Below are positions 1-53,281 of a stretch of DNA of 53,281 nt, one piece after another. The notes below the pieces were generated by a model. The model was given only the letters and a program-made list of their open reading frames with translations, ran no database searches and was not told the DNA's origin. Within the stretch, counting starts at the first letter, position 1. Each line of letters begins with the position of its first letter. Where the stretch lies: the NCBI GenBank assembly GCA_041739675.1, contig JBGSNL010000009.1, forward strand, positions 1 through 53,281, written 5' to 3'. This DNA is from a bacterium (GTDB lineage: Bacteria > UBA10199 > 2-02-FULL-44-16 > DYJF01). The translations under genes and the position numbers were made by a program.

Positions 1-72
1 TGGGTGCCAAAAATTCTGTCCACGGGAAGATGAGATAGTCCGACACTTCAGAGAAATCTGGAGGGAACAGTG
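1..72 (+). ncRNA. 3' part of a probable group I intron (truncated by the window start)
   Basis: S-element-like GAGATAGTCC (32-41), P9-like hairpin CTTCAGA-GAAA-TCTGGAG (46-63) with GNRA loop, and terminal G72 directly abutting tRNA position 34. Confidence 0.7.
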
Positions 73-115
73 CTTAATCTGCGGGTTCTGGGTTCGATTC
101 CCGGGCCGCTCACCA
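73..115 (+). tRNA. tRNA-Lys(CUU) 3' exon (tRNA positions 34-76)
   Basis: CTT-AA, anticodon stem TCTGC, variable loop GGGTT, T arm CTGGG-TTCGATT-CCCGG, acceptor GCCGCTC-A-CCA; exactly 43 nt. Confidence 0.85.
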
Positions 116-156
116 AAAAGAGAAAGGCGGCGCCATGCGTCGCCTTTCTCTTTTTG
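116..156 (+). terminator. Intrinsic terminator after the tRNA (potentially bidirectional)
   Basis: AAAAAGAGAAAGGCGGCG-loop-CGTCGCCTTTCTCTTTTT hairpin with T tract. Confidence 0.85.
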
Positions 157-328
157 TTTGCTTGCCGGATGTGAGTCTTGTCAAAAGTTTCGTCCGGAGC
201 AAGTCTTGTCAGACGCAGCGAATTAAACAGGATGCAGCAAAATTGGACAGGTGCACGGAAATGCTACGCTGCTTTTGAAGTCCTTTTCTCAAAATACCCT
301 CTTTCTTCAATATATTTAAGGATCAAGT

Positions 329-344
329 TGGCACGCCACTTGCT
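329..344 (+). promoter_or_regulatory. Sigma-54 (-24/-12) promoter upstream of the transposase
   Basis: TGGCACGCCACTTGCT is a full match to TGGCACG-N4-TTGCW. Confidence 0.65.
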
Positions 345-357
345 GTCGCAAGAAGAC

Positions 358-1077
358 ATGGCTTACCTTCCGAGATACGAGATCATATATGATGATGCCT
401 ACTTCCATGTCACATGGCAATGCCATAACAAAGACTGGCTTCTTCAGTGGGAATGGGCAAAAGGGGCTTATTACGACCTTCTGCTCAAGTATAAAGATAA
501 GTACGGAGTCGAAATCTATTCCTACAATTTTATGGATAACCATCCCCATCTGACTGGCCATCTCCAGAGCAGAGAAAACTTTTCGGCATTCTTCAGGGTC
601 GTTAACAGTCAATTTGCCAGAATAGTGAATAAGCAGCTGATGCGGCGGGGACAAGTTGTCATGGATCGTTTCAAGTCTCCTGTGATCGAGTCGGATGAGC
701 ATATGCTTACGGTCATGGCCTATGTCGATCTCAATCAACATCGGGTAAAGAAGGTGGCACATCCCAGAAAGAACGATTGGTCATCATACCAATACTATGC
801 CTATGGCAAGCCGGACCCCCTAATTACGCCGTCACCTTCGTATTTGGCATTGGGAAGGGATCCGCTGACCCGTCAGCGAGAATACCGCGCCATCGTTGAG
901 GCATTGTTGAAACATCGCAGGACGATGAATATCTCCCACACCCATTTCATTGGTAATCCCCATTGGGTGCTTAAAAAGTATCGGGAGCTGTGCGAGAGAC
1001 TTGGTAGAAAAGTGACTGATGCAATGGTTATCAGATTAACGAGCCCTCCGAGAAAAACTGTCCATCAATCTTTGTGA
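358..1077 (+). CDS. REP-associated tyrosine transposase-like (RAYT, Y1 HUH/IS200 superfamily)
   Basis: FHVTWQCHN, MDNHPHL (HUH), DRFKS, YVDLN, DWSSY motifs; start moved to ATG 358 (MAYLPRY). Confidence 0.85.
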   Translation: MAYLPRYEIIYDDAYFHVTWQCHNKDWLLQWEWAKGAYYDLLLKYKDKYGVEIYSYNFMDNHPHLTGHLQSRENFSAFFRVVNSQFARIVNKQLMRRGQVVMDRFKSPVIESDEHMLTVMAYVDLNQHRVKKVAHPRKNDWSSYQYYAYGKPDPLITPSPSYLALGRDPLTRQREYRAIVEALLKHRRTMNISHTHFIGNPHWVLKKYRELCERLGRKVTDAMVIRLTSPPRKTVHQSL

Positions 1078-1305
1078 TCCGTCTTATCCATTTCAGCATT
1101 CAGGAAGACATTTCGGCCCGGAATTTGCCCTAAACTTAATTTTTATCATTTCCGTCTCTCTTTAATCATCCAAGAGACAAGATAGCCTCACTGAAAGATC
1201 GGCTAAAAGAGCGGCAGAAAGAAAAATCATTACAACAACGTCCCACATCCCATGAATTCAACGCCATATGCCGGAATCCGCTCCGTCTGACTATTCCACG
1301 TCTGA

Positions 1306-1770
1306 CTATTCCATCATGTTTTTTGGCGCCTGCACTGCAACGACCCTGCCCTTTGCGCATACTTCACCTTGAACCGACACAGTGGAAGTTACAATCACTT
1401 TACGACCCTCGACAATCTCCACTTTTCCTCTGACTTCAAGTTCTACGTCAATTGGTGTCGGTTTTAGAAAATCCACATGCAGCGAGGCAGTTACGAATCT
1501 CAGTTCCGGCTCGCTGCCCATTTCGCGCCCTTGAACCCTGTGTGCTGCCGCAGAGGCAGTGCCCGTTGAATGGCAATCAATCAAAGAGGCTATCAGTCCG
1601 CCGTAGACAAAGCCGTTCACAGCCGTGTGATAAGGTTTAGGACGGAAATGACAAACACTTTCTTCTCCGTCCCAATAACTCTTGATGTGAAGACCATGCT
1701 CGTTGAATCTGCCGCAACCGTAACATTGTCCGGCCCAATCGGAGTAATAGTCCTGAAATGATTTTTTCAT
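1306..1770 (-). CDS. PaaI/HotDog-fold thioesterase
   Basis: CYGCG, GFVYGGLIASLIDCH, FVTASLHVDFLKPTP. Confidence 0.85.
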   Translation of the reverse strand: MKKSFQDYYSDWAGQCYGCGRFNEHGLHIKSYWDGEESVCHFRPKPYHTAVNGFVYGGLIASLIDCHSTGTASAAAHRVQGREMGSEPELRFVTASLHVDFLKPTPIDVELEVRGKVEIVEGRKVIVTSTVSVQGEVCAKGRVVAVQAPKNMME

Positions 1771-1841
1771 ATAGTATCGCCTTTATATTTGCGCCGTAAA
1801 ATATGCATACGGATCCTAACTTCATGGATTGCATAATTTTG

Positions 1842-1876
1842 TTGACGTTGCAAGCATAATGAGCATATGCTCATTA
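1842..1876 (+). promoter_or_regulatory. Promoter (-35 TTGACG) overlapped by a perfect 20-bp palindromic operator
   Basis: TTGACG at 1842-1847; TAATGAGCATATGCTCATTA at 1857-1876; AGGAGG RBS follows. Confidence 0.65.
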
Positions 1877-1889
1877 CAGGAGGCAAGCA

Positions 1890-2378
1890 ATGCCGCGCCC
1901 GTGCAAATTCAGACAAATCGGATGCGATCCAGAGCATAACTATTTCAAGCCGCGGGGTATCCCTCTTTTTGAGCTAGAAGAAGTGGTTCTCCAACTCGAC
2001 GAACTGGAGGCCGTACGTCTGGCGGACGTGGAATCGCTCTATCATGAAGAAGCGGCTCTGCGGATGAAGATTTCACGTCAGACGTTTGATCGCATCCTCT
2101 CCAAAGCGCATTCAACTATTGCGGAAGCCATAATAAAGGGCAAGGCAATCAAAATAGAAGGGGGTAATGTTATGACAAACCAAAGGACTTTTCGGTGTTC
2201 GGACTGCAATCACAGCTGGCCGCTGGCCTACGGGACAGGGAGACCTGACGCTTGCCCTTCATGTCAGAGTAAAAACATTCACAGGGCGCCTGAGGAACGA
2301 GGTCACGGTTGTGGTGCCGGCGGAAAGCGTGCCGGAAAAGGAAGGCGATGCATGCGACATGGTCAAAAAACAACTTAA
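1890..2378 (+). CDS. DUF134 (UPF0251) predicted DNA-binding protein with C-terminal Zn ribbon
   Basis: MPRP start, FKPRG, ELEAVRLAD, ISRQTF, GKAIKIEGG; CxxC...CPxC tail. Confidence 0.85.
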   Translation: MPRPCKFRQIGCDPEHNYFKPRGIPLFELEEVVLQLDELEAVRLADVESLYHEEAALRMKISRQTFDRILSKAHSTIAEAIIKGKAIKIEGGNVMTNQRTFRCSDCNHSWPLAYGTGRPDACPSCQSKNIHRAPEERGHGCGAGGKRAGKGRRCMRHGQKTT

Positions 2379-2393
2379 AGGAGGGCATTTGTT

Positions 2394-2771
2394 ATGAAGA
2401 TTTGTTTCCCGATTCTCGTGGATAGGGGGCTTGGCAGCCCCGTTAACAATCATTTCGGTTCGACGAAGGAATTTCTGATCTATGATGCGGATACCGATTC
2501 ATTTGAAACAGTGGAAAATTGCGACGCAGGCCACGTTCACGGCGCATGTCAGCCCATCAATGCTTTGAATGGCAGACAAATAGACGCTGTCATCCTTGGC
2601 GGCATCGGAAGAGGCGCACTGCTGAAACTCAATGCATTAGGCATAAGGGTTTTTAGGGCCGCGGCCCCCCTTGTAGAAGAGAATCTTCAACTTTACCGCG
2701 ATGGCCGTCTCGTTGAAATAAAAGTGGATGATACTTGTGCCGGTCACGGCACGTGCAATCACGGTGATTGA
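2394..2771 (+). CDS. NifB/NifX-family (FeMo-cofactor-biosynthesis-like) protein
   Basis: HFG motif, DAVILGGIG, His/Cys-rich HVHGAC and C-terminal tail. Confidence 0.8.
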   Translation: MKICFPILVDRGLGSPVNNHFGSTKEFLIYDADTDSFETVENCDAGHVHGACQPINALNGRQIDAVILGGIGRGALLKLNALGIRVFRAAAPLVEENLQLYRDGRLVEIKVDDTCAGHGTCNHGD

Positions 2772-2774
2772 TCA

Positions 2775-3314
2775 ATGATTCCCACACGGGTATTTTTCAC
2801 CAAGGGAGTCGGGCGCCACAGGGAAAAGCTTTCTTCCTTTGAGCTTGCGTTGAGGCATGCAGGAATATCGCAATTCAATCTTGTGCGTGTTTCGAGCATC
2901 TTCCCGCCCGGCTGCAAGATCATTCCGAAAGAACAGGGCCGGGAAGCGCTAAGAGGCGGACAGGTCGTCTACTGCGTCATGGCGGATAACGCCTGCGACG
3001 AGGCGGAACGGCTTGTGGTGGCATCGATAGGACTTGCCGTGCCCTGCGACAGGACACACTATGGCTACTTAAGCGAGCACCACGCCCACGGCGTCACGAT
3101 GAAAAAGTGCGGTGACTATGCGGAAGATCTGGCAGCATCGATGCTCGCAACAACATTGGGCCTGCAAGATAAAGACAATCTAAGTTATGATGAAAAAAAG
3201 AAGCAGTGGAGAATGATGAAGATGATCGTAAAAACAACAAGCATTACACAGTCCGCAATCGGGAAAAAAAGTCTCTGGACAACGTGCATCGCGGCTGCGG
3301 TGTTCGTCCCGTAA
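2775..3314 (+). CDS. pdaD: Pyruvoyl-dependent arginine decarboxylase
   Basis: LSSFELALR, FNLVRVSSIFPP (Ser-Ser self-cleavage site), YGYLSEHH, AAAVF C-terminus. Confidence 0.88.
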   Translation: MIPTRVFFTKGVGRHREKLSSFELALRHAGISQFNLVRVSSIFPPGCKIIPKEQGREALRGGQVVYCVMADNACDEAERLVVASIGLAVPCDRTHYGYLSEHHAHGVTMKKCGDYAEDLAASMLATTLGLQDKDNLSYDEKKKQWRMMKMIVKTTSITQSAIGKKSLWTTCIAAAVFVP

Positions 3315-3363
3315 AAATATGGTCAGTCTGATCTTCGCTCCTTCGGTACTCGTCCCTTTTTTG

Positions 3364-3933
3364 CTATTTCTTTTTTCTCAACGCAGGGCAGTCGTTGCAT
3401 GCCTGGGTCGTGCTTTTCGGAGTTGAATAATCGGCGCTGTCTTCCGATGAAGCCGCCGAACTATTTTCGCTGACCTTTGCAGGTGGCGGCGCTGAACCGC
3501 CGTCCCAGATCCAGTTCCCGCCCGTCATAGTTGCAACGCGATTTCTCTGCGGCCCTTCGTTGATTTCAAAAATGATGTCCTGATTCGGATTGAAACGTTC
3601 GGCGATCGCCGGTGCCGCGCTGTCAAGGCGCCGGGAAAGCTCGCGCCCGAAGATTGCGGTCTGCCGCGAAATCAGATCGCGCATCGCATTCCGGTTTTCC
3701 ATCAGGCGCCGGGAAAGAACAGTGACCTCCACATTGATCTTTTCGCCGCCAGTTATTCTCGGCTCGTACGCGACTTTTTCAGATGAGAGATAAAGACTGA
3801 CAATATCAACCTGCGTAGATAACTGCTGGCCCTCGCTTACCATTATCCTCTTGTCCATGTCCGATCTTCTGATCTCGGAAGACGCGGGCAATGCGACAAA
3901 AAGCGCCAGGACGACAAATACTATCCTCTTCAT
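3364..3933 (-). CDS. Hypothetical exported protein
   Basis: Signal peptide MKRIVFVVLALFVALPASS after a GGGGG RBS; low-complexity tail with CxxC. Confidence 0.65.
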   Translation of the reverse strand: MKRIVFVVLALFVALPASSEIRRSDMDKRIMVSEGQQLSTQVDIVSLYLSSEKVAYEPRITGGEKINVEVTVLSRRLMENRNAMRDLISRQTAIFGRELSRRLDSAAPAIAERFNPNQDIIFEINEGPQRNRVATMTGGNWIWDGGSAPPPAKVSENSSAASSEDSADYSTPKSTTQACNDCPALRKKK

Positions 3934-4076
3934 AAGACCCCCTGTTCCATCCCCCACGCCGGTGATGCCCCGACGTCACGAGTTTGTCAATATTGAAGGA
4001 TATGTCTGCAAGAGTGATTGAAGATCAGGATTATGATTAGGACTAAGATCGATGATCTGAGATTGAGGATCGAAGA

Positions 4077-4412
4077 TCATCGTAGCTTGTAGAGCATCTT
4101 GACCACCTGAAGAAGCTGGTCCTGAAGATAAAAAGCATCAGGTTCAGTCATCAGCCTCAGTGCTAACGCGACATCAATGCAAGATGCCGATTCAGCGGCA
4201 GACGCCCTTGCGATTGCAAAAAACCTCGCTCTCTCTGGTATGCCTTTTCTCGCATTTCCCTCAGCAATGTTGAGGAGCACACTTGAAATGGCCCTCTTGA
4301 GCTGATCTTCAAGATAATAAGTACCTTTTGGCCATTTGGCCACAATGCCCGGCACCCTTTTTGCCGCCCCAAGGGCCATCTCGTAACATCTCAGCTTCTG
4401 ATGATTGAACAT
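4077..4412 (-). CDS. Four helix bundle protein (TIGR02436/23S rRNA-IVP family), subtype A
   Basis: DQLKRAISSVLLNIAEG, RFFAIARASAAE; start MFNHQK at 4412 with AGGAGG RBS. Confidence 0.88.
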   Translation of the reverse strand: MFNHQKLRCYEMALGAAKRVPGIVAKWPKGTYYLEDQLKRAISSVLLNIAEGNARKGIPERARFFAIARASAAESASCIDVALALRLMTEPDAFYLQDQLLQVVKMLYKLR

Positions 4413-4416
4413 AAAA

Positions 4417-4492
4417 ACCTCCTTTTTGTGTTTTTTGGCCTCATGGCTCTCACCCTCATGGGAGGCATGAGGCCAAAAAACACACAGGAGGT
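4417..4492. repeat. Long inverted repeat filling the divergent intergenic region
   Basis: TGTGTTTTTTGGCCTCATG (4427-4445) / CATGAGGCCAAAAAACACA (4466-4484), plus outer ACCTCCT/AGGAGGT, which are the two RBSs. Confidence 0.95.
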
Positions 4493-4497
4493 ATTCC

Positions 4498-4842
4498 ATG
4501 AATCATCAGAAGCTGAGATGCTATGAGGTCTTACTAGGTACCGCAAAAAGGTTGCCGGGCATCGTGGCTAGAATGCCAAGAGGACATAATTATATAGTAG
4601 ATCAGCTGAGAAGGGCTCTATCCAGCGGGATACTCAACTTATCTGAGGGAAATGGGAGAACGTCGGCAAAAGAGAGGGCGAGGTTTTTTGACATATCACT
4701 GGCATCTATTGCCGAATCGTCATCGGCTATTGATGTAATGCAGGCGTTCAACTTGATATCAAGACAGACAGGAGACGAATTCAAATCCCAACTGCGAATC
4801 GCCTATGCCATGATCGTCAATCTCAAGAAAGCTGGATTCTGA
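4498..4842 (+). CDS. Four helix bundle protein, subtype B
   Basis: DQLRRALSSGILNLSEG, RFFDISLASIAE. Confidence 0.88.
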   Translation: MNHQKLRCYEVLLGTAKRLPGIVARMPRGHNYIVDQLRRALSSGILNLSEGNGRTSAKERARFFDISLASIAESSSAIDVMQAFNLISRQTGDEFKSQLRIAYAMIVNLKKAGF

Positions 4843-4889
4843 GATCTTAATCTACATCCAGATCGTAATCGACAATTCTAAGCTCTTGT

Positions 4890-6968
4890 CTATTGTACAA
4901 TTGGTTTGAGTTTTACGATAACAGGATTGAACTCGTTGACCGACAGCGTGAGCTTGAGCTCCGTAGGCTGATAGCCGGGCTTTTCCAAGCGGATCCTGTA
5001 GCTCCCGAGCGGAAGATCGTGAAGGATGGCGGGTGTCGGCTGCGTGACCTGCTTGTCGTTGACCATGATGCGCGCCCCTTCAGGCTCCGTATATACATAG
5101 ATCACCGATCTGAAGGGCGATATCTGCTGAAAGAGTGAATTGGCCTCTCTCTTCGTATTGTCATCAGTCGCCTTTAGCATCACCTCGACCAGAAGCGGCA
5201 ACGCCTCACCCATCTTCTGGCCTGCGGCATATGCAGCAACCATTCCGAGCATCGCTGGATATTTCCATTCCTCTGTAGTTCTGGCCTGCGCAAAATATTG
5301 AAGCGCCCTGTCGATGTCGCCCAAGCTCAAGTAACACCGCCCAAGAAGATAGTTCGACTGCGCGACCTCCGTTGGCGCGGGATTCGAGGCCAAAGCCTGC
5401 GCCAGCTCGTTTATCGCCTCCTGCCAGACCTGGCGGTTCATCGCGATCTTCGCGTTGTTGATGTGCGCGCCGGCAACCGAAGTTTCAAGTTTCACAGTTC
5501 CGACAAAAGGAGTGTTGATATCCACTTTAAGCGACTGCGTGTGCTCGAAATATCCCTCTTTTCTGAGAGTGAGAGTGTGATCGCCGAGCGGGAAAAGCCC
5601 TTGATACGGCGTTTTGCCCATGGGCTTACCGTCGATGAAGACGTCGGCGTTGGGCGGCTCCGATTTTATGTCCACAGGGAACACTTTGAGATCCTCGTCT
5701 TTCACATCGAGAAGGTATTGCGGGCTGTCTTCCGCGATATGAAACTCGCGCCTGAAAACGATATCCTGCACGTATGTCTGAGATTGGCCCAATTGCCGCG
5801 CACGCCTGAGCTCCACTATGTAGCGGCCGAACGGTATGTAGATCGGCTTTTGCATTACCACTTCGCTGAGCTTTGCCGGACGCTCCTTGAAGCGGTCGTA
5901 CTCGAAATTGCCTTCAAGATAAAACTGCGTGTCGCGCGGGAGGTTGACAACCTTTATCATCCCGATGGGGGCGCGGAAGAGAATGGGAACGACCGATTGT
6001 CCCGCCTCCACCGTGAAATTGACGGGGAGCGTGTAGCGCTCGTTAAACTCCGGCAACATGAAAGTAGCTTCCGCCGTGTAATTCTTGCCGGGCTCCAGCT
6101 CCACATTCACGCGGAGCGGAGTTTTTCCAAGCTCCTTATCCTGAAAAACAACGATGGCAGGCAAGGGGCTGGACGCGAAATCCAAAAATACCGGAATCGT
6201 CTGCGGTTTGGGCGGCGCGGGCGGGACCGTCGGAACGGCCGGCACTGTAGGGACAGTTCCCTCCGCAGGGGGCACTGTTCCCTCGGGAGGCTCTGCCGGC
6301 TCCCCAACAATGGGGGCTGTCCCCTTCGGATGCAAAAAATATCTCGTGGTGAGATAGCCCACCATACCGATAACACAGACGGCCAAAATTCCCGCCATTA
6401 TGAGCTTCCGGGTCTTTGATGGTGCCGGCGCCTTTGCCGGCTCCACAATGCCGTCGGGCAGGGCCCTCTCCTCTTCCATGCTCTCGGTCATGGCCTCGGC
6501 TCCCGCGGGCATCTCCTGCATCACGGTCTTTTCGCTTATTGCAACCTCGGGCGGGAGGACCATCTCCTCCTCGACTGAAACTTCCTGAGTAATGAGGCGG
6601 AAGAGATAGATGCCGGTCCTTATCACGTCTTTGTGGCCGATCACGACCGCGTCGGTGACCGGTCTGCCGTTGATGGATGTACCGTTCTTGCTGCCCAGAT
6701 CTCTCACGATCCAGCCGGTATCGGTTTTTTCAATCTCGGCGTGGTGGCGGGAAACACTTTGATCTTCCATCCGGACCGCGGAACCGACCGCGCGCCCGAT
6801 CGCGTTTTTTCCCTCTTGCAGGGTGAAATACGAACCGGCGTGAGGGCCTTCGATGAGGACGAGATAAGGCGGTTTTTTGGGCGCGCGCGGAGGAGTGCCC
6901 TCCTCTTCCTCTTCAGGGCCGCGGATCACGGTGCGGTCTTCGGGTTTTGTGTCGGTTGGCTCGGCCAT
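4890..6968 (-). CDS. Membrane-anchored FHA + PEGA + TPR protein
   Basis: FHA motifs GR...SRHHA...DLGSKNGT, one TM segment, PEGA-like repeats (SEPPNADVFIDGK, TEPEGARIMVND), TPR-like helices; start MAEPTD at 6968. Confidence 0.82.
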   Translation of the reverse strand: MAEPTDTKPEDRTVIRGPEEEEEGTPPRAPKKPPYLVLIEGPHAGSYFTLQEGKNAIGRAVGSAVRMEDQSVSRHHAEIEKTDTGWIVRDLGSKNGTSINGRPVTDAVVIGHKDVIRTGIYLFRLITQEVSVEEEMVLPPEVAISEKTVMQEMPAGAEAMTESMEEERALPDGIVEPAKAPAPSKTRKLIMAGILAVCVIGMVGYLTTRYFLHPKGTAPIVGEPAEPPEGTVPPAEGTVPTVPAVPTVPPAPPKPQTIPVFLDFASSPLPAIVVFQDKELGKTPLRVNVELEPGKNYTAEATFMLPEFNERYTLPVNFTVEAGQSVVPILFRAPIGMIKVVNLPRDTQFYLEGNFEYDRFKERPAKLSEVVMQKPIYIPFGRYIVELRRARQLGQSQTYVQDIVFRREFHIAEDSPQYLLDVKDEDLKVFPVDIKSEPPNADVFIDGKPMGKTPYQGLFPLGDHTLTLRKEGYFEHTQSLKVDINTPFVGTVKLETSVAGAHINNAKIAMNRQVWQEAINELAQALASNPAPTEVAQSNYLLGRCYLSLGDIDRALQYFAQARTTEEWKYPAMLGMVAAYAAGQKMGEALPLLVEVMLKATDDNTKREANSLFQQISPFRSVIYVYTEPEGARIMVNDKQVTQPTPAILHDLPLGSYRIRLEKPGYQPTELKLTLSVNEFNPVIVKLKPIVQ

Positions 6969-7084
6969 TTTGGATTCAGTACCATAAATCGAGCCGGGCG
7001 TAAACACTTTGGAAAATAGAAAAAATTGGAACGATAGTTCCCGATCTGGATTTGGTTCCGGAGCCGGAGATCATAGATTCCAGA

Positions 7085-7420
7085 TTATCTTTTGAGCCTC
7101 ATGATCATCGCATATGATATTCTCAGCTCCGACTTGATCTCCTCATTGATCATAGCCGTGATGTATCCATAGGCATTGATGATATCCAAGGCAGATGCCG
7201 TCTCCGCAATAGACGCCAGCGATATATCAAAGAACCTGTTTCTCTCCTTCAGCGATCTCCTGGAATTGCCCTCCGATAAATTCAATATCGCACTTCCCAA
7301 TGCTCTTTTGAGCTGATCTTCCAGAAAATAGTTACCCTTGGGCATCATTTTAATAAGCGTTGGCAACTTTCTTGCGACACCTAGCAGCAAACAGTAGCAT
7401 TTCAGCTTTTGGTGATTCAT
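7085..7420 (-). CDS. Four helix bundle protein, subtype B
   Basis: DQLKRALGSAILNLSEG, RFFDISLASIAE; start MNHQK at 7420 with AGGAGG RBS. Confidence 0.88.
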   Translation of the reverse strand: MNHQKLKCYCLLLGVARKLPTLIKMMPKGNYFLEDQLKRALGSAILNLSEGNSRRSLKERNRFFDISLASIAETASALDIINAYGYITAMINEEIKSELRISYAMIMRLKR

Positions 7421-7425
7421 GTGAC

Positions 7426-7498
7426 ACCTCCTATGGTTTTTGGCCTCTTGCCTCCCCACCCTTATGAGGAGGCAAGAGGCCAAAAACCATAAAGGAGG
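7426..7498. repeat. Long inverted repeat filling the divergent intergenic region
   Basis: TATGGTTTTTGGCCTCTTGCCTCC (7432-7455) / GGAGGCAAGAGGCCAAAAACCATA (7468-7491), 12-nt loop, outer CCTCCT/AGGAGG. Confidence 0.95.
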
Positions 7499-7503
7499 AT
7501 TTT

Positions 7504-7839
7504 ATGTTCAACCACCAAAAGCTGAAATGCTACGAGTATGCGCTGGATGCGGCAAGAAAGGTGCCAACGCTAATCAATAAATGGCCAGCGGGGTACGCAT
7601 ATCTGGAAGATCAGCTGAAGAGAGCGGCGTCTAGTGTTGTATTGAACATTTCGGAGGGCAATTACAGATATTCGGTAAAGGAAAGAGCCAGATTCTTCAT
7701 AATCGCAAGGGCATCTGCGGGAGAGGTATCAGCTATCTTGGATATCGCTCATGCCTATCGTCTCATCTCAGATGAAGATTACAGCTCACTTCAGAGCACA
7801 CTCCTCAGCATTGTAAAGATGTTGTACCGGCTCAGGTGA
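7504..7839 (+). CDS. Four helix bundle protein, subtype A
   Basis: DQLKRAASSVVLNISEG, RFFIIARASAGE; about 62% identical to 4077-4412 by manual count. Confidence 0.88.
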   Translation: MFNHQKLKCYEYALDAARKVPTLINKWPAGYAYLEDQLKRAASSVVLNISEGNYRYSVKERARFFIIARASAGEVSAILDIAHAYRLISDEDYSSLQSTLLSIVKMLYRLR

Positions 7840-7987
7840 TCCTAATCGCTCTTTTCTTAATCCTAATCTTCGTCCTAATCGTTGTTGTTGCTTTGGGATA
7901 CTCCAGCCATTGCACAATCCTCTCGATTACGCTCTAAGTCACCTAAAGCTTGATTTTTAGGTCCAAAATCATCATACTCGCTTACCA

Positions 7988-9070
7988 ATGAAGAGTTTGC
8001 CGCGTATTTTGAAACTTGCCTTGTTCATCCTTGCAATCCCCGCTGTGTCTGCCGCTGCCGGGCGCGAGTGCATCAACTGGCCCAAAATCATGAGCCAGCA
8101 GGCGATAGGCGGCGCCACGTCCGGCAAAATCGTGGTCGCGGAGTCTTTCACCGATTACACAAAAGTTGCGGGAGACGACTGGCTCTCCGCGGGCCTCCGA
8201 GATCTCATCGCAACCATGGTGGCCCAAAGCAAGAGTGTACGCGTCTTTGCGGGCTCCAATGCCGTCTATAATCCGGATGCAAAAAATCCCGCGTTCATAA
8301 TATCGGGGATGTTCCAGCATCTCGAAGGAGGCTTGAGGATTTTTGTCAAATTGATGAAGGGGGAAGACAAGAGTCTCGTCTCGCAATATGAGGTGCTGGT
8401 CCCCTATCCTGAAAGCAGCGAAATATTCACGCGCTTCACCGATGTCGCAAGACAGATATGGGCGACAATTCAGGCGGGCGGCGACGAATCGCGCCTGGCC
8501 ATGGTGCGCGATGCAACCCCGTCGACCCGCGCCTATGAGAGCTACGTCAAGGGAAGGCAGGCGCTGGAAACCTACAAAATGGCAGATATGGAAGTGGCCA
8601 AGACGTGGTTCGAGCAGGCCAAGCGCAATGATTACAGATCCCCTCTGGGTTATCAGGGGATGATAGATCTCTACACGTTTCTTGGATTTTATCACAAGCA
8701 GCGGCACGAACCTTTCGGCTCCTATTTCCAGCAGGCCGAGCAGGAGCTTGCGAATATGACAAGGCTCGCAAAGCGCTTGCCGCTTGTCGTATTGATGGCA
8801 AAAAAACCGACGAAGAAGGAACAAGAGACGGTGAAGCTGGCGAACCGTTTCCTTCTCGATCATGCCTCTTTCAACGAGGGGCTCATCGCCGCTGAAGCGG
8901 GCAACTGGAAAGCGGCGGCCGAGGCGTTCCAGAGTGCGGTCGATTACGTTCCGGAGGACGCGATCGCGTGGTACCATCTTGCGCGCGCCTATGAGAATCT
9001 GGGCAACGCCGCGGAATCGTCAAAAGCCCTGCAGAAGGCATACGAGGTGAACCCGTGCGTGGAAAAATGA
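7988..9070 (+). CDS. Exported TPR-containing protein with TolB-N/CsgG-like N-terminal region
   Basis: Signal peptide, DWLSAGLRDLI...ISGMFQ..LRIFVKL pattern, C-terminal TPRs. Confidence 0.65.
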   Translation: MKSLPRILKLALFILAIPAVSAAAGRECINWPKIMSQQAIGGATSGKIVVAESFTDYTKVAGDDWLSAGLRDLIATMVAQSKSVRVFAGSNAVYNPDAKNPAFIISGMFQHLEGGLRIFVKLMKGEDKSLVSQYEVLVPYPESSEIFTRFTDVARQIWATIQAGGDESRLAMVRDATPSTRAYESYVKGRQALETYKMADMEVAKTWFEQAKRNDYRSPLGYQGMIDLYTFLGFYHKQRHEPFGSYFQQAEQELANMTRLAKRLPLVVLMAKKPTKKEQETVKLANRFLLDHASFNEGLIAAEAGNWKAAAEAFQSAVDYVPEDAIAWYHLARAYENLGNAAESSKALQKAYEVNPCVEK

Positions 9071-10359
9071 AAAAGCGGCATGTGGCATATGGCATGTGGC
9101 ATGTGGGCCGATTAACCTTTGCCCTCTTTTTTCTTCTTGTCTGTCTCTTCACGATGCAAGCACATGCCAAGAAAAAAATTACAAAGCCCACGGATCGCGC
9201 CGTATACCACAACAATCAGGGTGTGTCTTATCTCAACAAGAACGATCTTGAGCGCTCGGAATTCGAGCTCAAAACCGCAATAGAGCTTGCACCCGAATAC
9301 GTCGAGGCGTTCAACAATCTGGGCACTGTCTATAAACTCAAAGGCGATCTTCCTGCGGCAGCAGCGCAATTCAGGCGGGCCATCGATCTCGATAAGGATT
9401 ATGCCAGCGCATACAGCAATCTCGGGGCCGTCTATCTCGCCCAGGGAAACGTGGACGGCGCGATAAATACGATAAAAAAGGGTTTGAAGAAGGACGGAAC
9501 GATAGCGGACGCCCACTACAATCTGGGCCTCGCGTATCTTGAGAAAACAAAGACCGACAAGAGCAAGAGCTACATCGGCATGGCGGAGGCCGAATTCATA
9601 AAAGCGACTGAGCTCAATCCCAATCTCGTGCACGTCCACAAGACTCTGGCGCAGGTGTACAAATCGACCGGCGACTACGATCTTGCGATAATCAGATACC
9701 GTCTGGCGCTCGGAAACGAACCCGCGAACGCGGATCTCTGGAACCAGCTGGGCCAGGTATATCTTGAAAAGGGCGACCAGTTTCAGGCGGAAAACTGCTT
9801 TCAGAAAGCGGTGGAGCTCGGCGCCGCTCAGCCGAAACCGGGGCAGGAAAGCGGAATGGAGATGGGCCTCTTCTACATAAAAGAAAAAAGGTATCAGGAC
9901 GCCGCGAACGAATTCAAGGCGATCATCGAAAAAAATCCGTTGAACGACCAGGCATGGTACCGTATGGGAACCGCGTATCTTTTCTGGGGCGACGACGAGC
10001 GCGCGAAGAAAAACAACTCCGAAGCTACAAGGCTCTACAATGAGGCGGTCGCTGCATTGAAGAAAGCCAAAGAGGTTAACCCGCAATCGGCGGACGCGGC
10101 GTACAATTTGGGCTTGACTTATCTCAAGCAGGGCAAAACACTCGAGGCGCAAAAGGAATGGGAATACACGGTGACAATCTCCCCAAAGCACGCACGCGCC
10201 CTTTACAATCTGGGGCTTCTCTATCAGAAGATGGGGCGCACAGATGACGGTTTCAACATGCTTTGCCGGTTCACGTCCGTCGCCGGAAATCAGTATCCGG
10301 TCGAACTTTCGGCGGCAAGGCAGGCCATAGAGGTGAGCAAATTCAAATGCCAAAACTGA
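9067..10359 (+). CDS. Exported multi-TPR protein
   Basis: Repeated TPR consensus (AFNNLG, AYSNLG, AHYNLG, AAYNLG, ALYNLG); signal peptide; ATGA overlap with the upstream stop. Confidence 0.85.
   Translation: MKKRHVAYGMWHVGRLTFALFFLLVCLFTMQAHAKKKITKPTDRAVYHNNQGVSYLNKNDLERSEFELKTAIELAPEYVEAFNNLGTVYKLKGDLPAAAAQFRRAIDLDKDYASAYSNLGAVYLAQGNVDGAINTIKKGLKKDGTIADAHYNLGLAYLEKTKTDKSKSYIGMAEAEFIKATELNPNLVHVHKTLAQVYKSTGDYDLAIIRYRLALGNEPANADLWNQLGQVYLEKGDQFQAENCFQKAVELGAAQPKPGQESGMEMGLFYIKEKRYQDAANEFKAIIEKNPLNDQAWYRMGTAYLFWGDDERAKKNNSEATRLYNEAVAALKKAKEVNPQSADAAYNLGLTYLKQGKTLEAQKEWEYTVTISPKHARALYNLGLLYQKMGRTDDGFNMLCRFTSVAGNQYPVELSAARQAIEVSKFKCQN
9077..9104 (+). repeat. Four tandem heptamers GGCATRT
   Basis: GGCATGT GGCATAT GGCATGT GGCATGT. 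Confidence 0.9.
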
Positions 10360-11384
10360 TTGTCAACGAACGGGGCAAGAAACACGAGTGGGCGCACCAG
10401 TGTCTGGAAGATGAGATCTCCATCGGACGCATGGAGGAAAATATCATCACCCTTCCGACACAGGGTGTGTCGCGCCAACACGCCAAGGTGGTCCGTGCCG
10501 ATGAAAATTTCTTCATTGTGGATCTCGGGAGCGGAAACGGCACTCTTCTGAACGGCACGATGGTCCGTCCCAACGAGAAAAACCTTCTGCGCAACAACGA
10601 CCTCATTTCGATCGACGCGTTCGACCTGAGATTCTATCTGACCGACGAGGCGCTTGAGAGTTCATATAATGAAGAGATAACCGAGAGCGACATCCTTGAG
10701 GTGAAGCTCTTGAAGAAAGTCATAAGGGCGCTGGACAAGGAAACGGTTCCCAGCCTTGAAGTTTTAAACGGCGTAGCAGAAGGGAAGAGAATTTATTTAT
10801 CAGACGAGATAGTGGAGCTCGTCATCGGCCGCGATCCGGCCTGCGATTTCCCCATCAACGAGTTCGTCATATCGCGCAAACACGCCAAGATTTCAAAAAG
10901 GTGGGGCGGAATCGTAATCAGGGATCTTGAAAGCAAAAACGGCACGTTCATAAACAACCGCCGCGTCGTGGAGGAGTTCTTGCACGACGGCGACCGCATG
11001 GCCCTGGGAACGATCGTCCTCATGTTCAGGAATCCGCAGGAGATAAATCTCGCACAGCTAACGGAAAAAATACCTCCCAAGAGAACTCCGGCGATGATCA
11101 GGCCGGACGAGATACCGATACCTGAAGAGGAGGAGGAAGCGCCGCACGAAGCACCCGCCGAAGAGGAAGCACAGCCAGAGGAGATGGCCCCCGAGGAAGA
11201 AGCATCCGAAGAGGAATGGGAAGAAGGTGAAGAAAGCGTCGCGCGGCCGCAACCCTATCCCCTTCACACACCCAAGAAACCGCTTCTCAAACGTTTTTCG
11301 CCCGTCGAGATAGGCATGATAGGCTTAGGCTCACTTGTGCTCATCTTCGCGTTTATCACGGTAGTCAATCTGATATTCGAGTAA
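10347..11384 (+). CDS. Double-FHA-domain protein with acidic linker and C-terminal TM anchor
   Basis: Two FHA signatures (IGR...SRQHA...DLGSGNGT; IGR...SRKHA...DLESKNGT), Glu-rich linker, terminal hydrophobic helix; start MPKLIV. Confidence 0.85.
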   Translation: MPKLIVNERGKKHEWAHQCLEDEISIGRMEENIITLPTQGVSRQHAKVVRADENFFIVDLGSGNGTLLNGTMVRPNEKNLLRNNDLISIDAFDLRFYLTDEALESSYNEEITESDILEVKLLKKVIRALDKETVPSLEVLNGVAEGKRIYLSDEIVELVIGRDPACDFPINEFVISRKHAKISKRWGGIVIRDLESKNGTFINNRRVVEEFLHDGDRMALGTIVLMFRNPQEINLAQLTEKIPPKRTPAMIRPDEIPIPEEEEEAPHEAPAEEEAQPEEMAPEEEASEEEWEEGEESVARPQPYPLHTPKKPLLKRFSPVEIGMIGLGSLVLIFAFITVVNLIFE

Positions 11385-11464
11385 AAAATCACTTCCTTTC
11401 CATGTGTCATGGGGTTTCCCTTGCGTGAGGCCTAGGCCCTACGTCTCAGAGTTTTGACTCTTGT

Positions 11465-13624
11465 TTACACGTTTGCGGCTTGGAGGGCTTCCTGCGGGAT
11501 ACCCACGCGGGCGATCGGCTGGATGCGCAGATTTTCGGCAAGTTCCTGATATGACAGGACGGAAAGCTGCGGGAACTCAAGCTCCACGATTTTTCTGAAA
11601 TAGCGTCTGATCTCCGCCGTCGTTAAAATTACCGGCGGGCGAGCACCGGGCGGGAACGGATGAGAGGCGATCTCCTTGCCCACCGCCTCGATTATCTCTT
11701 GCGTGGTCTCAGGTTCCAGCGCCAGATAATTTCCTTTCTCCGTCCTTCTTATTGCGTTCTTCACAAGATCCTCGACGTCGGCATCCAGAAGATAAACCGC
11801 TAAAGTGTTCGCTGCGCCGGCGTACTTGTGCGTGATGTAGCGCTTGAGGCCCGCCCTCACATGCTCGGTGAGTGTCAAGGTGTCGCGCTCTATCTCGCCC
11901 CATTGCGCGAGAGTCGAAAAGATCGTCTTCAAATCCCTGATCGCCACGTCCTCCTGCACCAGCCGCTGGAATATCTCGGCCAGCTGCAAGAGCGTGATGA
12001 CCTTGGGAACGAGCTCCTTGACGAGCGCTGGATGTGATTTTTCAAGCTCTGTCAACATCGTCTGCACTTCCTGCAACCCCAAAAATTCGTGCGCGTGTTT
12101 TCTCAAGACAAATGAAAGATGCAAAATCAGATACTCGGCGGTGTCCCACATTCTGAAACCGGCCTGAGTTGCAACGTCCTTGAACTGGTCTGATATCCAC
12201 GTCACGACCGACCCGTCGATCGGATGGATCGTCTCCGTTCCAGTGATATTGAAGAGCTGCAACTGTTCGAGCGGCTCGCCCACAAGGATGTTGCCCTTCA
12301 TGACGCGCCCCTGCGCCACAGGGACTTCGTTGATATTGATGACGTAGGATTCCGGCTCCATGTCGACCGTCTGGCCGCGAACCTGAATGCCCGGAAAATT
12401 GACGCCCAGCTCATAATAGAGGCCGTGCCTCAAAAGCGGAATGAGTTCGTTGATGAAGCGGCCGCCGTCCTGCGCGTCGTCCACAAACGGGATGATGGCG
12501 CTACCAACCTCAAGCGATATGGGCGACGGCATGATGAAGGGCAAAACGTCGCCGTGTTTTTTCACCGCCTTGCGCACGACGTCCTGCTTGGGCGTATCCA
12601 TAATCTCTTTCACCACCTGCTTTTTGGATTTGATAAGCAGCGCGGCTACACCGCCCACCACGATGCCCATTATAATGAAGGGGATCTTCGGCAGCCCCGG
12701 GATTATCGCCATGATGCCCAAGAGCACGGCCGCAATGATGAGCGCCTTGGGATAGGCGGTCATCTGTGTCACGATTTCACGGCCGAGATTCGACGATTCC
12801 CCTTCGGACGCGACGCGCGTCACGACGATACCGGCCGAAACCGATATGATGAGGGCCGGTATCTGCTGCACGAGACCGTCGCCGATCGTCAAGAGCGAAT
12901 AAACCTGAATCGCCTCCACGAAGGTCATTCCGCGCTGGGCAACACCGATGATGAAACCTCCGACGATGTTGATGAGAATGATTATCATGCCGGCAATGGC
13001 GTCGCCCTTCACGAACTTCATGGCGCCGTCCATCGCGCCGTAAAATTGCGATTCGCGCTGGAGCTGCATGCGGCGCTGTATGGCCTGTTCCATGTTGATG
13101 ATGCCGGCCCTTAAATCCGCGTCGATCGACATCTGTTTTCCGGGCATTGCGTCCAGAGTGAAGCGCGCGCCCACTTCAGAAACACGCTCGGCGCCCTTTG
13201 CGATAACGATAAAGTTGATGAGGGTGACGATGAGGAACAAAATACCGCCCACGATGTAATTCCCGCGGACGACGAAAGAACCGAAGGTCCTCACCACCTC
13301 TCCGGCATTGGCCTGCGCAAGAATGAGCCTTGTCGTAGATATGTTAAGAGAGAGGCGGTAGAGCGTGATTATGAGCAGGATCGTGGGGAAAGATGCGATG
13401 CGCAGCGTTTCCGTAATGTAGAGTGCAACTAGTATGATGATCACGGCCAATGTGATCTGGATCGTGAGCAAAATATCCAGAAGCCACGTGGGCAACGGGA
13501 TGATCATCATGCCCACAACGGCGATGACCAGCACAGCGAGGACAACGTCGCTGTACTTCGTCAGCATTTCGTTGAAATTTGCGAAAGAAAAGCCGACTCG
13601 TTGTGCAGGGGCCTCATCTCCCAT
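11465..13624 (-). CDS. sctV: Type III secretion export gate protein (SctV/FlhA, FHIPEP family), probably non-flagellar
   Basis: RFTLDAMPGKQMSIDADL, FYGAMDGAMKFVKGDAIAG, LTIGDGLV; C-terminal VLSYQEL is more SctV-like than FlhA-like. Confidence 0.85.
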   Translation of the reverse strand: MGDEAPAQRVGFSFANFNEMLTKYSDVVLAVLVIAVVGMMIIPLPTWLLDILLTIQITLAVIIILVALYITETLRIASFPTILLIITLYRLSLNISTTRLILAQANAGEVVRTFGSFVVRGNYIVGGILFLIVTLINFIVIAKGAERVSEVGARFTLDAMPGKQMSIDADLRAGIINMEQAIQRRMQLQRESQFYGAMDGAMKFVKGDAIAGMIIILINIVGGFIIGVAQRGMTFVEAIQVYSLLTIGDGLVQQIPALIISVSAGIVVTRVASEGESSNLGREIVTQMTAYPKALIIAAVLLGIMAIIPGLPKIPFIIMGIVVGGVAALLIKSKKQVVKEIMDTPKQDVVRKAVKKHGDVLPFIMPSPISLEVGSAIIPFVDDAQDGGRFINELIPLLRHGLYYELGVNFPGIQVRGQTVDMEPESYVININEVPVAQGRVMKGNILVGEPLEQLQLFNITGTETIHPIDGSVVTWISDQFKDVATQAGFRMWDTAEYLILHLSFVLRKHAHEFLGLQEVQTMLTELEKSHPALVKELVPKVITLLQLAEIFQRLVQEDVAIRDLKTIFSTLAQWGEIERDTLTLTEHVRAGLKRYITHKYAGAANTLAVYLLDADVEDLVKNAIRRTEKGNYLALEPETTQEIIEAVGKEIASHPFPPGARPPVILTTAEIRRYFRKIVELEFPQLSVLSYQELAENLRIQPIARVGIPQEALQAANV

Positions 13625-13648
13625 ATAGGCGGGTTATAGCATACTAAC

Positions 13649-16324
13649 TTATTTGCCGCAGCATTTTTTGTATTTTTTACCGGAGCCGCACGGGCACGGG
13701 TCGTTTCTGCCTACCCTTGGACCCTCGTACTCGACCGTCTTCTGCTGGGCACCAAAATCGCCCTTCGATTCGGCGGGCGCCTCCTTGGCGAAGGCGGTTA
13801 TCTCGCGGTGGGAGATGTTCACCGGCTGGCGCGCACGGGAGGCCTGAGCGGCCCGGGCCACGCTCTCCTCGGTCGTCACCTGCACACGGTAGACCTTCTG
13901 GACAACGTCGGTCGTGAACTGATCCATCATATTGCGGAAGAGGAGATATCCTTCCTTTTTATACTCAAGCAGCGGATCCTTCTGGCCGTAACCCCGAAGA
14001 CCTATGCCCTCCTTCAGGTGATCCATCTGCAGGAGGTGATCCTTCCAGAGAGAGTCGAGCGTCTGCAAAAGAATGATCTTCTCCACCTGCCGCATGATGG
14101 GAGTCGTGTTCCTCGCCTCTCGCTCGTCGTAGTAGGCGACGACACCGTCATAGAGATGCTGCCCCACGCCGTCTTTGGTCTTTTTCTCCGGCGGTATATC
14201 CGCGAAGAAGAAAGGCATGTTGAACGTGGACCTGATCTTTTCCTCAAGAGGTTTGGCGTCGAATTCGGCCTCGATGCGGTCCGGGATATCGACTTCTATT
14301 ATCTGTGTGACGACCTGATCGATTTGATCAAGGATCATGTCCTTCGTGTCGCTTCCCGCCAGTATTTCGCGCCTCAGCTTGTAAACCGATTTGCGCTGCT
14401 GGTTCATCACGTCGTCATACTCGAGAAGATTTTTACGGATGAGGAAGTTGTGGCCCTCTACCTTCTTCTGGGCATTGGCGATCGCGCGCGTGAGCCAAGG
14501 ATGCGTGATCTCCTCGTCCTCTTCCATGCCCAGCCTTTCCATCATAGTGGAGATGCGATCCCCTCCGAAAACGCGGAGCAGGTCGTCTTCAAGCGAGAGA
14601 TAGAACCGCGACGAGCCGGGATCGCCCTGCCTCCCGGATCTTCCGCGCAACTGGTTGTCGATGCGCCTGGCCTCGTGCCTTTCCGTTCCCAGAATGTGGA
14701 GGCCCCCTGCGGCTATCACCTGCTGCTTTTCCGACTCGGCGACTCTTTTGAATTCGACGAGCGTTTTTTGATATTCTTCTTCGGAGGCGTCTTTGCCGGC
14801 CTTCGCGCGGGCGTGAAACACGGGGTTTCCGCCCAGCATGATGTCCGTTCCGCGGCCGGCCATGTTCGTCGATATCGTCACCGCCTTGTAGCGGCCCGCC
14901 TGCGCCACTATCTCCGCCTCTTTTTCGTGGTGCTTCGCGTTCAAAACATGGTGCGGGATGCCGTAGCGCGAAAGCATCTTGGCAACGAGCTCCGACTTCT
15001 CGATCGATATCGTGCCGACGAGGACCGGCTGTCCCTTTTCATGGCACTCTTTTATCTCCTCCACCGCCGCCTTGAACTTTGCATCGACCGTCTTGTAGAT
15101 GACGTCCGGGTTATCCATCCTTATCATCGGCATGTGGGTGGGGATGATCATCACTTCGAGATTGTATATCTTTGCAAACTCGGCCGCTTCAGTGTCCGCG
15201 GTGCCGGTCATGCCTGCGAGCTTATTGTACATTCTGAAATAGTTCTGGAACGTGATGGTGGCGAGCGTCTGATTTTCGTTTTCTATCCTCACACCCTCTT
15301 TGGCTTCCACCGCCTGATGGAGCCCGTCGCTCCAGCGTCTGCCGGGCATGAGGCGCCCGGTGAACTCGTCGACTATCATCACCTGATCGTCTTTCACGAC
15401 ATAGTCGACATCTTTCTTGAATAATACGTGGGCGCGCAGCGCCTGATTCACGTGGTGAACGAGGTTTATGTTCGCCGGATCGTAGAGGTTCGAGACGTTG
15501 AGACGGTGCTCGACGTTTGCCACGCCCTCTTCGGAGAGCATAACCGCGCGGGATTTTTCGTCTGTCGTGTAGTCTTTTTCCTGTTTGAGGTACGGAATGA
15601 TGCCGTTGATGATGTAATAGAGCTCGGTCGATTCTTCGGCGGGCCCCGAAATAATGAGCGGCGTTCTTGCCTCATCTATCAGGATCGAATCTACCTCGTC
15701 GACGATGGCGTAGTTGAGCTGGCGCTGGACGTAGTTCGCGAGGTCGTACTTCATGTTGTCGCGGAGATAATCGAAGCCGAACTCGTTGTTCGTGCCGTAC
15801 ACGACATCGGAATTGTATGACGCCTGCCGCTCTGTATCGTTCAAGCCGTGAAGTATCGTTCCTACGGAGAGCCCCAAAAACTTGTAGATGGCGCCCATCC
15901 ACTCGGCGTCGCGGCGAGCCAGATAATCGTTGACCGTCACGACGTGAACGCCCTTCCCCGTGAGCGCGTTGAGATAAACGGGGAGTGTTGCGACAAGGGT
16001 TTTTCCCTCGCCGGTTCTCATCTCGGCGATCTTGCCTTCGTGAAGAATGACGCCGCCTATGAGCTGAACGTCAAAGTGGCGCATGCCAAGTGTGCGGATG
16101 GAAGCCTCGCGCACGACCGCAAACGCCTCGGGCATGATAGATTCCAGACTCTCTCCGTTTGTGATGCGATTTTTGAATTCAACCGTTCTGGCCCTTAGCT
16201 CGCTATCGGAAAGTATCTTCACGCGCGGCTCAAGCTCATTCACCTGCGTCACAATGGGGCCTATGCGCTTGAGTTCGCGCTCGTTTTTGGTCCCGATGAT
16301 TTTTTTGAAAAAGGTGAGAATCAT
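13649..16324 (-). CDS. secA: Protein translocase subunit SecA
   Basis: [45 protein letters not shown] tail [13 protein letters not shown]. Confidence 0.99.
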
Positions 16325-16365
16325 AAAGTTGCGCGAGTCTAAGTGAGAAAAAAAAGAAAATCAAT

Positions 16366-16401
16366 AAAAAGCCCCGGTCTCTGTTTTAGCGAGACCAGGG
16401 C
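16366..16401 (-). terminator. Probable intrinsic terminator of the M23 peptidase gene
   Basis: GCCCCGGTCTC...GAGACCAGGGC stem with an A tract on + (U tract on -). Confidence 0.6.
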
Positions 16402-16423
16402 CATCCCCAAGTCTTTTAATGTG

Positions 16424-17386
16424 CTACATGTTTTCCACAATGTAGTTCATCGGGTTCACGGGTACGCCGTCCACACGGATTTCATAGTGAAGATGGGGGC
16501 CGGTAGAGCGCCCGGTGTTTCCCACGGCGGCTATGATCATGCCGCGGCCCACTCTTCTGCCCTCTTCAACAAAGACCGTGGAGCAGTGCGCGTAAACCGA
16601 GGCGATACCGTTTCCGTGATCCACAACTATCATGTTGCCGTAACCTGAGCGATAGCCCGAATATGTGACAAGGCCGTCTCCGCTTGCCATTATGGGCGTG
16701 CCGTGAGGAGCCGCGATATCCATGCCTTCATGCCATCTGCCGCCGTGGCCGCCGGCTCTGAGCCTGAACGAGCGGAAATCGCCGAACGTGGAGGTTACCC
16801 ACCCGCGAGTCGGCCAGATTGAAGGCATCGATGCCCACAGGAAAAGCTTGTCCTGCTGGAGGACGAACACGCTATTGAGCTTCTCCTCTGCGCCCGCTGC
16901 GGAGGTTAAAAGGTCATCTATCTTTAAATTGAGTTTTGCAGAATATGCTTCGCTGAAGGGGGAGCGCCACGGTTTGTCCATGAACTTGGGCATCTCCTCG
17001 CCTTTTGGAACTGAGGGAACCCAATCCTCTTCATCCACCGGACCTTCACCCGACTGGGCGTGATCGCCGGTCTTGAGCACGGATTCCAGCTTTGCGGCAA
17101 ACCGGCCGGTGCGCCCTACCGTGTCTTCAAGGGCTGCGATCTTTGCAAAGAGCCCCGAGCTTTCGATTTTATAGTTTGCCGCCTCTATGCGGACGTTCTC
17201 CGTCGCCTTGTATGCATCTCTGTAATGGATGAGACCCACAACGGAAGCGGTCAAAAAGGCAAAAAGACCAAAACAGCAGACCAGAAGGAACCCCACAAAG
17301 CGGCCTGAAATCTCAAGCCTCCTGATGGAGGACCTGCTCCGCGGTACTATGAGTATGCTATATCGCTCAGTGGCCTTTTTCTTCAT
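16424..17386 (-). CDS. M23 family metallopeptidase
   Basis: HEGMD, YAHCS, STGPHLHYEI; N-terminal TM and coiled coil. Confidence 0.93.
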   Translation of the reverse strand: MKKKATERYSILIVPRSRSSIRRLEISGRFVGFLLVCCFGLFAFLTASVVGLIHYRDAYKATENVRIEAANYKIESSGLFAKIAALEDTVGRTGRFAAKLESVLKTGDHAQSGEGPVDEEDWVPSVPKGEEMPKFMDKPWRSPFSEAYSAKLNLKIDDLLTSAAGAEEKLNSVFVLQQDKLFLWASMPSIWPTRGWVTSTFGDFRSFRLRAGGHGGRWHEGMDIAAPHGTPIMASGDGLVTYSGYRSGYGNMIVVDHGNGIASVYAHCSTVFVEEGRRVGRGMIIAAVGNTGRSTGPHLHYEIRVDGVPVNPMNYIVENM

Positions 17387-17517
17387 GCGCCAAATATAAT
17401 CCGTCCTTTGCTTCTACCGATTAGTTAATTGAGAGGGAGCGACTGAACCTGCCTTTGACTTACTTGCCATTGGGTAACACAGTGCGGCTAGACTGTCAAC
17501 CCAAGAAAACCTCAATG

Positions 17518-18324
17518 TTATCCCATATCTAGCGTTGTATCGTCGTCCGGAACCGCGATTTTGTCCAGATCCACGACCTCGGCCATGACTGCAGTGATGT
17601 TGTCGTCTCCGCCGCGCTCGTTGGCTATATCTATCAACCTTGCGACCGCGGCCTCAAGATCGTTATTGATAACAATATCTTTTATCTCGTCGTCGGCGAT
17701 CAGATTGCTAAGTCCGTCTGTGCAAAGAAGAAAACGGTCGCCGACCTTTACGGGGCGGATATCGACATCCGAGTCGACGTCCTCCTGAAAGCCCACCGAG
17801 CGGGTTATTATGTTCTTCAGCCTGTTGACCCTTGAATCGTCCGCTGAAAGAAGGCCGGCACGGATCTGCTCGCCCACCAGGGAATGATCCTTCGTGATTT
17901 GATTTATCTTTTTGCCGCGGATGCGGTAGACGCGCGAATCGCCGACGTTGGCTATGTAGGCCTTGTTGTTTCTGAAAAGGAGGGCCACCGTTGTGGTGCC
18001 CATGCCGTGCAGGGCCGCTTCCTCATTGGCCTTGTCGAAGATACGGCGGGAGGCCTCGCTGATGGCAAAACGCAGACAATTGGAATAGTCACCGGCCTTG
18101 AGCTGTTCCCCCTCCGGGAGGGTCATCTCAGGGTCATCTTCAAGGGATTTTACGACTTCGTCGATTGTCGCCACCGCCAGCTTGCTGGCATATTCGCCGC
18201 CCAGGTGGCCGCCCATGCCGTCGGCCACAAGGTAGAGCAGGCGCTCGTCATTGATGAGATACGAGTCCTCGTTTTTCTGGCGGCGGCGGCCTACATCGGA
18301 ATGTCCGAACGACTTGATCAGCAT
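17518..18324 (-). CDS. PP2C-type Ser/Thr phosphatase (Stp1/IreP family)
   Basis: NEDS, VADGMGGH, GMGTT, NVGDSR, CTDGL, GGDDNIT. Confidence 0.95.
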   Translation of the reverse strand: MLIKSFGHSDVGRRRQKNEDSYLINDERLLYLVADGMGGHLGGEYASKLAVATIDEVVKSLEDDPEMTLPEGEQLKAGDYSNCLRFAISEASRRIFDKANEEAALHGMGTTTVALLFRNNKAYIANVGDSRVYRIRGKKINQITKDHSLVGEQIRAGLLSADDSRVNRLKNIITRSVGFQEDVDSDVDIRPVKVGDRFLLCTDGLSNLIADDEIKDIVINNDLEAAVARLIDIANERGGDDNITAVMAEVVDLDKIAVPDDDTTLDMG

Positions 18325-18373
18325 GTTTTTCCACTTCTAAATAAAAATTGAACCTTTGAAAAGCAAAAATCTA

Positions 18374-19738
18374 TCAGCCCGCACCGCTCAACTGCACCTC
18401 AGGAATGAATATTGATGGCGAGCCGTGATTGGCTATGAATTTGAGATCGGTGCCCACCGCGGCAACTCTTTTCAAAAGATCGTGGATGTTGCCGGCCACA
18501 ATGACGCCGCGGACAGCTCTACCCTTCGCTCCATTCTCCAGCTGGAACCCTTCCGCGCCGAGGGAAAAATCCCCGGTGACGGGGTTTGCAGTGTGCAGCC
18601 CCATCACATCTGTGATGAGAAAACCTTTTTGCGCCATGGACATGAGCTTCGCCTGGTTCGTGTCGCCCTGCCCTACACAGCAATTGGAAACTGCGATGGA
18701 GGCGGTCTTGTGGACGGAGGATCGGTGGCTCGAGCCCGTCGACAGTTTGCCGTCGCGGGCCGCGCGCTGCGTATCGTAGAGCCAGTTTGTGACGACCCCC
18801 TCCTTGACAAGGATCGTCCTTCTCTTTTGCACCCCTTCATCGTCGAATGGAAAGCTCCCAAAGCCGTCTGGGTAAAGGCCGTCATCGATAATTGTGACGA
18901 GCGGACTGTATATCGCCTTCCCCTTCTTGCCGGCGATGGCCGATTTTCCCCTCTGTACGTTGTCGGCGAAAAAGGAGTGGGCCAGAACTCTCAAGAGTTG
19001 CGCTGCCGGCCTCGGTTCAAAGACTATGTCGTAACGGCCGGTCGGCAAAGGAGCCGCCCCCAAGAGACTCAGCGATCTTCTTGCGGCGCTTTTGGCCGCG
19101 GCCGCAACGTCCAGATCCTCAAAGCGGGGCGAAAACGAAAAATCCCAGCCGCTCTCCTGATCGGGCCCCTCTTCCGCAACGGCGCGCACCTCACATGATG
19201 CGATCTGCCGGCTGGCGCTGCGGTTGATGCCGTGCGAGTTGAATATCATGACTTGTCTTATCGATTCTTCGTAGAGGGGCTGCCTCACCCTTGCGATCTT
19301 CGGGCTCTCGTTTTTTGCCAGGCGCTCAAGCTCGATGGCGACTGCGATTTTTTTCGATTCAGGTATCTCGCCCAACGGTGTTCCCTTTTTTTCGACGATC
19401 CCGCCCTCGGAGCTTTCCCTTCCCTTTCTCGCCTTCACGGGTTTGGGGATGACCGATTCCTCTGACGGGGCCGCCTCTTCCACATTGGCGACGACAGAAG
19501 TGACCAGCCGGTCAAGCGAGCTCGCGGTAAAATCGGTGGACGAGCCCCAGCCGATCCTGTGATCTTTGAGCGCGCGGACGGCCACACCGCGCTGGTCGAC
19601 CTTTGCAAACGATTCCACTTCGCCGCCTCTGGCTTCGACAGAGAAACGTCTCTCGCCTATGAAACAGATCTCAAAGGCATCGAGGGATTCCGATTCGAGA
19701 CGGTCTTTCAGCTCGTTTATGATTTTTTCCGGTTCCAT
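18374..19738 (-). CDS. TldD/PmbA family protein (PmbA-like)
   Basis: SFPFDDEG, HTANPVTGDFSLG, AGNIHDLL. Confidence 0.9.
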   Translation of the reverse strand: MEPEKIINELKDRLESESLDAFEICFIGERRFSVEARGGEVESFAKVDQRGVAVRALKDHRIGWGSSTDFTASSLDRLVTSVVANVEEAAPSEESVIPKPVKARKGRESSEGGIVEKKGTPLGEIPESKKIAVAIELERLAKNESPKIARVRQPLYEESIRQVMIFNSHGINRSASRQIASCEVRAVAEEGPDQESGWDFSFSPRFEDLDVAAAAKSAARRSLSLLGAAPLPTGRYDIVFEPRPAAQLLRVLAHSFFADNVQRGKSAIAGKKGKAIYSPLVTIIDDGLYPDGFGSFPFDDEGVQKRRTILVKEGVVTNWLYDTQRAARDGKLSTGSSHRSSVHKTASIAVSNCCVGQGDTNQAKLMSMAQKGFLITDVMGLHTANPVTGDFSLGAEGFQLENGAKGRAVRGVIVAGNIHDLLKRVAAVGTDLKFIANHGSPSIFIPEVQLSGAG

Positions 19739-21345
19739 AACATCTCTTTCGCGTGTCTTCTTGTCGCCTCGGTAATCTCCGCACCGCCGAGCATTCTTGC
19801 CAGCTCCTCCGTTCTTTGGTCGTCCGACAAGGGCTCGATTGCGGCGACGGTCCTGCCCTTCACGACTTTTTTCGTCACGGCAAAATGATTCTCGCCGAAG
19901 GAGGCGATCTGCGGAAGATGCGTGATGCAGATCACCTGACGCGATTTTGCAACTTCAGAGAGCTTTTTGCCGACGACCTCCGCGGTTGCGCCGCCGATAC
20001 CGGAGTCAACCTCGTCGAATATGGAAGTGCAAACGGCCGCGTCACGATCCGACAACGCCCGTTTTATTGCAAGCATTATGCGCGAGAGTTCGCCGCCCGA
20101 CGCGATCTTTGAAAGCGGGCGCGGCTCCTCGCCGATGTTGGGCGAGATCAGAAATTCCATCCGCTCCGCACCTTCGCCGTCCCACTCGTTTTCAGGGAGC
20201 GGCGAGATATTCACGACGAACTTAAGCTTTTTGAAACCCAAAGATTGCGTTTCATTTTCAACCGCAGCAGTCAGCTTCAGGGCGGCGTCCTTCCTTTTCT
20301 TTGTGAGATCCTTTGCGATGGAGGCGCGAGTTGCCGCCGCATCATTCAATACTTTTTCCTTCTCCGCTATCACGTCGTCAAAACGCTCCGTTTCATCCGC
20401 CTCTTTTTTGAGCGATTCAAATTTTTCAATGCACGATTCAATTGTGCCGCCGTGTTTTCTCTTCAGATTTTTTAGAAGATGGATTCGTTCGTCGATCTCT
20501 TCAAGGCGGGCCGGATCGGAGTTCAGTTTTTCCGTGTAGCGTTTCACATCGCGCGCGACGTCGGCAAGAGTTGAGGATGCGTTCGCGACGGATTCCCTCC
20601 ACGCCCCGACAGACGGGTCGAACTGCTGGCACGAAACCAAAGACTGCTCCACGTTTCCCAGAAGCTCGCACGCGGAGCCGGTAGATTCGTAGAGCAGCGC
20701 CTCGACCTCTTTCATCTTCGATTCAAGCTGCACGGCGTGCCTGATGCGCGCACGCTCCGCCTCCAGCTCTTCGTCTTCTTTTGCCTTCAGGTTCGCGTTC
20801 TTGAGTTCAGTCATCTGAAATTTCACGAATTCCAGCCGGTCTTTTGCCTCTTTTTCGTTTGCACGCAGTTTTTCCAGATCGCACCGCGCCGCCACGAAGG
20901 AGTCGTGCGCGCCGCGGTATTTTGCCGCAAGAGATTTGAGACCGCCCACCTGATCCACTATCGCAATGTGCGTCCCGTCCTTCAAAAGCTCCTGATGTTC
21001 GTGCTGCGATGACATGTCGACCAGACGCTCGGCTGCCTCTTTGAGCATCTGTTGCGTTGCCGGAACGCCGTTGATCGTGATTTTCCCTTTACCCGTGGTG
21101 GACACGACGCGGTGGATGATCGTATCTTCCTCTCCGTGCTCGAAGACCGCAGTTACCGACGCCTTTTCCTCCCCCGTGCGTATGAGCTCCGAAGAAGCAC
21201 GATCGCCGAGAATGAGATTCAGCGCCTGAACGACGATCGTCTTTCCCGCGCCCGTTTCGCCCGTTATGATGTTGAGACCGCGGCCGAATTCGACTTCCAG
21301 CCGGTCTATGATCGCGAAATTTTCGATGTGGAGAGACCTTAGCAT
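19717..21345 (-). CDS. recN: DNA repair protein RecN
   Basis: TGETGAGKT, IASGGELSR, IFDEVDSGIGG, CITHLPQIA. Confidence 0.97.
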   Translation of the reverse strand: MLRSLHIENFAIIDRLEVEFGRGLNIITGETGAGKTIVVQALNLILGDRASSELIRTGEEKASVTAVFEHGEEDTIIHRVVSTTGKGKITINGVPATQQMLKEAAERLVDMSSQHEHQELLKDGTHIAIVDQVGGLKSLAAKYRGAHDSFVAARCDLEKLRANEKEAKDRLEFVKFQMTELKNANLKAKEDEELEAERARIRHAVQLESKMKEVEALLYESTGSACELLGNVEQSLVSCQQFDPSVGAWRESVANASSTLADVARDVKRYTEKLNSDPARLEEIDERIHLLKNLKRKHGGTIESCIEKFESLKKEADETERFDDVIAEKEKVLNDAAATRASIAKDLTKKRKDAALKLTAAVENETQSLGFKKLKFVVNISPLPENEWDGEGAERMEFLISPNIGEEPRPLSKIASGGELSRIMLAIKRALSDRDAAVCTSIFDEVDSGIGGATAEVVGKKLSEVAKSRQVICITHLPQIASFGENHFAVTKKVVKGRTVAAIEPLSDDQRTEELARMLGGAEITEATRRHAKEMLWNRKKS

Positions 21346-21437
21346 CGTCTGGAATCCTATATCGCACGACTTATCGGCGTGTCATCTAATTTGTTGCGCA
21401 TAAAATGAGGTATATGGTAGGCAGGTTTTGCCTATTT

Positions 21438-22763
21438 ATGACAGACCTATTCACAGCCAAAAAGGCGGCGGGGAGGGCCATACAGCGGGCCGTCAAGGTG
21501 CCGCTGGCCGAGAGAATGCGGCCCCGGACTTTGGATGAGTTCGTGGGGCAGACACATCTCATCGGCGATGGAAAGCCTTTGAGCTCTCTCATCGAGGCGG
21601 ACAGCATCCCTTCCATTATTTTCTGGGGGCCGCCGGGAACCGGCAAGACGACGCTGGCGCGCATCATTGCGAATCAGACGAAGGCGAAATTTTTTCATCT
21701 ATCCGCCGTCTTGTCCGGAGTGGCCGACCTTCGCGAAATAATTCAGCGGGCGCGGATGGAGCGGGAGCAGAACGACAGCATCAACATAGTATTCGTGGAC
21801 GAAATTCACCGATGGAACAAAGCGCAGCAGGACGCGCTTCTGCCGCACGTCGAGGATGGGACGATCACAATTGTCGGATCGACGACGGAGAATCCTTCGT
21901 TCGAAGTGATTGGCCCGCTTCTTTCGCGCACCAAGGTTTACTGCTTAAATCCGCTATCGGAGGAGGACATAAAAACCGTAGTTCTCCGCGCGTTGAAAGA
22001 CAATGAGCGCGGTCTGGGAAAATCCGGCCTGGGCGTTGAAGATGACGCGATGGATTTCATCTGCAACACGGCCGACGGCGATGCAAGGCGGGCGCTCAAC
22101 ACTCTGGAGATCGCCGCGGATCTGATCAAGGGAAAGAAGATCGCGCTGAAGGATGCGGAGGCGGCGGTTCAGAAAAAAAGTTTGCTCTACGATAAGAAAG
22201 GCGAGGAGCACTACAACGTCATCTCAGCGTTCATAAAAAGCATGCGAGGCTCCGATCCCGACGCGGCGGTCTATTATCTTGCGCGCATGCTGGAGGCGGG
22301 CGAGGATCCTCTTTTTGTCGCGCGGCGCATGGTGATATTCGCAAGCGAGGATATAGGAAACGCCGATCCGCAGGCGGTGCAGGTCGCGATATCGTGCATG
22401 CAGTCATTCGATTTTGTGGGGATGCCCGAGGGGTGGATACCGCTCGCGCAGTGCGCGACTTATCTTGCATCCGCGCCGAAGAGTAACGCATCTTACAAGG
22501 CGTATCTCCGGGCACGCTCCGACGTCTCCGAATTGGGCGTTCTGCCGACACCGCTCCACATAAGAAATGCGCCGACAAAACTCATGGAAGAATTGAAATA
22601 CGGAGAGGGATACAAATATCCGCACGACTTTGAGGGCCACTTCGCATCCGGAGTCACTTATCTTCCCGAAAAGCTGAAGGGGAAAGTGTATTACGATCCC
22701 ACCGAGAACGGTTACGAGCGCGTCATAAGGGAGAGGTTAAAGAATTTGAAATCAAAGAAGTGA
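21438..22763 (+). CDS. rarA: Replication-associated recombination protein A (RarA/MgsA)
   Basis: [49 protein letters not shown]; start likely MTDLF. Confidence 0.96.
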
Positions 22764-23597
22764 ATAGAGAATCACGCCCAGGCCCACCACCCAGCAATAA
22801 ACAGCAAAGAGTGAGAAGCGCGCATTGCGCATGATGGCAAGCATCCACCGGACGCAGAGATAACCCACGATAAAAGAGGCAAGCGTTCCAAGAAGGGTCG
22901 GCACTAAATTTTCCTGCGAGATGAAACGCAGGTTCTTCCACTCAAGAAGGCCGGCGCCGCCGATGGCGATGACCGAGAGAAGAAAGGAATATTTCGCGGC
23001 GAGCTGGCGATCGAGTTTTGTGAACAGACCCATGGAGATTGTGCTGCCGGAGCGCGAGATGCCGGGAATGATTGCGCAAGCCTGTGCCAACCCAACAGCG
23101 ATTGCGTGCCACCATTTCATACCGGAAAGTTTGACGTCGTTTCTTTTCACGAAGCGCGTGGCGAAAAGAATGCAGCCCGTGACCATGAGTGAAATTCCCA
23201 CCGGAAACATCTTTGTGAAAAGACTCTCGAAGAAATCCTTGAAGGCAAATCCCAAAATGACGGCCGGCACGGTGCCAAGGAGAATCAGCCAGACGGCACG
23301 GAACCCCTGGCCGGATGAAAATCCGCCGGAGAGCTCTTCCGCATCTTTTTCACCCGTTTGCGATTTTGCAAAGAGACCTTTCATGATGACGACCACTTCA
23401 TCTCGGAGCGCCAGGAGAACCGCGAAGAGGGTTCCAATGTGCAGGCACACATCGAAGGCAACGATGGGCCCAGCTTCCATATCGAGGTTGAAAAGATGTT
23501 GAAAAATTACGAGGTGGGCCGAACTTGAAACGGGCAGAAACTCCGTTGCTCCCTGAACGATACCAAGAATTACAGCGTGGATGAGATTTATGTGCAT
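22752..23597 (-). CDS. uppP: Undecaprenyl-diphosphate phosphatase
   Basis: QGATEFLPVSSSAHL, PGISRSGST; start MHINL at 23597 (the longer ORF runs through tRNA-Asp). Confidence 0.95.
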   Translation of the reverse strand: MHINLIHAVILGIVQGATEFLPVSSSAHLVIFQHLFNLDMEAGPIVAFDVCLHIGTLFAVLLALRDEVVVIMKGLFAKSQTGEKDAEELSGGFSSGQGFRAVWLILLGTVPAVILGFAFKDFFESLFTKMFPVGISLMVTGCILFATRFVKRNDVKLSGMKWWHAIAVGLAQACAIIPGISRSGSTISMGLFTKLDRQLAAKYSFLLSVIAIGGAGLLEWKNLRFISQENLVPTLLGTLASFIVGYLCVRWMLAIMRNARFSLFAVYCWVVGLGVILYSLL

Positions 23598-23610
23598 CAC
23601 AGATTTTTTG

Positions 23611-23684
23611 CGGGGACGACGAGGCTCGAACTCGCAACCTCCGCCGTGACAGGGCGGCGATCTAACCGATTGATCTACGTCCCC
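23611..23684 (-). tRNA. tRNA-Asp(GUC), CCA not encoded
   Basis: GGGGACGTAGATCAATCGGTTAGATCGCCGCCCTGTCACGGCGGAGGTTGCGAGTTCGAGCCTCGTCGTCCCCG folds as a cloverleaf. Confidence 0.95.
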
Positions 23685-23693
23685 AAAAACTAC

Positions 23694-23784
23694 GGGCGTA
23701 AGGTATAAGGCGTAAGGCACAAGGAAATCAATAAATTATTTTCGGCCATTAACCTTGAGCCCTAAGCCTGATACCCTGCGCCTG
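23694..23784. repeat. Inverted pair of heptamer arrays between the tRNAs
   Basis: GGGCGTA AGGTATA AGGCGTA AGGCACA AGG ... CCT TGAGCCC TAAGCCT GATACCC TGCGCCT. Confidence 0.75.
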
Positions 23785-23793
23785 CTTTTATTG

Positions 23794-23865
23794 TGGGCGT
23801 TGCAGGGTTTGAACCTGCGACATCCGCCGTGTAAGGACGGCGCTCTACCGCTGAGCTAAACGCCC
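23794..23865 (-). tRNA. tRNA-Val(UAC), CCA not encoded
   Basis: GGGCGTTTAGCTCAGCGGTAGAGCGCCGTCCTTACACGGCGGATGTCGCAGGTTCAAACCCTGCAACGCCCA. Confidence 0.95.
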
Positions 23866-23870
23866 GATCT

Positions 23871-24452
23871 TCAAAACCTTGCACAAAGGGACGGACCGAT
23901 GTTCAAGAGCATGTAATCGTCCGAATAACCTACGTACACGAACTTGATCTGTCCGCCCACCCCCCAATGATTCGAGAAGTAATATTCAACTCCCGCGCCG
24001 ATGTCGACACCAAAACTCACCTTGGTCGTGCCTGCGCCGATACCCCCGGTATTCGACGCGATTTTCGTGATATAGGGGCCCGGGGCCACAAAAAACCAGT
24101 ATCTCGCCCGATCGAAAATGTCGCCCGTCTCTGGATCGTAATCGGAGGGCTTCACTAGCACTTTCAGGCCGATGCCGATTCCTATCATATCAAGGCCGCC
24201 GGCGAACCATTTATTCTTCTGCGAGCTGTGGACGTACATAACCTCAAGAGCCGGATACAGATGGCGCGTCGCCTCTACAGCCCCTTCCATGTTCAGCATC
24301 AGATCGGGGAATTTGCGGATGTTGAACGCCTGATCGTTCATGAGCCCGAGATATCCCCATCCGGGACTGAGCTTGAGATTAAACTCGCGGGCTTGGGCTA
24401 CGCCGGAAAATAATATGCAGGACAATATGCCCAGAAAAATGATCTTTTTCAT
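23871..24452 (-). CDS. Outer membrane beta-barrel protein (OmpA/OmpW-like, 8-stranded)
   Basis: Signal peptide, amphipathic strands (FGVDIGAGVEYYF), C-terminal Phe. Confidence 0.75.
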   Translation of the reverse strand: MKKIIFLGILSCILFSGVAQAREFNLKLSPGWGYLGLMNDQAFNIRKFPDLMLNMEGAVEATRHLYPALEVMYVHSSQKNKWFAGGLDMIGIGIGLKVLVKPSDYDPETGDIFDRARYWFFVAPGPYITKIASNTGGIGAGTTKVSFGVDIGAGVEYYFSNHWGVGGQIKFVYVGYSDDYMLLNIGPSLCARF

Positions 24453-24515
24453 GGATCCCCCTGACTTGAGGGGGCATTCTAATACCTTTTTTTATATGAG
24501 GCAAATCTTCTTTGG

Positions 24516-25133
24516 TCACGGACCGAGCTGTGCTGAAAACCAGCCGCCTGTCAGGGCGTCCAGCACAGCCGTCTCTTTTTCCATGGCAAGTTGCCTTATG
24601 AAGAGCTCGTGTTTCTTTTTGGGGATCTCGGAGTCGGGCACCTTTTTCGCATCAATCTCTAAAATCTCGCCTATCAGCTTTTTTCTCTCAAAATAGTGTT
24701 TGTTCACCGCGTCGAGGAGCACATTTCGTTCACGCACGATATTGAGCGCCTCCCGGGAGACATTGAGAGAATCCCTGCTAAAGATGAGTTCGTTGAGCGC
24801 CCAAACTGCCTTCACGCCAAAACTCTGCTGCGCGTCCGCGCTCTCTTTGTACGAACCCTCCTCTGGGCCGACGACGACATTGTCGCTTCCCACATAAACG
24901 TTATCATTCACGTCGACGTTCACGTAATTTCTGAGGCGGCTGATATAATCGAACTGAAGACGCGGAAGCGCCGCCGAAACTTTTGCGCGCTTTTTCCATT
25001 TCGCAGCCTCATTCATATCGATGCGCGCGTAATCTATGGCCACCTGTTGGACGTCCCTGACGTCCGGCCCCTCCGGGATGGCAGGCATTTTGGCGGCAAT
25101 CTGGCCCACGATTGCTAAAATGACGAGCAGCAT
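24516..25133 (-). CDS. Hypothetical protein (possibly exported; weak resemblance to TolC-type helices and strands)
   Basis: Hydrophobic N-terminus, AALPRLQF, LDALTGG; fits gene spacing. Confidence 0.55.
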   Translation of the reverse strand: MLLVILAIVGQIAAKMPAIPEGPDVRDVQQVAIDYARIDMNEAAKWKKRAKVSAALPRLQFDYISRLRNYVNVDVNDNVYVGSDNVVVGPEEGSYKESADAQQSFGVKAVWALNELIFSRDSLNVSREALNIVRERNVLLDAVNKHYFERKKLIGEILEIDAKKVPDSEIPKKKHELFIRQLAMEKETAVLDALTGGWFSAQLGP

Positions 25134-25145
25134 GCCATCTGTTTT

Positions 25146-25161
25146 AGCAATCTTTGTGCCA
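25146..25161 (-). promoter_or_regulatory. Sigma-54 (-24/-12) promoter
   Basis: Minus strand TGGCACAAAGATTGCT matches TGGCAC-N5-TTGCW, just upstream of ATG 25133. Confidence 0.6.
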
Positions 25162-25249
25162 CACTTTTTTTGCGGAAATGACCTTTATAAAAAAAAGAAC
25201 ACTCGTCGCTGCATGATTTTCATGCGCTGTGACCGAAATTGCTGCAAAT

Positions 25250-25282
25250 AAAAAAGCCCGCCGGAAATCCTGGCGGGCTTTT
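25250..25282 (-). terminator. Intrinsic terminator after the M48 gene (bidirectional)
   Basis: AAAAAAGCCCGCCGG-AAAT-CCTGGCGGGCTTTT. Confidence 0.85.
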
Positions 25283-25300
25283 GTCGATCAAATCCATGCC

Positions 25301-26158
25301 CTACCGGCGGGCGATCGCCTTGTAGCGATTCGTCCTCACCTCTGCCACCTGATGGCTCAAATTTTCCTTCTCAATCTCGGCCTTCAGATCCTTGATCCTC
25401 GCCTCCGTCTTGGGATGCGACGCAAACGGGCCCCTGTTCATATCGGCCCCCTTCTCCTGCTCGATTTGCAAAAACGCCACAACACCGTTCGGATCGTATC
25501 CGGCCGCCGATGCGTAACGAACGCCGGCCGAATCGGCATTTCTCTCGTCGCCCTGGCTGTAGCCGCTCTCGATAACCTTTTTGCCAACGTCGCTGATCAC
25601 ACCCGTAAACACGTTGGCCAGATCCTTGACTTCAGCCGGCGAAAAACGCCCTGCCGCTTCGCCCGCCGCATAGAAACCCAGATCGGTCCACTTGCTCTTT
25701 TTTATAGAGTTGATGCCGTCACGATGCGCGACGTGCGCGATCTCATGACCCAGAATTGCGGCAAGCTGGTCTTCGCTTCCCACTTCTTTTAAGAGTGCCG
25801 TCGTCACGAAGATGAAACCGCCGGGGCAGGCAAACGCGTTTGCATCAGCGCTACTTACCACGGCGAAGTGGTAACCGCCGTACGTCTCGGGACGCTCCGA
25901 ACTGTATGCCACCACAAGCCCGACTTCGTTCAGATACTTCGTGAGCGCCGGATCCTGAACCAGCGGATATTTATCTATCACCATAGCGGCGACAGCGCGC
26001 CCGATGTAATGTTCCTCGGATGGTGTGATGTCCTTGCTGGCCTCGGCCATTTTCTGCGCGCCGGTCACAGCCGTGCCGATTGCGCTGCCGATGTCGAATG
26101 CCTGCGCATTCGCCGCGAAAAATGAAGCAACCATCAAGATAATGATATATTTTTTCAT
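25301..26158 (-). CDS. M48 family metallopeptidase, exported
   Basis: NAFACPGG, LGHEIAH (HExxH), ERNAD, SHP motifs; signal peptide. Confidence 0.92.
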   Translation of the reverse strand: MKKYIIILMVASFFAANAQAFDIGSAIGTAVTGAQKMAEASKDITPSEEHYIGRAVAAMVIDKYPLVQDPALTKYLNEVGLVVAYSSERPETYGGYHFAVVSSADANAFACPGGFIFVTTALLKEVGSEDQLAAILGHEIAHVAHRDGINSIKKSKWTDLGFYAAGEAAGRFSPAEVKDLANVFTGVISDVGKKVIESGYSQGDERNADSAGVRYASAAGYDPNGVVAFLQIEQEKGADMNRGPFASHPKTEARIKDLKAEIEKENLSHQVAEVRTNRYKAIARR

Positions 26159-26183
26159 AAGTGAATCTCCTTTACCTTTGAGC

Positions 26184-26639
26184 TTATTTCAATTTTCCGG
26201 CGGCCGCAAACGCGTTCAGCTGCGGCAGCGGCACTGTTTGCGATTCCACCCAATCGACCTTTGAGTATGCGGCTGCAAGGTTCGGATTGTCTCTCTTGTA
26301 TTGGGCCTCAACCTGCGGGTTGAAACCTTTTCCGGCAAGAGCCACTTCGTCGCGCGATGCGCCCTGGCCAGAAAATTTCGCGTCCGCGTTGACATCGACG
26401 GAGTGTTTCGTCACTGCTGTTTTGGGTATCCATCCCGACGGGGAAGATATCTTCACCCAGCTCCCGTCCTCGTCGCCTGTCTCCACCTTTGCACCGTAAC
26501 CAAGCTTCCCCACACTTCCCGACATATAATTGGGGGAACTTTTCACGTCCACCTCGCGCACCTGGACGTTCATAGACGCCGCCCATGCGCTGCCTGCCAG
26601 AAACGCCACGGCAAGCACGGCCAAAAGCAATTTCCTCAT
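26184..26639 (-). CDS. Exported SH3-domain protein
   Basis: Signal peptide, WVKI...GWIPK bacterial SH3 pattern, ALAGKGF. Confidence 0.75.
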   Translation of the reverse strand: MRKLLLAVLAVAFLAGSAWAASMNVQVREVDVKSSPNYMSGSVGKLGYGAKVETGDEDGSWVKISSPSGWIPKTAVTKHSVDVNADAKFSGQGASRDEVALAGKGFNPQVEAQYKRDNPNLAAAYSKVDWVESQTVPLPQLNAFAAAGKLK

Positions 26640-26693
26640 ACTTACCTCCCGCCCGCCTCGCCTCGCGAGCTCGTCTCGCGTGTCGGGCTGGGC

Positions 26694-28784
26694 CTATTTC
26701 GTTTCAAACGTTATTACTCCGTCAAAATTTTGCGGCGGCGAACTCAAGTATTCGATGCACAGTTTTTTGTAATACCCGGCCGCCGGATCTTTGCCCGCCA
26801 TTTTTTCAAACTTAGCGCACGCCTCGGTGAAATTCCCGTCGCGGAAAGTTACTAATCCGTCGTGGAACATTTCGCAAGCACTGATCGTCTCCCGTGAAAT
26901 ATCACCTTTGCGCCCCATCGGCTGATATATGCCGATCGGTTCGGCGCGCCCCTTCACCCGCACACGGCCGATCTCGCGGGCGTAGATCACATCATGGGCG
27001 CGGTTGTAGGTCGTCTCGCTTATGATGATACGCGTTCCGAATTTTTTATTGAGGCCCTCAAGGCGTGAAGCCAGGTTGACCGTGTCGCCGATCGCCGTAT
27101 AATTGAAACGCTGCTCGCTGCCGATGTTGCCGACGACAACCGGCCCGGTGTGAATTCCGATGCGCGTCATGAAATTGGGAAACTCCACGAGCTTTTCCTG
27201 GACTGCAAGCGCCGCAAGCACGGCGTTCACCTCATGATCGGGAATTGCAAGAGGCGCGCCCCAGAAGGCCATCACGGCGTCGCCTATGTATTTGTCGAGC
27301 GTGCCGTCATGCTCAAGGACGATGCGCGTTACGTGAGTGAGATACTCATTGAGATCGGTCACGAGTTTTGTGGCCGTCATCTTTTCAGATATCGAAGTGA
27401 AGTCGGCGATGTCGGAAAAAAACAAAGTAAGCATCTGCTCTTGGCCGCCGAGCTTGACGCTGTCGGGATTTTTTGAAATCTCGGCGACGACGTGGGGCGA
27501 GAGGTACTGGCCGAACGCGCGCTTGATCTGCCTTTTCTTTCGCCCTTCCGTCAGATAATTTTTGGCGACCATACCGAACGACGAGAGGGCCAATGCAAGG
27601 ACCGGCTGGACAACCGGCATCCAGAAATTCTGTGTGAAGAGGGCCGTCGCACCCCCGACATAGACGACACCGATACCTCCTATGAGGAGCCCAATTCCCC
27701 ACGAGCTTTTTATGAGTGCCAGGCCTATCGCCGCCGCCAGCGCAACCAATATAATGATAGCGATCTGCGCTATAGGTGGCGTCGGAACAATCGCTTCGCG
27801 GCTCAAAAGATTTTGGATTATCGTCGCGTGAATTTCAGGACCGGGATAGACGCGCGAGAGCGGCATCGGTTTCAAATCATAGAGGCCCGGCGCCGCGACA
27901 CCTATGACCACTATTTTATTTTTAACGACGTCCGGATCGTACGCAGGCTCTTTTCCTTCGGCCAGTTGCAACGACGATTGCATCACCCCCGCCAGCGAAA
28001 ATGATGTCACAGTATCGGCTGGGCCGTAGTAGCGGATCATCATCTCTCCGTCGCTGTCCAGAGGGATGTGCCAGCCGCCGAACGAAATGCCGGACTTGAG
28101 ACCGGTGACCTGAGATTTGAGAGTGTCGGCCACAACCTTAAATGAAATTGCGGGAATAATTTTGTCTTTATATCGTTGAAGCAAAGTTATGCGGCGATAA
28201 ATTCCGTCGATATCGGGATCGGCCTCCGCGTTCCCGAAGCCGGCAGCGGCAACAATAAGCGGGGAAATGGGCAAAGATTCAAACGACCCGACGTCAGGTA
28301 AGAAATCGGGTGGAGTTCCTTCAAGACCGATGCTTCCTTTTTGGAGCACTTCCGGCAGGCGCGGATCCTCCTCGCCCTGGTTTCCGCTCGTAAACAGAAC
28401 AAAATATGACGGCGGCCCCTGCATCACTCCGTTTGCAAACGTTTCGTCGTCTTGGACGCCGTAGACGGAAGGCTCCGAATAAAAAAGATCGAAGACAACG
28501 GCCTTCGCGCCGCCCCTCCGGCAGAAATCGAGCGCCATGGGATAGAGCTCTCGCGGCCACGGCCACGAGACGTTCATTTTTTTGAAATACTCAAGCGACG
28601 GTTCGTCGACATAGAAGAGGACGACATCATCGGATTTTTCAGCGGAGAATTTTACGGCGAGCGACATCCTCGCATCGTAGGTCTTGAGCTCCCAGGTCTG
28701 TACAAGGTCGGTCATCGCTGCGACTAAAACTATAACCACGGCCGCAAGACCGACAATCGCCGCTCCAAAAATCTTTCGTGGCAT
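26694..28784 (-). CDS. CHASE2-domain adenylate/guanylate cyclase
   Basis: WPWPR and VFDLFY (CHASE2), three TMs, FSDIADFT, DKYIGDAVMA, GDTVNLASRLE. Confidence 0.95.
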   Translation of the reverse strand: MPRKIFGAAIVGLAAVVIVLVAAMTDLVQTWELKTYDARMSLAVKFSAEKSDDVVLFYVDEPSLEYFKKMNVSWPWPRELYPMALDFCRRGGAKAVVFDLFYSEPSVYGVQDDETFANGVMQGPPSYFVLFTSGNQGEEDPRLPEVLQKGSIGLEGTPPDFLPDVGSFESLPISPLIVAAAGFGNAEADPDIDGIYRRITLLQRYKDKIIPAISFKVVADTLKSQVTGLKSGISFGGWHIPLDSDGEMMIRYYGPADTVTSFSLAGVMQSSLQLAEGKEPAYDPDVVKNKIVVIGVAAPGLYDLKPMPLSRVYPGPEIHATIIQNLLSREAIVPTPPIAQIAIIILVALAAAIGLALIKSSWGIGLLIGGIGVVYVGGATALFTQNFWMPVVQPVLALALSSFGMVAKNYLTEGRKKRQIKRAFGQYLSPHVVAEISKNPDSVKLGGQEQMLTLFFSDIADFTSISEKMTATKLVTDLNEYLTHVTRIVLEHDGTLDKYIGDAVMAFWGAPLAIPDHEVNAVLAALAVQEKLVEFPNFMTRIGIHTGPVVVGNIGSEQRFNYTAIGDTVNLASRLEGLNKKFGTRIIISETTYNRAHDVIYAREIGRVRVKGRAEPIGIYQPMGRKGDISRETISACEMFHDGLVTFRDGNFTEACAKFEKMAGKDPAAGYYKKLCIEYLSSPPQNFDGVITFETK

Positions 28785-28827
28785 AATGGCGGAGCAAAAG
28801 ACAAAATTGCAGTTAAGTCAAGCGACG

Positions 28828-30123
28828 TTAATGCAGCATCGGCAATTTGATATGCTGTCTTGAGGTTTCACCGTGAAGAATTTCGGCGCGGCGCTTGGGA
28901 ACGCGGCCGCGGGGGCCTTCATGCTGCATTGGGATTTTCAAGCCGTCCGAGAGGAAGATCGTGTGTTTGCCGAAACGCTCGCCGATGGCGTCAACGGCTT
29001 CAAAAATGTTTCTGTGCTTGAGGATTTTTTCAGGCTCCTCGAAAATTCCGAATTGCAACGGCATGCTGTCGACAAGCTCCGCCAGGACGACGCCGGTTGC
29101 GCGGTACAATTTCCCCGACCGATAAATATGATCGAAAAGTTCGAGCAGCGTTGCAGTGAGGTCTGCAGGGGAAGCCGACGGGCGATCCAAGCGGATTTCC
29201 AGCCCGTCGGTTGAAAAATCCTGGCCGCGCAGGTAAAGGACAAGTTTTCCCGCAACCTGATCGTAGCGTCTTGCCTTTATGCAGGCACCTTCGAGATTTC
29301 TGAGTGCCCGTGCTCGAACAACATCACGATCCGCAATCGGCGGCGTAAAGGTCTTGAACTTTGAAATGGACGCCTGCTTTAGCTTGCCGATAGTGTCGAT
29401 CCTATTGGCATATTCCCCGCGCAGCTCCAGCCACAGCTCCTCGCCCACTTTTCCCAAAAGCCTTTTCGCAAATTCGGAGGGCCTTCTCACAAAATCCAGC
29501 GCAGTCTTGAGCCCGTGCTTTTGAAGAAGCGCCGTGGTGTTGGGCCCGATCCCCCATACCTTTGAAAGTTCCGTGCGGGCCAGGAGAAGATGCAGATGTT
29601 TTCCGGGCACGGCGGTGAGCCCCGCGGGTTTTCTGAACTTCGAGCAGAGCTTCGCCGTGCCCTTGGAGAGCGAGATGCCGACTGAAACCGTGATGTCCAA
29701 CTCTTTTTTTATATCATCTTGAATCATGCGGCCGATCTCTTTGTAATCGGTGCGATGAAGTCTTCGCGTTCCGGTGAGATCTAAAAACGCTTCGTCTATG
29801 GAATACTCCTCAACTTCGGGCGTGTACCTTCGCATGATCGAAAACATGCGCTTTGAAAAGAGCGAATACGTTTCATAATCGCTGGGAAGTAAAATACAAT
29901 CGGGGCAGATGCGCGTGACCTCCGAGAGAGGCACGCCGCGTTTCACCCCGCGCGCCTTCGCTTCATATGATGCGGCTGCGACGATTCCGCGTTCCGCACC
30001 TGTAATGACGGGACGATTCCTGTATTCCGGATGGAGCGCCTGCTCCACGCTTGCGAAAAAAGCGTCGGCGTCTATGTGCGCGATTGCGCGCGGCCAGCTG
30101 TGAATTGTAATCGGCTGATTCAT
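28828..30123 (-). CDS. dinB: Y-family DNA polymerase (Pol IV/UmuC-like)
   Basis: HIDADAFFASVE, AASYEA, YSIDEAFLD, WGIG. Confidence 0.88.
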   Translation of the reverse strand: MNQPITIHSWPRAIAHIDADAFFASVEQALHPEYRNRPVITGAERGIVAAASYEAKARGVKRGVPLSEVTRICPDCILLPSDYETYSLFSKRMFSIMRRYTPEVEEYSIDEAFLDLTGTRRLHRTDYKEIGRMIQDDIKKELDITVSVGISLSKGTAKLCSKFRKPAGLTAVPGKHLHLLLARTELSKVWGIGPNTTALLQKHGLKTALDFVRRPSEFAKRLLGKVGEELWLELRGEYANRIDTIGKLKQASISKFKTFTPPIADRDVVRARALRNLEGACIKARRYDQVAGKLVLYLRGQDFSTDGLEIRLDRPSASPADLTATLLELFDHIYRSGKLYRATGVVLAELVDSMPLQFGIFEEPEKILKHRNIFEAVDAIGERFGKHTIFLSDGLKIPMQHEGPRGRVPKRRAEILHGETSRQHIKLPMLH

Positions 30124-30711
30124 TTAATATTTCCTTATCACTGCCTTCACCACGCCCCCCAATGTCAGCTCGCCCTTCGGGCGGATGACGGGGTAATCCG
30201 GATTTGCAGGCACCAGAAGTATTTCGCGGCCGTTCCGTTCATAATATTTGAGCGTCCATTCGCGGTCCACGCATGCAAGGACGATATCCCCATGCCTGGC
30301 CTCGCAGCCGCGTTCCACAATCACAAGATCGCCTTCGTGGATTCCGGCGTCCTTCATCGAATCGCCCGAAACTTTGAGCATGAACGATGCCGTCGGTTTT
30401 TCTACCAGATATTCATCTAATGATAGCGTATCGATGAGCTCCTCTTCAGCGGGCGTTGGAAAGCCGGCCTGAACATAACCGATGAGCGGAATGCCAAGCC
30501 TTTCGCCTATCGGTTTGAGGCGGCCCATTTCGTCTTTTTCTATGAAACCTTCATCGATCAATTTTTGTGCGAGACGGTACGCCGCATTCTTGGAACTGTA
30601 ACCGAAGAGTTGCGCAAGCTCTGAATAAGTAGGAAGTCGGCGATTGGCACGGTAAAAGCGCCGGAGTTTTTCGACCACCCTTTCGTCTATTGGTTTTGGT
30701 GCGAGCGTCAT
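30124..30711 (-). CDS. lexA: LexA-like repressor (wHTH + S24 peptidase)
   Basis: PTYSELAQLFG HTH, AG cleavage site (VQAGFP), catalytic GDSM and TLK. Confidence 0.8.
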   Translation of the reverse strand: MTLAPKPIDERVVEKLRRFYRANRRLPTYSELAQLFGYSSKNAAYRLAQKLIDEGFIEKDEMGRLKPIGERLGIPLIGYVQAGFPTPAEEELIDTLSLDEYLVEKPTASFMLKVSGDSMKDAGIHEGDLVIVERGCEARHGDIVLACVDREWTLKYYERNGREILLVPANPDYPVIRPKGELTLGGVVKAVIRKY

Positions 30712-30720
30712 GGTGAACGG

Positions 30721-30750
30721 ATACTAAGTGAACGCTCGTTCACTTGTCAA
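30721..30750 (-). promoter_or_regulatory. lexA promoter with an SOS-box-like palindrome between -35 and -10
   Basis: TTGACA (30750-30745), TAGTAT (30726-30721), palindrome AAGTGAAC-GCTC-GTTCACTT (30726-30745). Confidence 0.75.
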
Positions 30751-30829
30751 CCTCTTCGCCAAAAAATCTTATAACCTGCCGTTGACACAGGGGTTTTTAG
30801 TGATAGACATTCGCTATCAAGGAGGCTTC

Positions 30830-31525
30830 ATGAAAACAATCGGGCTCATCGGCGGGACGAGCTGGCATTCCACTATCACATATTACCGCATCATAAATGA
30901 AACCGTGGCAAAAAAGCTGGGCGGACACAATTCCGCAAAGATAATCCTCACCAGCATAAATTATGAAGCGATCGAGCGTCTCGCGCATAAAAACGACTGG
31001 AAAGGGATCGCAACATTGCTTTCAGACGAAGCAAAAAAGCTTGAGGGCGCAGGCGCGGACTTTTTTCTCATCTGCGCAAACACTCTGCACAAGGTTGCTG
31101 ATGAAGTGGAGGGCAATGTCAAAATTCCGCTTCTACACATGGTGGATGCCGTAGCCGCTGAAATAAAAAGGAACAATTTGAAAAAAGTCGGGCTTCTGGG
31201 CACTACTTTCACGATGGAAGACAGATCATACGGCGGACGCCTTGCGAAATACGGGTTGGAAGCGATCGTTCCCGATGAAACCACGCGCAAAGAAATCCAC
31301 GGCATAATTTTCAACGAGCTCACCAAAGGAATTTTCACGGAGGAATCGCGAAACAAATATAAAGCGGCTATAGATTCGTTGAAAAAAAACGGAGCCGAGG
31401 GAATTATCCTGGGCTGCACGGAGATTCCATTACTGATACGTCCGGAAGACGTAGATATCCCGATTTTCGATACGACGAAGATTCACTCAATCGCCGCCGC
31501 AGAAACGGCCTTAATCAGCGCTTGA
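30830..31525 (+). CDS. Aspartate/amino-acid racemase (YgeA/RacX family)
   Basis: IGLIGGTSW, ICANTLH, LGCTEIP; GGAGG RBS. Confidence 0.92.
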   Translation: MKTIGLIGGTSWHSTITYYRIINETVAKKLGGHNSAKIILTSINYEAIERLAHKNDWKGIATLLSDEAKKLEGAGADFFLICANTLHKVADEVEGNVKIPLLHMVDAVAAEIKRNNLKKVGLLGTTFTMEDRSYGGRLAKYGLEAIVPDETTRKEIHGIIFNELTKGIFTEESRNKYKAAIDSLKKNGAEGIILGCTEIPLLIRPEDVDIPIFDTTKIHSIAAAETALISA

Positions 31526-31570
31526 CGATATCCTCTTTGATAGGCTAATTGGGCCTTCCAAGAGGCCCCC

Positions 31571-32926
31571 ATGTCCGAAGTCGAGCCAAATCACCTTCCG
31601 CAGTTTGTTCGCTTGCTACCGGAAGCGACAGCCAACGACCGTATCAACGAAATTTTCCGCCGCGCGATACAAGAGGCGATCGAAGAGGAGACAGAAAACG
31701 AATTTGCAAACGAAGAGGAATACGGCGCCGAGATTGCAAAGGATGTCTACGAAATACTGGGCTCCGGCGCCATTGTTTCCACGGTCCAGGATTTCATCGA
31801 GAATCTTCCAGACCGCTACATCGCGCACACCCCTGTTTATGAGACAGCCCTCCGCGAAGTAGACCGCGTCGATTATCAAAGTTTTGGGCACTCGGCCGTC
31901 GTGAGCCCGCTCATCATGCTCACCGATCATGACAGCAACCGCATCTATGTGGGGACCGACAAGCTGGCGCACTTTGTACAGCAGGGCTACGACTACCACT
32001 TCATTTACAGTGCGGTCGAGGAATATGCGCCGGGTTTGGGCGAGCTCTACGCCCTCTCGTGGGGCCTGTGGAGCGAGGGAATAGAAATTACAGATGAGTA
32101 CGTGGAAAATTATCTCGAATCGCGCGGCCTGGGAACCGACGAAGAAACGATCGAAAGCACAAGAAACGATATCATCGCATTCATAGAAGATTCCGATACC
32201 GCCCTTTTCTTGAGCCCAACCCCTGAAATGGTAAGAAACTCTTATTTTCTGTGCTGGCTCGCGGACCTTCTCGGCACGCACAAGTTTGGAGTTCTGGGAA
32301 GCGCGCTGACGGGAATCATTTCTCATTCCGACATTGTGGTGAACGAGGCGGGCCTGAGATTTTATTTCGATCTTGCGGCCGACCCTGAAGGTATGGCCCA
32401 AAACTTCGACATAACCGATTATGTCACTCCCCAGTGGGACGAGGAAATTTTACAATCTGAATTCTCGCCCGTGGTTCAGGAACGCATAGAGGAGGCGGAG
32501 GGAAACGGCATCAAATGGCCATTTGTCTACGGATTCGGTGCGGATATTTCCGGTCCGCCGTGGATGCTGTCGGTTTCCATCCCAGTTTTCTATCGCGCCT
32601 GGCGGGATATGGAATGGCGCCTGCGTCTCGGCGGCTCAATGCCTTTCACAGTCGATGAATCGGTGCTGGCCCGTCAGAGCCGCGGCTTTGTCTCGCTCGA
32701 TATGGACATGAGGATCACGGGACTTCATTTTGCCTACGTCACATCCACTTTCGCATTCACCGAGGCGATCGCATCGGACGAACCGATGGAGGGTTTTCAT
32801 CCGATAATCGAGATGGGCTGGGAGATAATGTTCTGGGGCTGGACATCCTTCCGCCTGGGCTTCATGTTCGACATGAACGATTACACGACTTCCTTCACAA
32901 CCGGCCTACTATGGATAGCAAGATAA
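31571..32926 (+). CDS. Hypothetical acidic protein
   Basis: Long ORF filling the gap; GTDKLAHF motif; beta-rich aromatic C-terminal third. Confidence 0.7.
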   Translation: MSEVEPNHLPQFVRLLPEATANDRINEIFRRAIQEAIEEETENEFANEEEYGAEIAKDVYEILGSGAIVSTVQDFIENLPDRYIAHTPVYETALREVDRVDYQSFGHSAVVSPLIMLTDHDSNRIYVGTDKLAHFVQQGYDYHFIYSAVEEYAPGLGELYALSWGLWSEGIEITDEYVENYLESRGLGTDEETIESTRNDIIAFIEDSDTALFLSPTPEMVRNSYFLCWLADLLGTHKFGVLGSALTGIISHSDIVVNEAGLRFYFDLAADPEGMAQNFDITDYVTPQWDEEILQSEFSPVVQERIEEAEGNGIKWPFVYGFGADISGPPWMLSVSIPVFYRAWRDMEWRLRLGGSMPFTVDESVLARQSRGFVSLDMDMRITGLHFAYVTSTFAFTEAIASDEPMEGFHPIIEMGWEIMFWGWTSFRLGFMFDMNDYTTSFTTGLLWIAR

Positions 32927-32974
32927 TTTCCCTCAACCTTGACCTTGGCCTCAACCTTATATAATGATGCGCGC

Positions 32975-33967
32975 ATGAATCTCGAAGATCTCATGCACAT
33001 GAACGACGGTTACAAGACCGCGCGCATTCTGCACACGGCGGTTCATTTCAAAATCTTCGACCGGCTGGCCTCCGAGGCGAGGTCGGCAAAGGGTGTGGCG
33101 GATTCGCTGGGCCTTGATTGCCGCGCTACTGGTTTGTTGCTGGATGCGCTTGCCGTCCTCAACCTGATCGAAAAGCGCAACGATCGCTACATCAACACGG
33201 CGGTTGCGCAAAAATATCTCGTCTCCGATTCGCCCACTTTTTACGGCGCGCTCGTGCTTCACACCGCAGACGGCTGGGAGAGCTGGGGAAAACTTGAAAA
33301 GGTGATAAGGACCGGGAAACCCATTCCGCACAGCCGCGCCCATCAGGACGATCCGAAAGATACGGAGCGCTTCATCATGGCGATGCACGGACTTTCCACG
33401 GCCGGAAATTTTCCCGCAATGGTAACGGACGCGCTGGATCTTTCAGGCGTCAAAACATTGCTGGACGTGGGCGGAGGGCCGGGCACGTTCACATACGGAT
33501 TCTGCGAAAAAATTCCGGATTTGAAGGCGGCAATCCTCGATCTGCCCGGAACGCTTGAAGTCACAAAAAAAGTTTTGAAGAATTATCCGGAATACAAGGA
33601 CCGCGTAAAACTTATCCCAGCGGATTTCAATGAGGATCCCGTTCCCGGTTCATATGATTTGATCTTCGTATCCAACATCATCCACAGCGAATCGTTTGAG
33701 GAAAATGCCGCGCTTATGAAAAAACTTTTCGCGGCGACGAGCAAAGGTGGAAGGATCGTCGTAAAAGATCACATTTTGAGCGAAGACGGTCTGACACCCC
33801 CGTACGGCGCAATCTTCTCCGTACATATGCTGATCCACACGAAAGGCCGCGATTACAAGTTCGGCGAGGTTAAAGAATGGCTTGAAGATGCGGGTTATTC
33901 TTCCGTCAGGGAAGTTCCGCTTCCGGAGATCACGTCGGCATCGATGGTGGTGGGGAGGTGTTTATGA
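32975..33967 (+). CDS. SAM-dependent O-methyltransferase (dimerisation + Methyltransf_2)
   Basis: LLDVGGGPG, ILDLP, ADF, SNIIH; start MNLED. Confidence 0.9.
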   Translation: MNLEDLMHMNDGYKTARILHTAVHFKIFDRLASEARSAKGVADSLGLDCRATGLLLDALAVLNLIEKRNDRYINTAVAQKYLVSDSPTFYGALVLHTADGWESWGKLEKVIRTGKPIPHSRAHQDDPKDTERFIMAMHGLSTAGNFPAMVTDALDLSGVKTLLDVGGGPGTFTYGFCEKIPDLKAAILDLPGTLEVTKKVLKNYPEYKDRVKLIPADFNEDPVPGSYDLIFVSNIIHSESFEENAALMKKLFAATSKGGRIVVKDHILSEDGLTPPYGAIFSVHMLIHTKGRDYKFGEVKEWLEDAGYSSVREVPLPEITSASMVVGRCL

Positions 33968-34542
33968 AAAGTGTAAAAATAATTCTGGTTTCGCTTGTTC
34001 TTTTTGGCGGAGTTTTGTCGCTCACATCCTGCGGCGAAGACACGACAATCGATTCGCTGAGCAACGCCCCTGCCGGATTCGCCTTTACGAACACAACGGG
34101 CAACGTGATAAGCGGTGTGACAAGAGGAACCGCGGTCCAGCTGCGCGCAGATTCGGACGACATCATTTTGCAGTTCACAACAAACAGCAACGTCGATTTC
34201 ACGAATGTGGTTGCCGGGCGGGATGCAGCCAACACGCTCGCCCATTTCCCCGCCGCCACCGATAAAGCAGGGCTGGAAGGATCGATCGTCATGTTCGTCC
34301 CTTGCAGCGCCGCGGTAACGGATGTCCACGTCTGTCCTCTGGCCGCCAGTATGGGCCAGATATCTGTGGGGTGTGCGGCCGAACTTGTGCTCACGGCCGA
34401 GGCTCCGACATCCGGGAACTATACTTGGAATAACGCCGCGACACACGCTGGAACGGACGACTGTCAGATCTCAGCATCCGTGGACAATTTCGGCACCGGC
34501 GGATTCGGGCTCACGTCGCCGTCCGGCGACGTGATAGAATAG
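33964..34542 (+). CDS. Hypothetical lipoprotein
   Basis: Lipobox LTSC; ATGA overlap with the upstream stop. Confidence 0.65.
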   Translation: MKSVKIILVSLVLFGGVLSLTSCGEDTTIDSLSNAPAGFAFTNTTGNVISGVTRGTAVQLRADSDDIILQFTTNSNVDFTNVVAGRDAANTLAHFPAATDKAGLEGSIVMFVPCSAAVTDVHVCPLAASMGQISVGCAAELVLTAEAPTSGNYTWNNAATHAGTDDCQISASVDNFGTGGFGLTSPSGDVIE

Positions 34543-34545
34543 ATT

Positions 34546-35097
34546 TCAGCTTTCGGGAGGCGCTTCAGAAAGGTTGCCGGCGACCATATCCCACGTGCAG
34601 TCCGTTACGTATTTCTCCGCAAGCATATCTACTGCATCCAGAAGTTTGGTCACGTCTTCATCCAGCGTGCAAAGAGTCGTGAACTGGTTGTGGGTATCGT
34701 CGCTTCTTATATAGCTCACGGTGACGCCCGCCGATCCCACCGGCGGTGCACAATTGGAGTCGGAGATCTCCGGCGGTTTGTACTCATACAAATTGGCGGT
34801 CTTGATTAGTGCGAGAACGTTCTGATAGTCCGCATCGCTTAAATCGACCGAGCCCGCGCATTCACTCACAAGCTCTCCGAGGTCATATCCCTTGATTGTC
34901 AGATCGAGCCGTTTGGTGTTTTTGATTTTTGTCTCGACCGTCACACTCTCAGGAGAAACCGCGCCGAGCCACTTTACCATGAGCTCGCTGAAATAATCTC
35001 CGGGAACGACGTCGAGATCCGCGGGAGAAGGACTGTTGTTATTGTTGCACGCGGCGAAGAGTAAAAAAACCGCGCAAAAAAGTATGGCTTTCTTCAT
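34546..35097 (-). CDS. Hypothetical lipoprotein
   Basis: Lipobox FAAC; GGAGG RBS. Confidence 0.7.
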   Translation of the reverse strand: MKKAILFCAVFLLFAACNNNNSPSPADLDVVPGDYFSELMVKWLGAVSPESVTVETKIKNTKRLDLTIKGYDLGELVSECAGSVDLSDADYQNVLALIKTANLYEYKPPEISDSNCAPPVGSAGVTVSYIRSDDTHNQFTTLCTLDEDVTKLLDAVDMLAEKYVTDCTWDMVAGNLSEAPPES

Positions 35098-35233
35098 ACC
35101 CCACCTCCCGCCCGACTAATTGCACTCTTTGTTTGCCGGCGCAACCATAATTTTGGGCATCAAAAAATAGGCCAAACCGATGCTACCAGTTGATTTAATC
35201 CTAGATTTCAAGTAGTTTGACTTACCGTATCCC

Positions 35234-36418
35234 ATGAAAAAGATCATTCTCACAACCGTTTTGCTTGCAGCGACATTTTTTGCATTCCCTTCCCATGGGC
35301 AGGAGCCGTCGGAGGAGCCTTCGGAGGAGCCTTCGCAGGAGTCTTCTGGGAGCTGGGTCAAAGGCGACTTCAGCATGGCCGGTTATTTCAACGCAGGCAT
35401 CGGCTGGCAAAGATTCACGGGCGGAACCCCTACTGAGTTCACAAATGACTGTACAACCGCCGGGGTACTGGGGTCGGTGATACCCGATGCAATAAACTGC
35501 ACCCTACCCTCGAAGGATCAGGACAACTTCGAGGCCTTCATGGAGGTCTTTGAGCTCGACATCGCAAAAGCGTTCGGGGAGCGCGCGAGCCTTGTCGCGC
35601 ACACTCTGTTTGGAAGATCCCAGTCGGGATCGTGGCTGGGTACGCCGGGAGTCGACATTGAACAGGCCTACGCCACCGTCATGCTGTGGAAAGCGTACGA
35701 CGTTCAGCTGGCCGTGGGAAGAATAGGCACGGAGGCGGGCTTTGAGGAGTTCGAACCATACAACAACGACACGATATCGTGGTCGATTCTAAGCAACTCA
35801 AATATATACCCGGCGATAATCACCGGCGCGCAAATTTCGGCGCAGCTCACCGATAACGTGGCTCTCTATCTGGCCGTCGCAAACAATCTCACGGACGACA
35901 CAACGTTCAAGGTGAACAGCACACCTTCCGGCATGGCTTCGCTGGAGTTCACATGGGGCGATGAGTCCGCGGAAAATTATTTCGTCATTTCGCCTTTCGG
36001 AGGGCCCGAATCGAACGGCGATAAGCCCATAACATTCGGCGTCGACGCCACTCTTTCCATGTGGCCGGTGGAGGATCTGCAGCTGGGATTCGAAACAACG
36101 TACAGGATCGACTACGGCATAGACGATAACCCCAACACGTCTTACGTCTCCGCACTTTTGAACCTGCATTGGAACATGACCGACAATTTCTACACTTTTT
36201 TGAAATACAGCTACGCCAATCAGTTCGATGATGGGAACGGATACTTCAATTTGACTGGCGCGAAGCAGCAGATCCATGAAATGAGCCTGGGTCTGGGATA
36301 TTTCATCGCGGACGGCATGAAACTGAAACTTGAAACAAGGCTCGACGCCGTGGATCCTTCCGGCTTCCGCGCCCAGTGGGTGCCGGGCGTCGCAATGGCG
36401 CTTGCAAGCGCGTTTTAA
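35234..36418 (+). CDS. Outer membrane beta-barrel porin-like protein
   Basis: Signal peptide, IEQAYA, VGRI..GFE pattern of putative porins, C-terminal Phe. Confidence 0.75.
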   Translation: MKKIILTTVLLAATFFAFPSHGQEPSEEPSEEPSQESSGSWVKGDFSMAGYFNAGIGWQRFTGGTPTEFTNDCTTAGVLGSVIPDAINCTLPSKDQDNFEAFMEVFELDIAKAFGERASLVAHTLFGRSQSGSWLGTPGVDIEQAYATVMLWKAYDVQLAVGRIGTEAGFEEFEPYNNDTISWSILSNSNIYPAIITGAQISAQLTDNVALYLAVANNLTDDTTFKVNSTPSGMASLEFTWGDESAENYFVISPFGGPESNGDKPITFGVDATLSMWPVEDLQLGFETTYRIDYGIDDNPNTSYVSALLNLHWNMTDNFYTFLKYSYANQFDDGNGYFNLTGAKQQIHEMSLGLGYFIADGMKLKLETRLDAVDPSGFRAQWVPGVAMALASAF

Positions 36419-36432
36419 AAAGGAGCCCTTGT

Positions 36433-36657
36433 TTGCTTCTCATTGCGATAGGCCTTATCTATTGGTATCTGCTCATAAGCCTTGTCGGTATGGGATTTTT
36501 CATGTACGGCAGAAAACGCCCCGACGGCGCGGCGATCGTAACGGGAATCGTGCTCATGGTGTACCCTTACTTCGTCGGCTCGCTTGCATGGTGCGTGGCG
36601 ATCGGCATTGGCATCTGCGCGGTGTACGCTTTTTTAAAACTGGTGGTGAGAATATAA
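36433..36657 (+). CDS. Small membrane protein
   Basis: GMGFFMYGRK...LMVYPYF pattern; TTG start 7 nt after AGGAG. Confidence 0.6.
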   Translation: MLLIAIGLIYWYLLISLVGMGFFMYGRKRPDGAAIVTGIVLMVYPYFVGSLAWCVAIGIGICAVYAFLKLVVRI

Positions 36658-36669
36658 GGAGGACTCGGC

Positions 36670-37311
36670 ATGAAGAACACGATAAGAGTCTGCATCTTTC
36701 TGGCCTCGATCGCGATGATTTTCTCTGCGGCGTGTAAAAAGAATATCGAAGTCAAGGCACCGGGCACTTCAACCGAACCGCAAGCAAGCGGGCAACCGGC
36801 TCAGCCAAAAGATTTCTCGGCCAATTTCAAATTCATAAGCAAAGCCGAAAATTTTGCAGGAAAAATATTTTCTACAAAAGACAAGACAAGAATGGAAATA
36901 CCCCAGTCGACTATTATCACCAGGGCGGATAAGAACGTCGTGTGGGTGGTCATGCCGGGGGGAAAGATGTACGTCGAATATCCGCTGCAGCAGAAAAACA
37001 TGGCCGCCGGTTTTCACAAGTTACCCAACGAAGTTTCGCGCAAATTCATAGCTTCCGAAATTGTGAACGGCCACAAGGCGGACAAATATATGGTGACCTA
37101 CACCGTTGGCAGCAATCAGGACACCATCTATCAATGGATCGTTTCCGACATGGGCATGCCGATAAAGACCGCGGCGATAGACAACTCGTGGTCGTATGAA
37201 TACGACAACGTGCAGCCGTTGACAGAGACGCCGGGCATGTTTGAAGTCCCGGAGATGTACAAGGAATTCAAGATGCCCAGCCAGGACAGCGAGTCGATCA
37301 CGCACTACTAG
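36670..37311 (+). CDS. Lipoprotein, DUF4412/LolA-like fold
   Basis: Lipobox SAAC; RME...IITRADK...EIVNGHKADKY...FEVP pattern. Confidence 0.7.
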   Translation: MKNTIRVCIFLASIAMIFSAACKKNIEVKAPGTSTEPQASGQPAQPKDFSANFKFISKAENFAGKIFSTKDKTRMEIPQSTIITRADKNVVWVVMPGGKMYVEYPLQQKNMAAGFHKLPNEVSRKFIASEIVNGHKADKYMVTYTVGSNQDTIYQWIVSDMGMPIKTAAIDNSWSYEYDNVQPLTETPGMFEVPEMYKEFKMPSQDSESITHY

Positions 37312-37653
37312 CTATTTCTTTTCTTCAGGGGGCGGAGGCGTTCCCATCGGGCCCATGCCGTGCGGGCCGCGCATCATGGGACCCATCGGCATTTTTCCCT
37401 CTTCCATCATCTTCTGCATCATCTGCCCCCTCATGCAGGGCCAGCCGCCCTTGGCGCACATATTGATGCACATGGCAACTGAGCCCAGAACGATGAGCAC
37501 GGAGAGAATGAAGGCGATCCAGCCTACCACCTTCCCCAGCTTCTGGTACGGATTGCCTTCCTTGCCGGCCACCCATACGAGAAACGCGGTTGCGATCACG
37601 AGAGCTACGATCGCATGAATTGCAGGACCATGACCCATTCCATATCCCATCAT
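37312..37653 (-). CDS. Small two-TM protein with Met/Gly/Pro-rich tail
   Basis: AGGAGG RBS, two hydrophobic helices. Confidence 0.65.
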   Translation of the reverse strand: MMGYGMGHGPAIHAIVALVIATAFLVWVAGKEGNPYQKLGKVVGWIAFILSVLIVLGSVAMCINMCAKGGWPCMRGQMMQKMMEEGKMPMGPMMRGPHGMGPMGTPPPPEEKK

Positions 37654-37721
37654 ATCCCCCTCCTTTGTTCAGTTGCCGTGAAGAATGCGCCGAAAAAAGT
37701 GAAATTCCAAGTTAAAAAAAT

Positions 37722-38789
37722 TCACGGTACGTCTCTGCCATCGCCCGCTTTCGGAATCCAGAAATGCGTTTCGCCGCTTTCTATGATCGCGCGCGCAAGT
37801 CTTTCGGACGCCTCGAACTGGCCGTCGTCGCCAAGGCTGAAAGTATCAAACTGCGTGGGGATGGAAGTTCCCGCCTGCAAAAATTGGTGTACTTGAAACG
37901 CCTCTTCAGGCGAAATATGGACCGGTGCCATGAACCAGCGGGGCTCAGACGCGCCGATCGGCAAGATCGCGAGCCTTGGCGGGCCGAACTTCGCTTTTAT
38001 CTCCTCAAAATGCGGCCCCATGCCGGTGTCTCCCGCAAAATAGACCGTGCCGGCAAGCCCCTGGATAACAAACCCTCCCCAGAGCGTGCGGTTGCGGTCG
38101 CAGAAACTTCGCGAAGAAAAATGGACCGACGGCACAAAGAAAAGTCTGACTCCGTTTTTTATCTCAAACGAGTCCCACCAATCCATCTCGTAGGCGCTTT
38201 TCAAGCCGTTATCATTGAGGAGCCTTTTGCTTCCGAGCCCCGAGAAGATGCGCGGGTCGAATTTCTGGGCAAGGCGCGTAAGAGTCGGGATGTCAGTATG
38301 ATCGTAGTGATTGTGGCTCAAAAGAACGATGTCGATCGGGGGAAGATCCTCAAAGTTTATTCCCGGCGGTATGTGGCGCCTGGGCCCTGCCCACGAGACT
38401 GGGCCGACGCGCGCCGACCACACGGGGTCGGTCAAAATATTGAGCCCGTCCATCTGGATGAGCACGGTGGAATGATTGACGAACGTGACGCGAAGGTCTT
38501 TTCCCGTCACACGCTCCGGCGGTTTCAGACCGGCAGGTAATTCTCTGTATGGCAGCCACAACCCGGGTTTTCTTGTCCATATCCACTTGAGAAAACTTCC
38601 GAAGTGTTCCCGCTCCGTGGAGTTTTTGTTGAAAAAAACCCTGCCGTTAAAATGATCGCTGGCGGGCCCATTGTATTTGGGCGCGGAATAGATAAAACAT
38701 CCTATCGCAAAAAACGCTACGAGCGTTGCAAGTATCGCTGCCAGAAACCACGTGAACGGTCTGAACCTGAAAGATTTTCTGCCGAACAT
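37722..38789 (-). CDS. MBL-fold metallo-hydrolase (RomA/NAPE-PLD-like)
   Basis: LTDPVWS, SHNHYDH, FAGDTG, LPIGA. Confidence 0.92.
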   Translation of the reverse strand: MFGRKSFRFRPFTWFLAAILATLVAFFAIGCFIYSAPKYNGPASDHFNGRVFFNKNSTEREHFGSFLKWIWTRKPGLWLPYRELPAGLKPPERVTGKDLRVTFVNHSTVLIQMDGLNILTDPVWSARVGPVSWAGPRRHIPPGINFEDLPPIDIVLLSHNHYDHTDIPTLTRLAQKFDPRIFSGLGSKRLLNDNGLKSAYEMDWWDSFEIKNGVRLFFVPSVHFSSRSFCDRNRTLWGGFVIQGLAGTVYFAGDTGMGPHFEEIKAKFGPPRLAILPIGASEPRWFMAPVHISPEEAFQVHQFLQAGTSIPTQFDTFSLGDDGQFEASERLARAIIESGETHFWIPKAGDGRDVP

Positions 38790-38888
38790 GAAGCCGAAGT
38801 TACACGCGATGGCCCCGTCGGGTCAAGACAAAGAGTTTTTATTGGCAACGACCCATGAAAGATGTAAATATCGTGCATCGGGGGTTAA

Positions 38889-39929
38889 ATGAAAAAGGAC
38901 GTGAAGATACTGGACGTGACGATCCGCGACGGGAGCTACGCGATCAATTACCAATACCTGCCTGAACAGGTTGCAAATATCGCCGCCGCGCTGGACAGGG
39001 CCGGCATAGATTATATTGAGGTGAGCCACGGATGCGGTCTGGGAGCGCGGGAAAATTTGAAAATTCCGTCCTCCGCATCGGACCGCGAATATGTCGAGGC
39101 GGCAAAGAAGGCGGTCAGGAAAGCGAAGATCGGCGTCATTGCGGGGCCGGAAATAGTCACTAAAAAGGAAAACATAGACGCCGTGGCCCGTCACGTTGAC
39201 TTCATCCGCTTCGCCGCGAACTGCGACAACGTGCGCATCGTCGAGACAAATATCAATTACGCAAAAAGGCTGGGTATCGAATGTTTCTTCCAGATGATGC
39301 GCGCATCGCGCCTTGAACCCAAAAAACTGCTGGCGTCCGCAAAGGACGTGGAAAAGATGGGGGCCTCCACCGTTTACCTTGTGGACACGGCGGGCCACTT
39401 TCTTCCGAAAGAAGTTTCAAAAATAATCTCTGAGATGAAAGAGAAGCTCAAAATAAAAGTGGGTTTTCACGGCCACAACAATCTGGGGCTCGCAATTGCA
39501 AACACAGTCGCTGCGATCGAAGCGGGCGCCGATTCGGTGGACGCGAGCTTACTCGGCATCGGGCGCGCGGGCGGCAACGCGCAGCTTGAGGCGCTCGTGT
39601 CGCTGATGAAACGAATGGGATACGCACAGAAGGTCGATCTCGATATCCTGCTCGCGGCGGCTGAAAAAAATATCGCGCCGATCATGCCGCCCTCGAGGGG
39701 AATTTCAAGAATCGACATAACGACGGCCGACGCGAACATCGATCTTTATCCCATGTCAGTGTTCGAGATGTTCTCGAAAGAGAGCGGCGCGGATTTCACC
39801 GATTTCATACGCAAGCTGGCGGCCTTCAAGGATATGACGGAAGTCGACATCCAGAGGCTTGCAAAAACGATCGAGCACTTCGGCGGCAACGCGGAGAAAA
39901 TTTTTGCGAAATACGGGGTCAAAAAATGA
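38889..39929 (+). CDS. 4-hydroxy-2-oxovalerate aldolase-like (DRE-TIM/HMGL-like) enzyme
   Basis: DVTIRDG, IEVSHG.GLG, VDTAG, GFHGHNNLGLA, GRAGGN. Confidence 0.8.
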   Translation: MKKDVKILDVTIRDGSYAINYQYLPEQVANIAAALDRAGIDYIEVSHGCGLGARENLKIPSSASDREYVEAAKKAVRKAKIGVIAGPEIVTKKENIDAVARHVDFIRFAANCDNVRIVETNINYAKRLGIECFFQMMRASRLEPKKLLASAKDVEKMGASTVYLVDTAGHFLPKEVSKIISEMKEKLKIKVGFHGHNNLGLAIANTVAAIEAGADSVDASLLGIGRAGGNAQLEALVSLMKRMGYAQKVDLDILLAAAEKNIAPIMPPSRGISRIDITTADANIDLYPMSVFEMFSKESGADFTDFIRKLAAFKDMTEVDIQRLAKTIEHFGGNAEKIFAKYGVKK

Positions 39930-41128
39930 TTTCTCTGGATGAGGCGTTAAAACTCGTAACGGAAAACGTCCGCACGCTTCAGGTTGTGCGCGTCACCCTT
40001 GACGACGCGTTCGGGTGCGCATCCGCAAACGACGTCCGCGCCGACTACGCCAATCCGCGGTTCGACAATTCGCAGATGGACGGATACGCGGTCAGATCGG
40101 GCGATCTTTTGAATGCCTCGCGCGAGAATCCAGTAACACTTGAGGTCGTCGACGATCTTCCTGCGGGAAGGATGTCCGAAAAAACCATAAAGGACGGGCA
40201 AGCGGTCAGGATCATGACAGGCGCCCCATTGCCACAAGGCGCAGATGCTGTGGTGGCGGTGGAAGATACGGAGGCCGCCGTAACCGGTGTAAAAATCTTC
40301 CGCGCGGCGCAAAATGGTGAGTTCGTCCGCTTCCATGGCGAGGACGTCAAGGCAGGCGAAACGATAATCGGGCGGGGAAAAGTATTGGGACCGTCTGAAA
40401 TTCTGGCGCTGGCAAGCCAGGGATTTGAAGATGTGGATGTCGTGAGACGTCCGAAGGTCGCCGTCATTGCGACGGGCGACGAGCTCATCACTCCGGGGCA
40501 GCAGCTCAAAGAGGGGCACATCTTCAACGCAAGCTCCGCGATGCTTTGCGCGCTGGTAAAGTCGGCCGGAGGAGTCGCATTCGACTTGGGAATTGCGCGC
40601 GATGATTCGAAAATCATCGCCGAAAAATTGTGCGAGGCGCTGGCCTCGGACATGATCATCATGACGGGCGGCGTTTCGGTGGGCGACTACGACCTTAACC
40701 GCAACGTGCTGGTTCGAATGGGCTGGCGGGAAGCGTTCTGGCGCGTGGCCGTCAAACCGGGAAAGCCGCTCGCCTTCGGAACCCTTGAGGGAAAACCCCT
40801 CTTCGGGATGCCGGGAAATCCCATATCGACGATGACGGCGTTCGAACTCTTCGCGCGCCCCGCTATCAGAAAAATGATGGGCGCCTTTCAAGACAACGGC
40901 CGGCGGCTCGCTGCCAAGCTGGCAAATGCCGTCCCGCGCGACAACGAGCGCGACCAGCTTCTCCTTGGAAATCTTCAATTTGAAAACGGCTCCGTTTCCG
41001 TCGCGGCAAGCGGCCCGCAAAACTCCGCGCATCTCAAGGGAGCATTGTCTGCAAACTGCCTCGCCCGAATCCCTGCCGGCTCCGGCACCCATCCTGCGGA
41101 AAGCATCGTAGAGATTTGGAAATTATAG
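39926..41128 (+). CDS. moeA: Molybdopterin molybdenumtransferase MoeA
   Basis: SQMDGYA, IMTGAP, TGDEL, TGGVSVGDYD, VKPGKP, PGNP. Confidence 0.95.
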   Translation: MISLDEALKLVTENVRTLQVVRVTLDDAFGCASANDVRADYANPRFDNSQMDGYAVRSGDLLNASRENPVTLEVVDDLPAGRMSEKTIKDGQAVRIMTGAPLPQGADAVVAVEDTEAAVTGVKIFRAAQNGEFVRFHGEDVKAGETIIGRGKVLGPSEILALASQGFEDVDVVRRPKVAVIATGDELITPGQQLKEGHIFNASSAMLCALVKSAGGVAFDLGIARDDSKIIAEKLCEALASDMIIMTGGVSVGDYDLNRNVLVRMGWREAFWRVAVKPGKPLAFGTLEGKPLFGMPGNPISTMTAFELFARPAIRKMMGAFQDNGRRLAAKLANAVPRDNERDQLLLGNLQFENGSVSVAASGPQNSAHLKGALSANCLARIPAGSGTHPAESIVEIWKL

Positions 41129-42331
41129 AACTTCTTTCAGCGATTTGCAGATGAAGGAGACATCTTTTTCGGTGAGCTTTGTGTGGAACGGCAAAAATGT
41201 TATGCGGTTTGCCACGGATTCAGTAACGGGCAGCGTGCCCGGGCCGGTGCCGAAGCGGTCCTGATAGATTTTCTGCAGATGGCAGGCGTGCCAGAAGCCC
41301 AGCATGACGCCCTTGTCCGCCATTTTTTTTGCGATCGCCCTGCGGTCCGGGACAAGGATCGCATAATGGGTGACGATGCTGCCGGAACCGACTTTCTGAA
41401 TCGCGATTTTTCCGGTATCGACAAAATCGGCGAGCTCACGATCGTACCATGATTTGAGCTTGCGGCGCTTTTCGAAAATTTCGACGCGTTTCTTCAGCTG
41501 CTCCAAAACTATCACGGCGTTGAGATCGTTCATCTTGAAGTTCGCGCCGAACGATGAAAGTTCTTCGGGGTTCGCGAAATTCATTCCCTGATACCCTATA
41601 GTTTGTATGCGCTCGATGATCGTCTTGTCGTTCGCAACGACGATTGCACCGCCCAAACCCGAAAGGGTCTTGGATGTCGCAAAGCTGTAGACCGTGGCGC
41701 CGCCTCCCAGGTTCACAAGCCCCGCCGGCATGCCTTTATTATCGGAGCCCATCGCCAGGGACGCGTCCTGCACAAGCGGGATATCGAGCTTAAGCCTTTC
41801 AAAAATTTCGTCGATCGGTTCGATATCAACGACCTGATTGAAATGGACAAGGAGAACCGCCTTCGTTTCTTTGCCGATCGCCTTTTCCAGCGACTTCATG
41901 TCCATGCAAAGGGTGTCGGGATCTATATCGACAAACTTCGGCGCGGCGCCCGCCAGCATGACGGCGTTGGGCACGCCCAGAAAATTCAAAGATGTGGTGA
42001 TGACTTCTCCCTGGCCAACGCCTTTCGTCATGAGTGCGGCCGCGATCCCCGCCGTAGCGCTCTGCGCTCCGCACGCCGAAAGGGGCATCTCCTTCACACC
42101 GCGCCTCTTACCTATCGTGTCCAGAAACGGATTCGAACCGAACTTGAAAGAGCAGAGAAAATCCAGAAACTCCCGGCTCAGCAGATGAATCGGCCCCTCC
42201 TCGAGGCTCCAATAATTCACAAAGGGAAATGTCTCGCCGCTGGAGAAAAGATCCGCTATGGCCTTGAGCTCGCGGGGCGACTTGGCCTCCGGCGGATCGA
42301 AAGAGGGATGAATCAGCGTGTACTTCATCAT
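41123..42331 (-). CDS. DegT/DnrJ/EryC1/StrS family PLP aminotransferase
   Basis: GAAPKFVDID, QDAS, SFATSKTLSGLGG (PLP Lys), GANFKMND. Confidence 0.85.
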   Translation of the reverse strand: MMKYTLIHPSFDPPEAKSPRELKAIADLFSSGETFPFVNYWSLEEGPIHLLSREFLDFLCSFKFGSNPFLDTIGKRRGVKEMPLSACGAQSATAGIAAALMTKGVGQGEVITTSLNFLGVPNAVMLAGAAPKFVDIDPDTLCMDMKSLEKAIGKETKAVLLVHFNQVVDIEPIDEIFERLKLDIPLVQDASLAMGSDNKGMPAGLVNLGGGATVYSFATSKTLSGLGGAIVVANDKTIIERIQTIGYQGMNFANPEELSSFGANFKMNDLNAVIVLEQLKKRVEIFEKRRKLKSWYDRELADFVDTGKIAIQKVGSGSIVTHYAILVPDRRAIAKKMADKGVMLGFWHACHLQKIYQDRFGTGPGTLPVTESVANRITFLPFHTKLTEKDVSFICKSLKEVL

Positions 42332-42414
42332 GCCGCGGAATTTATCACAGATACCTAAAAAACAAAAAGAATTTTATGGATTCGATTGTTTGTTTGGCAT
42401 AAATTACGCTGGTT

Positions 42415-44679
42415 ATGGTCATCAGGGTCGATGCAAGAGAGAAGGTCACGGGCGAGGCGAGATATGCCGACGATCTGAAATTCGACAGAATGATCTATGC
42501 CGTGCCGCTCTACTCCGCCCACCCTTCCGCGTTGATATTATCTATAGATACAAAACCCGCAAAAGACATGGAAGGTGTCGTGGACGTGATCACCGCCGAC
42601 GACATCCCGGGTAAAAAAAGAGTGGGAACCGTGATCCACGACCATGACGTCATGGCCGGCGACCGCGTTCGCTACATGGGCGACGTGGTGGCGATGGTCG
42701 CCGCCGAAACTCAGGAGATCGCGCGCGAAGCGGCGAAGCGCATCTTCGTGCAGTACGAGCCGCTCAAACCCGTTTTGACACCTGCTGACGCGCTCGCCAA
42801 AAATGCGGCCTGCGTTCATTCCGGCTGCCACGACAACATCGCTTCATCTTATAAGGTGAGGCACGGCGACGTGAAAAAGGGATTTGCGAAGAGCGTCAAC
42901 ATCATCGAGCGCGAGTTCGGAACGACATTCGTCGAGCATGCCTACATGGAGCCGGAATCTTGCACGGCGATCAGAAATCCCGACGGCTCCGTCACCGTTT
43001 ACGGCGGCATGCAACATCCTTTCACGACGCGGAAGTTCGTTGCATGGGCGTCGGGCCTTCCTTTGAACCGCGTTCAAATTATCCAGAGCACACTCGGCGG
43101 CGGATTCGGCGGAAAGGACGACACGATCTCCATGATCTGTGCGCGCGCCGCGCTCCTTGCGCTTCGCACCGGGCGGCCTGTCAAGATCACATACACGCGC
43201 GAAGAGTCCGTGCGCGAGAGCTACAAGCGCCACCCCTTCCATTTCAAATACAAAGTGGGCGTCGATAAAAAAGGGAAATTTCAGGCGATGAGAATCGATA
43301 TGACCGCCGACAGCGGCGCGTACTGCGCAACGTCACCGTTTGTAATCTGGCGCCCCACGGTGCAGTGCACGGGCCCCTACATCGTGCCCAATGTGCGCTG
43401 CGACACGCGCGCGGTTTACACGAACAACACCTTCACGGGTGCGATGCGCGGATTCGGTTCCCCGCAGGTGAATTTCGCGATCGAATCGATGATCGACGTC
43501 GTCGCGCATGAGATCGGGGCCGATCCTGTGGCGCTCCGAAAGAAGAATTTTTTCACTCAAGGATGCACGACCCACACCGGACAAAAATTTAATCAGCACA
43601 AAGTTTCCATAAACGAAGTCGTCGATAGGACGCTGGATGCGTTCGGCTGGAAGAAAAAATATCGTCTTTGCAGCAAGGGCAATATGAATGAAGACGGGAT
43701 CTATTACGGTGTCGGCATGGCCTGCTCCTACCGCGGTGTCTCTTTGGGAGCCGAGGGCAATGATTTCTGCGCGGCGATCGTCAACATTCAGCCCGACGGC
43801 TCGATGATCCTTGAGGTGGGCGTGGCGGAAAACGGCCAGGGACTCAAGACCGCGATGACGCACATCCTTGCAACCGAATTCGGGGTCGATCACTCAAGAA
43901 TCAGATTCATGGACACGGACACAAGCTCCATCACGGACAGCTGCCCGACCGTTGCATCGCGCGGAACGCTGGTCGGCGGAAATGCGGTGCTGGATGCCGT
44001 AAAAAAAATCAAAGATCAGATGAAGCCGGTGCTTAAAGAACTGATTGGCGTTTCGAAAAAAGGGTATCATTTCAAAAACGGTTACATCATCAACGCCGGA
44101 GAGCCGCGTAAAAAAATAAGGTTCGAAGACGCGGTGGCGGCCTGCCATAATAAAAAGATGTATCTATACGCGCTGGGGGTTTTTCAGGGGCCACCGGTGC
44201 ATTGGAAGGAAGAGACGGGGCAAGGCGACGCCTACTTCACTTACGTTTACGGATGCCAAGCGGCGGAGCTCACGGTCGACGCAAAAACGGGCAAGGTCTC
44301 GGTAAAAAAAGTCGTCGCGGCGCACGAAGTGGGCAAAGCGATAAATCCCCAGATGGCTGTCGGCCAGATCATCGGCGGCGTTGCGATGGGGCTTGGCTTC
44401 GCTCTCAAGGAACAGATAATTCATAAAGACGGCGTCATACAAAATATGAATTTTGATAAGTACAGAATTCCGACTGCCACTGAAGTGCCGGAGATTGAGG
44501 CAATACTAGTGGAAAATCCCGATCCCGCCGGGCCGTGGGGGGCAAAGGCGCTTGGCGAGCCGACAAATGAGCTCATGGGCGCGGCCGTAGCGAACGCAAT
44601 ATACAACGCAACGGGGATAAGATTTACAGAGGTGCCGATAACTCCAGAAAAGATCAGAAACGCGCTGATAGTGATATGA
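42415..44679 (+). CDS. Xanthine dehydrogenase family molybdopterin-binding subunit
   Basis: KVTGEARY, HAYMEP, LGGGFGGK, AMRGFG, GQG, GAKALGE. Confidence 0.93.
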   Translation: MVIRVDAREKVTGEARYADDLKFDRMIYAVPLYSAHPSALILSIDTKPAKDMEGVVDVITADDIPGKKRVGTVIHDHDVMAGDRVRYMGDVVAMVAAETQEIAREAAKRIFVQYEPLKPVLTPADALAKNAACVHSGCHDNIASSYKVRHGDVKKGFAKSVNIIEREFGTTFVEHAYMEPESCTAIRNPDGSVTVYGGMQHPFTTRKFVAWASGLPLNRVQIIQSTLGGGFGGKDDTISMICARAALLALRTGRPVKITYTREESVRESYKRHPFHFKYKVGVDKKGKFQAMRIDMTADSGAYCATSPFVIWRPTVQCTGPYIVPNVRCDTRAVYTNNTFTGAMRGFGSPQVNFAIESMIDVVAHEIGADPVALRKKNFFTQGCTTHTGQKFNQHKVSINEVVDRTLDAFGWKKKYRLCSKGNMNEDGIYYGVGMACSYRGVSLGAEGNDFCAAIVNIQPDGSMILEVGVAENGQGLKTAMTHILATEFGVDHSRIRFMDTDTSSITDSCPTVASRGTLVGGNAVLDAVKKIKDQMKPVLKELIGVSKKGYHFKNGYIINAGEPRKKIRFEDAVAACHNKKMYLYALGVFQGPPVHWKEETGQGDAYFTYVYGCQAAELTVDAKTGKVSVKKVVAAHEVGKAINPQMAVGQIIGGVAMGLGFALKEQIIHKDGVIQNMNFDKYRIPTATEVPEIEAILVENPDPAGPWGAKALGEPTNELMGAAVANAIYNATGIRFTEVPITPEKIRNALIVI

Positions 44680-45155
44680 AAGAGATATTTAAACTGAACA
44701 TTAACGGGAAGTCTTATGTGGTAAACGCGGATCCGGAGCGCACCCTTCTCGACGTTCTTCGCGAGGATCTGAGGCTCACGGGGACAAAGCGCGGGTGCGA
44801 TATCGGCCTGTGCGGCACATGCACCGTTCTCATAGACGGAAAGCCGAAGAGGTCGTGCATCGTCAAGGTGAGTTCCTTAAGTGAATCGCGAATCGAGACG
44901 ATTGAGGGCCTTTCAAGAGACGGCAAGCTCCATCCCATCCAGCAGGCCTTCATCGATTGCGGCGCGATACAGTGCGGATTTTGCACGCCGGGAATGGTGC
45001 TGACTGCAAAGGCGTTTCTCGACAAGAATCCCACCCCCTCGCGTGAGGAAATCCGTAAAGCGCTCGCTGCAAATTTATGCCGCTGCACGGGTTATCAGCA
45101 GATCGTCGATGCAATTGAGCTTGCGGCTAAGAGGATTTCCGGCGCCAAAATTTGA
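44676..45155 (+). CDS. (2Fe-2S)-binding subunit (CoxS/XdhC-type)
   Basis: GCDIGLCGTC, QCGFC, NLCRCTGY. Confidence 0.95.
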   Translation: MKEIFKLNINGKSYVVNADPERTLLDVLREDLRLTGTKRGCDIGLCGTCTVLIDGKPKRSCIVKVSSLSESRIETIEGLSRDGKLHPIQQAFIDCGAIQCGFCTPGMVLTAKAFLDKNPTPSREEIRKALAANLCRCTGYQQIVDAIELAAKRISGAKI

Positions 45156-45366
45156 ACATCTCTTTCATCTTCTGAACAAAAGGTTTTCCAAGGATAGCCG
45201 CGCCTACCCAGAAAACTATCTCCGCGGCGACAAACAAAGACACGTCTATCGTGCCTGCAAGCCAGAGCGGGATATTGAAGAGATGAACGACGGGGATAAT
45301 AAGCCAGAAAACACCCGACAAAACGACGAGCGCGATTCCGATCGTTTTCAATTTACCGGCCTGCAT
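45127..45366 (-). CDS. Small membrane protein (transporter-suffix-domain-like)
   Basis: AEIVFWVGAAILGK motif; abuts the nfo stop. Confidence 0.65.
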   Translation of the reverse strand: MQAGKLKTIGIALVVLSGVFWLIIPVVHLFNIPLWLAGTIDVSLFVAAEIVFWVGAAILGKPFVQKMKEMFKFWRRKSS

Positions 45367-46256
45367 TATCTTTTTCCGCCCTTCCCGATCAATTTTAGCA
45401 GCGTCTTCAAATTGCTTGAATCGTTCTTGAATGTATCGTCCTCTTTGGGAGTTTCAAGGACCATCGGGACCTTAATGAGATTATCGTCGTTCATTATATT
45501 CCTGAAACCAGCAAGTCCGATTTTTCCCCTTCCTATGTGTTCATGGCGATCGATCCTGCTTCCCAGTTCCCCCTTCGAATCGTTCAGATGAATCGCGACG
45601 AGTTTTTTCATCCCGATTATTTTACCGAATTCCCGCCAAGTTTTTTTATATCCCTCTTTCGATCTGATGTCATATCCTGCAGCGTATGCGTGGCACGTGT
45701 CAAAGCAGATTCCCAGACGATTGCCCGCCTTGACCACATCCATTATGGCCGCCAGTTCTTCGAATGATCTGCCAAGCTGATGGCCCTGCCCCGCCGTCGT
45801 TTCAAGCGCGATGCCCGTCTTGAGATCCGACGTCCTATCAAAAACCCTTCCTATCGCCTCCACAACTTTGAATATCCCCCAATCCCTCCCCTTCTCTTTT
45901 GGGCTTCCCGGATGGACGACAACAAACGGCAAGCCAAGCGCATCCGCCCTTTCCACTTCGCCTGTCATCGCATCGACGGATTTGCGAAATATCGAAGAAT
46001 CAGGCGCGGCAAGATTTATGAGATACATCGCGTGCGCAAAGGCGAGCCTTACGCTCCCCGTTTCCATGTTCGTCCTGAACTTTTCGATGTCGGCCGGATC
46101 AAGTTCAGATTGCTTCCACTGGCGATTTGAGGAAGTGAAAAGCTGTATCGCAGTGCAGCCGATCAGGCTCCCGACCTCGACGGCACTGGCCACCCCGCCC
46201 GCTATGGAGCAGTGGGCACCGAGAAGGCGTCCTTTTATCTTGACCCTCGGCTTCAT
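45366..46256 (-). CDS. nfo: Endonuclease IV
   Basis: GAHCSIAGG, HAMYLINL, HPG, LETTAG, DTCH, HLNDS, DRHEHIG, LETP. Confidence 0.96.
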   Translation of the reverse strand: MKPRVKIKGRLLGAHCSIAGGVASAVEVGSLIGCTAIQLFTSSNRQWKQSELDPADIEKFRTNMETGSVRLAFAHAMYLINLAAPDSSIFRKSVDAMTGEVERADALGLPFVVVHPGSPKEKGRDWGIFKVVEAIGRVFDRTSDLKTGIALETTAGQGHQLGRSFEELAAIMDVVKAGNRLGICFDTCHAYAAGYDIRSKEGYKKTWREFGKIIGMKKLVAIHLNDSKGELGSRIDRHEHIGRGKIGLAGFRNIMNDDNLIKVPMVLETPKEDDTFKNDSSNLKTLLKLIGKGGKR

Positions 46257-46318
46257 TTTGGCGGATGTTAACAGATAATATCGCGCCGTTCGATAAAAAT
46301 TTGCATCAGGAGGGATTC

Positions 46319-46900
46319 ATGAAAAAAACAACTTTAGCTCTGGCCGCCGTTTTATTTTTCGGAATCGTGAGCACCGCTCACGCGAAGGAGGATTTCGATA
46401 TCGAGGCGTTCTCGCCGAATCAATTCTACACCTTCGTGAAGGTTTTCGGTGAGATGAGGGGGCCGCTTCGCTCCGAGATAATGAAAGACAAGAACACCAA
46501 CTTTGAAAATGCCGATCCCCTGAAGTACGTCGAAAAGGTCCAAAATTCAAAAGACGTCAAAAAATCTCTCAAAGAAAACGACATCAAATGGGAGGATTTC
46601 AGAGAGCTCATGGGGAATATCCTCTTGGGCTACTTTTCAATCCAGCCCGACAAGACGAAAGCTGCTATGATAAAGCAGCTCGCCTCTTACGGTCTGTTTC
46701 TTGAATCGGATCAGATCCCGCCGGAATACCGCGAGCTTGTGACGGAAGTCGTGAAGAGCGACGCCGGCGCGGCGCTGGCAAGCATGGCGCTTGAGACTTT
46801 TGTGCAGATACCCGAAGAGAATATCGCGATCGTCAAGAAGAACAAAAAGGATCTGGACCGGATGTTCTACACGAAATACTGGATAGACGAGCTCAAATAA
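46319..46900 (+). CDS. Hypothetical exported protein
   Basis: Signal peptide ending AHA; AGGAGG RBS. Confidence 0.7.
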   Translation: MKKTTLALAAVLFFGIVSTAHAKEDFDIEAFSPNQFYTFVKVFGEMRGPLRSEIMKDKNTNFENADPLKYVEKVQNSKDVKKSLKENDIKWEDFRELMGNILLGYFSIQPDKTKAAMIKQLASYGLFLESDQIPPEYRELVTEVVKSDAGAALASMALETFVQIPEENIAIVKKNKKDLDRMFYTKYWIDELK

Positions 46901-46940
46901 ATCGGGTAGTATGCAAAGCAATTTTGCAAAAGGGGGTTTT

Positions 46941-47945
46941 ATGAAAATGATTCGCAGTTGCACGGTCCTGCTCGCATGTTTCGCGCTGGTCATGGCCGGA
47001 TGCGGAGGAGGTGGAGACAGCGGCGGCGGCGGCGAAACTGATCCCGCGACGAATACCTTCACAAGCGGCGGGAGCACACTCACTGCGGCAACGACAAGCA
47101 CGGCGAGCGCAAAAACAACGACGGTCACCGACGCCACTGGAACCACCATTCTCACGGCTACAGCCACGACGGCGGGCGTCTCGTTCGCATTCCCAGGCGT
47201 TGCGGGAACGACGGACATCGCGCTGACTACTCCTTTGTCGGCCCTTCCCACGAACTACAGCTCCGGCGTTCTGGCCACATACGTAGCCGGCCAAACTATG
47301 GGAGTGGCGGCAATATGCGTAACCAAGGACAGCCCGGGATGCGACTGGTTCCCTGACACACAGTGCACCCTCTCCTGCTGCGCCGATCACGATGCATGCT
47401 ATCAGCTGAACAGTTGCGGCGCTTCATCGTGGATTCCATTTGTCGGATCCGATGCCTGCAAAAACTGCAACTATATCGCCGCGGGCTGCATCGAGCTCGC
47501 TTGTGCGGGTCTCATTCCAACCGCGGGCGACCGCTGCTATGATAACCGCTGCGCGCAGTTCTATGACTGCGGCAGTGCCGACTGCTACGCCTGCACCTCT
47601 CCGTGCGACACAATCTCACCGGCGCGCTGCACCTCGACGGTTGTCAGTAATTGCTGCGGCAACGGCTCCTGCGAACTTGGCGAGACGCGCGAAAACTGTC
47701 CCGGTGATTGCGCGGAAGGCTCCGGCTACAACACCTGCTGCGTCGAGAACGCAGATTGTCCTGACGAGACGGGAACCACCTGCGGCGCAACATGCTGCTG
47801 CTGCGGTTTGGGCGAGGTCTGCACGACCGACGGCTCGCATGTTTGCACCGGCTCCGCCGCGATGGTAGTCAAAACGACACCCGAAGAAGACATCTCGGCC
47901 ATTCTCAAGGGATGCTGGGGCAAGCCGAAATCGGAGTGTCTGTAG
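46941..47945 (+). CDS. Cys-rich lipoprotein with phospholipase A2-like CCxxHDxCY motif
   Basis: Lipobox MAGC, Thr-rich linker, CCADHDACY, CGNGSCELGET..NCPGDC Cys repeat. Confidence 0.65.
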   Translation: MKMIRSCTVLLACFALVMAGCGGGGDSGGGGETDPATNTFTSGGSTLTAATTSTASAKTTTVTDATGTTILTATATTAGVSFAFPGVAGTTDIALTTPLSALPTNYSSGVLATYVAGQTMGVAAICVTKDSPGCDWFPDTQCTLSCCADHDACYQLNSCGASSWIPFVGSDACKNCNYIAAGCIELACAGLIPTAGDRCYDNRCAQFYDCGSADCYACTSPCDTISPARCTSTVVSNCCGNGSCELGETRENCPGDCAEGSGYNTCCVENADCPDETGTTCGATCCCCGLGEVCTTDGSHVCTGSAAMVVKTTPEEDISAILKGCWGKPKSECL

Positions 47946-47955
47946 AGTTTAGAAT

Positions 47956-48267
47956 ATGCCGGCAACAGATAACTCAGTTGCTATGATCTTCACGGCTGCG
48001 GCGACCATCGTCGCAGCCGCTTTTTTCCTGGGCGCTCTCGTCTGCTCGATCGTTGCGCTGAAAAAATGGCAGGGCCGCTGGAAGTTTGCTGCGGGACTTC
48101 CCATTCTCGCTTTGATCTCTCTGGCCGCTGTCATCATAATCGCAGTCATGAGAGACCCGACGGCGCACAATCTGTGGCCCTTCGAATTCGTGATATGGGG
48201 AATCGCTTCGCTGATTTATATGGGTCTGCTCGTTTTAGCACGCCGCATCTTCAGGGCCAGGGATTAG
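47956..48267 (+). CDS. Small three-TM membrane protein
   Basis: Hydrophobic helices, DPTAHNLWPFE motif. Confidence 0.65.
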   Translation: MPATDNSVAMIFTAAATIVAAAFFLGALVCSIVALKKWQGRWKFAAGLPILALISLAAVIIIAVMRDPTAHNLWPFEFVIWGIASLIYMGLLVLARRIFRARD

Positions 48268-48276
48268 GACAAATTC

Positions 48277-49056
48277 ATGCCATTCATTATCTGCGGCGAT
48301 ATAAAAATTTATTATGAAAAAACGGGGAGCGGTCCGGAGCTTGTGCTCATTCACGGATTGGGAACCGACATCCGCCTGTGGGCGCCGGTCGTGCAAAGAC
48401 TGAAAAACGATTTCACCCTTCTCGCCTTCGACATGCGCGGTTCGGGCAAGACCGACAAACCCGAAGAGGCCTACACAATCGGGCAAATGGCAGATGATGC
48501 CACTTCATTTATAGAACAAATCTGCGACAAAGCGGTTCGCGTTTTGGGATTTTCCATGGGCGGAATTATTGCCATGGAGCTGGCGATCAGGCGCCCCGAA
48601 CTTGCGGAAAAACTCGTATTGGTATCGACCCTGCCGTCATGGCACGGCCCCTTTCCGCCCGCTGAAGATACACAGAGCCTGTTCCGCAGAACGGACGTGA
48701 GCCCTGAACTGCTAACCGAGGTTTTTGAAACTATTTTTGGATCGGTTTACAGGAAGAAAAATAGCGCTAAGGACTATGTTGATTTCCGTTTAAGCGACGA
48801 CAATCCCCAGCCTCTTCACGCATATCTCAATCAGCTTAATGCGATGGAAGCATACGGCTTGAATAAAAATATCTCCTCGATTTCAGTTCCGACGCTCATC
48901 GTGGCGGGAAATGAGGACAAGGTTGTGCCGCCTCAGAACTCTTCGTGGCTGAAAGAAAATATCCCCGGCGCAAAGCTGAAACTTTTCGAAGGCGGCGGCC
49001 ACATGATTCCCGTCGAAATGCCGGACCAATTGGCCGAAGTTATTCGGCCGTTATGA
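48277..49056 (+). CDS. Alpha/beta hydrolase
   Basis: LIHGLG, DMRGSG, GFSMGG nucleophile elbow, GGH. Confidence 0.93.
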   Translation: MPFIICGDIKIYYEKTGSGPELVLIHGLGTDIRLWAPVVQRLKNDFTLLAFDMRGSGKTDKPEEAYTIGQMADDATSFIEQICDKAVRVLGFSMGGIIAMELAIRRPELAEKLVLVSTLPSWHGPFPPAEDTQSLFRRTDVSPELLTEVFETIFGSVYRKKNSAKDYVDFRLSDDNPQPLHAYLNQLNAMEAYGLNKNISSISVPTLIVAGNEDKVVPPQNSSWLKENIPGAKLKLFEGGGHMIPVEMPDQLAEVIRPL

Positions 49057-49432
49057 TCACCGAAACTTTTCCGCCTAGATTCGAGCCGTCGAATAAGGTC
49101 AGATTGTAGCGGCCCTTTTTGTCGGCAGTAAATTCCGATTCATTCTTCGCGTTCTTTGCCGTCTCGACAGTTGGGCGGTACTCTTCTTTGCCGCCGGGTC
49201 TTTGCAGGAAGCCATACGGCTCCATTTTTGATGATGCGGCCTTAAGCTCAATCTTGATCTTTTGTCCCTTCAGGGCTTCAAACGATACCTCTGCGCTTCC
49301 CCCTTCCGCGCCCACTGAAACTGTCTTATCAAGCAGCGTCTTCACCTCCCCCGCGCTTGCCTTCCTGCATCCCAATCCGATTGCCATGCCTGAAATGGCG
49401 AGAGCTAAGAGAACTATTCTTGCGATTTTCAT
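49040..49432 (-). CDS. Small lipoprotein (PPC-like beta-sandwich)
   Basis: MKIARIVLLALAISGMAIGLGC lipobox; AAGGAG RBS. Confidence 0.65.
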   Translation of the reverse strand: MKIARIVLLALAISGMAIGLGCRKASAGEVKTLLDKTVSVGAEGGSAEVSFEALKGQKIKIELKAASSKMEPYGFLQRPGGKEEYRPTVETAKNAKNESEFTADKKGRYNLTLFDGSNLGGKVSVIITAE

Positions 49433-49445
49433 ATTGGTCTCCTTG

Positions 49446-50186
49446 TTACAATTGACCTGTGAATTCACCAACAACTCTGAATCCCACATCCCCGCAGCGA
49501 TTGCCCGGATTTCCCCAGTCGCGACTTGCCGATCTGCATTCTCTTCCCACACTGTTATCGCAACCTCCGCGAAGAATACGCATGATCCCCGCCGGCTCTT
49601 CCCACGCCCGGCCGTCGGCCGGAGCACCCGCGTAGCTGTCGTGAAACCAGTCCTGACACCATTCCCAAACATTTCCGATCATATCGTACAGTCCCCATGG
49701 ATTCGGTTTTTCTTTGCCGACCTGGAACAAATATCCGTCGCTGTTGCAGCCGACACAACCGTATTTGGGAAGTTCTTTGCAGTCAGGGTCGTTTCCCCAA
49801 TAAAATCTGGTCGTCGTTCCGGCCCGGCACGCATATTCACGCTCCGCTTCACTTGGAAGCCGCACCTTCCTTCCCACCTTTGCGCTCATCACCCTGCAAA
49901 ATATCTGGCAGTCATCCCAGTTGACGCAGTTTGTAGGTATATGGCTGCCCTTTCCGCTTTGATATGGGTTGACGCCCATAATTGCTTCCCACTGCTCCTG
50001 CGTTACGGGATAAATGCCCATATAAAACGGTTTTGCAATTTTGACCTCATGTTCCGGGCCTTCGACATGGCAGGAGCGGCCCTTTTCGTGCTTGGGAGAA
50101 CCCATCATAAACTTGCCGGCCGGCATCATAACCAATTCCATCTTCACCTTTTCATTCAGGTTTAAGATCAATTTTGTGTCTATCAT
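49446..50186 (-). CDS. Formylglycine-generating-enzyme (FGE-sulfatase/SUMF1) domain protein
   Basis: PAGKFMMGS, VTQEQW, RLPSEAE, PNPWGLYDMIGNVWEW, RGG, GFRVV; start MIDTK. Confidence 0.9.
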   Translation of the reverse strand: MIDTKLILNLNEKVKMELVMMPAGKFMMGSPKHEKGRSCHVEGPEHEVKIAKPFYMGIYPVTQEQWEAIMGVNPYQSGKGSHIPTNCVNWDDCQIFCRVMSAKVGRKVRLPSEAEREYACRAGTTTRFYWGNDPDCKELPKYGCVGCNSDGYLFQVGKEKPNPWGLYDMIGNVWEWCQDWFHDSYAGAPADGRAWEEPAGIMRILRGGCDNSVGRECRSASRDWGNPGNRCGDVGFRVVGEFTGQL

Positions 50187-50288
50187 AATAGCTCCTAAGT
50201 TAATTGGACCACGGAAAATTACCCGTTTTTTACTCTTCTCCCGCAGGCATTGCAAGCGGCGGGAGGAATGATTGACGAGACGCTTTAC

Positions 50289-51344
50289 CTATCCCTTTAT
50301 CCTATACAAACTTCCCTTCCTTGCCCCTTCCATTTCAATCAGACTTTCATGTTTAAGACGCGAAAGAATATTTTTGAGAGTGACGCGTTTGATGCCAGTC
50401 TGCCTTTCCAGAAATCCGATGCTGACCGGTTGATGCGCACGAATGGTCTCAAGCGTCTTATCGGCAAGCGCAGTGAGTCTGCCCGATTTTTTTGGAATCA
50501 ATAATTTCTTGAGAAGCTCTATTTGTCGTTCAAGAGTTTTCAAAAAGAAAATCAACCACGGGTTAAGATCGGGCGAGGCGTTAAGAGTAGCCTGCGTCTG
50601 CCTGAGCGATATGTAATAGGCATCTTTATTATCCTCGACGACTTTTTCGTGCGATGTGAACATGCAGAATTCATATTCCCGTTTGAGAAGACAGAGATTC
50701 GTGAGAAGCCGCGCCATGCGGCCGTTGCCGTCGCGGAACGGATGTATAGCCAGGAATTTGACGATGAAAGCGGCGATCACTTCTAGATCGGAATAATTGG
50801 GATCGTCTATGAATTCATTGTAATCACCGACCAGATCTTTCATCTCCGTTTCGGTCTGCACACCGGGCGGTGTCGTTTCAAAAATGACCGCCCTTTCGCC
50901 GGTCGCGTGGTCGATCTTGACGACGGAGTTCGGCACATTCTTATACGCGCCCCTCTGATTGGGGGGCAAGACTTCATTCGAGAGATAGGCACACATCATC
51001 TGATGCAACGATCTTATCGTGTGCTCCGAGATATCAAGCTCGCTGAAGTGATCAAAAATGTATTTGATACAATCGATGTAGCCGGCGACTTCCGCTTCAT
51101 CGCGGTCGGCAATCTTTTTGATGTGGAGACCTTCGAGTTTCTGAACGATCTCTTCATCCGTCAGATGCGCGCCTTCGATCCTTGTCGATGCGCCGGCCGA
51201 TGTGATGATCGTGGTTTTCTTGAGCCCGGCATATATATCCCTGTTCGCTTCTTCGGATATCGCCCACAGTTCATTGAAGGCCCCTATCTGCTGAATGTAT
51301 TTTAATGTAATAGGGCTAAGCTGCGTCTTTAGTAGGTTCTTCAT
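50289..51344 (-). CDS. Fic family protein (class II-like) with C-terminal wHTH
   Basis: HPFRDGNGRMAR Fic motif; N-terminal STRIEG inhibitory motif; start MKNLL. Confidence 0.92.
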   Translation of the reverse strand: MKNLLKTQLSPITLKYIQQIGAFNELWAISEEANRDIYAGLKKTTIITSAGASTRIEGAHLTDEEIVQKLEGLHIKKIADRDEAEVAGYIDCIKYIFDHFSELDISEHTIRSLHQMMCAYLSNEVLPPNQRGAYKNVPNSVVKIDHATGERAVIFETTPPGVQTETEMKDLVGDYNEFIDDPNYSDLEVIAAFIVKFLAIHPFRDGNGRMARLLTNLCLLKREYEFCMFTSHEKVVEDNKDAYYISLRQTQATLNASPDLNPWLIFFLKTLERQIELLKKLLIPKKSGRLTALADKTLETIRAHQPVSIGFLERQTGIKRVTLKNILSRLKHESLIEMEGARKGSLYRIKG

Positions 51345-51416
51345 ACCATAAAATATGCCATATATTATACCATAAGTCAAGATTCGCCATATACTATACC
51401 ATATATTATGCCATAT
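51344..51416 (-). repeat. 12-bp-period direct repeats over the fic promoter
   Basis: About six units related to TATGGYATAATA on the minus strand, overlapping TTGACT (51380-51375) and CATATT (51357-51352). Confidence 0.75.
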
Positions 51417-51451
51417 CTGCGGCCGGAAGGCATTGAAAACACCTGTTCACG

Positions 51452-51494
51452 AAAATCGACCTTGAATGAATTCAGCTATTTAGTCCTAGGGGGA
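51452..51494 (+). repeat. 43-bp direct repeat, copy 1 (att-like)
   Basis: AAAATCGACCTTGAATGAATTCAGCTATTTAGTCCTAGGGGGA; 39/43 identical to 52495-52537. Confidence 0.85.
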
Positions 51495-51850
51495 ATGATC
51501 CTTTATCCGTACGACAAATTGTACGATTGACGGACATATGCACGAAAATGCTGCAGCATTTTTGATGAACAGACTTTTTGTAACTTTCTAATCTCCCAAT
51601 TTTAAACCGCTTTTTATTTCGTCCCTTCAGGCACGCATTTTGCTGATAAAAATAAATAGGCTCGTTCCCTTTGAAAAAAATGGCAAATGGCGATCTTGAA
51701 GTCGCAAATTGCGACCTCAAACGTATAACTAGTTGAAACCGAAGTATATTTATTGAAATGCAATTTCACCATATAAAACAAGGAATTGGATGTTTGAGAT
51801 CACAAATTGTGATTTCAAACGCGTAACATGCTGATAAATAAGGAGATAAA

Positions 51851-52411
51851 ATGCCTGCGGAACATATGATTTCGACAGAATGTGTTGAACGCAAAATATT
51901 GTTGATCCGTGGCGAAAAGGTCATTCTCGATTTCGACCTTGCCACTCTTTACGGAATAGATACGAGGACATTAATTCAGGCGATCAAACGAAATTTAAAT
52001 CGCTTTCCATCTGATTTTTTATTCCAGCTTAATAGACAGGAACTTCTCCTTTTAAGATCGCAATTAGCGATCCCTATTGAAATGAAAAGCAGAGGTGGGC
52101 GAAGAACATTGCCCTACGCGTTCACAGAACACGGCGTAATAATGGCGGCGACCGTGCTCAATTCCCCGCAGGCAATTCAGGCAAGCGTCTATGTTGTCAG
52201 GGCATTTGTGAAATTACGAAAGATGATCGCAACTCACCGCGAACTGGCGCATAAGTTAGATGATCTTGAACGCAATGTTGCGACGCATGACAAGGCAATA
52301 TGCTCACTTTTCGATGCGATAAGAAAACTAATGTCTTATCCCGAAAAGCCCCGCCGCAAAATTGGATTTGATTTGAGCGGAAGCAAAATGAATAAAAGTG
52401 ATCAACGATAA
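51851..52411 (+). CDS. ORF6N (KilA-N-like) domain DNA-binding protein
   Basis: IRGEKVILDFDLATLY, KRNLNRFPSDFLFQL, PYAFTEHGV, VVRAFV, RKIGF. Confidence 0.92.
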   Translation: MPAEHMISTECVERKILLIRGEKVILDFDLATLYGIDTRTLIQAIKRNLNRFPSDFLFQLNRQELLLLRSQLAIPIEMKSRGGRRTLPYAFTEHGVIMAATVLNSPQAIQASVYVVRAFVKLRKMIATHRELAHKLDDLERNVATHDKAICSLFDAIRKLMSYPEKPRRKIGFDLSGSKMNKSDQR

Positions 52412-52494
52412 AGGCGATTAGGATTACGATTACGATAAAAGCGATTGGCGATTGGCGGGCGCCACCCATAAAGAATGCACCAACCCATTCCTCA

Positions 52495-52537
52495 AAAATC
52501 GACTTTGAATGATTTCAGCTACTTAGTCCTACGGGGA
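52495..52537 (+). repeat. 43-bp direct repeat, copy 2 (att-like)
   Basis: AAAATCGACTTTGAATGATTTCAGCTACTTAGTCCTACGGGGA. Confidence 0.85.
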
Positions 52538-52588
52538 CTGTTAGTTCAATAGTGAAGTGCACCAGCCCTAGCCAGTACGCCTATTAAT

Positions 52589-53281
52589 CTAGCGCATGAT
52601 CGCTCTTTTTATACATGCAACAACGCTTTCGATCCTGCTTGGCGCTCTGATTTCGTACTTTTTCAGCAGATCATCTCTAGTCAAATTGGGGTAAGAAAAC
52701 CGGCCATTTAAGACAGAAAGGACGTGTCTCAGCGTAAGGCAAAAAGCAAAAATTAGATTTGTAGTAGAGAAGCCTCCACCAATATTGAGTAGTCCTATCA
52801 TTTTTTTCAGTGGCGATCCCGCCCTCACTTCATCAAAGTGGGGCGAAATATCCTTTGAGCCGTGAGCAGCCATCGATCGTATCCTATACAGGATCCTAAA
52901 AAATCTTCTCGCATCAGTATCGTTCAAAATTCTGGCGGGATCCTCACGAAATTCAGTACTGGCGAACTCTCTATACAGCGCCGATCCGAGTTGGTAGAAG
53001 TACCGGATGCAATTGTCCTCACTTCCTTCCAAGAGAATACCTTCCAACCCTGAAATGGCAGTTAATAGACCAGACGCCAAGCGAAGGCGATTTTCGATGC
53101 AATTATCATGCAATGCCAATAGGATCTGGGAGAATCCCGACAACAACATTTCGTGCCGGAACAGGCGATCACCATCAGCTTTCAAATAGGCGTACCAATT
53201 CCGTATGGCCTCATAATCGATACCAGAATTCACATCGTGCGGGTGTCTCTGAAATACCCAAGCCGACGATCTAAAGAAATA
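52589..53281 (-). CDS. HEPN-motif protein (Apea-like), 5' end outside the window
   Basis: Frame is open to the window edge; helical protein with ISGLE and YRIRSMAAHG (RxxxxH). Confidence 0.6.
   Translation of the reverse strand, partial: YFFRSSAWVFQRHPHDVNSGIDYEAIRNWYAYLKADGDRLFRHEMLLSGFSQILLALHDNCIENRLRLASGLLTAISGLEGILLEGSEDNCIRYFYQLGSALYREFASTEFREDPARILNDTDARRFFRILYRIRSMAAHGSKDISPHFDEVRAGSPLKKMIGLLNIGGGFSTTNLIFAFCLTLRHVLSVLNGRFSYPNLTRDDLLKKYEIRAPSRIESVVACIKRAIMR

What the first reader, a model, noticed from the sequence alone, without database searches (positions are those of the whole stretch)
4010..7890. Two copies of a palindromic cassette of head-to-head A/B four-helix-bundle genes: candidate undescribed element
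Seen: cassette 1 (A 4077-4412 minus, B 4498-4842 plus) and cassette 2 (B 7085-7420 minus, A 7504-7839 plus). Each pairs two homologous genes divergently across 83-85 bp that are almost entirely one inverted repeat (19-bp and 24-bp perfect stems), with the two AGGAGG RBSs at its outer ends. Subtypes are conserved across copies (A: MFNHQK...IARASA.E...VKMLY.LR; B: MNHQK...FFDISLASIAE...KS.LRI.YAMI). The two A proteins are only about 62% identical by hand count, so the architecture has been kept through substantial divergence. Known: the TIGR02436/23S-IVP family has no established function and is structurally related to the pentameric nucleic-acid-binding Avd of diversity-generating retroelements. 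Inference: a self-contained module in which an A/B hetero-oligomer acts on, or is controlled by, its own giant hairpin, and which may be mobile.
Basis: partly seen in the sequence, partly recalled or inferred. Interest (0 to 1): 0.88.

Follow-up and report, generated by a model that had tools for sequence, protein, structure and literature searches.

The report
Twin four-helix-gene hairpin mobile cassette
A small DNA unit of two back-to-back related genes around a long hairpin occurs in about ten copies in this uncultured bacterium and in many relatives, is missing from the same sites in other relatives, and likely spreads without any known transposase, which would give an old 'function unknown' protein family a testable job.

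Summary
Confirmed. Both cassettes are copies of a dispersed ~850-bp element: repeat array, gene A, an ~85-bp hairpin holding both ribosome-binding sites, gene B, repeat array. The genome holds about ten copies.

All 101 typed pairs (relatives, metagenomes) are one A plus one B. Past residue 35, A and B form separate clades; they co-diversify and both are under purifying selection. Close relatives show empty sites, and one site holds different subfamilies in different genomes.

Hairpin-less derivatives are also dispersed, which points to the terminal arrays rather than the hairpin as the cis-sites. In some copies the arrays are circularly permuted or terminally repeated, and occasionally bracket unrelated genes. 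No transposase is encoded, and no link to reverse transcriptase or Y1 transposase was found.

Best model: a self-propagating element whose A/B ring likely binds its own end arrays, with the hairpin as a predicted translational lock. Hetero-oligomer and movement are untested. Not found in eight literature searches; this scan noted look-alike cassettes before in other genomes (e1-1410508, e1-1417437).

The parts
4010..4076 (-). Cassette 1 A-side degenerate repeat array (TAATC/GATCTT-type units, C-rich on the A strand); left end of the element
   Evidence: Homology with the C49 copy starts at 4010; other copies diverge at 4016; repeat score 18 against a background 95th percentile of 12
4077..4412 (-). 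Gene A1, 111 aa, PF05635/TIGR02436, subtype A
   Evidence: AlphaFold2 four-helix model, pLDDT 95; TM 0.83-0.89 to 2GSC and 0.77-0.83 to Avd
4413..4497 (.). 85-bp inverted repeat. Perfect stem 4427-4445/4466-4484; core about 4446-4465; A's SD (complement) at 4418-4423; B's SD at 4486-4491
   Evidence: predicted RBS opening energy 26-29 kcal/mol in read-through RNA against 6-7 for RNA starting at the loop
4498..4842 (+). Gene B1, 114 aa, PF05635/TIGR02436, subtype B
4843..4870 (+). Cassette 1 B-side short repeat array (weak here); right end of the element
   Evidence: Shared with the C24, C49 and C23 copies to 4852-4870; repeat score only 6
7005..7947 (.). Whole insertion at the cassette 2 site relative to the empty site, between two conserved divergent promoter-like stretches; TAAA at 7001-7004 and 7944-7947
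   Evidence: Empty in G001, G002, G003 and G005; holds another subfamily in L213/L214. The 4-bp repeat is too short to prove a target duplication.
7036..7084 (-). Cassette 2 B-side array (GATCT/GGAAC-type units)
   Evidence: Other copies diverge at about 7036; similar sequence lies behind the B genes of C72 and C11
7085..7420 (-). Gene B2, 111 aa, subtype B
7421..7503 (.). 83-bp inverted repeat; perfect stem 7432-7455/7468-7491; loop inverted relative to A compared with cassette 1 and with its sister C72
   Evidence: opening energy 21-31 against 6-7 kcal/mol
7504..7839 (+). Gene A2, 111 aa, subtype A
7840..7882 (+). Cassette 2 A-side array (TAATC units)
   Evidence: Repeat score 21; other copies diverge at 7871-7882

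Best explanation
This is a dispersed ~850-bp element of two co-inherited, selectively constrained four-helix-bundle genes (always one A and one B) that likely copies itself to new intergenic sites: the basic A and B proteins would form a mixed ring, predicted to bind the element's terminal repeat arrays and to hand its ends to host recombination or repair enzymes, probably through a circle joined at the two arrays, while the central hairpin is predicted to block translation of both genes in read-through transcripts. SHOWN: architecture, copy number, fixed A+B pairing, co-diversification, purifying selection, patchy presence, empty and re-occupied sites, loop flips, A/B homogenisation at silent sites, and permuted or terminally repeated array layouts. 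INFERRED: the oligomer, array binding, the circular intermediate, use of host enzymes and the translational lock. Loop flips and arm homogenisation are read as passive polymerase template switching, not as a function.
For: G000 has 21 family genes or fragments: 6 intact pairs, 1 degenerate pair, 5 halves at contig ends inside the spacer, 1 solo gene and 1 fragment. 17 of 93 genomes of the phylum match at E<=1e-27; G021 has 9 matches and its congener G013 (95% complete) has 0. In another small phylum 1 of 17 genomes has it. Pairs typed: 51 of 51 by start motif and 50 of 50 new ones by subtype HMM on residues 41 onward. Residues 36-111 split A from B on one branch (support 98, 92 pairs). Mantel r for A against B C-terminal halves is 0.84; median dN/dS is 0.11 (A) and 0.13 (B); median pI is 9.6 and 10.0. 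Sister copies have unrelated flanks in every comparison with flank data except one same-locus pair. Three sites are empty in relatives, and two sites hold different subfamilies in different genomes. Hairpin-less copies L026 and L027 are 90.7% alike over 929 bp at unrelated loci of the near-complete, 3-contig genome G007. The A array lies behind the B array instead of behind A in at least 8 of 53 pairs. Direct terminal repeats occur in 7 of 60 and 10 of 38 pairs, up to 116-166 bp and mostly the B-array+A-array unit. The fold matches the pentameric Xcc0516 and the RNA-binding Avd pentamer (10.1101/2023.10.23.563531, passages).
Against: The element encodes no catalytic mobilising protein and none co-occurs. 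Reverse transcriptase is absent from G000 and present in 7 of 16 carriers against 8 of 16 non-carriers; Y1/RAYT is in 14 of 16 against 15 of 16. No excision joint appeared in 4 runs laid (contigs only), and no circular contig among 19 short loci. Ends are ragged, with no clear target duplication. The closest copies within a genome already differ by dS 0.11-0.49, so copying is slow, and selection could act in place for the host. Most copies, including both in the window, have no terminal repeat. Array units are inherited with the genes, so their covariation with protein family does not show binding. Near-identical copies may be mis-joined in assembly (the C49 left half fits the C24 right half). 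No sigma-70-like promoter was found in either spacer, so how the genes are expressed is open.
Confidence: 0.55

Rival explanations
1. Domesticated, REPIN/RAYT-like association. A and B serve the host at each site (for example as RNA chaperones or transcription insulators acting on the C-rich arrays). Copies are kept by host selection and multiply only rarely.
For: Low dN/dS even between paralogous copies with dS 0.2-0.5 in one genome. The same sites are re-used. The arrays are C-rich on the sense strand in 44 of 51 and 48 of 52 cases, like Rho-loading sites (recalled). RAYT/REPIN gives a precedent for slow, long-lived elements (10.1101/2021.07.10.451892, abstract).
Against: The whole set is missing from close relatives (G002, G003, G013). 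GC is 0.45-0.46 against a genome value of 0.53. One isolated carrier lies in another phylum. Truncated copies that cannot encode intact proteins are also dispersed.
Confidence: 0.18
2. The hairpin is the working cis-site: the A/B oligomer binds or nicks the extruded hairpin or its CTCYCR-N6-YGRGAG core, as an origin or recombination site.
For: The core next to the loop is the most conserved part of the spacer. Spacer length is almost fixed at 80-91 bp. Avd grips a stem-loop RNA (10.1101/2023.10.23.563531, passages). Hairpin-less derivatives show breaks at roughly symmetric positions.
Against: The loop flips freely: 20 of 54 sister comparisons are flipped, including one locus seen both ways (L005 and L224). 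The B-side arm averages 60% identity to arms of other cassettes against 79% to its own partner arm. Hairpin-less copies occur at several loci. Recombination between cores in opposite orientation would give A/A or B/B units; 0 of 101 were seen.
Confidence: 0.1
3. Passive history. One old inverted duplication was fixed as an A/B pair with a function unrelated to spreading. Template switching keeps the palindrome, and host recombination between repeats duplicates and shuffles the copies.
For: Template switching is known to homogenise arms and invert spacers (PMC8604942, passages). Silent-site homogenisation fits it: cassette pattern 25, control pattern 3. There is no G-U strand bias in the coding fold-back (777 against 841) or in the arms (21 against 22). 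Synteny breaks at cassettes.
Against: It does not explain clean insertion into short intergenic gaps that are empty in relatives, re-occupation by another subfamily, or up to 26 genes in one genome beside none in kin.
Confidence: 0.1
4. Integrated copies of an ambisense, rod-folding circular RNA or ssDNA replicon (viroid-like), with one ORF on each strand and a hairpin at each end of the rod.
For: The element folds back at about 73%. A circle joined at the arrays would be a rod with two terminal hairpins. Permuted and terminally redundant copies exist.
Against: Paralogy plus conversion explains the complementarity; 2559 of 4177 A/B mismatches are transversions. There is no reverse-transcriptase link, no relative in viral contigs and no circular contig.
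Confidence: 0.05

Closest known systems
ORF-bearing 23S rRNA intervening sequences (IVS; Coxiella S23p, Leptospira)
   Same: Same protein family. The Coxiella IVS is called a selfish element; it has a long terminal stem and heptamer repeats beside the ORF (PMC4990558, passages).
   Different: Here the element is intergenic and multi-copy, with two divergent subtypes, strong SD sites, purifying selection and a hairpin between the genes. It is not in rRNA.
Solo PF05635/TIGR02436 'four helix bundle' genes (structures 2GSC, 2RLD)
   Same: Profile and predicted fold. Solo genes from Verrucomicrobia-labelled records are also flanked by degenerate hexamer arrays.
   Different: The solo genes seen are single, sit between co-oriented genes and carry inverted arrays of the opposite polarity. 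They have no A/B partner and no shared hairpin.
Avd of diversity-generating retroelements (4DWL, 8UB7)
   Same: Predicted fold, TM 0.77-0.83, and basic charge. Avd is a pentamer that binds a stem-loop RNA (10.1101/2023.10.23.563531, passages).
   Different: Only 10-11% identity. No reverse transcriptase in the element or in G000.
REPIN/RAYT system
   Same: Dispersed repeat units, gene-less repeat doublets, slow turnover (10.1101/2021.07.10.451892, abstract).
   Different: Here the protein genes travel with the repeats, are not HUH transposases, and show no link to Y1/RAYT presence.
Insertion sequences / MITEs
   Same: Multi-copy, empty sites, truncated non-autonomous derivatives.
   Different: No transposase, no conserved terminal inverted repeat, ragged ends, no clear target duplication.

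Membership tests
PF05635 / TIGR02436 four helix bundle proteins | Score above the curated profile cut-off | tested here: met
   Pfam 52-83 bits against 33.8; TIGR02436 55-76 against 24
PF05635 / TIGR02436 four helix bundle proteins | Four long helices, Xcc0516-like fold | tested here: met
   Predicted model of A1 only; TM 0.83-0.89 to 2GSC
PF05635 / TIGR02436 four helix bundle proteins | Pentameric ring (homo- or hetero-) | not testable with these tools
23S rRNA intervening sequence | Located inside a 23S rRNA gene | tested here: not met
   No rRNA match in window 1-9000; neighbours are protein genes
23S rRNA intervening sequence | Complementary termini forming a basal stem | tested here: inconclusive
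   An inverted match between the two flanks reached the threshold in 2 of 60 pairs; the window cassettes scored 29 and 23, below 36
23S rRNA intervening sequence | Excision by RNase III | not testable with these tools
   Needs a bench assay
Diversity-generating retroelement | Reverse transcriptase | tested here: not met
   No RVT_1 match in G000 (94.6% complete); no enrichment in carriers
Diversity-generating retroelement | TR/VR pair differing at adenines | not tested
   No dedicated test; the repeat search of window 1-16000 listed no long two-copy direct repeat among its 20 largest families
Insertion sequence / MITE | Encoded or cognate transposase | tested here: not met
   The element holds only two PF05635 ORFs; Y1 is not associated. 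Other transposase families in trans were not screened.
Insertion sequence / MITE | Terminal inverted repeats and target-site duplication | tested here: inconclusive
   Ragged array ends; one 4-bp TAAA repeat at the cassette 2 site, inside conserved promoter-like sequence
REPIN/RAYT | Dependence on a RAYT flanked by the same repeats | tested here: inconclusive
   A RAYT-like gene lies at window 178-1077, but the array scan found no cassette array beside it; Y1 is missing in 2 of 16 carriers and present in 15 of 16 non-carriers
Integron gene cassettes | IntI integrase and attC sites | not tested
   Only a resemblance: an ORF tightly bounded by direct repeats at G000 C11

The most novel reading that the evidence does not exclude
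A transposase-free integration system. The A/B ring recognises degenerate terminal arrays, moves the cassette through array-joined circles, and also captures unrelated ORFs, some of them defence-like, between array copies. It would be an integron-like gene-capture machine and the first activity for the whole PF05635 family.
Probability: 0.2. Interest if true: 0.9.

Novelty: categorically new. Interest (0 to 1): 0.72.

Why it matters
PF05635/TIGR02436 is a widespread family with solved structures and no known function. This element gives it a compact, self-contained test system: two proteins, two array types and one hairpin, with about 100 natural variants whose array units differ by family, so specificity can be tested by swapping. 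If the element spreads without a transposase, recombinase or reverse transcriptase of its own, it is a class of mobile DNA missing from current catalogues. It would also explain why this family turns up in rRNA intervening sequences and CRISPR loci (PMC3936711, one passage) and resembles Avd. The class 'categorically new' refers to the element's architecture, which failed or did not clearly meet the defining tests of IVS, DGR, IS/MITE and REPIN; the protein family itself is known.

Tried and rejected
- Reverse-transcriptase and Y1/RAYT co-occurrence: no association.
- Viral contigs: 48 pattern matches, none confirmed.
- Rfam: only generic hairpin matches below the gathering scores.
- Sigma-70 promoter or intrinsic terminator inside the spacers: none.
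- Strand-specific RNA rod: no G-U bias.
- Loop as a fixed directional switch: orientation relative to A is 25 one way, 17 the other and 9 unclear, of 51.
- Sequencing runs: no RNA holder listed, which says nothing about expression. The four runs laid were contigs only; they showed no joint skipping a whole cassette and no strand-switch joint. One low-depth contig skips 77 bp of spacer 2.
- Circular contigs: 0 of 19.
- Mean unpaired probability over SD to ATG separated read-through from loop-start RNA only weakly (0.09-0.48 against 0.43-0.60); opening energy was used instead.
- 'Centre replaced by reversed arrays': above shuffle level in 5 of 7 degenerate loci (3 lineages), not in L163 or L076.
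- PADLOC: no match for A1 or B1.
- The careful IQ-TREE search did not finish; the quick tree was used and FastTree afterwards.
- One search was a mis-specified alignment and was not used.
- Look-ups of earlier findings by sequence and by relatives returned nothing.
Full report
OBSERVATION. The four ORFs, the two spacers (85 and 83 bp), the 19- and 24-bp perfect stems, the outer AGGAGG sites and the 62% A1/A2 identity are as described. All four proteins pass the PF05635 and TIGR02436 cut-offs. The hairpins fold at z of about -10 to -11.5, with 0 of 200 shuffles as good, and 6 of the 7 perfect stems of 19 bp or more in the genome are these spacers. The genes between and around the cassettes (FHA-PEGA-TPR, TPR, arginine decarboxylase) are host genes with orthologues in relatives.

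COPY NUMBER AND RANGE. The window is contig C31 of G000 (1.9 Mb, 94.6% complete). G000 has 21 family genes or fragments: 6 intact pairs, 1 degenerate pair, 5 halves whose contigs end inside the spacer, 1 solo gene that keeps its hairpin, and 1 fragment, so about ten cassettes. In the phylum, 17 of 93 genomes match at E<=1e-27 (one weakly), with up to 26 genes. Same-family G002 and G003 have none at that cut-off, and congeners G021 and G013 have 9 and 0. A scan of the species-representative collection kept the best 79 loci of 397 relatives. Pairs in it came from this group; the Verrucomicrobia-labelled hits that I saw were solo genes with inverted hexamer arrays (the middle of that output was cut). 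One genome of another small phylum (G093, record labelled Oligoflexia) has a pair, 1 of 17 there; mis-binning is not excluded. Viral contigs gave none. Runs of at least two other studies hold pieces of both cassettes.

A AND B. Of 60 distinct pairs from genomes, 51 were typed by start motif, all A+B; 7 degenerate pairs and 2 with atypical starts were set aside. Fifty further pairs (49 metagenomic, 1 from G093) were all one A and one B by HMMs built from the first set and applied to residues 41 onward. A few of these are truncated, and one is the same locus as an earlier pair. For 92 full-length pairs, residues 36-111 separate A from B on one branch (support 98, FastTree); residues 1-35 need 10 label changes and the full length needs 2, or 4 in the quick IQ-TREE of 34 pairs. 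Fourteen columns are subtype-diagnostic, mostly in helices 3 and 4. A and B co-diversify (Mantel r 0.84 on C-terminal halves, 0 of 999 permutations as high), and both are constrained: median dN/dS is 0.11 and 0.13 over 72 non-independent pairs, some near saturation. In 17 disjoint sister pairs, four-fold sites show 25 changes shared within a cassette against 3 of the control pattern (57 follow the gene), while amino acids follow the gene 543 times against 8. So DNA is exchanged between A and B, yet selection keeps them different. A1 is predicted as a four-helix bundle (pLDDT 95) matching Xcc0516, BT_0352 and Avd; B was not modelled.

THE HAIRPIN. Arms vary between families but stay self-complementary; a core CTCYCR-N6-YGRGAG beside the loop is best kept. 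The loop is flipped in 20 of 54 sister comparisons (32 the same, 2 unclear; not independent). These include exact flips (C34/C85), a flip in the 3-contig genome G007, and one locus seen both ways in two assemblies (L005/L224). Template switching is known to homogenise arms and invert spacers (PMC8604942, abstract and passages), so no special enzyme is needed. Opening the ribosome footprint costs a predicted 21-31 kcal/mol in read-through RNA against 6-7 for RNA starting at the loop; the difference exceeds 5 kcal/mol for both genes in 46 of 46 cassettes, and 9 host starts have a median of 8.7. No sigma-70-like promoter was found in the spacers.

THE ENDS. Behind the stop codons lie degenerate 5-7-mer arrays: above the 95th background percentile in 26 of 51 A ends and 37 of 52 B ends, and C-rich on the sense strand in 44 of 51 and 48 of 52. 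Units differ by family (TAATC/GATCT; ATCGC with TTCTC; CATCA with CGGTT). Three layouts occur. (1) One array at each end, as in both window copies. (2) The reversed A array behind the B array and none behind A, in at least 8 of 53 pairs and in more than one protein family; this is the circular permutation of layout 1. (3) A direct repeat at both ends: 7 of 60 pairs (cross-cassette control 48 of 3540, mostly the same array families) and 10 of 38; a few of these repeats are not arrays. Tandem duplication followed by deletion could also give layouts 2 and 3. Gene-less arrays stand at C34:10372, C37:12181, C65:32081 and C25:57473. In three lineages (C53; L026-L028; L045) the hairpin and both 5' ends are replaced by reversed B array plus A array; two more such loci did not beat shuffles. 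L026 and L027 are 90.7% alike over 929 bp with unrelated flanks, so a hairpin-less form seems to have been copied. At C11 an unrelated 175-aa ORF sits between two direct copies of the end unit, with its start and stop in the arrays. Distant extra copies of downstream sequence were found for 11 of 257 gene ends tested; some are the promoter-like motif, and most loci were under 5 kb.

SITES. The cassette 2 site is empty in G001, G002, G003 and G005, 4 of 4 relatives with both neighbours fetched. In metagenome contigs L213 and L214 it holds a different subfamily (92% to the C81 copy, 61% to A2). The cassette 1 site is filled in G001 and gene-less in G005, where the same two neighbours are adjacent. 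A third site is empty in G001, which also suggests that G000's C49 left half belongs with the C24 right half, an assembly join or a real exchange. The urocanase 3' site holds different families in G000 and G001. Ends are ragged and a target duplication is not established.

MECHANISM. No mobilising enzyme is encoded. Reverse transcriptase is absent from G000 and not enriched in carriers (7 of 16 against 8 of 16), and Y1 is near-universal. No excision joint or circle was seen, but only contigs were available. I commit, at 0.55, to a self-propagating element whose A/B ring binds the end arrays and relies on host enzymes through an array-joined circle, with the hairpin as a translational lock. The oligomer, the binding, the circle and the lock are inferred. 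Rivals: domesticated host function (0.18), hairpin as the working site (0.10), passive history (0.10), viroid-like replicon (0.05).

KNOWN SYSTEMS AND NOVELTY. The proteins are PF05635 members. The element is not an IVS or a DGR (defining features tested and not met), has no transposase, and is not shown to be a REPIN. Eight full-text searches listed no paper describing a divergent PF05635 pair; the library lacks most subscription journals and no supplements were read. Seen as passages: PMC4990558, 10.1101/2023.10.23.563531, PMC10053308, PMC3936711, PMC10910872 and PMC8604942. Seen as abstract and outline: 10.1101/2021.07.10.451892. This scan's own unchecked notes describe look-alike cassettes in other genomes (e1-1410508, e1-1417437) and hairpin-locked or array-bound relatives (e1-6555145, e1-7664886); they are not evidence here.

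VERDICT. A real, conserved, apparently undescribed element that behaves like mobile DNA; the mechanism is inferred. Interest 0.72.

Noticed in passing
G000 C25:55969, C34:13620, C60:477, C69:13266 and 14706, C85:34186; L029:5655; L291: A conserved ~25-bp motif with sigma-70-like spacing (TTGCAA, 17 bp, TARAT-like) heads runs of AT-rich orphan genes and often lies just behind gene A of permuted cassettes. The genes include a PD-Lambda-3_A match (E 1.6e-21) and a SIR2-like protein. Possibly a mobile promoter for accessory or defence genes.
   Followed up: partly
G000 C11:20590-21325 (L292:2091-2826): A 175-aa ORF with no Pfam match (Atlas neighbour 'putative DUF3592 domain', score 0.96) is tightly bounded by direct copies of the cassette's end unit, like a captured gene cassette.
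   Followed up: partly
G000 C25:56200-57540 (L296): Three array copies delimit an ORF6N gene and a solo B-like gene that keeps its hairpin and a remnant of the antisense A start.
   Followed up: partly
window 178-1077: RAYT-like Y1 transposase gene behind a tRNA-like stretch and a terminator-like hairpin; several homologues in G002 and G003.
   Followed up: partly
window 4890-13624: Conserved host cluster: FHA-PEGA-TPR protein, TPR proteins, a second FHA-like protein and a FHIPEP-family (FlhA/SctV) export-gate gene, beside secA.
   Followed up: no
L064:4110-4500 (G005); L065:1800-1880 (G004); L062:830-1000 (G002): The site of cassette 1 holds other small repeats in relatives: heptamer arrays in inverted orientation and REP-like hairpins without a four-helix gene, so it is a hot spot for small elements.
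   Followed up: no
L021:2311-2454 (G007): A 142-bp spacer in which both arms have grown symmetrically, a direct sign of arm-to-arm copying.
   Followed up: no
G000 C11, C23, C24, C60, C81 contig ends; many metagenome loci: Assemblies often break inside the spacer, so cassettes are under-counted and halves can be mistaken for solo genes.
   Followed up: yes

Follow-up and report, generated by a model that had tools for sequence, protein, structure and literature searches.

The stretch of DNA analysed here (the window, 53,281 nucleotides of a bacterial contig) carries two short units, in each of which two related genes lie head to head. The question raised by this locus is how two genes encoding different proteins come to share synonymous positions with each other. 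The reading favoured here, to which a probability of about 0.6 is given, is that of a likely mobile A/B cassette in which a stem-seeded DNA foldback copies arm onto arm, the A-B differences being preserved by purifying selection. About 90 copies of the cassette are available for measurement, and they present an unusually clean natural case of copying set against selection that holds two paralogs at ~60% identity.

Two inverted gene pairs and their proteins

Each cassette pairs an A-type with a B-type four-helix-bundle gene, both of the PF05635 family, placed head to head around a central hairpin with a stem of 23-24 bp and a 12-nt tip, and the unit is ~0.85 kb long. The features are as follows.

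4010..4076, minus strand: A-tail of cassette 1, imperfect 6-7-nt repeats (TAATC/GATC type) past the A1 stop; outer end approximate
4077..4412, minus strand: A1, A-type four-helix-bundle gene, 111 aa
4418..4422, minus strand: putative ribosome-binding site of A1, GGAGG, from sequence
4427..4484, no strand: central hairpin of cassette 1, 23-bp stem 4427-4449/4462-4484; tip TCACCCTCATGG, 12 nt, at 4450-4461
4487..4491, plus strand: putative ribosome-binding site of B1, GGAGG, from sequence
4498..4842, plus strand: B1, B-type four-helix-bundle gene of the B class, 114 aa
4843..4885, plus strand: B-tail of cassette 1; outer end approximate, near-identical copies diverging from ~4852-4870
4890..7007, minus strand: host FHA/PEGA/TPR gene, between both cassettes and outside the element
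7030..7084, minus strand: B-tail of cassette 2; outer end approximate
7085..7420, minus strand: B2, B-type four-helix-bundle gene, 111 aa
7432..7491, no strand: central hairpin of cassette 2, perfect 24-bp stem; tip CCACCCTTATGA, 12 nt, at 7456-7467
7504..7839, plus strand: A2, A-type four-helix-bundle gene, 111 aa
7840..7885, plus strand: A-tail of cassette 2; outer end approximate

The stem of cassette 1 has a single G-G mismatch (4446/4465), and that of its 95%-identical C49 copy is perfect; the A-tail is common to the two out to ~4010-4016, and loose ends occur at 4016 in runs X1 and X2. Both cassettes are located between protein-coding genes, not in an rRNA gene, and their neighbours are host genes. 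A scan of 3900-8000 against Rfam gave no family at the gathering score, the hairpin matches being sub-threshold only. Two sigma-70-like promoters were found against 3.6 expected, none of them in the cassette centres.

All four genes are members of the PF05635/TIGR02436 family, exceeding the curated cut-offs of both profiles. A1, B1, B2 and A2 score 74.7, 51.8, 58.5 and 82.5 bits with PF05635 (cut-off 33.8), and 68, 55, 54.9 and 76.2 with TIGR02436 (cut-off 24). The structure model of A1 (pLDDT 96.6) has four long helices (8-24, 32-54, 58-84 and 90-109), and its top match is Xcc0516 (2GSC; TM 0.87-0.91, rmsd 1.2-1.4), which together with BT_0352 (2RLD) represents this family among solved structures. 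According to the available part of PMC4990558, the solved PF05635 structures are homopentamers, each from a single gene, whereas the cassettes always pair two fixed subtypes in inverted arrangement. A and B are basic (mean net charge +5.6 and +6.2, respectively) and form old, separate protein clades, of which A retains family-like residues and B is derived. Their identity stays at 60% with the subtype residues kept apart, A and B being equal at each of eight subtype positions in 0-6 of 70 cassettes. Over 18 pairs dN/dS is 0.094 for A and 0.101 for B, which indicates purifying selection on both genes. Relatives with two fused domains, which make up 74 of the best 150 matches, were considered as A+B fusions and rejected, because both domains are A-like in 70 of the 74.

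The first-pass annotation had described the whole ~0.8 kb unit as an imperfect hairpin. The hairpin itself stands, since the folds of the two units have z of -13.5 and -22.2 against shuffles, with 0 of 20 shuffles equal, but the word 'whole' overstated its extent by about a quarter. The in-register duplex takes up ~0.6 kb of the ~0.85 kb unit, with near-register pairing over ~300 nt on each side of the centre. Beyond it, every one of the eight folds places 0-2 near-register pairs in a 60-nt stretch (~codons 86-110), and the tails pair variably.

Co-variation of the arms within cassettes

That the arms co-vary within each cassette was borne out. In a codon alignment of the four window genes, in which the synonymous count was restricted to codons with the same residue in all four, nine synonymous sites group by cassette, one by subtype and two crosswise; of the amino-acid patterns, 13 group by subtype, eight by cassette and two crosswise. 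The shared words quoted in the annotation are each present once per arm. In cassette 1 these are AATCATCAGAAGCTGAGATG (+4501/-4406), GCAAAAAGG.TGCCGGGCAT.GTGGC (+4543/-4364) and, distally, ATTGATGT (+4729/-4178). In cassette 2 they are CACCAAAAGCTGAAATGCTAC (+7513/-7414), GCAAGAAAG.TGCCAACGCT (+7552/-7375) and the distal TTGGATATC (+7738/-7189), with ATGCCTAT aligned 4 nt past the last in both genes.

The analysis was extended to 70 non-redundant cassettes (86 pairs, reduced to 78 by removal of eight exact duplicates and to 70 by removal of eight at ≥90% identity; half-cassettes at contig ends and centre-lesioned copies were left out), and the excess of own-partner matching appears across the whole set. 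Given the same residue, A and B of one cassette use the same codon in 2540 of 3918 cases (0.648), compared with 0.423 for all trans pairings, 0.566 for the nearest relative and 0.378 from own codon usage. Likewise, pS is 0.58 in cis and 0.77 in trans, and four-fold sites mismatch the own partner at 769 of 1770 (0.43), as against 0.65 in trans and 0.62 in GC3-matched trans. The cassettes are related, so pooled p-values overstate.

Such an excess might in principle be produced by shared codon bias, by shared ancestry through a fresh duplication in each lineage, by protein co-evolution or by assembly chimeras, and the GC3 values of A and B do correlate at 0.89. Codon bias, which the first-pass annotation had named as a possible cause of the excess, is however ruled out, because the excess survives the GC3-matched and own-codon-usage comparisons as well as a same-genome control in G000 (cis 167/268 = 0.62 vs 0.43). 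It recurs in the held-out genome G058 with 11 cassettes (cis 315/598 = 0.53 vs 0.43; cassette 28, crosswise 9). Of 20 stretches in the same-genome analysis, five that are not full pairs were left out. A fresh duplication is contradicted by the age and separateness of the A and B clades, and protein co-evolution is unable to shift synonymous sites. Against this group of explanations it also counts that the longest run of identical bases between arms is 36, and that the pattern is also seen in cassettes of the 3-contig genome G007. These explanations are thus largely refuted, and we consider any of them a very improbable account of the data.

Over 35 disjoint pairs of cassettes, synonymous sites group 195 times by cassette, 35 times crosswise and 153 times by subtype; taken singly, 31 pairs have more cassette than crosswise sites, two the reverse, and two are tied. 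In close relatives grouping by subtype exceeds grouping by cassette, an outcome that had been regarded beforehand as contrary to co-variation, yet it is expected if copying lags mutation, and the proper null is then the comparison of cassette with crosswise (195 vs 35). Among the pairs nearest to each other, at 0.89-0.90 identity, there is as yet no excess (cassette 10, crosswise 7), which may be attributed to the same lag under either copying or compensation. At four-fold sites that were ancestrally matched, both arms moved to the same new base in 11 of 314, where ~1.6 would be expected from the single-arm rate (a hand-computed value). Cassette 2 and the C72 copy lie in one genome; between them both genes have changed at 31 sites, and at 13 of these one shared base has given way to another. 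B took the base of A 113 times and A that of B 140 times. The coupling declines outward, the rough copy-to-mutation ratio being ~33 for the stem, ~6 over codons 2-20, ~2 over codons 21-60 and <1 beyond. In trees of the C-terminal half, the protein splits A from B with one label change, and the third positions of the same half require 26.

Probable copying in DNA versus possible pairing in RNA

The first-pass annotation had offered two explanations, arm-to-arm gene conversion or selection for base pairing in a folded single-stranded DNA or RNA intermediate, either opposed by selection for two different proteins. The former fits the data; the latter gained no support from the tests able to reveal it. 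Under the favoured reading the near-perfect stem would seed a foldback of the DNA that lets either arm be templated onto the other, probably by replication template switching or by mismatch repair in a hairpin or cruciform, and purifying selection would hold the residues that distinguish A from B. Template switching is a known homogeniser of inverted repeats, as described in the available parts of PMC5941160 and PMC6649704.

The stems are complementary at 0.93 in cis and 0.40 in trans, with 1191 of 1260 pairs Watson-Crick, 18 G·T and 14 A·C. Among 19 close pairs, change affected both arms in 44 stem columns and a single arm in 25; nine columns are side-specific and 11 other. The pair L021/L051 supplies 18 of the 44; here the genes are 95% identical and the stem has been replaced and lengthened on both arms. 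In close pairs 379 of 468 stem columns are unchanged, as compared with a synonymous pS of ~0.35. Stems are therefore slower than synonymous sites, which indicates that selection acts on the stem itself, beyond neutral copying. The stem and tip would also have a function, probably as the binding site of the A/B proteins.

The tip occurs in both orientations in nearly equal numbers (33:32, with five unclassed) and differs in orientation in six of 18 classed close pairs; between L086 and L087 its orientation is the sole difference over 3 kb. Between cassette 2 and the related C72 copy, the inner 10 nt of the tip are exactly inverted with respect to the A and B genes, within a 2-bp repeat that is too short for homologous recombination. 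Both ribosome-binding sites lie at the stem base, and a C×A / T·G position is conserved at the tip. Centre-deleted or centre-replaced copies occur at eight loci.

A different account of the pairing is that read-through transcripts form a long RNA duplex, which hides both ribosome-binding sites or is excised by RNase III as in rRNA intervening sequences, with compensatory selection keeping A and B paired. It would suit the strong folds, the GGAGG sites at the stem base, the scattered rather than tract-like changes, and the RNA duplex, whose stability is greater with the own partner than with the nearest relative for 56 of 70 cassettes; rRNA members of the protein family are indeed excised by RNase III (PMC4990558, available part). 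However, G·U is in excess on neither strand (411 vs 377 at synonymous sites; 358 vs 366 when split by tip orientation; 118 vs 117 held-out, a count that alone includes L192, a repeat of L124), and the two strands fold alike (-326 vs -328). Wobble pairs make up 1.4% of the stem, which is low compared with an RNA helix. No link to the direction of host transcription was found (5 vs 6), though the ORF calls were crude and gave no neighbour on 25 A-sides and 22 B-sides of the 70 cassettes; where both neighbours could be called, they are convergent or divergent genes in 19 of 32 cases. The mirrored block replacement on both arms is also hard to reach through single compensations. The absence of G·U or strand bias, the outward fading of the coupling, the replacement of the stem on both arms and the tip inversion favour DNA-level copying, and selection on an RNA duplex is accordingly judged unlikely.

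Shared changes do not cluster in tracts (88 switches vs 88.0 when shuffled, p 0.53; adjacency 70 vs 67.7-69.3). Long-tract conversion is therefore disfavoured, and only short-patch repair or selective purging of long tracts fits.

Related systems and mobility

ORF-bearing intervening sequences of 23S rRNA (Coxiella S23p; PMC4990558, available part) resemble the cassettes in their protein family, short tandem repeats by the ORF, foldback and patchy presence. They differ in that the cassettes lie outside rRNA, their two ORFs themselves form the stem, and the best stem is central, not terminal. The Coxiella ORF is described there as decaying, in contrast to the cassette ORFs with a strong GGAGG and dN/dS ~0.1. 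Arms are homogenised in cis and in both directions in proteobacterial inverted repeats corrected by template switching (PMC5941160) and in nematomorph mitochondrial coding palindromes (PMC6649704), and likewise concerted in the chloroplast and sex-chromosome palindromes cited in the available parts of both papers. The arms of those inverted repeats are short and non-coding or end near-identical, whereas the cassettes are small and multi-copy and involve whole paralogous genes at 60% identity. A search of the literature outside subscription journals, judged in part by titles and the openings of abstracts, found no paper on the twin or head-to-head form or its concerted evolution.

Foldback DNA with co-varying arms is also known from REPINs with RAYT, recombination guided by structure rather than sequence from integron cassettes with attC, an invertible tip from parvovirus flip/flop hairpins, and a coding rod from Obelisk RNAs. 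Unlike in REPIN/RAYT, the cassette arms are coding, the stems are 40% complementary between cassettes, and no tyrosine transposase was seen to track them. Unlike Obelisks, the cassette is chromosomal DNA, known here from chromosomal copies; no relative of it was found in viral contigs.

Avd of diversity-generating retroelements (4DWL, 8UB7) has a fold in common with the A1 model (TM 0.79) and is likewise basic, but its identity to the cassette proteins is 10-11%, and no reverse transcriptase (PF00078) was found in G000 (94.6% complete) or in the cassette-bearing G005, G011, G015, G019 and G040. In Avd the pentamer takes hold of a stem-loop whose bases are flipped out (bioRxiv 10.1101/2023.10.23.563531, available part). 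By analogy, this grip may be a lead to the action of A and B on the tip, and the two together would form an Avd-like oligomer, basic and binding nucleic acid. Bacteria very commonly carry four-helix-bundle genes with repeat tails. For studying how these spread and what the protein does outside retroelements, a cassette <1 kb, clonable whole, provides a compact test system.

Mobility is suggested by sites that lack the cassette, by copies that are almost identical and by tail junctions that are permuted or duplicated, as judged from the assembled sequences. The FHA/PEGA/TPR gene adjoins the TPR gene at 7988 without an intervening cassette in G001, G002, G003 and G005. Beyond the B-tail there is a reverse-complemented copy of an A-tail in 20 of 67 cassettes, compared with 0 of 62 control stretches, and a copy in the same orientation in 10 of 67, and in many cassettes with such a copy A is without its own tail. 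The full junction is duplicated at both ends in four of 58 fully flanked cassettes (88, 52, 50 and 18 nt exact; trans control 0.5%), and in C11 a 175-aa gene is flanked by two junction copies. Under the favoured reading the cassette would move by recombination within the repeat tails, possibly by way of a circle.

If a single-stranded circle existed, it might fold as a rod with the central hairpin at one end and the tail junction at the other; A:B mismatches would be repaired and pairing selected there, tip processing would invert the loop, and re-entry would proceed by tail-junction recombination. The reversed A-tails, the doubled junctions, the bracketed C11 gene and the tip inversion are in keeping with it, and with both strands circulating no strand bias is expected. 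However, 54 of the 58 fully flanked cassettes have no direct repeat of at least 14 nt, their ends being ragged repeat tails (an outward inverted match of at least 14 nt occurs in one of 58), and chromosomal tandem duplication and deletion could likewise permute the ends. Nor do four-fold mismatches show a transition excess (0.308 cis vs 0.315 trans). The contigs of four runs, in which rare forms would be dropped anyway, contain neither a joint that bypasses an entire cassette nor one of the tail-to-tail or run-back kind, and no flipped tip; no dedicated recombinase or replicase was identified beside the cassettes or tracking them. A circle acting in this way is hence doubtful. So is its fullest version, a transposase-free ~0.85-kb element moving as a self-complementary single-stranded circle, whose genes would pair along the rod, encode both subunits of an Avd-like ring binding the invertible tip and be cross-corrected each cycle, and which would integrate and carry cargo via tail-junction recombination.

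The lack of tract clustering, the slow stems, the absence of such joints from the contigs and the lack of an identified movement enzyme were weighed against the favoured reading of stem-seeded copying. The sequence of the twin cassette bears the marks of its DNA mechanics, with a gradient of copying, inverted tips, deletions at the centre and ends that are permuted, and the cassette represents a rare tug-of-war of sequence copying and selection within a likely mobile element without an identified moving enzyme. Neither a reverse transcriptase nor a Y1 transposase was seen to track the cassettes as partner enzyme in the genomes covered. The PF01797 gene at 178-1077, 3 kb from the cassette, has no counterpart found in the carriers G001 (83% complete) and G040, and PF01797 is present in 35 of 41 genomes irrespective of cassettes.

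Anatomy of the two cassettes

Each cassette consists of one A and one B gene, representing two PF05635 subtypes placed head to head around a central stem-loop, and the two cassettes are separated in the window by a host FHA/PEGA/TPR gene.

4077-4412, minus strand: A1, cassette 1
4427-4484: central stem-loop of cassette 1, between A1 and B1
4498-4842, plus strand: B1, cassette 1
7085-7420, minus strand: B2, cassette 2
7432-7491: central stem-loop of cassette 2, between B2 and A2
7504-7839, plus strand: A2, cassette 2

All four proteins are above the cut-offs of PF05635 and TIGR02436 in profile searches. A1 is predicted to fold as a four-helix bundle (pLDDT 96.6) that in structure comparison is nearest to Xcc0516, then to BT_0352 and Avd. 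A GGAGG site lies at the stem base in front of each of the four genes, and each stop codon is followed by a tail of imperfect 6-7-nt repeats.

The first-pass annotation had proposed that the arms co-vary within each cassette while the subtypes remain distinct. The shared words it quoted for each cassette are found once per arm, and a codon alignment of the four genes bears out the pattern: of the synonymous informative sites, 9 support the cassette grouping (A1B1 versus A2B2), 1 the subtype grouping (A1A2 versus B1B2) and 2 the remaining, crosswise one, while amino-acid sites group 13 by subtype, 8 by cassette and 2 crosswise. Folding of both units gave z = -13.5 and -22.2. The further proposal, that the whole ~0.8 kb unit is a hairpin, stands for a duplex of about 0.6 kb but not for the outer part, because near-register pairing ends ~300 nt from the centre and A and B are 33-37% identical in their last 25 codons.

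Co-variation across the cassette family

The window's own genome holds 20 such genes and one remnant: six pairs are whole, five halves lie at contig ends, another pair has its centre replaced, and one B stands alone. Within the phylum, 16 of 93 genomes, from 4 of 24 families, carry the subfamily, and close named records carry the depositor titles Bdellovibrio sp., uncultured Pseudomonadota and Myxococcales bacterium. The main set of 78 distinct whole cassettes, drawn from relatives and metagenomes, has one A and one B in all 78 and a spacer of 81-97 nt between them in 75; filtering at <90% identity left 70. Three other genomes supplied a further 15 cassettes, one of which repeats an earlier row.

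Among the 70 cassettes, A and its own partner B (cis) use the same codon for the same residue in 2540/3918 cases (0.648), compared with 0.423 for B of another cassette (trans) and 0.566 for B of the nearest relative; codon usage within the cassette would by itself give 0.378. At four-fold sites the mismatched fraction in cis is 0.43 (769/1770), against 0.65 for trans comparisons and 0.62 for GC3-matched partners; GC3 of A and B within a cassette has a correlation of 0.89. Since the cassettes are kin, more weight is given to counts from pairs and from single genomes than to pooled p-values. Among the synonymous sites of 35 disjoint pairs, 195 follow the cassette, 153 the subtype and 35 the crosswise grouping, with cassette exceeding crosswise in 31 pairs and the reverse in 2. 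Within the window's genome, same-codon use is 0.62 in cis versus 0.43 in trans, and in a held-out genome (G058) 0.53 versus 0.43, with 28 cassette versus 9 crosswise sites. The A/B split takes one label change on the tree of the C-terminal protein half; the third-position tree of the same half needs 26. Co-variation is general across the cassette family.

Coding changes also follow the partner gene: residue 17 is identical in both partners in 96% of cassettes versus 35% in trans. At eight subtype positions, A equals B in just 0-6 of the 70 cassettes. Purifying selection acts on A (dN/dS 0.094) as well as on B (0.101).

Probable copying between the arms

Arm-to-arm coupling declines outward from the stem. 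The copy-to-mutation ratio, a rough value from a simple equilibrium, is ~33 in the stem, then 5.7, 1.9, 2.2, 0.8 and 0.4 along the genes. Our favoured explanation, to which we give a probability of roughly 0.6, is that the stem would seed a DNA foldback, at the replication fork or as a cruciform; short-patch copying between the arms would spread outward from it, and selection would purge those copies in which subtype residues had been overwritten. The known route for such correction of inverted-repeat arms is template switching (PMC5941160; PMC6649704).

Base transfer goes both ways (B took A's base 113 times, A took B's 140 times), and at 11/314 ancestrally matched four-fold sites the two arms acquired an identical new base, ~1.6 being expected from the single-arm rate. 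Stem sequence varies from cassette to cassette (complementarity in trans 0.40), but of the 1260 stem pairs 1191 are Watson-Crick, 18 G·T and 14 A·C. Among 19 close pairs, both arms are altered at 44 stem columns and one arm at 25; 18 of the 44 come from a single pair with genes 95% identical and the stem replaced and lengthened on both arms. Against copying count the absence of tract clustering among shared changes and of any excess so far in the closest pairs (10 cassette versus 7 crosswise). Stems also evolve more slowly than synonymous sites, which counts against purely neutral copying and indicates that they have a function of their own.

Selection on an RNA duplex keeping A and B paired, a model that draws on the rRNA elements which carry the same protein family and are excised by RNase III (PMC4990558), is quite improbable. 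Such selection would favour G·U on one strand, and no excess is seen: synonymous wobbles number 411 in B-sense and 377 in A-sense, 358 versus 366 when sorted by tip orientation, and 118 versus 117 in the held-out set, so this reading fails the wobble test. The orientation test is likewise negative, cassette orientation having no relation to host transcription direction (5 versus 6). Transitions among four-fold mismatches show no excess (0.308 in cis, 0.315 in trans), and both strands fold equally.

The tip, a 12-nt loop of the central hairpin, is asymmetric: its consensus on one strand reads CC(A/G)CCC-N3-TGA, and it has a C×A mismatch at its base (T·G on the opposite strand), with C at this position in 59/63 tips when aligned from the TGA side. 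With respect to A and B, the tip points one way in 33 cassettes and the other way in 32 (5 unclassed), and its direction differs in 6/18 classed close pairs; in the first 3 kb of loci L086 and L087 this direction is the sole difference, and between cassette 2 and its copy on contig C72 just the inner 10 nt are inverted, inside a 2-bp repeat. The centre is deleted or replaced at eight loci (L010, L061, L062, L063, L064, L072, L149, L191). Extruding palindromes typically suffer such lesions. Together, the inversions and lesions may be read as signs of real DNA folding. Contigs of four runs contain no flipped or skipped forms, and the X4 contig spanning centre 1 has 2 differences only. At five of these loci, in three genomes (L010, C53:10980-11100 of the window's genome; L061, L062, L064, L072), a gene-less tail pair replaces the hairpin and both N-termini, always oriented opposite to the host cassette.

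From the strict A/B pairing, the basic charge and the stem-loop grip of the Avd pentamer (bioRxiv 10.1101/2023.10.23.563531; link to the family, PMC10053308; both in part), we infer that A and B may form one ring and bind the tip. Fused two-domain PF05635 relatives have two A-like halves in 70 of 74 cases. In this large family of proteins (200-300 aa; P0013, P0016, P0018 and 71 others) motif decay is complementary, the N domain retaining R39/E73 and the C domain the N-x-x-E-G-N motif and F63, like a pseudo-heterodimer. The protein family and arm-to-arm correction as a process are already known; the available text of PMC3936711 notes the family's co-occurrence with cas genes and no more. In the literature covered, which included few subscription journals, no description was found of a twin cassette that combines two persistent, mutually copied subtypes with an invertible tip and permuted tails.

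Probable mobility and tails

No cassette occupies the cassette-2 site in genomes G001, G002, G003 and G005, and at locus L078 this site holds a B gene of a different lineage. At the cassette-1 site, G001 and L078 have a cassette, whereas G005 and G002 have none. A 95%-identical copy of cassette 1 lies on contig C49 and a near-identical half on C24, both in other contexts. Cassette ends are ragged. The reverse complement of the A-tail follows the B-tail in 20/67 cassettes (control 0/62; same orientation 10/67), and in 4/58 each end of the cassette carries a copy of this junction. Such an order would be expected from a circle. Correction in a single-stranded circular intermediate would account better for the permuted ends than foldback copying, but we consider it unlikely; no reverse transcriptase or Y1 transposase tracking the cassettes was found in the genomes searched. 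A Y1 tyrosine transposase-like gene (PF01797) lies at 178-1077 of the window, after a hairpin at 114-156.

The window's genome also has gene-less tail hairpins or solo tails (C34:10374-10504, C79:10100-10201, C37:12178-12216, C88:1935-1976) and tail-bracketed cargo genes. At L005:1390-2100 (C11:20591-21327), a 175-aa gene without Pfam match, a probable cargo module, lies between two junction copies beside a B gene. At L006 (C72:3005-3161) an A stop directly adjoins an A gene from a different lineage that is partly deleted, which would fit one cassette having landed in or replaced another. L011:1560-3040 (C25) has a lone B with hairpin, an A of which just the first few codons remain, and an ORF6N gene (PF10543), set apart by three tail-like hairpins; a 186-aa gene at 51851-52450 of the window resembles this ORF6N gene by eye and has a solo A-tail-type repeat downstream (52407-52435).

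L082 resembles the window in having a cassette upstream of the FHA gene, but that cassette belongs to another lineage and the host gene beyond its A is a different one; a separate insertion at a favoured site or a rearrangement involving two cassettes may account for this. The host context at window positions 10263-13624 comprises an FHA/YscD-like gene and a 719-aa gene whose product resembles type III export gate proteins (FlhA/SctV-like), with TPR genes and a SecA-like gene nearby.
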